The notes under the pieces are model-generated. The model was not told the origin of the DNA. It did no database searches and was given only the letters and a program-made list of their open reading frames with translations. A stretch of 34,373 nt of DNA from a virus. Numbering within the stretch: the first letter of the stretch is position 1; the number at the start of each line of letters is the position of its first letter. This document shows positions 1 through 34,373 of the stretch, in pieces. Position numbers and translations under genes: made by a program. The stretch lies in IMG/VR virus record IMGVR_UViG_3300021963_000386. The stretch is one strand, 5' to 3'.

Positions 1-127
1 GTTAAAAGCATTGATGTATCCGGTGCGGATGCTAGGGTCAGCGCCTGCCGTAATTTCAAAACAGCGTTCAGGCCAGTATTTGCCTGCTGCTGCGCTGTAC
101 CGATGGTTAAAACGAAACTGTGTAAAG
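1..127. repeat. Terminal 127-nt block identical to 34247..34373 (circular-closure overlap)
   Basis: Read directly: gttaaaagcattgatgtatccggtgcgg...aaaacgaaactgtgtaaag occurs at both window ends. It lies inside a reading frame that stays open and in frame across the junction. Confidence 0.9.
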
Positions 128-1341
128 TTAAAATCAGTGAGCTTGTTAATGCGGAAACCCTGTTGCCAGCCATCGCATTCAACAACGCCAATTGTGATTC
201 GGTTGCCACCAAACGGGCTACCTGAATCAGCGCCATCATCGTAAAACCAACCAAGACCACCATCAACACCCGCGCCAGATATTTGCTCAATTACCGTCCC
301 TGTTCCTGCGCCGTACCATCCGCCAGAAGCATTGTTAATGCAACCAACTAACTTGATAAACCATGAGTCAAGACCAACACCATTTTCACTGGTAACGGTT
401 CTTCCTGCATTATTCTCGCCAAAAATTGCATCAAACGACAGCGTGGCGCAAGACCAAGGATCGGGGTTTGTGCCACCTATCATATTTTGCGGTTGATAAA
501 TAGTGCTGCCGCGAAGACCTAAACCACTTATTACGCCAAAATTGGTAAACCACAAACCAGTTAAAGAAAAACCGTGTCTTTGGTCAGCAGTTTGCCCCGT
601 GGTGTCTCGAAAAGTAAGACCACCATGAGAGCCGCCTTGCCAATATTGTGACAAGATTGCTGGGTGATTGGCGCTATTAGCAAGAACCGTGGTGATCTCA
701 ATAATTGGCGCATTGATATTTCCAGTGCCATCCACATCAAAGAACACTGCGTAGTGACCATCTGTTGTGATGTTGGGCCATAGCTTATTTACGCCGCCTG
801 AGTAAAATTTCAGCACACCTGGAGTGACTAAATAAGTGCCTGTCGGAATGTGACCCGGACGACCGGTGTCAATACATGCGGTGTAGAAAGCAAGTAGTTC
901 AGTGGTGGTATTGGTAGCTCCAGTGTTGTCAGCGCCGAAATCATCAACAGCATTCAAAGACTCAGCCAACTTGGTTTGTACGTTGGTTGGCGTAGACCCG
1001 GTATATGGTGGGTTGTAAACAACGCCAGAAGCATCCGGACTGATGCCAGTTCCGTCTGGGAAGTTGTAGACCATTGAGCCTTTGCTGTCCTGCACCAGGA
1101 TGCTGAAATTTACGCCATCGACGTAGATCTGGGCTGGTGTGCCTGCGCGTGAAATGTATCCATTGAGCGTGCGCAAAGGCTGAGGCGCTGGAATGGTGAG
1201 GGCTGCGTCAAAGTACGCCACTACCGGGTTGGTCTGCGGGTTCAGGTTGGCTACGCCAATCCAGACGTAACCGTTCTCCAATGGCTGCCCATCCCTGTCC
1301 TGGAAGACAGGGAATGGGACTTGAATCGAGAGTGCGCTCAT
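1..1341 (-). CDS. Tailspike protein, 5' two-thirds (P22-type head-binding domain + pectate-lyase-like beta-helix); continues across the circular junction into 33596..34246
   Basis: Absent from the ORF track because it runs off the window edge. ATG at 1341 follows AGGAGA with a 7-nt spacer. Manual translation MSALSIQVPFPVFQDRDGQPLENGYVWIGVANLNPQTNPVVAYFDAALTIPAPQPLRTLNGYISRAGTPAQIYVDG... has no stop down to nt 1. The N-terminus resembles the P22 gp9 head-binding domain. VDDFGADNTGATNTTTELLAFYTACIDTGRPGHIPTGTYLV is typical of beta-helix depolymerases. Confidence 0.85.
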   Translation of the reverse strand, partial: MSALSIQVPFPVFQDRDGQPLENGYVWIGVANLNPQTNPVVAYFDAALTIPAPQPLRTLNGYISRAGTPAQIYVDGVNFSILVQDSKGSMVYNFPDGTGISPDASGVVYNPPYTGSTPTNVQTKLAESLNAVDDFGADNTGATNTTTELLAFYTACIDTGRPGHIPTGTYLVTPGVLKFYSGGVNKLWPNITTDGHYAVFFDVDGTGNINAPIIEITTVLANSANHPAILSQYWQGGSHGGLTFRDTTGQTADQRHGFSLTGLWFTNFGVISGLGLRGSTIYQPQNMIGGTNPDPWSCATLSFDAIFGENNAGRTVTSENGVGLDSWFIKLVGCINNASGGWYGAGTGTVIEQISGAGVDGGLGWFYDDGADSGSPFGGNRITIGVVECDGWQQGFRINKLTDFNFTQFRFNHRYSAAAGKYWPERCFEITAGADPSIRTGYINAFN

Positions 1342-1407
1342 TGTTGGTTCTCCTGGTCGAATTGTCTATCAAGGCTGCACGGGTGGCAATGCGTTGAGTG
1401 CTTCATT

Positions 1408-3486
1408 TCAAAAGCCTCCTGCTGGTGGATTTGGCTTTTTCTGAGCACGCAAAGATTTCTTGATGGCTTCATCAATGGCTTGCTGCTGGCGAACGCTGAT
1501 GATTTTCTTGGCTCCGGAAGCGCCTGCAAGTGCTCCACCTGCTGCGCCTGCTGGACCTCCAGTGACTGCTCCAATGCCAGCGCCAACCAGCCCACCTGCA
1601 GCGGTGATTGCCTTCTTTGACAGTTCTGTTTGAAGGTTCAATGCCGTGGTGGCTGTGCCACTTGGGTTTGGGTCAAACGGCCGAAGAATGCGAGCACCAA
1701 CACGCAAAGTCTCCAGACGGTCTGCAAGCTCATCTCCAAGCAGTTGTTTTGTCTTTCCTCTGTACGGGGCCATCTGACGACTCAGAGTGTCGTCTGTGCC
1801 CTTCCAGACAACTGCACCACCCAGGGCAGTTTCAGTCGGATCAATGTTCTTTGAGATCATCTTCTCGACCAAATGTGCACGAACTTCAGCCAGGGCTTTT
1901 TTGCCAAGCTCTTGAAGCTCTGGAGTTGGCAGAGTTTCAAGTGTGCGGATGATGTTGTTGAATTGCGCGGTGTTCTTTGCCGCGTAGTTCACCAGCTTGT
2001 CTGGCAACACATCCAATGCCACTGCGCGATTTACACCCTCTGGGCCGCTGATATCCAAAATTTGCGCCAAGCCCTTTGGGTCTTCAAAAATGGTGCGGTA
2101 CTGCGTTCGCTTGGCTCTTGCATCCATGTAAACATCAGAAGGCAAGACGGAAAGCACATCCTCGTCAATGGCGTCTTTAACACCACCAACTGCATTTTTG
2201 GTTTGAGGCTTAGTTGGGTCGAACAGCCGATTAGCCTCTTGTCTGATGCGCTCCGCAGTCTGAGCATCAATGTCGGCCAAGTTGCCTTTCTTGTCCATGA
2301 CGCCAAGACGCACAAGCTCGTTTCTCATGTCACGAGCAACTGTTCGACCGTCGCCCTTGAAGTTGGCCGGTTCGTTGAGATAGGCTTTCAGACGGTCTAA
2401 GCGAATGCCGCCTTGGCCAGCCGCAGCTTCATTGGCCTGCGTGTACAGACTCTTGATCTGGTCGTTGTACCAGTTCTGATAGCCCTCCAAAGGAGCGCTG
2501 ATGGCCTCACCACGCATGAGTGGTGTTGCCCCTGCAGTGCCACCAGTGTCGCGCTGAATGGCCGACGCATATTCGGCCAAGCGCTGAGATTCCAGATCAA
2601 GCTGTTCGCGCATGGGTTGCGCGCCTTCGAGCTTGCTGACCATGATCTCGGTTTGGATCTGATTCTTGTCGCCTGTGCGAGCCCCAAGCCTGCGAGACTC
2701 TGGAGGAATTCCAATGGCATCCAGAACAAGATCGCGCTTACCCGTGGTTGCAACATCAAGCGGTGCTGCTGATGGTCTGGCACGAACGCCAGGATCGGCC
2801 AACACATCCAGCGGAGCCGCCTTCATTGCCATTGCTGGCACAGTTGTTTGCACTGGCGCTGCTTCAGTCGGCGCAATCATTCCGCGCACAGCAGTGGTGG
2901 CCGCCTGCACTGGCTTAACAACGGCCTGTCCTGCCGCCTGTGCGGCCTGCTGGGTGGCTGCTGCGCCACGCCGAGCTGTGGCTTGCACGATAGGCGCAGC
3001 CAGCCTGGTTGCCTGGACCAACTGGCCAGGCGCAGCAACCACCGGCAAAACAGGAGGAACTGCTGTTGCCAAGAACTGTGCAGCAGACTGTGTCATTTCT
3101 TGGCCTGCTGGAGTGCTGGGCTGAAATGGTGCTGAAAATGCCTGTGCACCTCTGGCCGCTGCTTGCTCAACTGCTTTGGCCGCTTCAGCAGTGCCAAACC
3201 TCCCACCAAGAATTTCCTGTGCCAAACCTCCAACAGTACCGCCAACCGTGCCAATAAGGCCAGCAACAGACCCTGGGCCAAGTGCCAATGCTGTCTCGCC
3301 TGCCCCAATTAGTTGCTGGCCAAGTGTTGGCGTAGTTGGTGGCGGTGCAATCTGCGCCTGTGTGGTCGCCGTGGTCTCTTGAGCCTTTGCAAACTGATAT
3401 GCCTGGGCAACAGTGTCGAACTCAGGAGTTCCTTGCTTGTCAGCGTTCTTGACAATCCAGGCTGCATACTCTTGTGCGGTTGCCAT
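1408..3486 (-). CDS. Internal virion / DNA-ejection protein (P22 gp16 position), 692 aa
   Basis: ORF-track ORF. It is the last of three Ala/Gln/Gly-rich genes between the needle-like gene and the tailspike, the same order as P22 7-20-16. It has a TAAATG junction with the upstream gene and a C-terminal glycine-zipper segment GGLVGAGIGAVTGGPAGAAGGALAGASGA. Confidence 0.6.
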   Translation of the reverse strand: MATAQEYAAWIVKNADKQGTPEFDTVAQAYQFAKAQETTATTQAQIAPPPTTPTLGQQLIGAGETALALGPGSVAGLIGTVGGTVGGLAQEILGGRFGTAEAAKAVEQAAARGAQAFSAPFQPSTPAGQEMTQSAAQFLATAVPPVLPVVAAPGQLVQATRLAAPIVQATARRGAAATQQAAQAAGQAVVKPVQAATTAVRGMIAPTEAAPVQTTVPAMAMKAAPLDVLADPGVRARPSAAPLDVATTGKRDLVLDAIGIPPESRRLGARTGDKNQIQTEIMVSKLEGAQPMREQLDLESQRLAEYASAIQRDTGGTAGATPLMRGEAISAPLEGYQNWYNDQIKSLYTQANEAAAGQGGIRLDRLKAYLNEPANFKGDGRTVARDMRNELVRLGVMDKKGNLADIDAQTAERIRQEANRLFDPTKPQTKNAVGGVKDAIDEDVLSVLPSDVYMDARAKRTQYRTIFEDPKGLAQILDISGPEGVNRAVALDVLPDKLVNYAAKNTAQFNNIIRTLETLPTPELQELGKKALAEVRAHLVEKMISKNIDPTETALGGAVVWKGTDDTLSRQMAPYRGKTKQLLGDELADRLETLRVGARILRPFDPNPSGTATTALNLQTELSKKAITAAGGLVGAGIGAVTGGPAGAAGGALAGASGAKKIISVRQQQAIDEAIKKSLRAQKKPNPPAGGF

Positions 3487-5169
3487 TTAGCGACCTCCGC
3501 GAAGGATTGCATCTGCTTGAGACATGACGCTTGCTGGCGTGGCCGCTGGTGCCGCTGCTGGTGCAGCAGTAGTCGGTATCTGGCCAACAGCCTGCTGTCG
3601 TCGTTCTTCTGCGATCTGCGCTGGTGAACGATACTTTTGCGACACATCACCAACAATGCGCTGAGCAAAGTCGTTAAATGTCTCGCCAGGTTTTGCTGCG
3701 TAGTCGCCAGCAATGAATGAGCCCTTTGCACGGGTCAACAGGCCATTATTCTGAGATAGCCAGTCTGTTTTGGCATTGTTGATTGCCGAGTCAATATCCT
3801 GCAGCTTTGCAGAGCCACGCAGAAATGACGCCAAGGTGGCAGCGTTGGCGTTCTCAGGAGGAATGCCCTTCAGTGCCAGCTCAATGTCCTTGTCGGTCGC
3901 AACTCCAGGCGGCAGCGACTTGATAGCCACTGAATTTCTAACCCTAGTGTATTCGTTTCTGATTTGTGTCCAGGCATCTTGTGAACCAGTAGCTTTCGCC
4001 AGCCACTCTGTGGCAGATGTCAACGCGCCCTTGCCGCCTTCTGCAGCCTCAATCCGCTTTGCAAGATCGTTGTATTGCGTCGCTGCTTGCTTTGAAGTTG
4101 ACGCCAAAGTGGCCGACTCGTTAATCAGCTTCCTGGCCTCTGGCGGGATTTCAGTTAGTCGTGCCTGAATGCTGGACATTTTCTCTGCGACCGTGGCCGC
4201 AGTGGTCTGCCTATCAAGATTTAGCTTTGCAGCCCGATCATTGATCTGACTTTGCAGATTCTTGATATTCCAAGTTTTTTCATTAAGTCCAGCTTGTGCC
4301 AATTGCTCGGCAAATTTAGCCTTGACTGCTGCTTCATCTGCCTCACTTGCTGCCTTGCCAATCCTGGTGGCAACAGTGCCTTCAGCGACACGAGCATCTG
4401 CGAACGCCTTAGCGGCCAACGCTTTTTTCTCTTCTACTTCAGCCTCTTTTAATTGTGTGGCCAACTGCCTTTGAATTGCCACATCTGGCTCTGCCTCAAG
4501 TTTTGCGCGAAGTTCTTGCACCTTGAGCTGTGACTCAGTGACCGCTGTGTTTGCAGCAGCAGTGATTCGTTTCAGCTCTTCTGGCTCTCTGGCCGCAGTC
4601 CTACGCTCTGCTCTTACAGCGGTAATTCCCTTGTACCAGTCTTCGCCAAACGTGCCAGCCCCAAGCGACTCCACAAGCCTTGCGGCTTGATTTGGGTCTT
4701 GGTTTGCAATGGTCAGAATGTCTTGGAATGCACGCTTCTGGCCAGGGTCGGTCTCAGCGTTGATGCGCTCTTGAATCAGCGTCTTCGCTGTTTCAGGATT
4801 GGCCTCAAATGCCAGCAGCACCTGCGATGTGAATCTCTTCGATGAGTCGAGCCTTTCCTTGCTCATGTTCTCGCCGACCAGCTTCAAGGCATCAAACTGC
4901 TGCTTGTTCGCGCCGACCAGCAAAGGTTGCAGTTCTTCGAACGTGCGCTCGGCTGCTGGCTTTGCAAAGAACGAGTTAAGGTTAGACTGGAACTGACGTT
5001 GCTGTGCCTGCGCGGCTTGTAGTTGCTGCGCCTCCATAGCACGCTTCTGCCTTGCGACCTCGAGTTCTTCTAGGCCAGCACCAAGTTTGACTCCGCTGAT
5101 TGCTGCCTCAAACGGGCTTTGAACCTCAACTGCGTAGTTGATCGGCTGTTGTAGTGGATTGATTGCCAT
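3487..5169 (-). CDS. Internal virion / DNA-ejection protein (P22 gp20 position), 560 aa
   Basis: ORF-track ORF. AAGGA precedes the ATG by 6 nt. The sequence is a long coiled-coil-like Ala/Gln/Glu/Lys-rich stretch. Assignment rests on synteny with the P22 ejection genes. Confidence 0.6.
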   Translation of the reverse strand: MAINPLQQPINYAVEVQSPFEAAISGVKLGAGLEELEVARQKRAMEAQQLQAAQAQQRQFQSNLNSFFAKPAAERTFEELQPLLVGANKQQFDALKLVGENMSKERLDSSKRFTSQVLLAFEANPETAKTLIQERINAETDPGQKRAFQDILTIANQDPNQAARLVESLGAGTFGEDWYKGITAVRAERRTAAREPEELKRITAAANTAVTESQLKVQELRAKLEAEPDVAIQRQLATQLKEAEVEEKKALAAKAFADARVAEGTVATRIGKAASEADEAAVKAKFAEQLAQAGLNEKTWNIKNLQSQINDRAAKLNLDRQTTAATVAEKMSSIQARLTEIPPEARKLINESATLASTSKQAATQYNDLAKRIEAAEGGKGALTSATEWLAKATGSQDAWTQIRNEYTRVRNSVAIKSLPPGVATDKDIELALKGIPPENANAATLASFLRGSAKLQDIDSAINNAKTDWLSQNNGLLTRAKGSFIAGDYAAKPGETFNDFAQRIVGDVSQKYRSPAQIAEERRQQAVGQIPTTAAPAAAPAATPASVMSQADAILRGGR

Positions 5170-5178
5170 GAGTCGTCC

Positions 5179-5910
5179 TTAGAAGTAAGCCCCAAGGTCT
5201 TGATTTCCGTAGGCCAAGCCGGTGCCAAAACCTGAGCCGCCAAGTGCCGTCTGTGAAAATGCTGCCTGTAGTCCACCAAAGCCACCGCCACCACCACCAG
5301 CCCTCATGCCAGCCATCTGAGCTGGAATATTCAAGAGTTGGCCATAGGCTTTGGCCTCTCCCAGCTCGCCACCAGCACGGGCTGCGCCCTGCTGGGCCAG
5401 TAGATTGCTGATGTTGGAGCCTGTCTCCATGCCTGCAGCGCCGACACCGGCAGCAGACCGCTGGCCCAACGTAGTCATGCCGCCAAGACGTCCGTATTGC
5501 TGCTCGATGAGGCTGGACAGAAGCTGTGGCCGGAACTGAGCCAGTGCGGCCTGGATGTTGCCACCACGCAGCCCACCAGTGGCAGAGGCACGCTGCAACA
5601 GGGCTTCCTCGCCCTGTCCGGCAAGTGCTTGGAATGTCTCTCCACCTCGGATGCGCTCAATGGCCGCCTGCTCTGCTTCTGGGCCTTGCAGGCCAAGCAG
5701 CGCCTGCTGCTGAGCCAGTGCTGGAAGGCCTGCCTCTTGGTAAGGCTTGAGCAAGGCCTGCAAGGCATCAAACTGCCTGCGCTGCTCTGCCATGCCAGCT
5801 TCTGCTGCTCCTGCTTGAATACCTGCGGCCTCGCTTGCTGCATCGGCCTGCATCATGCCGCCGATCAGTTGAGAGCCTCCAACGATTAAGCCAGTTACTG
5901 GATCAGGCAT
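5179..5910 (-). CDS. Internal virion / DNA-ejection protein (P22 gp7 position), 243 aa
   Basis: The track ORF 5179..5985 is trimmed to ATG 5910, which follows AAGGAG with a 7-nt spacer. The longer start would overlap the upstream gene by 83 nt. The protein is Gly/Ala/Gln-rich with a C-terminal GGGGGGFGG tract. Confidence 0.55.
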   Translation of the reverse strand: MPDPVTGLIVGGSQLIGGMMQADAASEAAGIQAGAAEAGMAEQRRQFDALQALLKPYQEAGLPALAQQQALLGLQGPEAEQAAIERIRGGETFQALAGQGEEALLQRASATGGLRGGNIQAALAQFRPQLLSSLIEQQYGRLGGMTTLGQRSAAGVGAAGMETGSNISNLLAQQGAARAGGELGEAKAYGQLLNIPAQMAGMRAGGGGGGFGGLQAAFSQTALGGSGFGTGLAYGNQDLGAYF

Positions 5911-6427
5911 GGCTAAACTCCTTGATGTAATCTTCGAGCGTCTCGCCATACAGTTCCATGACTTGAGACGCCGCTTCTGTAGCACGCTGAGTGCCGTGGC
6001 ACAGCGCCACAGCGATCAGCACAACGTCATAGTATCCTGCACGCCAGACAAATGATTTTGCGTCGGCCTTGCCTGCTCGCTCGGCTTGGTCAGATGCCTG
6101 CCATTTGAGAATCATGGAGGCCACGATGGGAGAGAGTGTGGGTGCGTTTGCCTGCCAGAATGCATTCTGGCCCATGCCAACCAGGCTGTTCCAGATGACT
6201 GCATTGAGGTCTTCGCGCTCGACTGGATCACCGTCGGCCACATCGTCAAAGACCTGAATGGCACCATAGAGCATGAGCAGCCACTCGACGGCTTGCGCAG
6301 GAAGCGCAAGAGACCTTTGCAGGTTCTCCTTCAGCCAATCGACACCAGTCATGCGCAGCTCCTGTTCAGGGTGAGCTGCTGGCGGCTCGATAGGCTCAGC
6401 GACTGCATTTTCCCACATTTCAACCAT
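5903..6427 (-). CDS. Hypothetical all-alpha protein in the virion module, 174 aa
   Basis: ORF-track ORF in the late-operon frame, starting 3 nt after the upstream stop. I recognise no family. Confidence 0.6.
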   Translation of the reverse strand: MVEMWENAVAEPIEPPAAHPEQELRMTGVDWLKENLQRSLALPAQAVEWLLMLYGAIQVFDDVADGDPVEREDLNAVIWNSLVGMGQNAFWQANAPTLSPIVASMILKWQASDQAERAGKADAKSFVWRAGYYDVVLIAVALCHGTQRATEAASQVMELYGETLEDYIKEFSHA

Positions 6428-6430
6428 CCG

Positions 6431-6838
6431 TCAATCTTCTTCGTCTTCGCGCTCTTCCCAAGCCTGGCAGACGCGCAGGTCGTGGCAGATGAACTCCAGC
6501 TTTTCGCAGTAGCCCCTAAAGCCTGCATCCGTGTCCCACTCATTGCGTGGGATGCGCTCCATCTTGAGCTGCATCTCGACCGAGTTGTCGTAGTACTCGC
6601 AGTTCGAGCAGCGCCGCCGACGGGCCTCTTTCTCGTCGCACTGCATGGCCTTGCCGACGGCAACCCAGAAAGTCTTGTTGGCGGTCGGCTCGTTGCTCGG
6701 GTTTTCAGGGCCGAGCATCCAGTCGTCGATGGCGACCTGGGTGTTCTTTTTGTTCTCGGCTGTGGTCAGGAACTCTTCATCGTAAGGAATGCCACCAAAC
6801 CCAGAAATCATCATCTTCGGCATCTTTGCGTAGTCCAT
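6431..6838 (-). CDS. Hypothetical acidic Cys-rich protein, 135 aa (CSNC...C-x7-C-x5-C, EEREDEED tail)
   Basis: ORF-track ORF. It has five Cys residues in the C-terminal half and a strongly acidic C-terminus, and sits in the virion module. Confidence 0.6.
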   Translation of the reverse strand: MDYAKMPKMMISGFGGIPYDEEFLTTAENKKNTQVAIDDWMLGPENPSNEPTANKTFWVAVGKAMQCDEKEARRRRCSNCEYYDNSVEMQLKMERIPRNEWDTDAGFRGYCEKLEFICHDLRVCQAWEEREDEED

Positions 6839-6850
6839 GTCTTACTCCTA

Positions 6851-7186
6851 TCAGGTGATCTCGCGGCCAGATGCGCGGATTGTCAACGATGTGGCTGCGC
6901 TGGCGATGGTGGAAATAAAACTCCCAGACTCAAGCGCCTGGCCAACCAGTTCTGGGAAAGTGTATGTCTCATCCGGTACGATGCTGCGGGTATCCACGAT
7001 CAAGTTGCTCGTGCCTGCACTGCCGCCACTGGTCACCAGATTGACGCTAATGGTCACATTTGCTGCGCTCGTGTTGGTGGCAGTGAACTTGTCAATGATG
7101 GCCTTGCAGTTGGTGGCCGTGTACTGCGTGGTCTGGCTGTTCTCGGCCTGCTTAGCAGGGATTAGCACTTTGATGATGACGGTCAT
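6851..7186 (-). CDS. Small beta-rich virion-module protein, 111 aa, paralog of 7196..7531
   Basis: ORF-track ORF. It aligns by eye with its upstream neighbour: ...ATNTSAANVTISVNLVTSGGSAGTSN...SLTIRASGREIT against ...IANTTAAAINVRVFLVPAAGTAATTN...GLTITASGAEAV. Confidence 0.7.
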   Translation of the reverse strand: MTVIIKVLIPAKQAENSQTTQYTATNCKAIIDKFTATNTSAANVTISVNLVTSGGSAGTSNLIVDTRSIVPDETYTFPELVGQALESGSFISTIASAATSLTIRASGREIT

Positions 7187-7195
7187 GGTTTCTCC

Positions 7196-7531
7196 TTACA
7201 CGGCCTCTGCGCCGCTTGCTGTGATTGTCAGGCCAGTAGATGCCGCCTGGATTTGGATGGTTTCGGCTGCATTCATGACCTGCACACCGTTGTACTGCAA
7301 GGCATTGTTTGCAGGCACGGAAACGTCATACAGGAAGGCGTTTGTCGTGGCAGCAGTGCCTGCTGCAGGAACCAAGAACACGCGCACGTTGATGGCCGCC
7401 GCCGTCGTGTTGGCGATGCTGAACTCTTTAAGCAGCGTGCGGGTGCTGGCCGGGACAGTGTAGAGCGTTGTTACGCCAGTGGTGATTGCCGCCTGGCCCA
7501 GCTTGGTGGGTGTGATTACATCGAAAGCCAT
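7196..7531 (-). CDS. Small beta-rich virion-module protein, 111 aa, paralog of 6851..7186
   Basis: ORF-track ORF of the same length as its neighbour, separated from it by 9 nt. Shared motifs are listed under the neighbour. Confidence 0.7.
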   Translation of the reverse strand: MAFDVITPTKLGQAAITTGVTTLYTVPASTRTLLKEFSIANTTAAAINVRVFLVPAAGTAATTNAFLYDVSVPANNALQYNGVQVMNAAETIQIQAASTGLTITASGAEAV

Positions 7532-8541
7532 GTGAGCACCAGGTTAGATTTGACAAACGCAGGGAGCGCCGCTGACGTCAGTGGACCACTTTCCCAGCGC
7601 TGCTGGACGCCATCGTAGAGAAGAACGTCGTTTGTGGAAGGTGCTGGAGCGTAAACGTCAGAGAGTTGGCTGACCAGTGGTTCGGCCTGTACCCTGACAA
7701 AGACAGAACCAGAGCCTGCAGTGGCAGCATTGACCACAGCCGCAACCACCACATGAGGGGTCGGTGCTTGAGGCAGATTCTTTGTCAGGCCGCCAGCAAA
7801 TGATGGGTTGTAGTAGAGGATGTCGCCATCTACCCATGTCTCGCCGTATGGTGTGCCAGTGGTGTTGAAGCCTCGCACGAGTCCAAAGCTGGAGACAAGT
7901 CCAAAATCGTTGTTGGCAATCGCCTCGGCTGCCACTCCCATGACGAGCTGGCCATTTGTCAATGCGGTGGCAGGCTTGCCTTTAAGCACTCCAGAGGAGC
8001 CGACAGACCCGTCGAACACCACCAGTTGCCCTTTGGCAATGGTTGCCGAGGCCTTGATGTAGTAGTACTGCGACTCTCCAATGGACTGGTTGACGTTTGG
8101 CGTCATGTCCAGGTTGAGTGTGTAGCCTCCGTTCCAGTGCAGCCTGCCGACCTTGGTGGCCGGATCAGGCGCATTGGTGTTGAAGTCGATGTAGTCGGTG
8201 GTGACCGAGTTGTTGTGCTGCTCTACTGGCGCAAGAGCCAGCAGATTGAGCACTTGGGCCAGCCTTGGAATGGCATCCAGTGCCTGCTGGACCTTTGCAT
8301 TCAGCACGGCATCATCGACCGCCGTGTCCTGCGCCAAGCGACTGATCTGAGCCAGCGCCTCGTTGGCCGTGGCCGCTGCCGTGTCTGCTTGGTACTCGAA
8401 GTCGGTGCCGGTGATGACCTGCAGCTCGTCCACCACAGCAAACAGCAGCTCAAACTGTCTGATCTGCTGCTGGTCAGTCAGGAACGCCGCGAGCTGGTCG
8501 CGGGTCAGGTTCAGCCTGCGGGAGACGGGTGCGGTGGCCAT
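7516..8541 (-). CDS. Tail needle / central fibre-like protein (P22 gp26 position), 341 aa
   Basis: ORF-track ORF directly after the gp10-like gene. It has an N-terminal coiled-coil-like segment (LTRDQLAAFLTDQQQIRQFELLF...) and a C-terminal beta-rich knob. The fibre-type motif LSDVYAPAPSTNDVLLYDGVQQRWESG lies near the end. Confidence 0.5.
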   Translation of the reverse strand: MATAPVSRRLNLTRDQLAAFLTDQQQIRQFELLFAVVDELQVITGTDFEYQADTAAATANEALAQISRLAQDTAVDDAVLNAKVQQALDAIPRLAQVLNLLALAPVEQHNNSVTTDYIDFNTNAPDPATKVGRLHWNGGYTLNLDMTPNVNQSIGESQYYYIKASATIAKGQLVVFDGSVGSSGVLKGKPATALTNGQLVMGVAAEAIANNDFGLVSSFGLVRGFNTTGTPYGETWVDGDILYYNPSFAGGLTKNLPQAPTPHVVVAAVVNAATAGSGSVFVRVQAEPLVSQLSDVYAPAPSTNDVLLYDGVQQRWESGPLTSAALPAFVKSNLVLTWLSM

Positions 8542-9986
8542 CAGTACGCCAACGCCTCAATCTGGGCCTCAAGCCGTGCAAACGACACGTGGGCATCGCT
8601 GTCGCCTTGGAAACGCTGGATGCGCCAGTTGCGCATGTGACCCTGCTGGAACCAGGCCAGACGTTTTGCAGTGCTGCCAATTGTGCCGACTGCAATGCTG
8701 CGGTCTTGACTCCAAGACAGGCCGTTCACGCTGTAGCTGGTGCTGATCTGCGGGTTCTTGCCCAGCGCCACGCTGCCGGTCAGTGCTACCAGCTCAAGGC
8801 GATTGAAGATCGCGCCGTTGCCTTCGTTGTAGACGATGATCGTGCCAAACTCCCATCGCACCTGCTGTCCCCAGTGGTGGCCAATGTCTTGCACCAGATA
8901 GCCGATGGAGCTGGACTGCGGATCGCCGACCAGCCACTTGTCGTATATCCAAACCATGTTGCGTGCGCGGTACTGGCTGAATCCGACAATGGTGCTGGTG
9001 AGCGTGAACCAGACGGGCTGCTCGAGCGCCTCGCTGGCCGAGGCATCGTAGACCACCGTGCGATCTGGCAGATGGACGTAGAGGTGCTGGTGGTTCTTGT
9101 CGTTGCGTGCTTCCAGTTGAACTTTGACCAGTTGCGCCTCGGTGTACTGAAGGAGCAGATTGTCAATTTCCTGCGTGCTGATTTTCTGGGTGGTGGCCGC
9201 TGCGCCAAGGTAGATGCCTGGGGCTTCATTGCGGCCACCGCCAAGAAATGCGATGCGCTCCAGATAGGTGCAGCAGGCATGCGTGCCAAGCACGCCTTTT
9301 TGGACTTGTGCGCCATCAATTCGTGCGAATGGGAATAGTGGGCCGCCCACGTTGTCAAACACCTCGATGGTGTTGCTGTTCAGTGCATAGACCTCGTTGC
9401 GCAGCTTGATGAGCGCAACCACGGGGTCTGGGTCAACCTCAGAACTGCCGTATTTCAGCGGGTTGACCTGCATCGGGTCTGTCAGCTCAGTGACGACCAG
9501 GTTTGCACCGTCGGTGGTCATGAAGAAGCCATCCACCCACGCCACATCAATCACCACGCCAAGGTCTGGATCGGTGACTTGACGCAAGATGGGAGCCGTT
9601 GGGTTCCAGACCGATGTTGCTGTGGTGTTGACCGGAATCCAGTAGTACAGGCGGCCACCGGACGCAATGGCCAGCACATCGAAACTGTAATCCATTGTCA
9701 CCAGCTCGGTGGTTGGCCCACCAACATCGCCAAGCACGGTCACAGTGCCATTGCTGGCCACGGTCACCAGCTTGGTTCCCATGACCCGATAGCAGACGCC
9801 GTTCCAGTTGATGCCGCCGCGGTCTACGCCTGGGCCTGTGCCGTTGGCCACAATGCCATCGCCAGGCCGCAAAAAGCCATTGCTGATGCCAGACGCCTTT
9901 GGCACCGGCACCATGTTTACAGGATATGCGGTGCGCAGTTCTGGCGTGTTGTCAGCGTAGATGCCGGAGAGGATTGGAACTTGCAT
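8541..9986 (-). CDS. P22 gp10-like tail hub / packaged-DNA stabilisation protein, 481 aa
   Basis: Length and motifs resemble P22 gp10, for example LYVHLPDRTVVYDASAS against P22 LIIHLPRHVLVYDASSS. Its position after the gp4-like gene is also consistent. Confidence 0.75.
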   Translation of the reverse strand: MQVPILSGIYADNTPELRTAYPVNMVPVPKASGISNGFLRPGDGIVANGTGPGVDRGGINWNGVCYRVMGTKLVTVASNGTVTVLGDVGGPTTELVTMDYSFDVLAIASGGRLYYWIPVNTTATSVWNPTAPILRQVTDPDLGVVIDVAWVDGFFMTTDGANLVVTELTDPMQVNPLKYGSSEVDPDPVVALIKLRNEVYALNSNTIEVFDNVGGPLFPFARIDGAQVQKGVLGTHACCTYLERIAFLGGGRNEAPGIYLGAAATTQKISTQEIDNLLLQYTEAQLVKVQLEARNDKNHQHLYVHLPDRTVVYDASASEALEQPVWFTLTSTIVGFSQYRARNMVWIYDKWLVGDPQSSSIGYLVQDIGHHWGQQVRWEFGTIIVYNEGNGAIFNRLELVALTGSVALGKNPQISTSYSVNGLSWSQDRSIAVGTIGSTAKRLAWFQQGHMRNWRIQRFQGDSDAHVSFARLEAQIEALAY

Positions 9987-9991
9987 TCAGG

Positions 9992-10276
9992 TCACCATTT
10001 TTCGCGGTTTGCCCAGTATGCAGCACTCATCTTGCCCTTGGCAATGTTGGCAGCGTGCCTGGCCTTGAAAGACTCGCGCCGAGCCTTGTCGGCATTGGAC
10101 TCGCCTTCCTTCTTTGGGCTGCCTGAGACGCCCTGCTGGCCGAAGCGAATGGTCTTCACTTGGTCGCCGACCTTGGCCACGACAACGTGGCTCTTGGTCG
10201 GGTGCGATGGCGTGCGTTTGGGCTTGTTGTAGCCCTCGACGCCAACGCGAGCCAGGCGGCTGTCTTTGGTGGCCAT
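9992..10276 (-). CDS. Small basic conserved phage protein, 94 aa
   Basis: The track ORF 9992..10378 is trimmed to ATG 10276, 1 nt after the upstream stop. The sequence MATKDSRLARVGVEGYNKPKRTPSHPTKSHVVVAKVGDQVKTIRFGQQG...FKARHAANIAKGKMSAAYWANREKW matches a motif pattern (KPxRTP ... RFG ... RH ... YW ... W) that I recall from many phages. Confidence 0.6.
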   Translation of the reverse strand: MATKDSRLARVGVEGYNKPKRTPSHPTKSHVVVAKVGDQVKTIRFGQQGVSGSPKKEGESNADKARRESFKARHAANIAKGKMSAAYWANREKW

Positions 10277-10277
10277 G

Positions 10278-10733
10278 TCAGGCCACCCGATACCAGCTAT
10301 TAGTGGCCTGGTAGAAGCGCATCGTAAAGAAGGCATTGGCGGCCAGCGTGGTCGGTGCGCCGAAGGATGCCGCTGCACCGTTCAAGGCCAGCGTAAAGCT
10401 GGTGATGATCTGGGTGGTGGTCACCAGCACCTGGGTGCCGTCAGGCACGCCAGTGTTCAGCGGCAGCGTGACCGTACCAGCGGCCAAAGTGCCAGCAGGC
10501 TGGATCAGCATCCACTGCTGCTCGGTGGTCGGAGTCGGCACCGTGATGTTGAATCCGGTCCCAGGCGTGTACAAGTTGGTGGATACCGTCGGGGCTGCAA
10601 AGGTCTGCTGGAAATACTGCAGGAGTTGCGTGACCGAGACCCTGCGTGCGTCGCCGTTGTTGGGCACATAGATCGGGAACTGGTCGCCACCAGATAACTG
10701 CGTGAGGGGTGAAAGTTGATTGATCGTGGGCAT
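10278..10733 (-). CDS. Hypothetical virion-module protein, 151 aa
   Basis: ORF-track ORF between the gp4-like and gp10-like genes. Its N-terminal MPTINQLSPLTQLSGGDQFPIYV... motif is common at the N-termini of phage fibre and decoration proteins. Confidence 0.6.
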   Translation of the reverse strand: MPTINQLSPLTQLSGGDQFPIYVPNNGDARRVSVTQLLQYFQQTFAAPTVSTNLYTPGTGFNITVPTPTTEQQWMLIQPAGTLAAGTVTLPLNTGVPDGTQVLVTTTQIITSFTLALNGAAASFGAPTTLAANAFFTMRFYQATNSWYRVA

Positions 10734-10745
10734 GGCTGCTTTTCC

Positions 10746-11228
10746 TCAGTTGTACTCGAGTGGGCCGTCCTGACCTGCCAGGACTGGATCGACGGGTTGG
10801 CGCAAGAACGGGTCGTCGTAGACGCGCCAGGGCTTGTTGCCTGCACCGGATGGCATGGTCCCAGGCATCTGCTGGAGCATAGGCATGGCCGCACGGGATA
10901 GGAGCGTGTTGTAGGACTCCTTGGCAGTGGCCTTGGTGTCTGGCATAACCTGCTTGCCGTAGCTCGGGGCCAGCTTGATGGCTAGGTTGGTGTAGATGGC
11001 CTCGTTGGAGCTGTCCGGCACGTTTGTCTGCTCGTCAAGGTCGCTGTCCTGTGGGCTGGATGGCAGCGGATAAGCCAGTCGAATGCCCAGAGCATTCCAG
11101 GCAGCCATCATGGTGTCAAGCCTGCGCAGGGCAGATTGCATCTGCTCTGGTCCGAGGTCAAAGGCGTAGGAGGCCAAGCCGATCTCGTCGAAGGCTTGCT
11201 CGATGAATTGGCGCTTGGTCCATCCCAT
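10746..11228 (-). CDS. P22 gp4-like tail accessory / head-completion protein, 160 aa
   Basis: LDTMMAAWNALG and MPSGAGNKPW correspond to P22 gp4 LEAMMAEWYQDG and MPTGSGNSFAN. Size and position are also consistent. Confidence 0.75.
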   Translation of the reverse strand: MGWTKRQFIEQAFDEIGLASYAFDLGPEQMQSALRRLDTMMAAWNALGIRLAYPLPSSPQDSDLDEQTNVPDSSNEAIYTNLAIKLAPSYGKQVMPDTKATAKESYNTLLSRAAMPMLQQMPGTMPSGAGNKPWRVYDDPFLRQPVDPVLAGQDGPLEYN

Positions 11229-11229
11229 G

Positions 11230-11688
11230 TCATTCTCCTGTTTGCTCGGACAGCCGATCTTGGATCAATTGTCCCAGCTTTTTGTCCCTTGTGCGACCAT
11301 CAAATCGGATGCCGAGTTCTGTGGCCTTGGCCTCCATCTCTGCACGGGTTGGTGGTGCATCATCTGCGATCTGCTCCGGCTCAGGCTCTGCCACCGGAAC
11401 AACTGCTGCGGCAGCGGCTTTGGCCTTGGCCTGCTCGCGCCAGTCCAGCGGCCTGGCTGGTTTTTTCTTTTTGACTGGCTTGATCGCCCACTTTGGCCTG
11501 GGCTTGGTCGGAGGAAATGCGCTGTCGCCTGCGGCATCAATGGCCTCTGCAGCCGACAAAAACCAGCCATTGTCCAGCTTCTCGTCCAGTTCTTCCTGGC
11601 TTTGTACGCTGGCAAAGCCGTAGCTTTTCCCGTTTGGCTTTTGGTAGATGCCTGGGCTTTTGTAGACCAATGAGGGGAACACGCTCAT
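11230..11688 (-). CDS. Hypothetical protein with a C-terminal HeH/SAP-like motif, 152 aa
   Basis: ORF-track ORF with an ATGA overlap to the upstream micro-gene. The central part is a Lys/Pro/Ala-rich linker. The C-terminal PTRAEMEAKATELGIRFDGRTRDKKLGQLI looks like a HeH DNA-binding motif. Confidence 0.6.
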   Translation of the reverse strand: MSVFPSLVYKSPGIYQKPNGKSYGFASVQSQEELDEKLDNGWFLSAAEAIDAAGDSAFPPTKPRPKWAIKPVKKKKPARPLDWREQAKAKAAAAAVVPVAEPEPEQIADDAPPTRAEMEAKATELGIRFDGRTRDKKLGQLIQDRLSEQTGE

Positions 11689-11849
11689 TTCTTTGCCTTT
11701 GCTGTCTTGGCCGACGCCACGAATGCGGCCTTGGTCGGTGCGCCCTTTGTGCCAGGCTTGCGCATGCGCTCAGGCGTCTTGCCTGCGGCCTTCTGGCGCT
11801 CAATGCGCTCACGCTTGGCGTGAATGTTGGCGTAGAGACCCTGCTTCAC
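11685..11849 (-). CDS. Very basic micro-protein, 54 aa (below the track cutoff)
   Basis: Manual translation from GTG 11849: MKQGLYANIHAKRERIERQKAAGKTPERMRKPGTKGAPTKAAFVASAKTAKAKK. It has a GTGA overlap with the upstream micro-gene and an ATGA overlap with the downstream gene. Confidence 0.55.
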   Translation of the reverse strand: MKQGLYANIHAKRERIERQKAAGKTPERMRKPGTKGAPTKAAFVASAKTAKAKK

Positions 11850-12016
11850 TTCTTGGCCTTTGCAGGTGCCTTGCTGGGCTTGCCAGCCTTCATGGCTGCC
11901 TTGCGTGCAGTGGACAGGGCCACGGCCACGGCCTGCTTCTGAGGCATGCCAGACTTCATCTCCTTGGAGATGTTCTTGCTGATGGATTTCTGCGAGTAAC
12001 CTTTGGTCATTGGCAT
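11846..12016 (-). CDS. Very basic micro-protein, 56 aa (below the track cutoff)
   Basis: ATG 12016 follows AAGGAG (12028..12023) with a 6-nt spacer. Translation: MPMTKGYSQKSISKNISKEMKSGMPQKQAVAVALSTARKAAMKAGKPSKAPAKAKK. Confidence 0.6.
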   Translation of the reverse strand: MPMTKGYSQKSISKNISKEMKSGMPQKQAVAVALSTARKAAMKAGKPSKAPAKAKK

Positions 12017-12035
12017 GATGCGCTCCTTGGAATGT

Positions 12036-12063
12036 GGAAAGAAGAAGGGGCCGAAGCCCCTTC
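12036..12063 (-). terminator. Intrinsic terminator just downstream of the coat gene
   Basis: On the minus strand: GAAGGGGC-UUCG-GCCCCUUC, an 8-bp GC-rich stem with a UUCG tetraloop, followed by UUCUUUCC. It lies 15 nt after the coat stop codon. Confidence 0.7.
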
Positions 12064-12077
12064 CTCTCTAGCTCAGC

Positions 12078-13352
12078 TTAGGGCTGATTGAACAACAAGA
12101 CGCCAGACATTTCAGGCTGCTTGTTGACCACGCCGAACAAGGTGTCGAGGCGGTACTTGATCACCATGCTGTCGATGTCGTAGAACTTCTGCATGACCAA
12201 CTCGACGCCCTGGTCGGTGGTGGCACGCATCACTGCGGTGCCAGCATCGGACGGGACTGCATAGCGGCCAGGCAGAATCTCCAGAGCATCGCGCTGCCAG
12301 AACACGTTGATCGCCGAAGCGCCAGTGTTCAGCCAGTTGATGGGTGCAGCACTTGAAGCGGCAACCAGTTGCACGTTCTTGTACTGCAGCTCTGCATCGG
12401 TGGCCGGTGCGGTGGCCGCGATGATCGGGGGGCTGATGACCAAGGTCGTGCCGCCAGCAGGGACGCTGATAACACGGAAGGTCTTCAGGCGACCAGTGGA
12501 CACCTTGGTGATGTGATGCACTGCCTCGATGCCGTCAATGGTGAAGCAATCGCCAGCAACCACGCCGACCGAGTTGGACACGGTAACGGTTTGGTAGCGG
12601 TTGTCCACGTTGATCTGTCCGCCGACAGCGGTCGAGGTGGCCTGCGGCACGTACTGAGCCTGGGCACCAGTGGTGTCGATGGTGGTGGTGCCACCAGCGG
12701 CCACAGCGATGCGGTTGGCGTAGTCGAACTTGTAGGTGTCAAAGCCTGCGACCATGCCGACGAAGCTGCGCTCGTAAGCACGATCCGACTTCTGGTTGCC
12801 GAACGAACGCGAAGCCTGGGACAGGTTACCGGCCAGACCGTTGTAGTCACGGCTGGACAGGCCCAGGAAACGGTCGTAGTCAGGCACGCCCTGCTCGTTC
12901 ATGATGGTGTCGCACAGAGCGACGTCATCGTAGTCACCGGCAGCGGTGGCCACAGGAACAACCAGCGTGCCTTGGGCGGCTGCGGTGTTCATGATCGCCA
13001 CGTTGATGTCGGAGGCCAACTTCTGCTTGGCAGACTCGCCCAGACGACCTTCTTGCAGCGCATCGCGCAGGTCGAGGGTGGTCATGGTCCAGGGCACGGT
13101 CTGGCTGAAGCCCAGAGTGGCAGGAACAGCCAACTGGGTCATGTTCTGGTACGTCACGGGAGTGCCAGGAGTGCTGTTCTGGGACTGCGCGATGTACGGC
13201 TGCGGACGCCAGATGGTGTCGTTGGTGCGAGCCATCATCGTCTGGTCGGTGTTGTAGATGTTCACGTGACGCGACAGCACCAGCAGGTCTTGGAAACCTT
13301 CGAGGATGTCTTCAAACGCAACGCGCTCTTCTTTGGAAAAACTATTGGCCAT
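12078..13352 (-). CDS. Major capsid (coat) protein, P22 gp5-like, 424 aa
   Basis: Size and motifs parallel P22 coat: NDTIWRPQPY against SNTIWMPVEQ, VDNRYQTVTVS against VDNRFATVTLS, and INVFWQRDALEI against TNVFWADDAIRI. The gene follows the scaffold gene and has a TATAGGAG RBS. Confidence 0.85.
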   Translation of the reverse strand: MANSFSKEERVAFEDILEGFQDLLVLSRHVNIYNTDQTMMARTNDTIWRPQPYIAQSQNSTPGTPVTYQNMTQLAVPATLGFSQTVPWTMTTLDLRDALQEGRLGESAKQKLASDINVAIMNTAAAQGTLVVPVATAAGDYDDVALCDTIMNEQGVPDYDRFLGLSSRDYNGLAGNLSQASRSFGNQKSDRAYERSFVGMVAGFDTYKFDYANRIAVAAGGTTTIDTTGAQAQYVPQATSTAVGGQINVDNRYQTVTVSNSVGVVAGDCFTIDGIEAVHHITKVSTGRLKTFRVISVPAGGTTLVISPPIIAATAPATDAELQYKNVQLVAASSAAPINWLNTGASAINVFWQRDALEILPGRYAVPSDAGTAVMRATTDQGVELVMQKFYDIDSMVIKYRLDTLFGVVNKQPEMSGVLLFNQP

Positions 13353-13372
13353 GATTGGCTCCTATAAAAAAA

Positions 13373-14269
13373 TCAGTTTTTTGATGCTGCTCGTTTTTGC
13401 GCTCTGTACTGAGTGACTTTTGTGTAGTTCCCAGTTTTCGCAGCTTCTTCTCGCAGCCGTTCAAGGGTTGAGTCCACCGCCCCAGATACTCGGCCAGTTC
13501 CTGACACGACTCTCTCGGGTGGCGGGGCTGCCTTACGGTTGGTAACTTTCAATTCTTTCTCCAGTTTCGCTACCGCAAAGGCAAACTTCACGGGGTCTTT
13601 GATATCGGACAGCTCCTTGGCCTTCTTCGGATTCTTGCCGAGTGCGTAAATGACGAGCGCAGGGTTATCTGCACCTTGAAGCACCACGCCCTGCTGGGTG
13701 ATGTTGAAGAGTTCCTGGGCCACGGCCTCGGCATCCTCAAAATCCTTGACTCGCAGCTCAGCTTTCGCCCTGCCGTAGCCATCCAGCTTTGCCTTCCACG
13801 CCTTTTGCTGATTCATAACTTCAGCTTCCTGCGCGGCTTGCATCTCGTCGGCTTTTTGCTTGCGCTCAAACCAATTGGCCAGTGCATCCTCGAATTTGTC
13901 AGCGTCGTAGTCGTGATCTTCCAGCTTCGGCTTTGGTCCCAGCACGGCCGGCTTGGTCTCAGTCTGTGCGGTTGTCTGCAGCTTGCTGTGTAGCTCTCGA
14001 TTCTGACGTTGCAATTCTCGGTTCGTCTTACGCAGCTCGCGCACCCATTCAGGCGCATGAGTCTGTTCTTCGGGAGGTGGCGCTTCCTCACCAATGGAGA
14101 CGATCACCTCGTCCGACTCGCCCTCGCCATCTTCGGCATTCTGGCCTTCGTCCTGGTCACCAGTGGATTGATACTCGCTGGTTTCTTGCTCAGGTCTTTG
14201 GTCTTCGTCCTCAATAACTACGGTCTCGTCGTCTTGGCTTTCATCTCCTGATACTGCCTTTTTACTCAT
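13373..14269 (-). CDS. Scaffolding protein, 298 aa
   Basis: It lies between the portal and coat genes. The N-terminus is acidic and low-complexity, the body is long and charged with a helical look, and the C-terminus is basic. Confidence 0.7.
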   Translation of the reverse strand: MSKKAVSGDESQDDETVVIEDEDQRPEQETSEYQSTGDQDEGQNAEDGEGESDEVIVSIGEEAPPPEEQTHAPEWVRELRKTNRELQRQNRELHSKLQTTAQTETKPAVLGPKPKLEDHDYDADKFEDALANWFERKQKADEMQAAQEAEVMNQQKAWKAKLDGYGRAKAELRVKDFEDAEAVAQELFNITQQGVVLQGADNPALVIYALGKNPKKAKELSDIKDPVKFAFAVAKLEKELKVTNRKAAPPPERVVSGTGRVSGAVDSTLERLREEAAKTGNYTKVTQYRAQKRAASKN

Positions 14270-14343
14270 TCTCTGACCCCATCAAACTCACCCATTGACA
14301 CGGCTGGGTGGATGCCGTTTATCACATTCTCGCGCTTTTTCAT

Positions 14344-16404
14344 TTACCTGACAACAGGCTGAATGATCTGGCCACGCAGAATCTCCTGCACAGCCTCTGC
14401 ATTTGTGAGCGCCATGTTCTGTGCTGTCTCGTCAACCTTGCCGAGCGTCTCGAGCGTCTTGGCTCGGCTGAGTTCTGCGTCGGCCACGGTCTTGACCGTG
14501 TTGGCACGGGCCTGCGCAGCCTTGGCGGTGGCCTCCTCGGCAGCGGCTTGGAGGTACATGGCATTCGGGTCTTGGGGCTTGCCCTGCATCTCTGCCATGA
14601 GGTCTTTGGCCTCATCCTCGGTCGGCTCGACCACGCCCATGCGCAGCAGCTTCTTGCGGAAGTAGGCATTGGCATCGCCGACGCCCTCGCCCTCCATGTT
14701 CATCATGGCCATCGCCGTCAGCACCTGTGCGGTCTCTGGGTCTTGCGTGATCGAGAGCATTCCGGTCAGTGCCCTGACGGTCGCCTGGCGCTTGCTCGAG
14801 CTGGACGGGCCGACGTCTGCGATCACATCAAAGGTGGCGCTGGACAGGTCGTTTTGCATGACCACCTCGCCGGTCTCTTGGTCAATGCTCGGCTGCATCA
14901 GCTCGACCATGCCAGCCTCACCAGTGGCCGCCACCGTCTTCATCTTGCGCTTTTCTTCGGTGTAGATGTCCCTTGCCATCGAGAGCCAAATCTCGCCGCA
15001 GCGTTTCATGCCCTTGGCAAAGTTGCTCATGTAAATAAAGGCCTGGCCATCGACTCGAGCCTGGATCATCTCGACGGCCTTGCCGGAGATATTGCTCACC
15101 ATCTTGTCAGCGCCTTGCTGATTGCCCAAGATGTCCTGCATGTCGGTTTCGGTGATCTGCAGGAGCGCAGCCATTGCCGGTGGGATTTGTGGGCTTTTCG
15201 TGTAGGCAATTGGGCCGCTGATTTGCTGCTCGCCGTTTGGCCCTGTGATCGGGTTGATCAGCAGGTATGGGTAGTCCTTGAGGTTGTCCTCAGACCACAT
15301 GACCTGATGGCCAGCCACCTGCTCAGGCGTGAGGATCGGCTTCTCGACACTGGACAGTGCGCTGATCTCGCCCAGCTTGGAGAGCTGCATGTTCTTCAAG
15401 CGCTGGGCATCCTTGGCCAGGCGCACATGGCCCATGCAGCGCTCGACGTTGTCAACGAACCAGCGCTTGCCGTACACCACAACGATGGGAATGCAGTTGC
15501 CTGCGATGTAGCCAGCGTCCTCAAGCACTCGGCCACCGGACATGACGTACTTGCGCACGCGCTTGCGCTTGACCTTCTTCTGCCGCACCTCGCGGGTGCC
15601 AATGGCGGCCAGCGTGTCCTCAAGGGTCTCGTCGGCTGCGAAGTCGGTTTGGCTGTAACGCTCCTCGGTGCCGTCAATAGCCTGGAAGATGCGAATGGTC
15701 TCTGTCTTTTCCTCGACCTTGAAGTACTCGGCCACGTAGACCACATCTGGCGTGCACCAGTCGAACTCGTACTGGTGGATGATCTTGGGCCAGTCGGTCG
15801 GGTCGTCGCCCCAGGTGTCCTTGTAGGCCTGGCGGGTCATGCTGGTGACCACGAAGCAGAACTTAGCATCGGACTTGTCCTGGCGCTTGGCACCTAGGTC
15901 GAAGAACACCGAGCTGTCAGCGTCGAAGATCGGCTCGATGCGAATGCGCTGCCTGTCGTCCTCTGGGTCTTCCTCGTCCTCGTAAACGGTGCGCAGACGC
16001 CAAGCGCCAATGCCGCCGCCGACCGCCTCCTCGAAGGCGTTGTCGTAGGCCTCGTCGGCCACGGATGCCTGCTCGTCGGCTCTGTACAGTCCGTCGCAGA
16101 CCTCGGCCAGCTTGTCGTTCTCGGTGCCATCCTTGGACACAAAGTCCACCGTGATCCTGTTGTTGCGGTACTCGTTGACCACTCGGATCACGGCCAGCAT
16201 GATCTTGTTGACCTCGAACTTCGGCTTGTTCTCGTACTGGTCCCAGAGTGGGCCTTCCCACTGGCTGCCTGCCAGGCTGTAGAAGCGCCGATCCTGCAGG
16301 CACTGCAGGCGCTCGTCGCGCAGTGCGCTCTGAACGTCGTCGAACTGCGCCAAGGCTTCTGTGTGAAGATTGGCAAGGCGCTGGTCGTTAGAGATTCTGG
16401 CCAT
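14344..16404 (-). CDS. Portal protein, P22 gp1-like, 686 aa
   Basis: FYSLAGSQWEG...KPKFEVNKIMLAVIRVVNEYRNNRITVDFVSKDG...EEAVGGGIGAWRLRTVYEDE parallels P22 portal FFSRVSQWDD...[32 protein letters not shown]...EAGVGAWRLVTDYED. Confidence 0.85.
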   Translation of the reverse strand: MARISNDQRLANLHTEALAQFDDVQSALRDERLQCLQDRRFYSLAGSQWEGPLWDQYENKPKFEVNKIMLAVIRVVNEYRNNRITVDFVSKDGTENDKLAEVCDGLYRADEQASVADEAYDNAFEEAVGGGIGAWRLRTVYEDEEDPEDDRQRIRIEPIFDADSSVFFDLGAKRQDKSDAKFCFVVTSMTRQAYKDTWGDDPTDWPKIIHQYEFDWCTPDVVYVAEYFKVEEKTETIRIFQAIDGTEERYSQTDFAADETLEDTLAAIGTREVRQKKVKRKRVRKYVMSGGRVLEDAGYIAGNCIPIVVVYGKRWFVDNVERCMGHVRLAKDAQRLKNMQLSKLGEISALSSVEKPILTPEQVAGHQVMWSEDNLKDYPYLLINPITGPNGEQQISGPIAYTKSPQIPPAMAALLQITETDMQDILGNQQGADKMVSNISGKAVEMIQARVDGQAFIYMSNFAKGMKRCGEIWLSMARDIYTEEKRKMKTVAATGEAGMVELMQPSIDQETGEVVMQNDLSSATFDVIADVGPSSSSKRQATVRALTGMLSITQDPETAQVLTAMAMMNMEGEGVGDANAYFRKKLLRMGVVEPTEDEAKDLMAEMQGKPQDPNAMYLQAAAEEATAKAAQARANTVKTVADAELSRAKTLETLGKVDETAQNMALTNAEAVQEILRGQIIQPVVR

Positions 16405-16432
16405 AATTAGTTCCTCAATTTGTGCGATTGTC

Positions 16433-17689
16433 TCACCACTTCTTTACGTTTGGCAAAGGCGTGAAGACGGCAGGCTTGGCCGCACTGGACCGCCGCACCG
16501 CCTCGCAGGCGTATCGCAAGGCGTCGATGACGTGGTTTTTCTTGTCCTCCAGGATCGGCAGAATCTTACCTGTCAGTGGGTCTTGCTTATAACTGTAAAG
16601 GGTCAGCTCGTCAATCGTGTGGATGCATCGTGGGTGAACCACGATGTCGTAGTTCTTCAAGAATTCGATGCCTTCCTCGACCGACTTCGGGCCTTTGACC
16701 GCCGTCATGATCTTGGGAAAGCCGTTCTTTTTCATGTGGCTGATGGTCTCCGGCCTGGCCGAGTCGGCCACGATGGGCCACTTCTCGGACTCCGGCACTG
16801 TCATGAACAGCTCAGGCGTGTTCACGATCTCGCAGCCCACCATGTAGGCTTCGTGGTCGATGTACAGGGTGCGGCCAATGATGTGGCAGCGAACCAAGAC
16901 GGTCGGATCGATGGCAAAGCCCCAGTCAGCGCCGAGCCTGTGGATGGCGTCTCGAGGTGCCTCGAACTCGTCGATGCGCCAGTTCTTGAAGACCCTGGCG
17001 CTGCTGTTGGTCAGGTACTGGCCCATCCAGACATGGCTGTACTTGTCAGGATCGCGCCGCTTGTCGTACTCCATCTCGTCGCGCAGGACGTCTGGAAACC
17101 ACGGGTTGTCGGTGAAGTTGACCTTCAGGACGGTGGCGTCTTTGGGTGGCGTTGGGCCACGCAGCAGGTGATCGACCGGATCTGTCTGCTGGCGCGGGTT
17201 CCAGGTGAACCACAGCTCGGACTGGGGCTTGCGGATTGTTGGCCGCAGCAGGTCCAGGCTGGTCTGGCTCAGGCTCTGAGCCTCCTCCACCCAGGCGCAG
17301 TCATAGCCCTCCAGCGACTTGATCGAGTCGGCTGTGTGGTTCTGCATGCCCTGGAAGATGATCATGCCATCGCCCTTCTTGGACTTGATGACGGCCTCCT
17401 GGACCTCGAAGTAAGCGCCAGCGTTCATCTGCTCGATCTTGGTCTCGAGCAGGCGCTTGACCGACTGAGCCAGCGACTTCTGGACCTCGCGCACGCAGAC
17501 GCTGCGCCGCTTCTGATCCATGATGTGGGCCTCGATCATCAGCTCGGCAAACATGTGGGACTTGCCGCTGCCTCGGCCACCCCATGCACCTTTGTAGCGT
17601 GCTGGGTTAAGCAGCGGGAGCGCCCACTCAGGCGTCTGAATTTTCAGCGTCTGCTTTGCCACGGATGACCACTCGTTCGATCTTTGCAA
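16433..17689 (-). CDS. terL: Terminase large subunit, 418 aa
   Basis: It has a GGRGSGKSH Walker A motif near the N-terminus and a PBSX/Terminase_3-like layout. It sits between TerS and the portal gene. Confidence 0.85.
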   Translation of the reverse strand: MQRSNEWSSVAKQTLKIQTPEWALPLLNPARYKGAWGGRGSGKSHMFAELMIEAHIMDQKRRSVCVREVQKSLAQSVKRLLETKIEQMNAGAYFEVQEAVIKSKKGDGMIIFQGMQNHTADSIKSLEGYDCAWVEEAQSLSQTSLDLLRPTIRKPQSELWFTWNPRQQTDPVDHLLRGPTPPKDATVLKVNFTDNPWFPDVLRDEMEYDKRRDPDKYSHVWMGQYLTNSSARVFKNWRIDEFEAPRDAIHRLGADWGFAIDPTVLVRCHIIGRTLYIDHEAYMVGCEIVNTPELFMTVPESEKWPIVADSARPETISHMKKNGFPKIMTAVKGPKSVEEGIEFLKNYDIVVHPRCIHTIDELTLYSYKQDPLTGKILPILEDKKNHVIDALRYACEAVRRSSAAKPAVFTPLPNVKKW

Positions 17690-18086
17690 ACTCCAGGGGC
17701 GCGCCGTCTGCGCCGGTCAGCTCGTGCGCCTGGGTTTCCTTCCACTTCATCTGGGTCTTGGACCACCAGATCATGGCCGCCGTGTCGCCGCCCATTGCCT
17801 TCTGGAACAGAGTGCGACCGACGCCAGAGTTCGCCTTGGCCTTGCCGGCCACCAGCTCGGTGGCAAAGTGCTTGCGCAGCGTGTCGGTGTCGATGCCGCC
17901 GCGCACCAGGATGGCGATCTGCTCGATTGGCAGGCCGTAGCCTGACATTGCCTCGACCTGTTTGCGCTCTGCGTCGGTCGGCTCAAAGGCCATCCGACCA
18001 GCGTTTTCCCGTGCGCCGCCGTTGTTTTTCCGGCCATCCGGCTTTTTTAGAACCGATTTTTCAATTGTGGGTTTTCGTGCTGCCAT
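17628..18086 (-). CDS. terS: Terminase small subunit, 152 aa
   Basis: It lies directly upstream of and overlaps terL. It carries an HTH-like segment and the motif AAMIWWSKTQMKWKE, which is common in small terminases. Confidence 0.7.
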   Translation of the reverse strand: MAARKPTIEKSVLKKPDGRKNNGGARENAGRMAFEPTDAERKQVEAMSGYGLPIEQIAILVRGGIDTDTLRKHFATELVAGKAKANSGVGRTLFQKAMGGDTAAMIWWSKTQMKWKETQAHELTGADGAPLEFAKIERVVIRGKADAENSDA

Positions 18087-19323
18087 CTTTAACCTCCGCG
18101 AAAGGTTGTCCAGTTTCTGCGTGAACTGCGATTTTGCCTGTGAACTCCTGCCAGCGCTTGACGATGACGTCGCAGTAGCGCGGGTCCAGCTCCATCAGCA
18201 TTGCCGTGCGGCCGTTCTTCTCGGCTGCGATCAGGGTGGTTCCGGAGCCGCCGAAGGAGTCGAGCACCAGGTCGCCGCCCTTTGTGTTGTTGAGCATCTG
18301 GTACTCGAACAGCGCCACCGGCTTCATGGTCGGATGCTCGCCGTTGCGGCTGGGCTTGTCGAACTCCAGGATGGTGGTCTGCTTGCGGTCAGCCGCCCAG
18401 AGGTGTCCAGCACCGTCTTTCCAGCCGTACAGGCACGGCTCGTGCTTCCAGTGGTAGTCCTGGCGTCCCATGACCATCGAGGACTTCTTCCAGATCAAGC
18501 ACTGCCGCACCGTCCATCCAGCGTCCTTGGCCGCGCCTCGGAAGTTGTAGCCCTCGCTGTCGGCGTGCCAGATGTAGAACACCGAGCCAGGTTTCATCAC
18601 CATGTCGGCAGCGGTGTAAGCATCGCGCAAGAACTGTCGAAACTGATCGTCGCCCATCTCGTCGTTTTTGATGGTCAGCTTTTCCTTTGTGCCGCCCTCG
18701 TAAGCCACGTTGTATGGTGGGTCTGTCAGCCACATATCCACCAGTTGGCCGCCAGTGAGTTTTGTCAGGTCGTCGACGCTGGTCGAATCACCACACAGAA
18801 GGCGGTGCTTTCCCATCACCCAGACGTCACCAGGCACTGTGACCGGGTTTTCTTGCACGGCCGGAGCATCGTCAGGATCGGTGAGGCCATCGGTGCCTTG
18901 CACTGGCATTAGCGCCGCGATCTCCTCATCGGTAAACCCCACCAGATTCAGATCGAACCCAAGATCACCTAGCTCACCCAGCTCGAGCGCCAGCAGATCG
19001 TTGTCCCAGCCGGCGTTCAGCGCCAGTTTGTTGTCGGCTATGACGTAGGCGCGTTTCTTGGCATCGCTCCAGCCTTTGGCCACCATGACAGGGACTTCGG
19101 TCATCTTGAGGCGTTGAGCTGCGAGGGTACGACCGTGGCCGGCAATGATGCTGCCGTCCTCATCCACCAGAACGGGTGTTGTCCAGCCCCATTCCTTGAT
19201 GCTGGCTGCCAGCTGGCTGATTTGTTCGTCGGAGTGGGTGCGGCTGTTGCGTGCGTAGGGCGTGAGCTTGTCGATGCTCCAGCGTTCGACTTTATCTGCG
19301 GGATTGTGGGTTTTTGTGGTCAT
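18061..19323 (-). CDS. ParB-like nuclease domain fused to an N6-adenine/N4-cytosine DNA methyltransferase, 420 aa
   Basis: The N-terminal ParB-type motif is IDKLTPYARNSRTHSDEQISQLAASIKEWGWTTPVLVD...IIAGHGR. The catalytic motif is TDPPYN. The SAM-binding motif LDSFGGSGTT lies near the C-terminus, giving a beta-class motif order. Confidence 0.85.
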   Translation of the reverse strand: MTTKTHNPADKVERWSIDKLTPYARNSRTHSDEQISQLAASIKEWGWTTPVLVDEDGSIIAGHGRTLAAQRLKMTEVPVMVAKGWSDAKKRAYVIADNKLALNAGWDNDLLALELGELGDLGFDLNLVGFTDEEIAALMPVQGTDGLTDPDDAPAVQENPVTVPGDVWVMGKHRLLCGDSTSVDDLTKLTGGQLVDMWLTDPPYNVAYEGGTKEKLTIKNDEMGDDQFRQFLRDAYTAADMVMKPGSVFYIWHADSEGYNFRGAAKDAGWTVRQCLIWKKSSMVMGRQDYHWKHEPCLYGWKDGAGHLWAADRKQTTILEFDKPSRNGEHPTMKPVALFEYQMLNNTKGGDLVLDSFGGSGTTLIAAEKNGRTAMLMELDPRYCDVIVKRWQEFTGKIAVHAETGQPFAEVKDGSTKTHN

Positions 19324-19502
19324 GCTGCATTGTCTTTCAGATTTTGTTGCCGCGCTAGTTTCATGGCATCTTTAAGGTCGAGGCGAAGCTGCTCGTTTGC
19401 GGCCTGCTCGGCCACCAGTCGTTCGTAGACCTCGGCTGCGAACTTGGCGAGGGTTTCTTGTTGCCAGCTTGCGAAGTTGGGGGAGTCGTGAATGGGTGTC
19501 AT
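19320..19502 (-). CDS. Hypothetical helical protein, 60 aa
   Basis: ORF-track ORF with ATGA overlaps at both ends to its neighbours. Confidence 0.5.
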   Translation of the reverse strand: MTPIHDSPNFASWQQETLAKFAAEVYERLVAEQAANEQLRLDLKDAMKLARQQNLKDNAA

Positions 19503-19882
19503 GTTCTGGCGCTCATGTTCGGAGTTACGAGATCATGCCATTTTTTATGGCAAGCGCGGCAAAGATAAGCAACGGGCCAGTAGTCGGCTTCATTGCCGAA
19601 TAAATACTGAGGTGCCCAATGGTGTAATTCACCTTCATCTGCATCGCACACTTCGCATTTAATTTGAATTTGTCGTTTCTCAATATATTCTGCTGTTCTT
19701 GTTTTTAAATATTTCAGCGGGCCATTTTCTCTGGCGTGTTCCAAGGCAATTCTTTTCTTCACATATTTTGCAAACACTTCTCCGCATGCTTTGCAGTAGA
19801 TCGGATAAACGGTCGCGCCCGATGTGATGTTGGTGATTCCGACATCAAGTTGGTCCGACCCACAGGTCTTGCACTTATCCAC
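19499..19882 (-). CDS. HNH-family endonuclease with an N-terminal zinc ribbon, 127 aa
   Basis: It starts at a GTG following AGGA. The motif CEVCDADEGELHHWAPQYLFGNEADYWPVAYLCRACHKKWH has the CxxC..HH..N..CxxCH layout. An N-terminal CKTCG...CKACG pair is also present. The gene is visibly AT-richer than its flanks. Confidence 0.65.
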   Translation of the reverse strand: MDKCKTCGSDQLDVGITNITSGATVYPIYCKACGEVFAKYVKKRIALEHARENGPLKYLKTRTAEYIEKRQIQIKCEVCDADEGELHHWAPQYLFGNEADYWPVAYLCRACHKKWHDLVTPNMSART

Positions 19883-19920
19883 AGGTTGTTCCTTTCAGGT
19901 CAAAAAATGCACATCGTGGC

Positions 19921-20031
19921 TGGGACAATGGGACACACCCTAAAGGTGTGTGTCCTGTCCTGTCCCAGGCTGCCTCGCCTTGTCCTCGGGACAAAAGTCC
20001 CAATTGTCCCAGTCCTGTCCCAATTGTCCCA
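19921..20031. repeat. Dense array of about 12 GGGACA/TGTCCC hexamers, with nested 15-bp direct repeats and palindromes
   Basis: Read directly. TGGGACA occurs at 19921 and 19929. TGTCC occurs at 19951 and 19956, and TGTCCCA at 19961. The palindrome TGTCCtcgGGACA spans 19981-19993 and GGGACaaaaGTCCC spans 19988-20001. GTCCCAATTGTCCCA occurs at 19997-20011 and again at 20017-20031. A hairpin ACACACC-ctaaa-GGTGTGT spans 19933-19951. Confidence 0.85.
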
Positions 20032-20033
20032 CT

Positions 20034-21923
20034 CTACTTTTCAGTCCTTCGGACCATCAAGGTTGCCGCTGTAGCGCTGTCACAGACCACCCAGCCATGT
20101 TGATGAGCACGAATAATTTGAGCGTTTAGCAGGTTATAAATTAACCTGCCTTTTTTACTTTCCTGGGCATAAGTTTTTGCAGTAGATTCTGTCAGTCCTT
20201 CATTTATCGTGAGATATTCAAGTAATGCACTGCGCGATAGATAAGGCATTTTGTCTCGGTCTTCAGCCCCAGCAGCCCACCAAGCGTTTGTGAATTTGCG
20301 AATATCTTTTTGAATTTCAGAATCCTTTTTTTCCTTTTTCTCCGGTGCATTTTCTTCAATCACAAATACTGCGCCTTTTATTTCCTCGCCATCCTCATCA
20401 ATCCATCCCAGCGGCACTGTCTCCAGCTTGCCGAAGAACGGATTCGGAGGCTCTGCGTCCTTCATCTTGGTGCAGGTAATCTCGATGCTGTTGTCGTTCT
20501 TGGAGACAAGAATGGAGGCATCAAGCGATGCCTTCCAGGCGCTGGAGCCACGCGCCCGCTGCTTGGATTCGGCTGCATGCCCGGTGTGGTGATTGAGGCA
20601 CACGCTGGAGCCAAGCGCCCTGGCCACGATGTTGCAGGCATTGAGCATGTTGCGGGTGTCCTTGGCGCTGTTCTCATCCCCAGACATGTGATTATTCACA
20701 GTGTCTATAAAGATTGCCACCGCATCGTCCTGGGTGATTTCGCGCACCGCGTTGATGATCTGGGCTGCCGCGGCTGGGCTGTCGATGTCGATTGCCTTGT
20801 TCGAGATCAGGAGGTTGTCCAATTCTTGGACATCGTGGGCCTTGCACCAGGCTGTCACCCGCTGGCGCAGGCCGTAGTTCCCTTCCCCGGCCATGTAGAC
20901 CACCAAGCCTGCTTTGGTCTTGTGGCCATGCCACTGCAAGCCTGCCGCGATATTGCAGGCCATGTCCAGGGTGATGAAGGTTTTGCCAGAGCCTGACTCA
21001 CCATAAACCATGCTCACGCCACTATCGGGAATCCAGCCCTTAATGATCCAGCGCAAGGGAGCGGGTTGGCCAAGATAGGAGGTGGCGCGGGTGAAAAAAT
21101 ATTCTTGCGTCTCTGCCTGGGCTGCTGACAAGATGAACTCGGCAGATTCTGAGCCGATGCTTGTTGAGGCCGCTACATCGCTCTCCGGCTCGTACCTGGC
21201 CACGCTCTTGACGATCTGGACCAACTCAGAGGATGGCAGAGGAATCTCGCAGCGGGTCTCATTGGCAATGGCCAGCGCGGCCATGATCTCGGCCTCTGTC
21301 ATGCCGTAGCGCCGCATCGCACCGCCCAGGGCTGTCAGGCCGTTGTTTCGACTGCCTTGAATCAGACCGCCGCCAGTGGTGCTGGCCTGGCGCTCCGCAG
21401 GCTTGCGCATCGCCCTGTAGGACTCAAGCCATTGGCTGGGGATCGTGAATGGTGCCACGCCGTCAAATGGATCGGATGAGGCTTCCCATTGATAGCTGCG
21501 CCCTTCAATGCTTGAGGGAAAGGCCACGAAGTAGCGCCCATCGGCCAGCAGGTCCACGCCTTCAGCGAGCTTACAAGACCTGATCTCTGGGTTGTAGACG
21601 CCGAGGTGATGCTCACCGCCGCCTGCGGTCATCTGCATGGCACCGTCTGGAAGCCGCCCATTGGCATCGAGCCATGCGGCCCATGACGCATCGCCACCGT
21701 TGCGAGGGTCGATGTCAAAGACGACTATGCCAGATCGCTCACCGGCTGCGATGCCGATGTTGAAGTCTGGGTTCTGTGCCCACCATCTGGCGATCTGCTC
21801 GGGGTCTGTGGTGGCATCCTTGACCCCATGCTGGGTGGCAGGAACTTTGCCATTGGGGACCACCGGGATGACATGCCAGCCCCAAGAGGCGTAGGTCAGG
21901 GCTGCTTCAGCTTTGCTGGTCAT
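20034..21923 (-). CDS. Bifunctional primase-polymerase (Prim-Pol) / RecA-like helicase-type ATPase, 629 aa
   Basis: The N-terminal Prim-Pol motifs are WGWHVIPVVPNGKVPATQHGVKDATTD...NIGIAAGERSGIVVFDIDPRNGG...GGGEHH. The central Walker A motif is VYGESGSGKTF, AAA_25/RepA-like. The last 100 or so codons are AT-rich. Confidence 0.85.
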   Translation of the reverse strand: MTSKAEAALTYASWGWHVIPVVPNGKVPATQHGVKDATTDPEQIARWWAQNPDFNIGIAAGERSGIVVFDIDPRNGGDASWAAWLDANGRLPDGAMQMTAGGGEHHLGVYNPEIRSCKLAEGVDLLADGRYFVAFPSSIEGRSYQWEASSDPFDGVAPFTIPSQWLESYRAMRKPAERQASTTGGGLIQGSRNNGLTALGGAMRRYGMTEAEIMAALAIANETRCEIPLPSSELVQIVKSVARYEPESDVAASTSIGSESAEFILSAAQAETQEYFFTRATSYLGQPAPLRWIIKGWIPDSGVSMVYGESGSGKTFITLDMACNIAAGLQWHGHKTKAGLVVYMAGEGNYGLRQRVTAWCKAHDVQELDNLLISNKAIDIDSPAAAAQIINAVREITQDDAVAIFIDTVNNHMSGDENSAKDTRNMLNACNIVARALGSSVCLNHHTGHAAESKQRARGSSAWKASLDASILVSKNDNSIEITCTKMKDAEPPNPFFGKLETVPLGWIDEDGEEIKGAVFVIEENAPEKKEKKDSEIQKDIRKFTNAWWAAGAEDRDKMPYLSRSALLEYLTINEGLTESTAKTYAQESKKGRLIYNLLNAQIIRAHQHGWVVCDSATAATLMVRRTEK

Positions 21924-22095
21924 TGCTCCGGCCTTCCAAGTAGGTGGACAGAGCCAGCATTACCTTGTAGGTCGGGTTGGCCTCAGGGTTGTCTCGCACC
22001 TCTCGGATGGTGTTGTAGTGCAGCCCGGTGGCCTCTGCCACCTTGACCGGCATGCGGTCAGATAGGGCATTTCGTATCTGCTCCAAGGTCATCAT
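21907..22095 (-). CDS. Cro-like small HTH regulator, 62 aa
   Basis: It is the first gene of the leftward early unit. The HTH segment is VKVAEATGLHYNTIREVR. Confidence 0.6.
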   Translation of the reverse strand: MMTLEQIRNALSDRMPVKVAEATGLHYNTIREVRDNPEANPTYKVMLALSTYLEGRSNDQQS

Positions 22096-22129
22096 TTTCA
22101 GTTCCCTATAAAAAAAAATTGGTGGGGTG

Positions 22130-22159
22130 TTGACATTCTACATTTTTTTGGAGTATAGT
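22130..22159 (+). promoter_or_regulatory. Rightward early sigma70-type promoter
   Basis: TTGACA (22130-22135), an 18-nt spacer, then TATAGT (22154-22159). It lies about 60 nt upstream of the first + gene. Confidence 0.65.
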
Positions 22160-22163
22160 GCAA
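22135..22163 (-). promoter_or_regulatory. Leftward early sigma70-type promoter, interdigitated with the rightward one
   Basis: On the minus strand: TTGCAC (22163-22158), a 17-nt spacer, then TAGAAT (22140-22135). Confidence 0.55.
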
Positions 22164-22218
22164 CCACTGCGCGAACGGAATCACCCAAAGGCGCAGCAAC
22201 TACCAAGGAGAGCCACTC

Positions 22219-22893
22219 ATGGCAATCAACGTGAAGAAGACCGCTGGCCTGACCGCCAACGGCGTAAAAGTCTTGGTCTATGGCCAAGCAGGGGCTGGCA
22301 AGACCAGCCTCATTAAAAGCCTGCCCAAGCCCATCGTTCTCTCGGCTGAAGGCGGCCTGTTGTCCATACAGGACGCCGACCTGCCATTCATTGAGATCAC
22401 CTCAATGACTGAGCTGCAGGAGGCTTACACCTGGCTGACCAGCAGCGACGAGGCCAAGTCCTACAAATCGGTGGCACTGGACAGCATCAGCGAGATCGCT
22501 GAGGTCTGCCTGAACACCGAGAAGAAGGCCACCAAAGACCCACGCCAGGCCTACGGTGCGATGCAGGAGCAGATGGCCGACATCATTCGCGCTTTCCGCG
22601 ATCTGCCTGGCCGCCATGTGTACATGAGCGCAAAGCTGGAGAAGACGCAGGACGAGATGGGACGGGTTCTGTACTCGCCCTCGATGCCTGGCAACAAGAC
22701 CGGCCAGGCGCTGCCTTACTTCTTCGACGAGGTGCTGGCCCTGCGTGTCGAGAAAGATGGCGACGGAGCCACCCAGCGTGCGCTGATGTGCGACTCGGAT
22801 GGACTCTGGCTGGCCAAGGATCGCAGCGGCAAGCTGGATGCCTGGGAGGCACCGGACCTGAGCGCAGTCATTTCCAAGATTGGAGGCAAGTGA
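22219..22893 (+). CDS. Sak4-like AAA_24-family ATPase (RecA-like recombination protein), 224 aa
   Basis: AAGGAG RBS. The Walker A motif is VLVYGQAGAGKTSL. Length and layout are typical of the phage AAA_24 family, and the gene is followed by a DUF669-type gene. Confidence 0.8.
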   Translation: MAINVKKTAGLTANGVKVLVYGQAGAGKTSLIKSLPKPIVLSAEGGLLSIQDADLPFIEITSMTELQEAYTWLTSSDEAKSYKSVALDSISEIAEVCLNTEKKATKDPRQAYGAMQEQMADIIRAFRDLPGRHVYMSAKLEKTQDEMGRVLYSPSMPGNKTGQALPYFFDEVLALRVEKDGDGATQRALMCDSDGLWLAKDRSGKLDAWEAPDLSAVISKIGGK

Positions 22894-23132
22894 TGGCAAA
22901 GATCATTCACACAGGTGGGCCAGCATTTCCACGCGCCGGCAAAGAATGGGGAGATAAAGCATGGACTGAAGCAATGGCGGAAGAAGGAATGAGCCTGCGA
23001 GATTACTTCGCCGCAAAGGCCATGCAAGCACTGTTAAGTCATCCAGACGGTGACCAAATTTCAAATCCCGTAATCTACGCGCAAGCAGCCTATGTACTGG
23101 CCGACGCGATGCTGGAAGTGAGGAAATCATGA
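22893..23132 (+). CDS. Hypothetical conserved phage protein, 79 aa (GMSLRDYFAAKAM motif)
   Basis: The track ORF 22788..23132 is trimmed to ATG 22893, which has a TGATG overlap with the upstream stop. Confidence 0.6.
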   Translation: MAKIIHTGGPAFPRAGKEWGDKAWTEAMAEEGMSLRDYFAAKAMQALLSHPDGDQISNPVIYAQAAYVLADAMLEVRKS

Positions 23133-23521
23133 TGCAGCCTGACCTGAAAGCACTAAGCGCAGACTGGCTGCGCTACAAGTCCGAAGAAGGCAATGCCACG
23201 ACTGAGCGTCGCAAGATCGAGGACAAGATCGTCAAGTTGCTGGCCTTGGCTGAGAACTTCGAGGGCACTGAGACTGCTGAGCCAGAAGGCTTTGTGGTCA
23301 AGATCGCTGGCCGCATTGACCGCAAGGTTGATTCCGACAAGCTGCAGGAGCTGGCCGCAGAGGCTGGCCTGACCGAACACCTGAGTAGCCTGTTTCGCTG
23401 GACGCCTGAGATCAACATGGCCATCTGGAAGGCCTCCGACGAGCGCATCACTCGGCCACTGGCTGGCGCAATCACGGCCAAGCCTGGCCGCCCTTCTTTC
23501 AAAATCACCATCAAGGAGTAA
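23129..23521 (+). CDS. Hypothetical protein, 130 aa
   Basis: ORF-track ORF with an ATGA-type overlap to the upstream gene, preceded by GAGGAA. Confidence 0.6.
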   Translation: MMQPDLKALSADWLRYKSEEGNATTERRKIEDKIVKLLALAENFEGTETAEPEGFVVKIAGRIDRKVDSDKLQELAAEAGLTEHLSSLFRWTPEINMAIWKASDERITRPLAGAITAKPGRPSFKITIKE

Positions 23522-23526
23522 TCATC

Positions 23527-24048
23527 ATGGCTTTTCTTGGACAAACTTTCGACGCAAACGAACTGCCGCAAGGCACTGGCGGCAACTTCGAGCCGCTGCC
23601 TGAAGGCAACTACAACGCCACTGTCACCCAGGCTGAACTGAAGGCCACCAACGACGGCACGGGCCAGTACATCAAGCTGCGCCTGGACATCACCGGACCG
23701 AGCCACCAGGGTCGGGTGATCTTCTCGAACCTCAACATCAAGAACGCTAGTGCCAAGGCCGAGGAGATTGGCCGCCAGCAGCTTGGCGACATCATGCGTG
23801 CAGTTGGGCTGGCCAAGGTGACCGACACCGACCAGCTCATCGGTGGCAATGTCAACATCAAGCTGACCATTCGAGCAGCACGCACCGACGAGAAGACCGG
23901 CAAGACCTACGAGGCCAGCAACGAGGTCAAGGGTTACCGTGCGATCAACGGTGGTGCAGCGCCAACCTTCCAGGCCGCTGCACCGGCAGCAGCACCGGCA
24001 GCAGCGTCTGCACCGGCCAAGGCCTCGCCGCCCTGGGTCAAGAAGTAA
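23527..24048 (+). CDS. DUF669-family phage ssDNA-binding protein, 173 aa
   Basis: FEPLPEGNYNATVTQAELKATNDGTGQYIKLRLDITGPSHQGRVIFSNLNIKN fits the DUF669 pattern. It is the usual partner of Sak4/AAA_24 genes. The C-terminal tail is Ala/Pro-rich. Confidence 0.75.
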   Translation: MAFLGQTFDANELPQGTGGNFEPLPEGNYNATVTQAELKATNDGTGQYIKLRLDITGPSHQGRVIFSNLNIKNASAKAEEIGRQQLGDIMRAVGLAKVTDTDQLIGGNVNIKLTIRAARTDEKTGKTYEASNEVKGYRAINGGAAPTFQAAAPAAAPAAASAPAKASPPWVKK

Positions 24049-24050
24049 GC

Positions 24051-24086
24051 AAGAAAAAGCCCCAGGAACCGTGAGGAACCTGGGGC
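24051..24086 (-). terminator. Terminator-like hairpin oriented for the minus strand, inside the + operon
   Basis: GCCCCAGG (24059-24066) pairs with CCTGGGGC (24079-24086), giving an 8-bp stem and a 12-nt loop. The minus strand then reads TTTTTCTT. There is no T-tract on the + side. Confidence 0.4.
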
Positions 24087-24114
24087 AATGGGCAACTACC
24101 AAAAGGAGACGGGC

Positions 24115-25146
24115 ATGAAGATACCCGAGTCAGAGCATACCATCCAGGCGCTGATTGACAAAGCGCACGAAGCAAAAGCTGAGCAGCCAAGGGGCCACAT
24201 GGGCTGCAGCCAGCTTGGCCACGCATGCGACCGCTGGCTGTGGCTGTCGTTTCGCTGGGCTGTGCAGTCAAAGTTCCCTGGCCGCATCCTGCGTTTGTTC
24301 CGCAGGGGCCAGCTCGAGGAGGCCAACATCATCAGCGACCTGCGAGCCATTGGCATGGACATTCGCAGCACATCAGGCAAGCAGACCAGGGTAGACCTTG
24401 GCTGCCATGTGTCCGGCAGCCTGGACGCCATCATCGAGTCTGGCGTGCCAGAAGCGCCCAAGAAGCGCCATGTGGCCGAGTTCAAGACGCACAGCAAGAA
24501 GTCATTTGATGACCTGGTGAAAGAAGGCGTGGAGAAGTCCAAGCCCGAGCATTTTGTGCAGATGCAGCTCTACATGCACGGCACCAAGATCGACCGTGCC
24601 TTTTATCTGGCTGTCTGCAAGGACGATGACCGTATCCACACCGAGCGAGTGCGTTACGACAAAGAAGTGGCCGAGAAGTACATCCAGCGAGGCCACAGGC
24701 TGGCCACAGAGGATCGGATGCCGCCACCGATCAGCACAGACCCGAGCTGGTATCAGTGCAAGTTTTGCGATGCGCACGAGTTCTGCCACAGCACAAAGAC
24801 AACCAAGCATGTGAACTGCCGCACCTGTGCACACAGCACGTCCACCAAGGCCAGCGAGTGGCACTGCGCCAAGTGGGATGCTGTGATTCCAGTGGATGCC
24901 CAGCGCACTGGATGTGAAGGACATGTCCTACATCCTGATCTGGTGGCCTGGCAGCGCAAGGACGGGCCAGACGAGTGGACGGCTGTTTATGAGATCAATG
25001 GCACGAATGTGGCCAACGGAGACCCTGAGCAAGAAGGCGTGTTCAGCTCCAAGGAGCTGCTTGCAAACGCTGCTGCCTGTGCGGATAAGGGCTGGACTCA
25101 ACTGCATGATCTGCGCAAGCAGTTTGGTGGGAGGGTGGTGGGTTGA
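24115..25146 (+). CDS. Cas4/RecB-like PD-(D/E)xK exonuclease with CX2CX5C cluster and an extra Cys/His-rich C-terminal domain, 343 aa
   Basis: ATG 24115 follows AAGGAG with a 6-nt spacer; the track start at 24088 is also possible. The nuclease motifs are GSLDAII ... VAEFKTH ... QMQLYM. YQCKFCDAHEFC is the CX2CX5C cluster. The tail contains NCRTCAHS...HCAKW...GCEGHVLH. Confidence 0.75.
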   Translation: MKIPESEHTIQALIDKAHEAKAEQPRGHMGCSQLGHACDRWLWLSFRWAVQSKFPGRILRLFRRGQLEEANIISDLRAIGMDIRSTSGKQTRVDLGCHVSGSLDAIIESGVPEAPKKRHVAEFKTHSKKSFDDLVKEGVEKSKPEHFVQMQLYMHGTKIDRAFYLAVCKDDDRIHTERVRYDKEVAEKYIQRGHRLATEDRMPPPISTDPSWYQCKFCDAHEFCHSTKTTKHVNCRTCAHSTSTKASEWHCAKWDAVIPVDAQRTGCEGHVLHPDLVAWQRKDGPDEWTAVYEINGTNVANGDPEQEGVFSSKELLANAAACADKGWTQLHDLRKQFGGRVVG

Positions 25147-25190
25147 TGCTGCGTGACTACCAACAGCGAACCATTGACCAGCTTTATGCG
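25146..25190 (+). pseudogene. Relic 5' end of the helicase gene (MLRDYQQRTIDQLYA), now fused in frame to the HNH ORF
   Basis: ATG 25146 has a TGATG overlap with the nuclease stop. These 15 codons are a diverged copy of helicase codons ELREYQSRALDMLYA at 25907..25951. Both copies end in TATGCGT. Confidence 0.5.
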
Positions 25191-25909
25191 TTACAATGCA
25201 AATATCCTCATAAACTCAAGGACATTTGCATTATGGGCAAGCCAATCATCAGCATGGTCGGACTTAAGTCTCACAGGTGGACTGTTGTGTCTGAAGCGCA
25301 AAAACCATCTGGCGCATCACAAACTGGAAAGTTTTGGAACTGTGTTTGTGAGTGCGGCACACAGCGCGTCGTTTATGGCGAAACCATCAGGAGTGGGAGC
25401 AGCAAGTCTTGCGGTTGTTTGAAAGCAGAGAAAAGCGCGGTCGCCATGAAAGAAATGAGGCTGCGCCAATCTGGTTCTTTGCAAGACCGGTTTTTTTCTC
25501 GGTTTGTCAAACTTGAAAATGGTTGTTGGCAATGGAGAGCGCACACCGACAAAGATGGATATGGAATCTTGCCCGGCGCAAATCAAAACACAAGATCACA
25601 CCGCCTATCGTATGAGATTCACATTGGTGAGATTCCTGAAGGATTGATTGTCTGCCACCACTGCGACAACCCAGGATGCGTTAACCCTGACCATCTTTTT
25701 GTCGGCACACAGAAAGACAACGCACATGACGCATTGCAAAAAGGTAGGCACTACATTGGAGAAAAAAATGGTAGATCAAAACTGACTGCAGAGAACGCCA
25801 AAGAAATATTGAATTCTGACATGAATGGCCAACAACTGGCAGATAAGTTTGGTGTCACCAGATCAACAATCAACAATGTCAGAAGAGGCGTGACGTGGAA
25901 AAAATAGAA
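25191..25909 (+). mobile_element. Putative free-standing homing-endonuclease cassette inserted at the helicase 5' end
   Basis: An AT-rich segment is bounded by two diverged copies of the same helicase N-terminal coding sequence. It contains only the HNH gene. Confidence 0.45.
25233..25907 (+). CDS. HNH_3-type homing endonuclease with a C-terminal HTH, 224 aa (the track ORF extends to 25143)
   Basis: The core motif is GYGILPGANQNTRSHRLSYEIHIGEIPEGLIVCHHCDNPGCVNPDHLFVGTQKDNAHD. The upstream Cys motif is WNCVCECG...SCGC. The C-terminal HTH-like segment is KLTAENAKEIL...LADKFGVTRSTINNVRRGVTW. The region is visibly AT-rich. Confidence 0.8.
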   Translation: MGKPIISMVGLKSHRWTVVSEAQKPSGASQTGKFWNCVCECGTQRVVYGETIRSGSSKSCGCLKAEKSAVAMKEMRLRQSGSLQDRFFSRFVKLENGCWQWRAHTDKDGYGILPGANQNTRSHRLSYEIHIGEIPEGLIVCHHCDNPGCVNPDHLFVGTQKDNAHDALQKGRHYIGEKNGRSKLTAENAKEILNSDMNGQQLADKFGVTRSTINNVRRGVTWKK

Positions 25910-27511
25910 TTGCGAGAGTACCAGTCTCGCGCATTGGACATGCTGTATGCGTGGTTTGAGAAAAATTCGACAGGCCATCCAGTATTGAACATGCCAGGCG
26001 GGTCTGGCAAGTCCGTAGTGATTGCGTCGCTTGCCAAAGATGCGCTGCAAAACTGGCCTGAGACGCGAATTTTGATGTTGGTGCACTCCAAAGAGTTGAT
26101 TCTTCAAAACGCTGACAAACTGCGCAAGCTGTGGCCCGGTGCGCCTCTTGGCATTTACAGCGCCAGCGTGGGCAAGCGTCAATTGGAGGAGCCAATCACA
26201 TACGCTGGCATTGGGTCTGTGGCCAAACGCGCCAAGCAAATCGGGCACATTGACTTGTGCATCATTGACGAGGTGCACGCCGTATCAACCACTGAGAACG
26301 GCATTTACCGCAAACTGATCGCCGACCTTCTGGAGATCAACCCGGACATGCGGATTGTGGGCCTGAGTGCCAGCCCGTACCGTCTTGGTCAAGGGCTAAT
26401 AACCGAAGGGCCAACCGCAATCTTTTCCGAGATTTTGGAGCCGGTGAGCATTGAGGAATTGGTTTTCAAAACCCACCTTGTGCCGCTGCGCTCAAAAATC
26501 ACCACGCACAAGCTGGAGACGGACGGACTGCATAAGCGCCAGGGAGAATACATTGCGTCTGAAATGGAAGCCAAGTTCAACACCGATGACCATAACCAAG
26601 CTGTGGTGCAAGAAATCATTGAGAAGGCAAGCAGCCGTAAACACTGGCTGATCTTCTGCTCCGGTGTCGCGCACTCTGAGGCCGTGGCTAAATGCCTGCG
26701 TGCTGCCGGTATTGCTGCAGAAGCCCTGGACGCAACGCATAGCAAGTCGGAGCGAGAGCGCAAGCTATCTGACTTTGAGTCTGGGCGTATGCGTGCCATT
26801 TGCTCGGTTGGAATTTTGACGACTGGCTACGACTTCCCTGCGCTGGACTGCATTGCATTTTTGCGGTCCACGATGTCACCAGGGCTTTACCTGCAAATGG
26901 CCGTGCGAGGCATGAGGCCGCACGCTGGCAAGGCCGACTGCCTGGTGCTGGACTTTGCTGGGGTGGTGGCCACGCACGGTCCGATCACCGCAGTGCAGCC
27001 TCCCAAGAAGGCAGGAGATGGCAATGGCGAGGCACCAGTGAAGGTCTGCGACAACTGCGGAGAGTTGTGCGCCATCTCTGTTGCTGCCTGCCCTGCTTGC
27101 GGCCATCCGTTCCCCGAGCCGGAGCGCAAGAAACTGGAGCTTCGAAACGACGACATCATGGGCCTGGAAGGCAAAGACCTAGAGGTCACTGCCTGGAACT
27201 GGCGCAGGCACATCAGCAAGGCCAGCGGCAAAGAGATGTTGTCCTGCACTTATTACGGTAGTCTGTCCGACAAGCCGATCATTGAATATCTGCCTGTGCT
27301 GCACGATGGCTATGCTGGGCAGCGGGCGATGCAGCAGCTTTTCAACATGGCCAACTCGTCGGGGGCGCATTTGGCCGAGGCCGAGCGCATGAGCGATAGC
27401 GAGGGGCTGGACTACCTAGCCGTGCAGATGAGCAACAGCCAGCCGCCCAAGGCCATCGAATACAAAATGGATGGGAAGTTTCACCGTGTTTTGAAGAGGA
27501 GTTGGGAGTGA
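25895..27511 (+). CDS. SF2 (DEAD/DEAH-type) DNA helicase with a C-terminal zinc ribbon, 538 aa
   Basis: The motifs are LREYQ, a Walker A MPGGSGKS, a DEVH box (IIDEVHA), SASP, and the C-terminal CDNCGELCAISVAACPACGH. The start is GTG 25895 (GAGG, 6-nt spacer), inside the HNH 3' end. TTG 25910 is an alternative start. Confidence 0.85.
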   Translation: MEKIELREYQSRALDMLYAWFEKNSTGHPVLNMPGGSGKSVVIASLAKDALQNWPETRILMLVHSKELILQNADKLRKLWPGAPLGIYSASVGKRQLEEPITYAGIGSVAKRAKQIGHIDLCIIDEVHAVSTTENGIYRKLIADLLEINPDMRIVGLSASPYRLGQGLITEGPTAIFSEILEPVSIEELVFKTHLVPLRSKITTHKLETDGLHKRQGEYIASEMEAKFNTDDHNQAVVQEIIEKASSRKHWLIFCSGVAHSEAVAKCLRAAGIAAEALDATHSKSERERKLSDFESGRMRAICSVGILTTGYDFPALDCIAFLRSTMSPGLYLQMAVRGMRPHAGKADCLVLDFAGVVATHGPITAVQPPKKAGDGNGEAPVKVCDNCGELCAISVAACPACGHPFPEPERKKLELRNDDIMGLEGKDLEVTAWNWRRHISKASGKEMLSCTYYGSLSDKPIIEYLPVLHDGYAGQRAMQQLFNMANSSGAHLAEAERMSDSEGLDYLAVQMSNSQPPKAIEYKMDGKFHRVLKRSWE

Positions 27512-27978
27512 GAGGCCGCGCCCTGCCGCACTATGGCAAGCTGGGTGTGGCCAACCTGCCCAGCGAGGTCAAGGCCATCTGGTACAGCCGGCACATTGAG
27601 CCAGAGCCATGCGAGCCGATTGATTTCTGGTGGCCGACGCAGACTGATCCTGATCTGTGGATCAGGCAGGACTTTGCGCGCCGCCTGGTGGCCATCACAC
27701 CGCTGACCGAGCAGGAGGAGCAAGCTGTCATCCTGTGCGTGCTGGACAACCACACGCTGCGCGAGGCAGGCGAGGTGATGGGCCGCACGCAAGAGCGTGT
27801 GCGCCAGATTCTGATGAAGGCAATGCGCAGGTTTCGCAAGCACCAGTCAGAGCTGACTGGCGTGCCGATGTGGGAATTGGACGACAGGGTGATGCCCTGG
27901 TCTTTTTGGAAGTACGAGCAAAGGAGACGACATGACCACCAGACCACCAGAGCCAGAGTTCCTGATTCAATGGCGTGA
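27508..27978 (+). CDS. Sigma-70 region-4-like HTH protein (candidate transcription regulator), about 156 aa
   Basis: LTEQEEQAVILCVLDNHTLREAGEVMGRTQERVRQILMKAMRRFRK matches the sigma70 region 4 pattern. The start is uncertain: GTG 27508 has a GTGA overlap and follows GAGGAG, while the track uses TTG 27502. Confidence 0.65.
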   Translation: MRGRALPHYGKLGVANLPSEVKAIWYSRHIEPEPCEPIDFWWPTQTDPDLWIRQDFARRLVAITPLTEQEEQAVILCVLDNHTLREAGEVMGRTQERVRQILMKAMRRFRKHQSELTGVPMWELDDRVMPWSFWKYEQRRRHDHQTTRARVPDSMA

Positions 27979-28129
27979 ATGGGAACGGGCTGGCCCGCCC
28001 AAGTGTTGTTTTACTTGCGAACACTATGGGGTTGATGGCCTGTGCGTGGAGTTCTTCATGACGCCGCCAGCAGAGTTTGCATCCGAGGTGGATGCCTGCC
28101 CTAAGTGGGAGCCAGAATGTCCGTTCTAG
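27932..28129 (+). CDS. Small Cys-rich protein, 65 aa
   Basis: A strong RBS, AAGGAG with a 5-nt spacer, precedes ATG 27932. The Cys pattern is CCFTCEH...C...C...C. It overlaps the upstream gene by 47 nt. Confidence 0.6.
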   Translation: MTTRPPEPEFLIQWREWERAGPPKCCFTCEHYGVDGLCVEFFMTPPAEFASEVDACPKWEPECPF

Positions 28130-28479
28130 GCCGTATCCCAACCGAGCATGAGGAGCAGCGCGAGCTGGTGCGCTGGTTCCGGCAGTCCTGGCCAGGCGTT
28201 CGCATTTTTGCGATCCCAAATGGCGGGGCCAGGAGCAAAGCCACCGCTGGCCGCCTGAAGGCCGAAGGTGTGGCCTCTGGCGTGCCCGACTTGTTCGTGC
28301 CTGCCTGGAGCCTGTGGGTCGAGATGAAACGCAGCAAAGGCGGCAGCCTCAGTGCTGAGCAAAAAGACTGGATCGCATATCTGGAAAGTGTGGGATTCTG
28401 TTGTATAGTGGGAAAAGGTGCTGGTCATGCAAAAGAGCAGATCAGCACTTTTTTCACCAACCACATAGGAAACACATGA
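28117..28479 (+). CDS. VRR-NUC domain nuclease, 120 aa
   Basis: EHEEQRELVRWF...IFAIPNGGARSKATAGRLKAEGVASGVPDLFV...WVEMKRSKGGSLSAEQKDW fits VRR-NUC. ATG 28117 follows GGGAG with a 5-nt spacer; the track uses GTG 28105. Confidence 0.8.
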   Translation: MSVLGRIPTEHEEQRELVRWFRQSWPGVRIFAIPNGGARSKATAGRLKAEGVASGVPDLFVPAWSLWVEMKRSKGGSLSAEQKDWIAYLESVGFCCIVGKGAGHAKEQISTFFTNHIGNT

Positions 28480-28715
28480 CCACGCGCATCTATGTCGTCA
28501 CCGACACCGAAACCAACAAGCACCGCCTGATTCGTGCAGCCAACCAGGCCCAGGCCATCAAGTACGCAGCCCAGACCCGATTCGACATCGAGGTGGCTGG
28601 CCAGGACGATCTGGTAAGCCTGCTCACGCACGGCATCCCTGTCGAGCTGGCCACCGGCCAGGCCACCGCAGACATGTTCGAGGATGTGGTCACCAATGCT
28701 GGGGGCACAGACTGA
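28476..28715 (+). CDS. Hypothetical small phage protein, 79 aa
   Basis: The track ORF 28401..28715 is trimmed to ATG 28476, which has an ATGA overlap with the VRR-NUC stop. Translation: MTTRIYVVTDTETNKHRLIRAANQAQAIKYAAQ... Confidence 0.55.
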   Translation: MTTRIYVVTDTETNKHRLIRAANQAQAIKYAAQTRFDIEVAGQDDLVSLLTHGIPVELATGQATADMFEDVVTNAGGTD

Positions 28716-28888
28716 TGGCCTCCACAGACGCCAAGACCAAGGATCGCTACATGACAATCCGCATCCCAGCAGATGTTGAGCTGGCGCTGCGCCGCCAGGC
28801 AGAAAACGACACCAGGACACTGGCCGCCCAGGTATTGCACTACATCAAGCAGGGGCTGGCTGACGAAAACAAGAAGGTGGCTGCATGA
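28715..28888 (+). CDS. Ribbon-helix-helix (Arc/CopG-like) DNA-binding protein, 57 aa (below the track cutoff)
   Basis: Manual translation: MASTDAKTKDRYMTIRIPADVELALRRQAENDTRTLAAQVLHYIKQGLADENKKVAA. It has a TGATG overlap upstream and an ATGA overlap downstream. The beta-strand/helix/helix pattern is typical of RHH proteins. Confidence 0.6.
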   Translation: MASTDAKTKDRYMTIRIPADVELALRRQAENDTRTLAAQVLHYIKQGLADENKKVAA

Positions 28889-29043
28889 AGTGCCCTGTCT
28901 GCGGCACCTGGACGCTGGTGAAGGAAACTCGCCAGCGTGCAGAGAACGCCAAATATCGCCGCTACGAGTGCGCCAATGAACACCGCTTCACGACGCTCGA
29001 GAAGGTGGCCAAGATCATCGCTGCAAAAAAGGCAAAAGACTAG
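28885..29043 (+). CDS. Zinc-ribbon protein, Ogr/Delta-like, 52 aa (below the track cutoff)
   Basis: Manual translation: MKCPVCGTWTLVKETRQRAENAKYRRYECANEHRFTTLEKVAKIIAAKKAKD. The CxxC ... YxC-x3-H layout resembles P2 Ogr-type late activators. Confidence 0.5.
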   Translation: MKCPVCGTWTLVKETRQRAENAKYRRYECANEHRFTTLEKVAKIIAAKKAKD

Positions 29044-29056
29044 GGTTTATCCCTAG

Positions 29057-29087
29057 TTGATTAGATTGTGGGAAATCGTGGTAAGAT
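29057..29087 (+). promoter_or_regulatory. Candidate internal promoter with an extended -10
   Basis: TTGATT (29057-29062), a 19-nt spacer, then TGgTAAGAT (29079-29087). The long spacer makes it weak evidence. Confidence 0.3.
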
Positions 29088-29121
29088 GCAGTCATCGCAA
29101 CCAACCAGCAAGGAGCTGAAC

Positions 29122-29271
29122 GTGAGCAGACTGATCGAAACCTACCGCAAGTGCCCATCGCCCAGCAACAGGGCCAAGCTGCAGGCTTACCTGCAAAAGC
29201 ACATGATGTCCGTGTGCATGGCAACCGAACAAGAGATTGCCTTCCTGAAGGCCCATGAGTTCAAAATCTAA
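29122..29271 (+). CDS. Hypothetical protein, 49 aa (the track ORF is 29068..29271)
   Basis: GTG 29122 follows AAGGAG with a 6-nt spacer. The ATG at 29086 lies inside the candidate -10 element. Confidence 0.45.
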   Translation: MSRLIETYRKCPSPSNRAKLQAYLQKHMMSVCMATEQEIAFLKAHEFKI

Positions 29272-29281
29272 GGAGACAACC

Positions 29282-29431
29282 ATGCAAAACAGCCAGCAAC
29301 AACCAACCTGGCTGGCCCAACGGGCCAGCCTGCTAAACCCAAACTGGCGCTACGTGCCAGCAGCGTCCACCAACATCATGGATCGCTTTCGCGCAATGGG
29401 TTGGGTGCCACCTTCGGAGGCCAAGAAATGA
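29282..29431 (+). CDS. Hypothetical protein, 49 aa (below the track cutoff)
   Basis: AAGGAG with a 6-nt spacer precedes ATG 29282. Translation: MQNSQQQPTWLAQRASLLNPNWRYVPAASTNIMDRFRAMGWVPPSEAKK. It has an ATGA overlap with the next gene. Confidence 0.5.
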   Translation: MQNSQQQPTWLAQRASLLNPNWRYVPAASTNIMDRFRAMGWVPPSEAKK

Positions 29432-29583
29432 AAAAGCTGCTCAACCTGGCGCTGGCCACCGCAATCGGTGTGGCAATGGCAATCCTGTTCATGGAGTGGA
29501 TGGTCGGCTGCGGAGAGAACTACATCGACTCCAAAGGTGTGAGCCACAAGCACGCATGTTTGTTCTTGGGCTTGGACAAATGA
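29428..29583 (+). CDS. Small membrane protein, 51 aa
   Basis: The track ORF 29401..29583 is trimmed to ATG 29428. The hydrophobic segment is LLNLALATAIGVAMAILFMEWMVG, followed by a Cys. Confidence 0.5.
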   Translation: MKKLLNLALATAIGVAMAILFMEWMVGCGENYIDSKGVSHKHACLFLGLDK

Positions 29584-29891
29584 ACTGCTGTGACCAAGAC
29601 TGCGTGCAGGGCCGCGAGTGCCCTGCCCGTGTGGCCAAGTGCAGACCAGTCATGCTTGCTGCTGAGCCACTGTCTGCCAGCCCTGTGGCTGGATACCTGA
29701 AAAGGATGGCCAGTGCCATGCTCGTGGTGCTGGCCGTGGTGCTGGTAACCTGCATGTGGATCGTCCTGATCGCAGCATCTGCAATAGTCGCACCTGAAAG
29801 ACGGGTGATCGACTGCAGCCTGGCATCGTTTCACCCTGACTTCACCCCAGCGATGCGTGAGGCCTGCCGCAATCGCAAGGCCACGCAGTAG
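29580..29891 (+). CDS. Cys-rich membrane protein, 103 aa
   Basis: The track ORF 29496..29891 is trimmed to ATG 29580, which has an ATGA overlap. The N-terminus is MNCCDQDCVQGRECPARVAKC. The central transmembrane segment is MLVVLAVVLVTCMWIVLIAASAIVA. Confidence 0.55.
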   Translation: MNCCDQDCVQGRECPARVAKCRPVMLAAEPLSASPVAGYLKRMASAMLVVLAVVLVTCMWIVLIAASAIVAPERRVIDCSLASFHPDFTPAMREACRNRKATQ

Positions 29892-29894
29892 GTC

Positions 29895-30407
29895 TCAGGC
29901 AATCATGCTGATGGCTTTGGCCTTCACATCAGCAACTCGCCTGCCCCAGCCCTTGCCGAATGTTGGCCAGGTTGGAAGTGCCTGCAAAAATGACAGTCTG
30001 CGCTCGGAATAGTCCTCGACGAGCTGCTGTGAGTCAAAGTTCGCCACAGCCGCCAAAGTCTTCGGGCCTATGCCACCATCAGGCTCGACGCCAACGCATG
30101 TCTGGAGCCACTTTGCAGCCCTTCCTGGGCCGCTGTTGATGGCGGCATCGAAGACAGCGTAATCGACACCAGATGGCAGCTCATCGCCGCGAACCTTGTC
30201 CCAATACTTTGTCTTGTACAGAGGTGCCACATCGGCAGGCGTGAGCGCACGCATGGTCTTCTCGTCCACCTCATGGCCGCAATGCTCCTCCCAGACCTTC
30301 TTGGTGCAGCCGAGGTTCGTCATGCCGCCAGGGTCTTTGGGGTGATTTACAAAGCCACCCTCGTGGTGCAGCACAGCAGCCAGAGCAGCGTCGAAGTTCT
30401 GTTTCAT
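29895..30407 (-). CDS. Endolysin: glycoside hydrolase family 108 muramidase + PG_binding_3 domain, 170 aa
   Basis: The track ORF is trimmed to ATG 30407, which follows GAGGA with a 4-nt spacer. HHEGGFVNHPKDPGGMTNLG is the GH108 signature. The C-terminus carries the DGGIGPKTLAAV peptidoglycan-binding motif. Confidence 0.85.
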   Translation of the reverse strand: MKQNFDAALAAVLHHEGGFVNHPKDPGGMTNLGCTKKVWEEHCGHEVDEKTMRALTPADVAPLYKTKYWDKVRGDELPSGVDYAVFDAAINSGPGRAAKWLQTCVGVEPDGGIGPKTLAAVANFDSQQLVEDYSERRLSFLQALPTWPTFGKGWGRRVADVKAKAISMIA

Positions 30408-30414
30408 GGCGTCC

Positions 30415-30906
30415 TCACTTGGTTGCTTTGGAGAGCAGATCGGTCTTGGCCTGCGAGCCAGCCGAGCTGCCGAAGTAGTAGGCAATGATGCCTGTCCAGG
30501 CGGTGCCCAGGCTGCCCAGCATCATCAAGATGGCAGGGTTGTTGCTGTCAATCTGGTTGAAGAACATCATCACCATGATGCCGAAGAAACCCAGTGTGAC
30601 TGCGCCAGCCAGGATTGGAGGCATCATTGAGCGAGTGGTGGCCTGCATCTCCCTGGCAGACTTGCGGTCCTCAACGGCCAGCTTCTCAAAGTTCAGGCCA
30701 AGTTCCTGCGCCTGCTTTTGCAGCTCGATCTCAGCCAGTTTGACCTGCGCGATCTGGTCGGCGGTCAGCTTGTTGGAGGCGATCAGGTCTCCGACCTTTG
30801 CCTCATCCACGCCAATGGCCTTGGAGACTGCCGAGACGGCCATGCCTGCAAGTGGGCCACCCAGGGCGGTGGCAATCGTTGGTGCGATCTGCTTAAGCCA
30901 GTCCAT
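30415..30906 (-). CDS. Holin, GTA-type 3-TM family, 163 aa
   Basis: ATG 30906 follows AAGGAG with a 5-nt spacer; the track uses GTG 30912. The layout is an N-terminal amphipathic region, the motif EDRKSAREM, then C-terminal hydrophobic helices. Confidence 0.65.
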   Translation of the reverse strand: MDWLKQIAPTIATALGGPLAGMAVSAVSKAIGVDEAKVGDLIASNKLTADQIAQVKLAEIELQKQAQELGLNFEKLAVEDRKSAREMQATTRSMMPPILAGAVTLGFFGIMVMMFFNQIDSNNPAILMMLGSLGTAWTGIIAYYFGSSAGSQAKTDLLSKATK

Positions 30907-30908
30907 GC

Positions 30909-31334
30909 TCACTCCTTCTTTGCGGTGACAACGTCGTCACCCTTACGCACCGTTACCTTGTCGCCTTCAACGTCAACGCGCATCGGCTGCTCTGGACGGT
31001 CAAGACGATCCAGCTTCTCAATCAACTGCTTCATGATTTCAAATTCAGGCTTTTCCTGCTTGGCATTTGCACCAGCGATGCCGTTGAGCATGGAGATGAG
31101 CGCAGTCAATGCCGCGCCAAGCAGACCCATCACTGCGGCAATCTTTTCATTCTCAAGCACCACACTAGAGCCAACGCCGATGACGATAATCAGCGTGATG
31201 TAGAAGAGGCCGCTTTCGCCGATGGCTTTGCCTGCGACTTCTTTGGCTGTGCTTTGCGCTTGCAGCCTATTCAGCTCCACTTTGGCCTGTTCCTTGATGA
31301 GCGCCAGTTCGTGAGTTAGGTCTTGATCTGACAT
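30909..31334 (-). CDS. Two-TM membrane protein in the lysis cassette, 141 aa
   Basis: The track ORF is trimmed to ATG 31334, 2 nt after the upstream stop. The hydrophobic segments are GLFYITLIIVIGVGSSVVL and IAAVMGLLGAALTALISML. Confidence 0.55.
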   Translation of the reverse strand: MSDQDLTHELALIKEQAKVELNRLQAQSTAKEVAGKAIGESGLFYITLIIVIGVGSSVVLENEKIAAVMGLLGAALTALISMLNGIAGANAKQEKPEFEIMKQLIEKLDRLDRPEQPMRVDVEGDKVTVRKGDDVVTAKKE

Positions 31335-31336
31335 AT

Positions 31337-31576
31337 TTACACCTTCAGCAGTTCCCAGGCAGCGCCGATCATAATGCCAGGCAGCGCGGTGGCAACAGCA
31401 TCCCAAGCATCAGGTTGGCCTTCTTTGCGATACCACTGCTGGAACTCGTAGAAGATGCCAAACACGATGCCACCGATGGCAACGGCCCAGCCCAGCGGAA
31501 GGAAGTGGATCGCGGCTAAAACGACGGTCGAGCCGATGCCCATCGCCAGGTGTTGCAGCTTGTCCTTTGGAATCAC
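31337..31576 (-). CDS. Three-TM small membrane protein (holin/antiholin candidate), 79 aa
   Basis: GTG start with a GTGA overlap to the upstream micro-gene. It has three hydrophobic segments. Confidence 0.55.
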   Translation of the reverse strand: MIPKDKLQHLAMGIGSTVVLAAIHFLPLGWAVAIGGIVFGIFYEFQQWYRKEGQPDAWDAVATALPGIMIGAAWELLKV

Positions 31577-31752
31577 TTTGTCATCCAGATCGCCGCAAAG
31601 ATTGTTCCTGCCATCGACACCAGCATGATGCCAGCGGTCTTGATCATGATGCCCTCAATGCGCTTGAGCCGCGCATGGATCTGATCGTAGCGAATTGCGC
31701 AGACCTCCTCATGCGTTGACAGTCGCGCTTCTGTTGCGTCAATGGTGCCCAT
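31573..31752 (-). CDS. C-tail-anchored micro-protein, 59 aa (below the track cutoff)
   Basis: Manual translation: MGTIDATEARLSTHEEVCAIRYDQIHARLKRIEGIMIKTAGIMLVSMAGTIFAAIWMTK. It has a TAATG overlap upstream and a GTGA overlap downstream. Confidence 0.55.
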   Translation of the reverse strand: MGTIDATEARLSTHEEVCAIRYDQIHARLKRIEGIMIKTAGIMLVSMAGTIFAAIWMTK

Positions 31753-32105
31753 TACAACCCCTGGCCTGGAGTGATGTACACGGTCGCTGCCGAGCTGGAC
31801 AGGCCGCTGAAGAATGTGGTCTGGTTGAAGCGCAGAATCTCCACGGCACCAGGCAGCAGTACGATGGCCGGTGAAGGGTTGCCGGCCACTGGAGCCACCG
31901 CATTGGCCGCGGCCTCTGCTGCGGTGCTGCCAGTGCCCAAGAACACATTCGTGGTGCCTGCATTGATGAATCGGAACTGGCCTGCGTTCTGCGGATCAAA
32001 CTTAGCGTAAACAGGCGCCTGTATGCCAGTAGGAGCTGATGCAGCGGCTGCCACTACAACGGTGTTGCCGAGTGGTGCAAATGCGATTTGTGAATTAGTA
32101 GACAT
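31752..32105 (-). CDS. Hypothetical small beta-rich protein, 117 aa
   Basis: ORF-track ORF with a TAGGAG RBS. It is Ala/Gly/Thr-rich and ends in ...TVYITPGQGL. Confidence 0.6.
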   Translation of the reverse strand: MSTNSQIAFAPLGNTVVVAAAASAPTGIQAPVYAKFDPQNAGQFRFINAGTTNVFLGTGSTAAEAAANAVAPVAGNPSPAIVLLPGAVEILRFNQTTFFSGLSSSAATVYITPGQGL

Positions 32106-32118
32106 GTCAGACTCCTAT

Positions 32119-32460
32119 TTAATTTACAGCCCAAGGAACAGGCTTAAAAACAACTGGTTGATCTCTTGATGCAATGGTCTCTTGCATCTGGTTTTCGATG
32201 TTAATTTTTAACAGGTCAATTCTCTGTTGACCCATTGCTGCTTGTATCCAAGATACAACTTGTGATTCTGTCACTTGGTCAAATGGCGTGAATCCATTTT
32301 GATCAAAAGTAATATCTTGCTGGCAAAGCACAGATGCACTGTCATTGCCAATAAATCCTTTGATGTTGACCATCGCGGAAACAATAACATCAGAGACGTT
32401 GTTTTTTTGTGCAACTTGTAGGCCTTGAATAGACCATTCGAGGTTTTCAATTTTAGACAT
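32119..32460 (-). CDS. Hypothetical protein downstream of the tail fibre gene, 113 aa
   Basis: ORF-track ORF that overlaps the fibre gene stop by 8 nt. It is AT-rich like the fibre gene. Confidence 0.6.
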   Translation of the reverse strand: MSKIENLEWSIQGLQVAQKNNVSDVIVSAMVNIKGFIGNDSASVLCQQDITFDQNGFTPFDQVTESQVVSWIQAAMGQQRIDLLKINIENQMQETIASRDQPVVFKPVPWAVN

Positions 32461-33583
32461 TGCTGGCTCCTTGTTGGGTTTGAAGTTGAGTGATCATCGA
32501 GTGCAACTCTTGAATTGCCTTCACAAGATATGGGACAAGATTTTGGTTGATCGAAAGCATTCCGTCATCACCGGCACGAACTTGATCTGGGAATGTCTCT
32601 GCATATTTCTGAGCAATGAAACCAACGTCATGTTTTCCGTCAGTCTTGTAATCAAACTCGACAGGACGCAGTGCAAGAATTTTGTCCAAAGATGAATCAA
32701 GATCGACAATGTTTTTCTTGACTCGTTCATCAGAGGTCACGGCCCATGTAGCTGAGTTTGCACCGTTATATGCTCCAGCACTTCCACCGATGAAAGCTGT
32801 GTTAGTGCCCTTGCCAGTTGCGCCTGCACCGATAGCAATCTCACTGGTGACTGTTGCAGATGATGCCGATGATTGATAGCCAACGTAGACGTTATCGGAG
32901 CCGCTGGTGATGTTGTAACCAGCCAAACAACCAAAGCCAGTGTTTCCAGATGCGGTTGTGGCAGTCAAAGCACCATTGCCTGTTGCTGTGTTGTAGTTCC
33001 CGCTGACGAGGCTTCGCAAAGCGGCCTGGTAGCCCGTACTGGGGTCATACCCTCCGACAGCCACGTTGCCGATGCCAGTTGTGCTGTTTTGCAATGCAAG
33101 AGCACCAAATGCTGTTGCTTGCCCTGTGCTGGTAGATGCACCAGCTCTGCTTCCAACAATTGTGTTAAATGAAGTCGTTGCTGCATTCAGGGATTGATTT
33201 CCAATTGCTGTGTTTTCTGTGCCAGATGCATTGGATGCTAAGGCATTCACACCAAGAACCGTACTTGTCGACACCGCACCGCCGCCCTTGCCAACTGTCA
33301 GACCTTGGACGGTTGCAACGCCAGTTACTGTCAGATTGACACCATTCAGATCGGCACCGCCTTCGATGCGCTGCCATGTGGTCCCATTAAACGCGATAAC
33401 ATCGCCAACCCCCCAATTTGATATTCCATTGATGGATGTTGAACCAGCTACGCTGACTTGATAATAGTCGCCTTTTGTACCGACACCAGACGCAAGAGTT
33501 GGAGTGTTTGTGCTGGCGTTCCATGTACCAACATAATTCAGCGCACCAATAGCATTGGTGATAGAGGAAACTGTTTTCAACAT
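32453..33583 (-). CDS. Tail fibre with a C-terminal Peptidase_S74 intramolecular chaperone domain, 376 aa
   Basis: AAGGAG RBS. The N-terminal motif is YVGTWNASTNTPTLASGVGTKGDYYQVSVAG...GDVIAFNGTTWQRI. The middle has repeated N-T/V-A-I/V-G head-like repeats. The C-terminal SDERVKKNIVDLDSSLDKILALRPVEFDYK...GFIAQ is the S74 chaperone signature. Confidence 0.85.
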   Translation of the reverse strand: MLKTVSSITNAIGALNYVGTWNASTNTPTLASGVGTKGDYYQVSVAGSTSINGISNWGVGDVIAFNGTTWQRIEGGADLNGVNLTVTGVATVQGLTVGKGGGAVSTSTVLGVNALASNASGTENTAIGNQSLNAATTSFNTIVGSRAGASTSTGQATAFGALALQNSTTGIGNVAVGGYDPSTGYQAALRSLVSGNYNTATGNGALTATTASGNTGFGCLAGYNITSGSDNVYVGYQSSASSATVTSEIAIGAGATGKGTNTAFIGGSAGAYNGANSATWAVTSDERVKKNIVDLDSSLDKILALRPVEFDYKTDGKHDVGFIAQKYAETFPDQVRAGDDGMLSINQNLVPYLVKAIQELHSMITQLQTQQGASNV

Positions 33584-33595
33584 TATTTCTACTCC

Positions 33596-34373
33596 TTAAA
33601 GTGGAATGACAACAAACCGAGTTTCATCGGCATTGAGAAGACCTGTTGCGGCAAGCGTGGCAGCAGCAGTGTTTTGGTCAGCGACCACAAAAACAGTGTC
33701 GCCTTGATTCAAATAAACTTGACCCACGTTGCTGTATGTTTGAACACCAGCATTAACTTGGTATTCTGCCTTGGCGCATTGAGTGCCTTGAACAGTTGTG
33801 TAAAAACCCGTCCTAATGCGAGTGCCAATAGCGCAAGTTAAAGGTAAATTAACTTGAACTTGATACAAACCAGTGTAAGGCGCTGTATAAGTGCTGGTAG
33901 CAAGATCGTACTGTGTAGACAAAGATGCGGCTACTTGAGCAGCATTGAATGTCAACTTGGCCGCTGATGTTCCCCATCCAGTGTTTGGAACAAGGGTTGC
34001 AGCAGCACTTCCAAGTGCATCAGAAAGTCCCTTGTTAAAAGAATCCCATAGCACTTTTGTCAACCTAGATACTCGGATTGACATTGCTGTGGACATTTGG
34101 CTGTTTTGCGTAATCCAAGCGTCTGTGACACCAAGGCCACCGTTGTCTGCGTAATCAACATTCACTACAAGTCCGGCAATCGAACTTGAGTTGTTGCATT
34201 GCATAAAGTTGCCGAGGTCTGCAAGTGTTCCACCTGATTCAATGCGGTTAAAAGCATTGATGTATCCGGTGCGGATGCTAGGGTCAGCGCCTGCCGTAAT
34301 TTCAAAACAGCGTTCAGGCCAGTATTTGCCTGCTGCTGCGCTGTACCGATGGTTAAAACGAAACTGTGTAAAG
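33596..34373 (-). CDS. Tailspike protein, 3' third (unique part 33596..34246); same gene as 1..1341; C1q/TNF-like C-terminal domain
   Basis: The frame is open from 34373 down to the stop at 33596. ...GYINAFNRIESGGTLADLGNFMQCNN... shows that the track ORF (34204 start) is internal. The joined gene is 1992 nt, 663 aa. The C-terminus reads YDLATSTYTAPYTGLYQVQVNL...VYLNQGDTVFVV...ETRFVVIPL. Confidence 0.85.
   Translation of the reverse strand, partial: FTQFRFNHRYSAAAGKYWPERCFEITAGADPSIRTGYINAFNRIESGGTLADLGNFMQCNNSSSIAGLVVNVDYADNGGLGVTDAWITQNSQMSTAMSIRVSRLTKVLWDSFNKGLSDALGSAAATLVPNTGWGTSAAKLTFNAAQVAASLSTQYDLATSTYTAPYTGLYQVQVNLPLTCAIGTRIRTGFYTTVQGTQCAKAEYQVNAGVQTYSNVGQVYLNQGDTVFVVADQNTAAATLAATGLLNADETRFVVIPL
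34247..34373. repeat. Second copy of the 127-nt terminal block (identical to 1..127)
   Basis: Direct comparison of the two window ends. Confidence 0.9.

Follow-up and report, generated by a model that had tools for sequence, protein, structure and literature searches.

A hexamer array directly downstream of a fused primase-helicase gene is a probable iteron-type replication origin in an uncultured freshwater phage

What is the function of a dense array of short repeats that lies between a replication gene and the late genes of an uncultured phage? The DNA analyzed here (IMG/VR record IMGVR_UViG_3300021963_000386; 34,373 nt in total, hereafter the window) amounts in essence to an entire phage genome (~34 kb), and its nearest relative in GenBank is a circular metagenomic assembly of 34.5 kb (MW202867.1). 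The array is located in a 151-nt gap (19883 to 20033) between the stop codon of a primase-helicase gene (20034 to 20036, minus strand) and the GTG start (19882) of the next minus-strand gene, and it starts 3 nt past the primase-helicase stop codon. The initial annotation of this locus offered two readings, i.e., an iteron-type origin and a late promoter or regulator-binding array. The comparative evidence presented below supports the first, while no positive support was obtained for the second.

The initial annotation counted about 12 copies of the hexamer in 111 bp. Positions 19921 to 20031 contain 7 exact copies of GGGACA (both orientations considered) and 10 copies of GGACA; with the addition of GTCCC (19997 to 20001) and AGTCC (20011 to 20015), the number of GGAC cores reaches 12, in agreement with that count. 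The repeats, palindromes, 15-mer, hairpin, and gap listed in the same annotation were all found where it had placed them (Table 1). In the whole window, exact GGGACA occurs 17 times against an expectation of 18.3 (i.e., there is no overall enrichment), and 7 of these 17 copies fall within positions 19922 to 20030. The next-densest 111-bp stretch of the window, in a coding region, has 2 copies of GGGACA or 3 of GGACA, so that the density of the array is without parallel in the window, as had been claimed. The Poisson tail probability of this clustering, corrected for ~309 windows, is ~6e-11 to ~1e-10. Single-strand folding of the gap is also better than that of shuffled sequences on both strands (z = −3.5 and −4.4).

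Table 1. Positions of the array components and flanking genes (window coordinates; the sense of the primase-helicase gene is the minus strand)
Feature	Position	Strand	Basis or remarks
Primase-helicase gene, 629 aa: Prim-Pol, PriCT_1, AAA_25 (RSF1010 RepA-type)	20034..21923	-	Pfam
C-terminal 95 residues of the primase-helicase, predicted winged-helix-like, proposed reader of the units	20037..20321	-	AlphaFold2
Repeat block 1	19981..20031	-	TGGGACA at 20031, 20022, and 20011; GGGAC at 20001; start-to-start spacing 9-11-9 nt
Repeat block 1, remainder	20015-20011; 19988-19993; 19985-19981		Degenerate AGGAC; inverted unit; GGACA
Exact 15-mer GTCCCAATTGTCCCA, two copies	19997-20011; 20017-20031		Offset 20 bp
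Palindrome GGGACaaaaGTCCC	19988-20001		
Palindrome TGTCCtcgGGACA	19981-19993		
Spacer AAGGCGAG (CTCGCCTT on the + strand) between the repeat blocks	19974..19981	-	Conserved
Repeat block 2, direct units TGGGACA-GGACA-GGACA leading into the hairpin	19951..19967	-	Sequence; reads TGTCC-TGTCC-TGTCCCA on the + strand
Larger palindrome (hairpin plus flanking inverted units)	19920-19968		
Hairpin/cruciform core	19933..19951		ACACACC (19933-19939), loop CTAAA, GGTGTGT (19945-19951)
Two inverted units facing block 2 across the hairpin	19921..19935	-	TGGGACA on the + strand at 19921-19927 and 19929-19935
CGATGTG box (consensus YGATGYG), directly 3' of the array in the gene's sense	19910..19916	-	Conserved
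Short A/T run (T6 in the gene's sense) between array and DnaA box	19902..19907		Only A/T-rich patch of the gap
Perfect DnaA box TTATCCACA, overlapping the GTG start of the downstream gene	19875..19883	+	
First downstream gene, 127 aa, zinc-ribbon/HNH-like, outside the element	19499..19882	-	Weak Pfam HNH match, E = 0.0066

The genome is organized around a divergent control region (~22100 to 22220). From there, the minus strand encodes a 62-aa Cro-like regulator, the primase-helicase, and, past the array, the HNH-like zinc-ribbon protein, a 60-aa open reading frame (ORF), a ParB_N-methyltransferase, the small and large terminase subunits, the portal protein, and the remaining virion proteins. 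The plus strand encodes a Sak4-like AAA_24 ATPase, a DUF669 protein, a Cas4-like exonuclease, an HNH_3 endonuclease, a DEAD helicase, a sigma-70 region-4 protein, a VRR-NUC protein, an RHH protein, and an Ogr/Delta-like zinc finger protein. The identities assigned by the initial annotation to the genes on both sides of the array (Prim-Pol, PriCT_1, and AAA_25 domains upstream; HNH-like, ParB_N-methylase, terminase, and portal genes downstream) were correct. Neither a DNA polymerase gene nor an integrase gene was recognized in the window, and there is no RepC-like gene beside the array. A coding function of the gap was rejected: it has no minus-strand ORF longer than 42 aa, and the number and spacing of the units differ among the arrays of relatives. 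We also rejected a partition site, given that the AAA_24 ATPase is Sak4-like rather than a ParA protein, the ParB_N domain is fused to a methyltransferase, and a ParA/ParB pair is missing.

To which neighbor does the array belong? Scanning IMG/VR with the primase-helicase yielded 79 loci whose proteins are 55 to 97% identical to it, 63 of which include downstream DNA. An array directly follows the primase-helicase gene in all 63 of these loci and in MW202867.1. Where the identity is 66% or more and the locus continues beyond the stop codon, a GGGACA-type array always starts within a few bases of that codon. The sequences downstream of the array fall into at least ten unrelated classes, of which the HNH-like gene is one. 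Since the array is kept while the downstream sequence changes, it belongs to the replication gene and not to the gene that follows. Three cultured phages, in which a TOPRIM primase is fused to the same helicase and C-terminal region, show the same layout after the gene, with the units CGGTACA (Idiomarinaceae phage 1N2-2), TGGTTCA (Alteromonas phage XX1924), and GGGGACA (Salicola phage CGphi29).

This linkage bears on another reading, in which the small terminase subunit would recognize the array as a pac or cos site for packaging. The P1 pac site consists of two hexamer clusters, and here too two clusters of hexamers flank a central region; in addition, the array adjoins the HNH-like gene and lies ~1.8 kb upstream of the small terminase gene (17628 to 18086). 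However, the array follows the primase-helicase gene at varying distances from the terminase genes (~1.8 kb in the window, ~2 kb in CGphi29, and ~5 kb in XX1924), it is retained in the many relatives in which the HNH-like gene has been replaced, and its unit type tracks the tail of the primase-helicase, as described below. We therefore regard a packaging site as extremely improbable.

The layout of the array is constant among the relatives. In the sense of the gene, the first half comprises four or five direct units spaced ~9 to 11 nt apart (the equivalents of block 1 show a 9-11-9-9 phasing), one inverted unit, and a spacer that often reads AAGGCGAG. The second half comprises two or three direct units, the hairpin, two inverted units, and, in the Prim-Pol-type relatives, a YGATGYG box. 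Of 52 distinct arrays, 23 have GGCGAG at the corresponding position (4.7 in shuffled sequences), never on the other strand; the arrays bearing it include distant repeat types and the one of the TOPRIM-type phage XX1924. The YGATGYG box, which 34 of the 52 arrays have at the corresponding position (2.8 in shuffled sequences) and which is confined to Prim-Pol-type relatives, might, speculatively, be a priming site or a weak DnaA site.

While the layout is constant, the unit itself is not. In relatives that are 55 to 61% identical to the window protein, GGGACA is absent and a different short unit occupies its place, i.e., AGGGGGT (loci L063 and L064), GGGGTACC (L065), CCGTAAC (L066), CCGTACC (L067), or TGTGACA (L074). 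Variant units also occur in L054, L055, and L058 (GGGGACA) and in L033 and L079 (GGGGGACA). The type of unit goes together with the sequence of the ~75 residues at the C terminus of the primase-helicase. Relatives with GGGACA or GGGGACA units are 74 to 77% identical to the window protein in the ATPase domain and 56 to 68% identical in residues 541/557 to 629, while those with other units (L063 to L067 and L074) are 54 to 75% identical in the ATPase domain and only 27 to 35% identical in the C-terminal segment. The AGGGGGT relatives illustrate this most directly, with 73 to 75% identity in the ATPase domain but just 27 to 30% in residues 557 to 629. Among the GGGACA loci sampled first, the C-terminal motif TE(S/A)TAKTY...GRLIYNLL hardly varies, L041 and L059 each showing a single conservative change, and CGphi29, with GGGGACA units and an ATPase domain 41% identical to that of the window protein, has the similar helix RLIGYLVNAG.

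As a prospective check, we fetched the contigs of five proteins whose C-terminal identity is intermediate or low. Three of them conformed to the pattern, adding the new units GAACA and GGNAAC and, once, GGGACA. Locus L117, which keeps GGGACA units at ~42% C-terminal identity, carries a variant of the TE(S/A)TAKTY...GRLIYNLL motif, and L115 and L116 have PIADLLLAE in common and units that share GAAC. One of the fetched contigs duplicated L064, and no clear array was seen in L118 (~30% C-terminal identity).

These observations direct attention to the C-terminal domain. The Prim-Pol, PriCT_1, and AAA_25 domains of the primase-helicase are well supported in Pfam (E = 1.9e-33, 7.6e-12, and 4.3e-37, respectively), and its ~180 C-terminal residues have no Pfam match. 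A sequence search of the PDB matched only RSF1010 RepA (1g8y; residues 283 to 472; E = 0.002) and returned nothing for the C-terminal domain. AlphaFold2 modeled the last 95 residues with high confidence (pLDDT, 95.3; pTM, 0.86) and with the topology H-b-H-H-H-b-b-H. The Foldseek matches of this model are weak, none of them significant (E = 0.1 to 0.5; TMq = 0.40 to 0.51), and are mostly to winged-helix DNA-binding domains (i.e., CooA/CRP, GntR, CadC, MarR, and FOXN1); in a 169-residue model, the signal was diluted by a beta-rich linker. Taken with the covariation, this predicted fold suggests that the C-terminal winged-helix-like domain most likely reads the repeat units. The coding sequence of this domain adjoins the array on the DNA, so inheritance of both as one recombination cassette could account for part of the covariation. 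The upstream Cro-like regulator was rejected as the binder of the units, since two unrelated types of this regulator occur among relatives with GGGACA units.

The covariation and the linkage also bear on the second reading of the initial annotation, i.e., transcription control at the early/late boundary, either by a multisite activator array (for the sigma-r4-like, RHH, or Ogr/Delta-like protein) at a late promoter or by a roadblock that gates read-through. In the window as in the cultured relatives, the array does separate the last replication gene from the HNH-like/methylase/terminase block, all on one strand, the phage encodes several small DNA-binding proteins (the initial annotation had pointed to those at 27508 to 29043), and some relatives have a sigma-70-like promoter right after the array. 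Read-through from the primase-helicase gene is plausible as well, because neither an intrinsic terminator nor a sigma-70 promoter is predicted in the gap. The same absence of a −35/−10 promoter-like site in 19883 to 20033 speaks against a late promoter there, and the whole-window count revealed neither a second cluster of the motif nor a copy upstream of any other gene or in any other intergenic region. Moreover, the unit covaries with the primase-helicase tail rather than with the Cro-like regulator, and the array stays with the primase-helicase gene when the downstream genes are swapped; it follows that gene in all three cultured relatives, in two of which the terminase genes are kilobases away (see above). 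A scan for the sigma-r4-like protein that covers close relatives only did not return the long contigs of L031, L038, and L059 (GGGACA units) or L055 (GGGGACA units), which is weak evidence. Finally, the hairpin, the DnaA box, and the two orientations of the units are features of origins. Transcription control as the primary function is thus unlikely, and gating of read-through may be a second function of an initiator bound at the origin.

The hairpin between the two halves of block 2 is conserved in structure. Among 20 distinct relatives, 90% of the cells of the hairpin pairs are paired, and all 10 pairs have changed on both sides; none of 500 shuffles performed as well, and slid controls reached at most 60% pairing. 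The inverted repeat units form its three outer pairs, and the inner seven pairs are variable. The stems of the window and of L002, for example, are CACC/GGTG and CCCC/GGGG despite identical C-terminal domains. This variation of the inner pairs among identical domains argues for selection on pairing rather than on protein contact. The loop is usually TTTA among the relatives, and the left arm consistently has 2 or 3 extra bases between the unit and the inner stem.

Strong covariation and the better-than-shuffled folding of the strands might also be expected of an RNA element at the 3' terminus of the primase-helicase transcript (i.e., a processing site, a stabilizer, or an attenuator), the more so as the region is probably transcribed, given that no terminator is predicted. 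However, the changes in the hairpin comprise 26 Watson-Crick double changes versus 5 wobble cells, and such nearly all-Watson-Crick changes fit a structure formed on both DNA strands. No T run (U run in RNA) follows the hairpin on either strand, which is why an intrinsic terminator was rejected. An RNA element would also leave unexplained the dozen units in both orientations, their helical phasing, and their change in step with a DNA-binding-like domain. We consider an RNA role very unlikely.

Beyond the array and separated from it by 38 bp, TTATCCACA is the sole perfect DnaA box in the 34-kb window. Of the 63 relatives, 38 have a perfect box with matching orientation 152 to 166 nt past the stop codon, usually the only perfect one in their loci, and 3 more have a one-mismatch box. 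The perfect box occurs in three unrelated contexts, two of them noncoding (i.e., where the HNH-like gene begins, in noncoding DNA ahead of a different gene, and within a promoter-like spacer). Because it is missing from the remaining relatives (~40%), the box would be an accessory element.

Several known replication systems share parts of this arrangement. The closest functional analogue appears to be the Rep/ori module of the pathogenicity islands of Staphylococcus aureus (the SaPI/PICI systems), whose origins contain 6 to 12 penta- or hexanucleotide iterons right after rep, in both orientations, with at least two per side and the two sides oriented oppositely, read by the C-terminal winged helix of a self-loading helicase (PMC9371898). 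The SaPI origin has an A/T-rich center, the Reps belong to the SF3- or MCM-type AAA+ helicases (with a primase fused to Rep in SaPI5), and the specificity differs between islands (PMC9371898). The phage locus resembles these origins in its position right after an initiator-helicase gene, maintained in all 63 relatives with downstream DNA, and in its 12 GGAC cores, three direct and two inverted units of which are opposed across the hairpin. The likeness may extend to a C-terminal winged-helix topology, which is predicted here (pLDDT of 95, weak Foldseek matches), with a covarying unit type. The phage differs in its helicase (a RecA-fold AAA_25 protein of the RSF1010 RepA type), in the center of its array (a GC-rich GGCGAG spacer and a structure-conserved hairpin instead of A/T-rich DNA), in the presence of a DnaA box, and in its source, which is an uncultured freshwater phage whose cultured relatives infect marine or saline Gammaproteobacteria.

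The alpha protein of phage P4 reportedly combines a primase, a helicase, and a C-terminal winged-helix origin binder in one polypeptide, the winged helix being said to read short repeated octamers (type I iterons). The fused primase-helicase with a winged-helix-like C terminus recalls this design. P4 alpha is reported, however, to have a DnaG-type primase and an SF3 helicase, to require a second cluster (crr) ~4.5 kb away, and to act at an origin that does not directly follow its gene. The window protein is instead a Prim-Pol and AAA_25 fusion (TOPRIM and AAA_25 in the cultured relatives), and there is no second iteron cluster in the window, where the next-densest 111-bp stretch holds 2 or 3 copies.

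In the oriV of RSF1010 (IncQ), RepA, RepB', and RepC are separate proteins, 20-bp iterons are read by RepC, two ssi hairpins lie on opposite strands, and priming starts at a GTG just 3' of the ssi hairpin (PMC8567376). The phage shares with RSF1010 the RepA helicase family, an archaeo-eukaryotic-type primase, iterons and hairpin elements in the origin, and, in place of the GTG after the ssi hairpin, a conserved YGATGYG after the hairpin region. By contrast, the functions appear to be fused in one phage protein, the units measure 6 to 7 bp, only one palindrome is present, and the GTG lies ~22 nt from the hairpin, as opposed to ~5 nt in ssiA. The archaeal plasmid pRN1 encodes a Prim-Pol, helicase, and winged-helix protein (ORF904) in an operon behind a small repressor, and its origin, past the stop codon, is a 100-nt stem-loop conserved in structure but not in sequence, with an SF3 helicase and no reported iteron array (PMC4234260). 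Its authors remarked on similar stem-loops downstream of phage replication genes (PMC4234260). The window likewise has a gene for a Prim-Pol/helicase/winged-helix-like protein behind a small regulator and a structure-conserved stem-loop past the stop codon; the phage stem-loop, however, is ~20 to 30 nt long and set among a dozen iterons. Classical iteron plasmids (i.e., P1, F, pSC101, R6K, and RK2) combine iterons with consensus DnaA boxes and a nearby A/T-rich patch; their iterons are 17 to 22 bp long, and a dedicated nonhelicase Rep leaves the rest to host DnaB and DnaG. A consensus DnaA box beside the iterons (perfect in 38 of the 63 relatives) and a nearby A/T-rich patch are found in the phage locus too, which differs in its hexameric units and in an initiator with its own helicase and primase.

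On the basis of the linkage of array and gene, the joint change of unit and C-terminal domain, the winged-helix-like fold, the hairpin covariation, the DnaA box, and these precedents, the array is probably the replication origin of the phage, of the iteron type, with the primase-helicase as its own initiator. The origin candidate of the initial annotation is thereby strengthened, since the array travels with the primase-helicase gene, its units change with the C-terminal domain, and it is accompanied by a conserved hairpin and, in most close relatives, a DnaA box. We infer the following course of events. The winged-helix-like domain of the primase-helicase would read the GGGACA units, and block 1, with units about one helical turn apart right after the stop codon, would recruit several protomers. 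In block 2, opposed units flanking the palindrome may promote extrusion of a hairpin or cruciform, making this the likely site of melting and loading. The RepA-type (AAA_25) helicase ring would then load, and the Prim-Pol domain would prime. The host replisome presumably carries out the extension, since the phage has no recognizable DNA polymerase. In this phage and in ~60% of its relatives, initiation is probably aided by host DnaA at the perfect box next to the array.

Some observations count against an origin. The center of the array is not A/T rich as in classical origins, the AAGGCGAGGCAGCC spacer and the hairpin found there both being GC rich. A search for a GC-skew inflection, as the initial annotation had proposed, was uninformative here: the skew and the cumulative skew are flat. 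The DnaA box overlaps the downstream start codon in the window and is absent from ~40% of the relatives. Among the relatives, L117 keeps GGGACA units despite its divergent C-terminal domain, and L118 shows no clear array. In addition, no relative that would demonstrate autonomous replication was found on a plasmid or in a bacterial genome: relatives of the primase-helicase were not found in bacterial genome contigs (hence no prophage or plasmid context), and a protein search of PLSDB gave only partial matches of ~30% and no related replicon.

A more elaborate form of the origin reading would make the locus a one-polypeptide IncQ-like system, with a RepB'-like AEP primase, a RepA helicase, and a RepC-like iteron reader in a single chain. 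The bulged hairpin and the YGATGYG box would then serve the Prim-Pol domain as an ssi-type signal for priming on single strands, and the origin-bound initiator could also keep the late genes closed until replication fires. Such gating is possible because RNA polymerase, on its way from the early to the late genes, would meet the initiator in a gap with no predicted promoter or terminator. We give this combination a small but appreciable chance; if it is true, a single protein unites RepB'-, RepA-, and RepC-like functions.

The array of the window is most likely a known kind of origin, which here occurs with a different helicase family and in a large group of uncultured phages. The primase-helicase has 991 homologues at E ≤ 1e-10, almost all of them metagenomic, and no replication origin for this group was described in the literature that we searched; the papers that mention the cultured relatives do not describe one either. 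The locus thus offers a concrete candidate origin and a candidate pair of initiator and recognized DNA for nearly a thousand mostly metagenomic proteins. One practical consequence is that small ORFs called across such arrays in public records are probably spurious. At least nine unit types with distinct C-terminal domains on one scaffold constitute a natural recognition series, which may be used to study the recognition codes of winged helices and the incompatibility of origins. Finally, since the helicase in this arrangement is a RecA-fold enzyme of the RepA type, joined to a Prim-Pol primase in some phages and to a TOPRIM primase in others, this origin design would not be bound to one helicase superfamily.

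Short motifs lie within and beside the repeat array that follows the primase-helicase gene. The two repeat blocks are separated by the spacer motif AAGGCGAG, which is present on a single strand only and is common to relatives with differing repeat units and to one cultured phage of the TOPRIM type (loci L066, L067, L065, L033, and L082). Immediately past the last inverted unit is a YGATGYG box, which was found in 34 of 52 distinct arrays and is restricted to the Prim-Pol-type relatives. This box contains a GTG triplet, the same triplet as that of the reported starts of the pRN1 and RSF1010 primases (RSF1010, PMC8567376). The HNH-like gene begins with a GTG codon that is overlapped by the single perfect DnaA box of the window (TTATCCACA); the box is kept in relatives carrying another gene in place of the HNH-like gene. 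Hypothetical proteins of 54 amino acids (L001) and 42 amino acids (L082) are annotated across the repeat arrays in public records; these small ORFs are probably spurious.

Other sequences follow the primase-helicase gene in some relatives. One subgroup (L008, L013, L026, L072, L051, L059, and L058) carries a sigma-70-like promoter (TTGAC[G/A/T]-17-TACTCT) past the array, about 150 to 200 nt beyond the primase-helicase stop, followed by TCTATAGA-type inverted repeats and another gene cassette. Past the gene in L118 (positions 2594 to 2860), in which the C-terminal domain is very divergent, no obvious repeat array was seen. This locus instead has a promoter-like site, and a large GC-rich palindrome (GCGAGTGC...CACGCAC-ATGAC-GTGCGTG...GCACTCGC) lies about 200 nt downstream.

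Features of the window and of two related loci
Feature	Coordinates	Remark
ParB_N domain fused with N6/N4 DNA methyltransferase	18061-19323	adjoins the small terminase gene, on its upstream side
DnaA box	19875-19883	perfect match
YGATGYG box	19910-19916	
Spacer motif	19974-19981	
Small regulator	21907-22095	
Sigma-70-like promoter, plus strand	22122-22159	strong, TTGACA-18-TATAGT (11/12 matches); divergent control region; overlapped by a terminator-like hairpin
HNH_3 endonuclease, C-terminal HTH	25143-25907	between Cas4-like exonuclease and DEAD helicase
Low-GC region	32001-34000	GC 0.45-0.48 (0.55-0.62 across most of the genome)
Tail fibre	32453-33583	within the low-GC region, along with a neighbour gene
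Small ORF over array, L001	6004-6168	MW202867.1 14428-14592; public record
Small ORF over array, L082	2564-2692	MN592896.1 24415-24543; public record

The HNH_3 gene has a G+C content of about 0.48, compared with about 0.58 in the adjoining genes. Since MW202867.1, the nearest GenBank relative, lacks a gene at this position, a homing-endonuclease insertion is suggested. The low-GC tail-fibre region may represent an exchanged host-range cassette. Comparison of the regulator encoded upstream of the primase-helicase gene with its counterparts in seven relatives (L043, L046, L052, L059, L037, L066, and L083) revealed two unrelated types (i.e., MMTLEQIRNAL... and MKTEEAI..WPQVIYQWGE). The presence of two unrelated types shows that modules have been exchanged at the regulator position.

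Follow-up and report, generated by a model that had tools for sequence, protein, structure and literature searches.

We analyzed a 34,373-nucleotide stretch of viral DNA (IMG/VR virus record IMGVR_UViG_3300021963_000386), referred to here as the window, in which an HNH endonuclease gene lies between genes for a Cas4-like nuclease and a superfamily 2 helicase. The phages found to host this cassette are small (~34 kb), uncultured and environmental. An earlier note on this DNA had named a set of features, all of which were found in place when the open reading frames (ORFs) were re-checked. The features of the locus are given below, where type A and type B denote two allele types of the helicase gene.

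24088-25146, + strand: upstream Cas4-domain (PD-(D/E)XK) exonuclease gene (ORF list; PHROG 1990 'Cas4-domain exonuclease', E = 1e-99).
25146-25191, + strand: relic, first 15 codons and 1 further nt of the type B helicase, MLRDYQQRTIDQLYA (matches intact type B genes).
25192-25909, + strand: extent of the cassette, including the HNH_3 gene.
25192-25232, + strand: 5' untranslated leader of the HNH cassette with a conserved hairpin (inverted repeat, fold, cross-cassette pairing).
25233-25907, + strand: free-standing HNH homing-endonuclease gene, native 224-aa ORF (Pfam HNH_3; PHROG HNH endonuclease families).
25881-25909, + strand: cassette 3' end that re-equips the helicase (conserved in all HNH-1+ loci).
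25895-27511, + strand: superfamily 2 helicase, chimeric (Pfam; allele typing; sliding identity to type A/B panels).
25910-26936, + strand: donor type A tract in the helicase, ~343 codons (identity, informative sites, GC3 0.637).
26936-26992, + strand: right-hand crossover interval (informative-site switch; first stretch of high type A/type B similarity).
26993-27511, + strand: helicase 3' part kept from the resident type B-like allele (identity, informative sites, GC3 0.74).

The TGA stop of the nuclease gene (25144-25146) overlaps an ATG at 25146 (TGATG), which opens an ORF of 253 aa (25146-25907) encoding MLRDYQQRTIDQLYA, a linker, the HNH_3 domain and a C-terminal HTH. The HNH gene can be read as this fusion or from an internal ATG at 25233; it has its own Shine-Dalgarno sequence and stop codon and a frame that differs from that of the helicase. 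The helicase ORF runs from a GTG at 25895 to 27511, overlaps the HNH stop by 13 nt and encodes ResIII/DEAD and Helicase_C domains followed by a C-terminal zinc ribbon. A sigma-like gene at 27502-27978 is an indel among relatives.

Base composition was found to shift along the locus, as the earlier note had expected. GC drops from ~58% to 41-50% across 25150-25970, is 50-57% as far as ~26850 and then returns to ~60%. GC3 is 0.72 in the nuclease gene, 0.476 in the HNH gene, 0.637 in the helicase at 25895-26935 and 0.74 at 26993-27511, with flanking genes at 0.74-0.78. The step in codon usage does not fall at about 170 helicase codons, where the note had put it: GC3 is 0.641 in codons 1-170 and 0.633 in codons 171-347, and the step lies at about codon 350-365.

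The HNH protein consists of an N-terminal Cys-rich module, an HNH_3 core (~25599-25724) and the C-terminal HTH (~25815-25895). Residues 152-193 of the 253-aa ORF scored 46.5 bits with Pfam HNH_3 (PF13392; cut-off 24.8; E = 2.8e-12), the match spanning profile positions 4-45 of 46, and PHROG HNH endonuclease families were matched with E down to 7e-31. The separate ORF agrees with the previous call of a free-standing HNH gene. We found 731 homologs, most of which are 224 aa long and start with MGKP. In 16 homologs, down to 47% identity, C141, H142, C144, D145, P147, C149, N151, H154 and N163 are invariant and N146 is nearly so, and the window copy retains all conserved catalytic His/Asn and Cys zinc-ligand residues. 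The dN/dS ratio was 0.06-0.10 against seven relatives (dS up to 1.9). As judged from these sequences, the gene is under strong purifying selection and is not a decayed remnant. No Rfam family, including group I/II introns, was detected in 24800-26300 at E <= 1, except for one chance lncRNA match, and no solved structure was detectable by sequence for the HNH protein.

The leader of the cassette contains a hairpin with arms at 25195-25208 and 25219-25232 (inverted repeat I8; 14 nt, 93% complementary), which pairs with the Shine-Dalgarno sequence AAGGA (25218-25222) and abuts the HNH ATG. The MFE fold of the leader has a z of -2.0. Across 16 cassettes, 87% of cells were paired, compared with 41-48% in slid controls, and compensatory changes were found at 3 hairpin pairs. 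Every lineage has an upstream ORF whose frame continues through the hairpin 5' arm, and the leader frame (..LQCKYS..) persists in variants whether they carry 0, 2 or 14 additional codons. This arrangement suggests that HNH translation would be kept low by the Shine-Dalgarno-masking hairpin, which ribosomes arriving from the upstream ORF would open. At its other end, the cassette supplies the AGAAGAGG ribosome-binding site, the helicase start codon (GTG at 25895; ATG in members of the L038 family) and, before the conserved LREYQ, four additional codons encoding EKIE. Type A alleles that lack a homing-endonuclease gene open directly with M-LREYQ or MQ-LREYQ.

We then compared the locus with its relatives. 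The upstream nuclease has 92-98% aa identity to the nucleases of the HNH-less type B phages L062-L075, which share the backbone of the window, and HNH+ loci were found on several backbones. In total, 28 related loci carry an intact type B helicase starting MLRDYQQRTIDQLYAWFEAG and no HNH gene. Those with a nuclease 93% identical to that of the window (L068-L071, L075) start their helicase at the TGATG overlap, as had been predicted. The relic is identical in 15 of 15 aa to the helicase start of L001 and to the 28 type B loci, and it matches the type B 5' ends of HNH-less relatives (L072, L078, L068 and others) at 41-45 of 47 nt, which supports the proposal that it derives from the resident helicase allele. 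Homology to intact type B genes ends after TATGCGT, and BLAST alignments of the window to L068/L070 stop at 25188-25191. As these alignments show it, the genome backbone is that of a phage group whose type B helicase starts at the TGATG overlap with the Cas4-like nuclease, and the first 46 nt of the resident helicase were left as the stub at 25146-25191. The two N-terminal segments of the locus share 28 of 45 nt, equal to an earlier hand count, and 9 of 15 aa, and TATGCGT is present in both copies. This similarity was reached in 0 of 100,000 shuffles and by no other 45-mer on the + strand of the window. The helicase family lies immediately 3' of the HNH gene in every locus examined (~30 loci with HNH aa identity of at least 64% and a contig running past the HNH gene). 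Vibrio phage 1.191.O carries a relic, an HNH gene (51% identity) and the helicase in the same order.

Relic-bearing loci have unrelated sequence in the 200 nt that precede the relic (21-36% identity), as is also the case for L105 and L107, while the relics are 73-93% and the HNH ORFs 75-95% identical. The relic/cassette junction, TATGCG followed by TTACAATG, is common to many phages with unrelated upstream DNA and was therefore not made in this genome. Judging by this distribution, the junction is older than the genome and moves with the cassette, the relic being renewed from recipients. Relic variants differ across loci by 37 synonymous and 8 non-synonymous codon differences, a bias that points to repeated capture from working helicase genes. 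No clean microhomology with the sampled relic-less donors was found at the HNH-1 left junction (overlap of at most 1 nt).

The description of the relic as in frame with the HNH gene holds for the window, L093 and L028/L029, but the fusion frame is lineage-specific rather than conserved. The relic frame closes upstream of the HNH ATG in L010, L019, L105 and L110, and no relic is present in L006, L013, L023, L108, L113 and L114. The 253-aa ORF could still be a real product whose 15 helicase-derived residues form a functional extension, or the relic ORF could be kept mainly as a leader peptide driving HNH translation. The shared frame in some lineages, the translational coupling of the relic ATG to the nuclease stop, the retained ..LQCKYS.. 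frame, the upstream ORF running through the 5' hairpin arm and the mostly synonymous relic changes would all fit. We consider this unlikely, since most homologs are of the 224-aa form, the relic ORF is closed or missing in the lineages just named, and the synonymous bias is equally explained by repeated capture. An HNH-helicase or relic-HNH fusion as the normal single polypeptide is not supported, as most homologs are 224 aa long and most lineages have no relic or a closed frame.

The helicase was found to be a mosaic of the two allele types. Identity of the window to the HNH-less backbone relatives is 90-97% as far as 25191; the HNH gene cannot be aligned, after which identity is 58-74% to ~26950 and 83-94% beyond. 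The profile against HNH+ phages of other backbones is the mirror image. The tract at 25910-26936 is 83-94% identical to type A and 56-78% to type B, whereas 26993-27511 is 85-93% identical to the type B phages L062-L076 and 55-73% to most type A alleles. The ratio of donor to backbone informative sites changes from 241:16 before to 5:43 after 26936-26992 (327 sites; Fisher p = 2.8e-33). The co-conversion tract suggested in the earlier note is directly visible in these reciprocal profiles and in the site switch, and it covers ~1.05 kb (~350 codons) of the helicase. The left edge of the foreign tract is the cassette end, to the nucleotide. Together, the identity profiles and informative sites show that a ~1.8-kb block (25192 to ~26936-26992), comprising the HNH gene and the first ~350 type A codons, has replaced the corresponding resident DNA. 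The exact donor is not among the sampled genomes, in which the best HNH match is 95% aa (P0001/L028) and the best match to the helicase 5' part is 92% nt (L092).

The breakpoint at 26936-26992 was also observed in L092, L012 and L013. Comparison of the window with a sister genome, L093, places it there as well: the two are 100% identical until ~26999 and diverge beyond, which suggests a recent exchange. Other endonuclease-bearing loci switch to type B-like sequence elsewhere (~450-500 nt in L064, ~1300 nt in L014). The breakpoint at 26.94-26.99 kb was seen beside three different endonuclease families, so the chimeric helicase could predate the arrival of this HNH gene, with endonucleases later swapped in front of an already chimeric helicase.

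The helicase start is a hot spot where many insertions accumulate. Six or more nuclease-type genes were found within the same few nucleotides before the helicase: two HNH_3, an Endonuclease_7 and three GIY-YIG types. The second HNH_3 family and the Endonuclease_7 family left type B relics that end after YAW and YAWFD, with microhomologies of TGGTT and T(T/C)GATG at the respective junctions. The relic ends of the three endonuclease families cluster within 14 nt, inside TATGCGTGGTTCGA. Two methylase types were also found at this spot.

Ordinary modular phage recombination would leave the HNH gene a passive or decaying passenger and make the boundaries homology patches rather than products of an HNH-made break. 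It would account for a right breakpoint that is the first conserved block between the allele types and recurs beside three endonuclease families, and the phages of this group are generally mosaic, as the sigma-like gene illustrates. We regard it as quite improbable because the left boundary matches the cassette end exactly, the HNH gene is under strong purifying selection and has a conserved regulatory hairpin, and the accumulation of nuclease-type genes in the same few nucleotides fits targeted breaks, not random mosaicism.

We consider it likely that 25192-25909 is a free-standing HNH_3 homing cassette residing at the 5' end of the phage's superfamily 2 helicase gene, placed there by intronless homing with co-conversion. 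The scenario of the earlier note, in which the HNH gene arrived with a donor helicase 5' end and a resident stub was left, is supported by the relatives and the mosaic profiles. If the helicase 5' end had instead been duplicated locally in tandem, with later divergence and insertion of the HNH gene between the copies, two 15-codon motifs 760 nt apart that both end in TATGCGT would result. The probability of this reading is close to nil, since the copies come from separate allele lineages (41-45/47 nt to type B, 83-94% to type A), are just 62% identical to one another, and the window contains the remainder of the type A tract only once.

In the proposed homing, the HNH enzyme would act during co-infection, breaking the 5' coding region of a helicase allele that lacks the HNH gene. 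The relic ends predict a break near TATGCGTGGTTCGA, probably at type B helicase codons 14-18, and the HNH+ genome would serve as the template for repair. The right crossover would fall ~1.05 kb downstream at the first well-conserved block, because types A and B are only 56-78% identical in the first kb, and a long co-conversion tract would result. On the left, the relic/cassette junction may have arisen initially through one-sided joining, either non-homologous or at microhomology. From then on, the 46-nt relic would have served as a left homology arm re-copied from each recipient, so that the cassette could enter any type B helicase start regardless of the upstream DNA. Harm would be avoided by the new ribosome-binding site, start codon and four codons that the cassette gives to the helicase, and by the low HNH translation that the hairpin would ensure. 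The target site, its placement close to where the relic ends and the immunity of the type A copy are predictions. The relic in the window stops short at the junction, and of 45 positions compared, 17 differ between the type A copy and type B; the type A copy nevertheless keeps TATGCGTGGTTTGA, so the putative immunity would have to come from flanking differences.

More tentatively, the relic may be a working part of the mobile unit, which we consider somewhat less likely than not. The cassette would then in effect sit within the helicase coding sequence at codons 15-18, combining a portable ~46-nt left homology arm with a replacement N-terminus on the right, and homing endonucleases would have a third means, besides introns and inteins, of residing in an essential gene. 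Independent convergence on one 14-nt site would be implied for a distant Vibrio phage and for no fewer than three unrelated nuclease families, namely Endonuclease VII and two lineages of HNH_3.

The process is already known; the locus is an unusually well resolved natural example of it and does not define a novel class of element. For T4 homing endonucleases there is established precedent for co-conversion, for one-sided homing with junctions at microhomology and for ribosome-binding sites sequestered by hairpins (PMC2988022), and homing-endonuclease genes have been reported at recombination-tract boundaries (PMC10448857). Like the window gene, T-even SegB, SegF, SegG and MobE ('intronless homing', marker exclusion) lie between conserved genes and are absent from close relatives; they spread by double-strand-break repair with co-conversion of flanking markers, the cut site sometimes being distant (PMC2988022, PMC2790892). 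MobE is likewise of the HNH type and translationally coupled to its upstream gene (PMC2988022, PMC2790892). Unlike the T-even enzymes, the window protein, a predicted endonuclease, belongs to the HNH_3 subfamily and carries a Cys-rich module at its N-terminus and an HTH at its C-terminus, and its cassette overlaps the target gene, swaps its start codon and leaves an upstream stub.

In one-sided homing (Parker, Belisle and Belfort 1999), a single homologous flank leads to a junction at microhomology on the other side (PMC2988022). The three endonuclease families with junctions inside TATGCGTGGTTCGA, two of them with clear microhomology, resemble this outcome, but that study used an engineered laboratory td intron system, whereas the footprints here are natural ones in metagenomic phages. 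In the 'HEG islands' of vibriophage ICP1 (Barth, Dunham and Seed 2023, PMC10448857), an endonuclease gene likewise edges a tract carrying an essential 'cargo' allele, and the distal boundary is likewise not discrete (PMC10448857). The ICP1 endonuclease families differ (T5orf172 and others; PMC10448857), and unlike in ICP1, the ends of the window tract are mapped to ~60 nt with both parental types sampled. A word search of PMC10448857 found no description of a target-gene relic or start-codon replacement. The mobE gene in nrdA of Aeromonas phage Aeh1 ('genes in pieces') is, like the window gene, an HNH gene inside an essential replication-related coding region; it has no intron or intein, and a hairpin masking the ribosome-binding site dampens its expression (PMC2988022). 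In Aeh1, the two parts of nrdA remain functional and reassemble as protein, whereas the upstream piece in the window is a non-functional 15-codon stub and the downstream helicase is completed by a replacement N-terminus.

The locus and its relatives provide a complete natural homing record, in which alleles of recipient and donor type are sampled along with the product and a sister recombinant distinct from it only past the breakpoint; the left tract end is resolved to 1 nt and the right one to ~60 nt. This suggests that a selfish nuclease can carry ~1 kb of an essential replication gene between phages and so generate a chimeric helicase. In annotation terms, the 253-aa ORF is a relic artifact, as are comparable extensions called in relatives, and helicase starts have in some cases been miscalled, as in MW202867.

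The locus is made up of the following reading frames:

24088-25146, plus strand: nuclease ORF (Cas4-domain exonuclease), whose TGA stop overlaps the ATG at 25146
25146-25907, plus strand: 253-codon open frame from the ATG at 25146, starting MLRDYQQRTIDQLYA
25895-27511, plus strand: helicase ORF (superfamily 2) from the GTG at 25895, with ResIII/DEAD and Helicase_C domains (Pfam)

The 253-codon frame contains an HNH_3 domain (Pfam E = 2.8e-12, exceeding the curated cut-off) and a weak Pfam match to a C-terminal HTH. The earlier note had proposed that an endonuclease cassette is flanked here by two diverged copies of the helicase N-terminus, and we found that the two segments are indeed alike, with 28 of 45 nt and 9 of 15 amino acids identical. 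This level was reached in none of 100,000 shuffles and by no other 45-mer on the plus strand of the window. The pair went unreported by the repeat finder because its 62% identity is under the sensitivity of the tool, but the hairpin of the cassette was found. Folding of the helicase start region revealed nothing structured beyond shuffles (z = 0.16).

To place these segments, we gathered 80 viral-contig loci that surround helicase homologues (L-numbers below), plus loci reached via individual proteins, one of them the 52-aa ORF at 28885-29043. A contig search with the 124-aa ORF at 28105-28479 gave no match, probably because a different start had been called. The helicases of the collected loci sort into distinct allele types, with N-terminal sequences MLRDYQQRTIDQLYAWFEAG..GNPCLVLPTGSGKSH in type B and M(Q)LREYQ(S/T)RALDMLYAWFEKN..GHPVLNMPGGSGKS in type A. 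The segment at 25146-25191, the relic, corresponds to codons 1-15 of a type B helicase (15/15 amino acids; 41-45 of 47 nt against type B genes), and the working helicase of the window begins as type A. The loci with the nuclease closest to that of the window (L062-L075, 92-98% amino-acid identity) all carry an intact type B helicase without HNH. The HNH gene is patchily distributed. The HNH-less state predicted in the earlier note, with the helicase starting at the TGATG overlap, was found in L068-L071 and L075.

We then compared the window with its backbone relatives and with HNH-positive phages on other backbones.

Table. Identity of the window to the two groups of relatives, by region.
Region; backbone relatives L068/L070; HNH-positive phages on other backbones L028/L029/L010
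Up to 25191; 90-97%; low, relic excepted
HNH, 25192-25909; unalignable; 88-98%
HNH end to ~26950-27000; 58-74%; 83-92%
~27000-27505; 83-94%; 64-73%

A codon alignment gave 327 sites separating four backbone relatives from three donor-type relatives. At these informative sites the window is donor-type by 241:16 up to 26936 and then 5:43 after 26992 (Fisher p = 2.8e-33). The suspected GC shift is also present: GC falls from ~58% to 41-50% over the HNH gene and is still lowered until ~26850. GC3 is 0.476 in HNH, 0.637 in the donor part of the helicase, 0.74 in its backbone part and 0.72-0.78 in neighbouring genes. The switch in informative sites and the agreeing GC3 therefore indicate a co-converted tract of ~350 helicase codons, and the ~170 codons supposed earlier were not borne out. 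On this sequence evidence, the window arose by recombination, and the ends of the exchanged tract are mapped.

Over the first kilobase, identity between types A and B is just 56-78%, and the breakpoint coincides with their first highly conserved block. Together these plausibly account for how long the tract is and for why the same breakpoint recurs in L092, L012 and L013. L093 (ERZ27296389 k141_1784882), from a sister sample, matches the window at 100% from 21000 to ~26999, at 57-83% over the helicase 3' end (27000-27500) and at 94% beyond it. L097 (ERZ27296344) is 99.98% identical to the window. The sister samples hold two forms of the helicase 3' end on a backbone that is otherwise identical, and the exchange at the breakpoint is therefore recent. 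The L092 helicase is 92% and 87% identical to the two parts of that of the window, and an Endonuclease VII cassette takes the place of HNH. Alternatively, the A/B chimeric helicase may be older than this HNH gene, with the endonucleases ahead of it exchanged at a later time.

We next analyzed the left junction of the cassette (25192-25909). In all loci of this endonuclease family (HNH-1), the cassette starts with (T)TACAATG. In the relic-bearing loci (the window, L093, L008/L028/L029, L010, L019, L105-L107 and L110), ..TATGCG is joined to TTACAATG, and in other HNH-1 loci only ATG, ATGC, ATGCTG or ATGCTTGAGT is left ahead of the cassette. In the L038 lineage (L038, L039, L041 and L077), the junction instead falls within the 3' end of the nuclease gene, ~60 nt before the HNH ATG; the last ~27 nuclease codons are replaced and the nuclease ORF terminates in the cassette hairpin loop. 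L104 and L115 have another short stub, MKRHLLDIYA, before the TTACAAT cassette start and ~45 nt upstream of the HNH ATG, possibly the relic of a different helicase allele after an internal deletion.

Relic-bearing loci are unrelated to one another over the 200 nt that precede the relic, while the relic is 73-93% and the HNH ORFs are 75-95% identical (ungapped comparisons, with L010 and L019 left out as out of register), so that homology begins at the old helicase start codon. L105 and L107 show the same pattern, with unrelated upstream DNA. The junction common to these loci moves with the cassette. Simple microhomology was rejected for the HNH-1 left junction: sampled relic-less donors, with TGATG joined to TTACAATG or TGATGC to TACAATG, misfit TATGCG joined to TTACAATG. 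Relative to the type B consensus, the relic variants differ by 37 synonymous and 8 non-synonymous codons, which is at odds with a single neutrally decaying fossil. The excess instead fits repeated capture from working genes: the relic would serve as left homology arm and be copied anew from a functional type B gene whenever the cassette is transferred.

A search of a large protein collection uncovered 731 HNH homologues, most of them 224 aa long and starting with MGKP. Judging from these, the native HNH protein is 224 aa long, its MGKP start corresponding to the ATG at 25233. The catalytic and zinc-binding residues are invariant. dN/dS is 0.06-0.10 against seven relatives, so the gene is maintained by selection. 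A PDB sequence search gave only chance matches (E ~0.7), with no solved structure detectable by sequence. An intron-borne endonuclease was rejected because an Rfam scan of 24800-26300 found neither an intron nor another RNA family. A functional relic-HNH fusion and a local tandem duplication were likewise rejected or down-weighted. Sphingomonas phage Eidolon (MN734437; L094 3001-3486) also has an HNH-like ORF that is unannotated (38% identity over residues 3-172), just 3' of the helicase and before the DNA polymerase III beta subunit gene.

At its conserved 3' end, the cassette provides AGAAGAGG, the GTG (ATG in some relatives) and four codons preceding LREYQ. Folding and repeat search identified a hairpin in the cassette leader, with arms at 25195-25208 and 25219-25232, in which the Shine-Dalgarno sequence is paired. 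The hairpin is conserved across 16 cassettes, with 87% of cells paired versus 41-48% in slid controls and both sides changed in three pairs; the observed pairing was reached by 1 of 500 shuffles and the covariation by 7 of 500. In every lineage, the 5' arm is read through by an upstream ORF, either one beginning at the old helicase ATG or the nuclease itself, which ends in the hairpin loop in most lineages and runs in-frame into HNH in the window lineage. This read-through suggests translation-coupled unmasking of the Shine-Dalgarno sequence. For I-TevI-III, segB and mobE, both such coupling to the gene upstream and hairpins sequestering the ribosome-binding site have been described (PMC2988022). 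A scan for sigma-70 promoters and terminators found nothing above shuffled expectation and no cassette promoter, and on inspection no -35 element stands at a suitable distance from the TACAAT with which the cassette starts. Within the HNH ORF, at 25471-25490 on the plus strand, there is a hairpin with a run of seven T behind it that resembles a terminator; such sites in the region do not exceed shuffled expectation in number, and its conservation is inseparable from that of the encoded SGSLQDRFFSRF motif.

Across phages, the gap between nuclease and helicase start holds many different genes: a second HNH_3 (~40% identical), an Endonuclease_7-type gene, two GIY-YIG + NUMOD genes, a GIY-YIG + HTH gene, an unclassified 253-aa ORF (HNH-like motif by eye, without Pfam match), C5 and N6/N4 methylases, and small ORFs. 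The C5-cytosine and N6/N4 DNA methyltransferase genes (L018 2022-3008, L083 2016-3008, L046 1107-1994 and L020 1284-2291) indicate that the gap collects defence/counter-defence genes besides endonucleases. The second HNH and Endonuclease VII cassettes also sit behind type B relics, ending ..YAW and ..YAWFD, and their junctions share microhomology with relic-less forms (TGGTT and T(T/C)GATG). The relic ends of all three endonuclease cassettes fall in TATGCGTGGTTCGA, helicase codons 14-18. The same architecture is found in the cultured marine Vibrio phage 1.191.O (MG592561; L095 2397-5160), in which an HNH (NVP1191O_63) with 51% identity to that of the window is preceded by the 12-codon, helicase-like stub MFKLRYYQQDAE and followed by a helicase (NVP1191O_62) whose diverged N-terminus begins MKLTARPYQEDA.

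The case is most probably one in which a free-standing HNH endonuclease spreads by intronless homing and co-converts its flank, like the T4 seg and mob genes (PMC2988022, PMC2790892); as in ICP1, the endonuclease marks one edge of the recombination tract (PMC10448857). HNH would make the initiating break in HNH-less helicase alleles, probably close to codons 14-18. The original left junction could have come from one-sided illegitimate repair, which PMC2988022 cites as shown experimentally for T4 (Parker et al. 1999), and the relic would now serve as a homology arm. In the literature searched, with incomplete coverage, we found no description of a target-gene 5' relic beside a free-standing endonuclease, of target-gene start replacement, of a retained 5' stub, or of several nuclease families converging on one 14-nt site. 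Start replacement, stub and convergence are variations on a known theme. The natural record is unusually complete and offers a testable target-site prediction.

Further observations concern the helicase and its neighbours. The type B helicase homologue P0233 (810 aa) contains an intein (Pfam PF14890), a further type of mobile element found in this helicase family. In L001 (MW202867.1), the helicase CDS as deposited (4058-5863) has a misplaced start, a GTG ~200 nt upstream of the conserved one at L001:4262 (MLRDYQQ..), and a small unannotated ORF (4027-4268) lies between nuclease and helicase. The gene that directly follows the helicase, at 27502-27978 of the window, is similar to sigma-70 region 4 (Pfam Sigma70_r4, E = 7e-11) and is an indel among relatives, missing in the nearest backbone relatives L068, L070, L092, L098, L099 and L101 and found in L001, L012, L014 and L096/L100.
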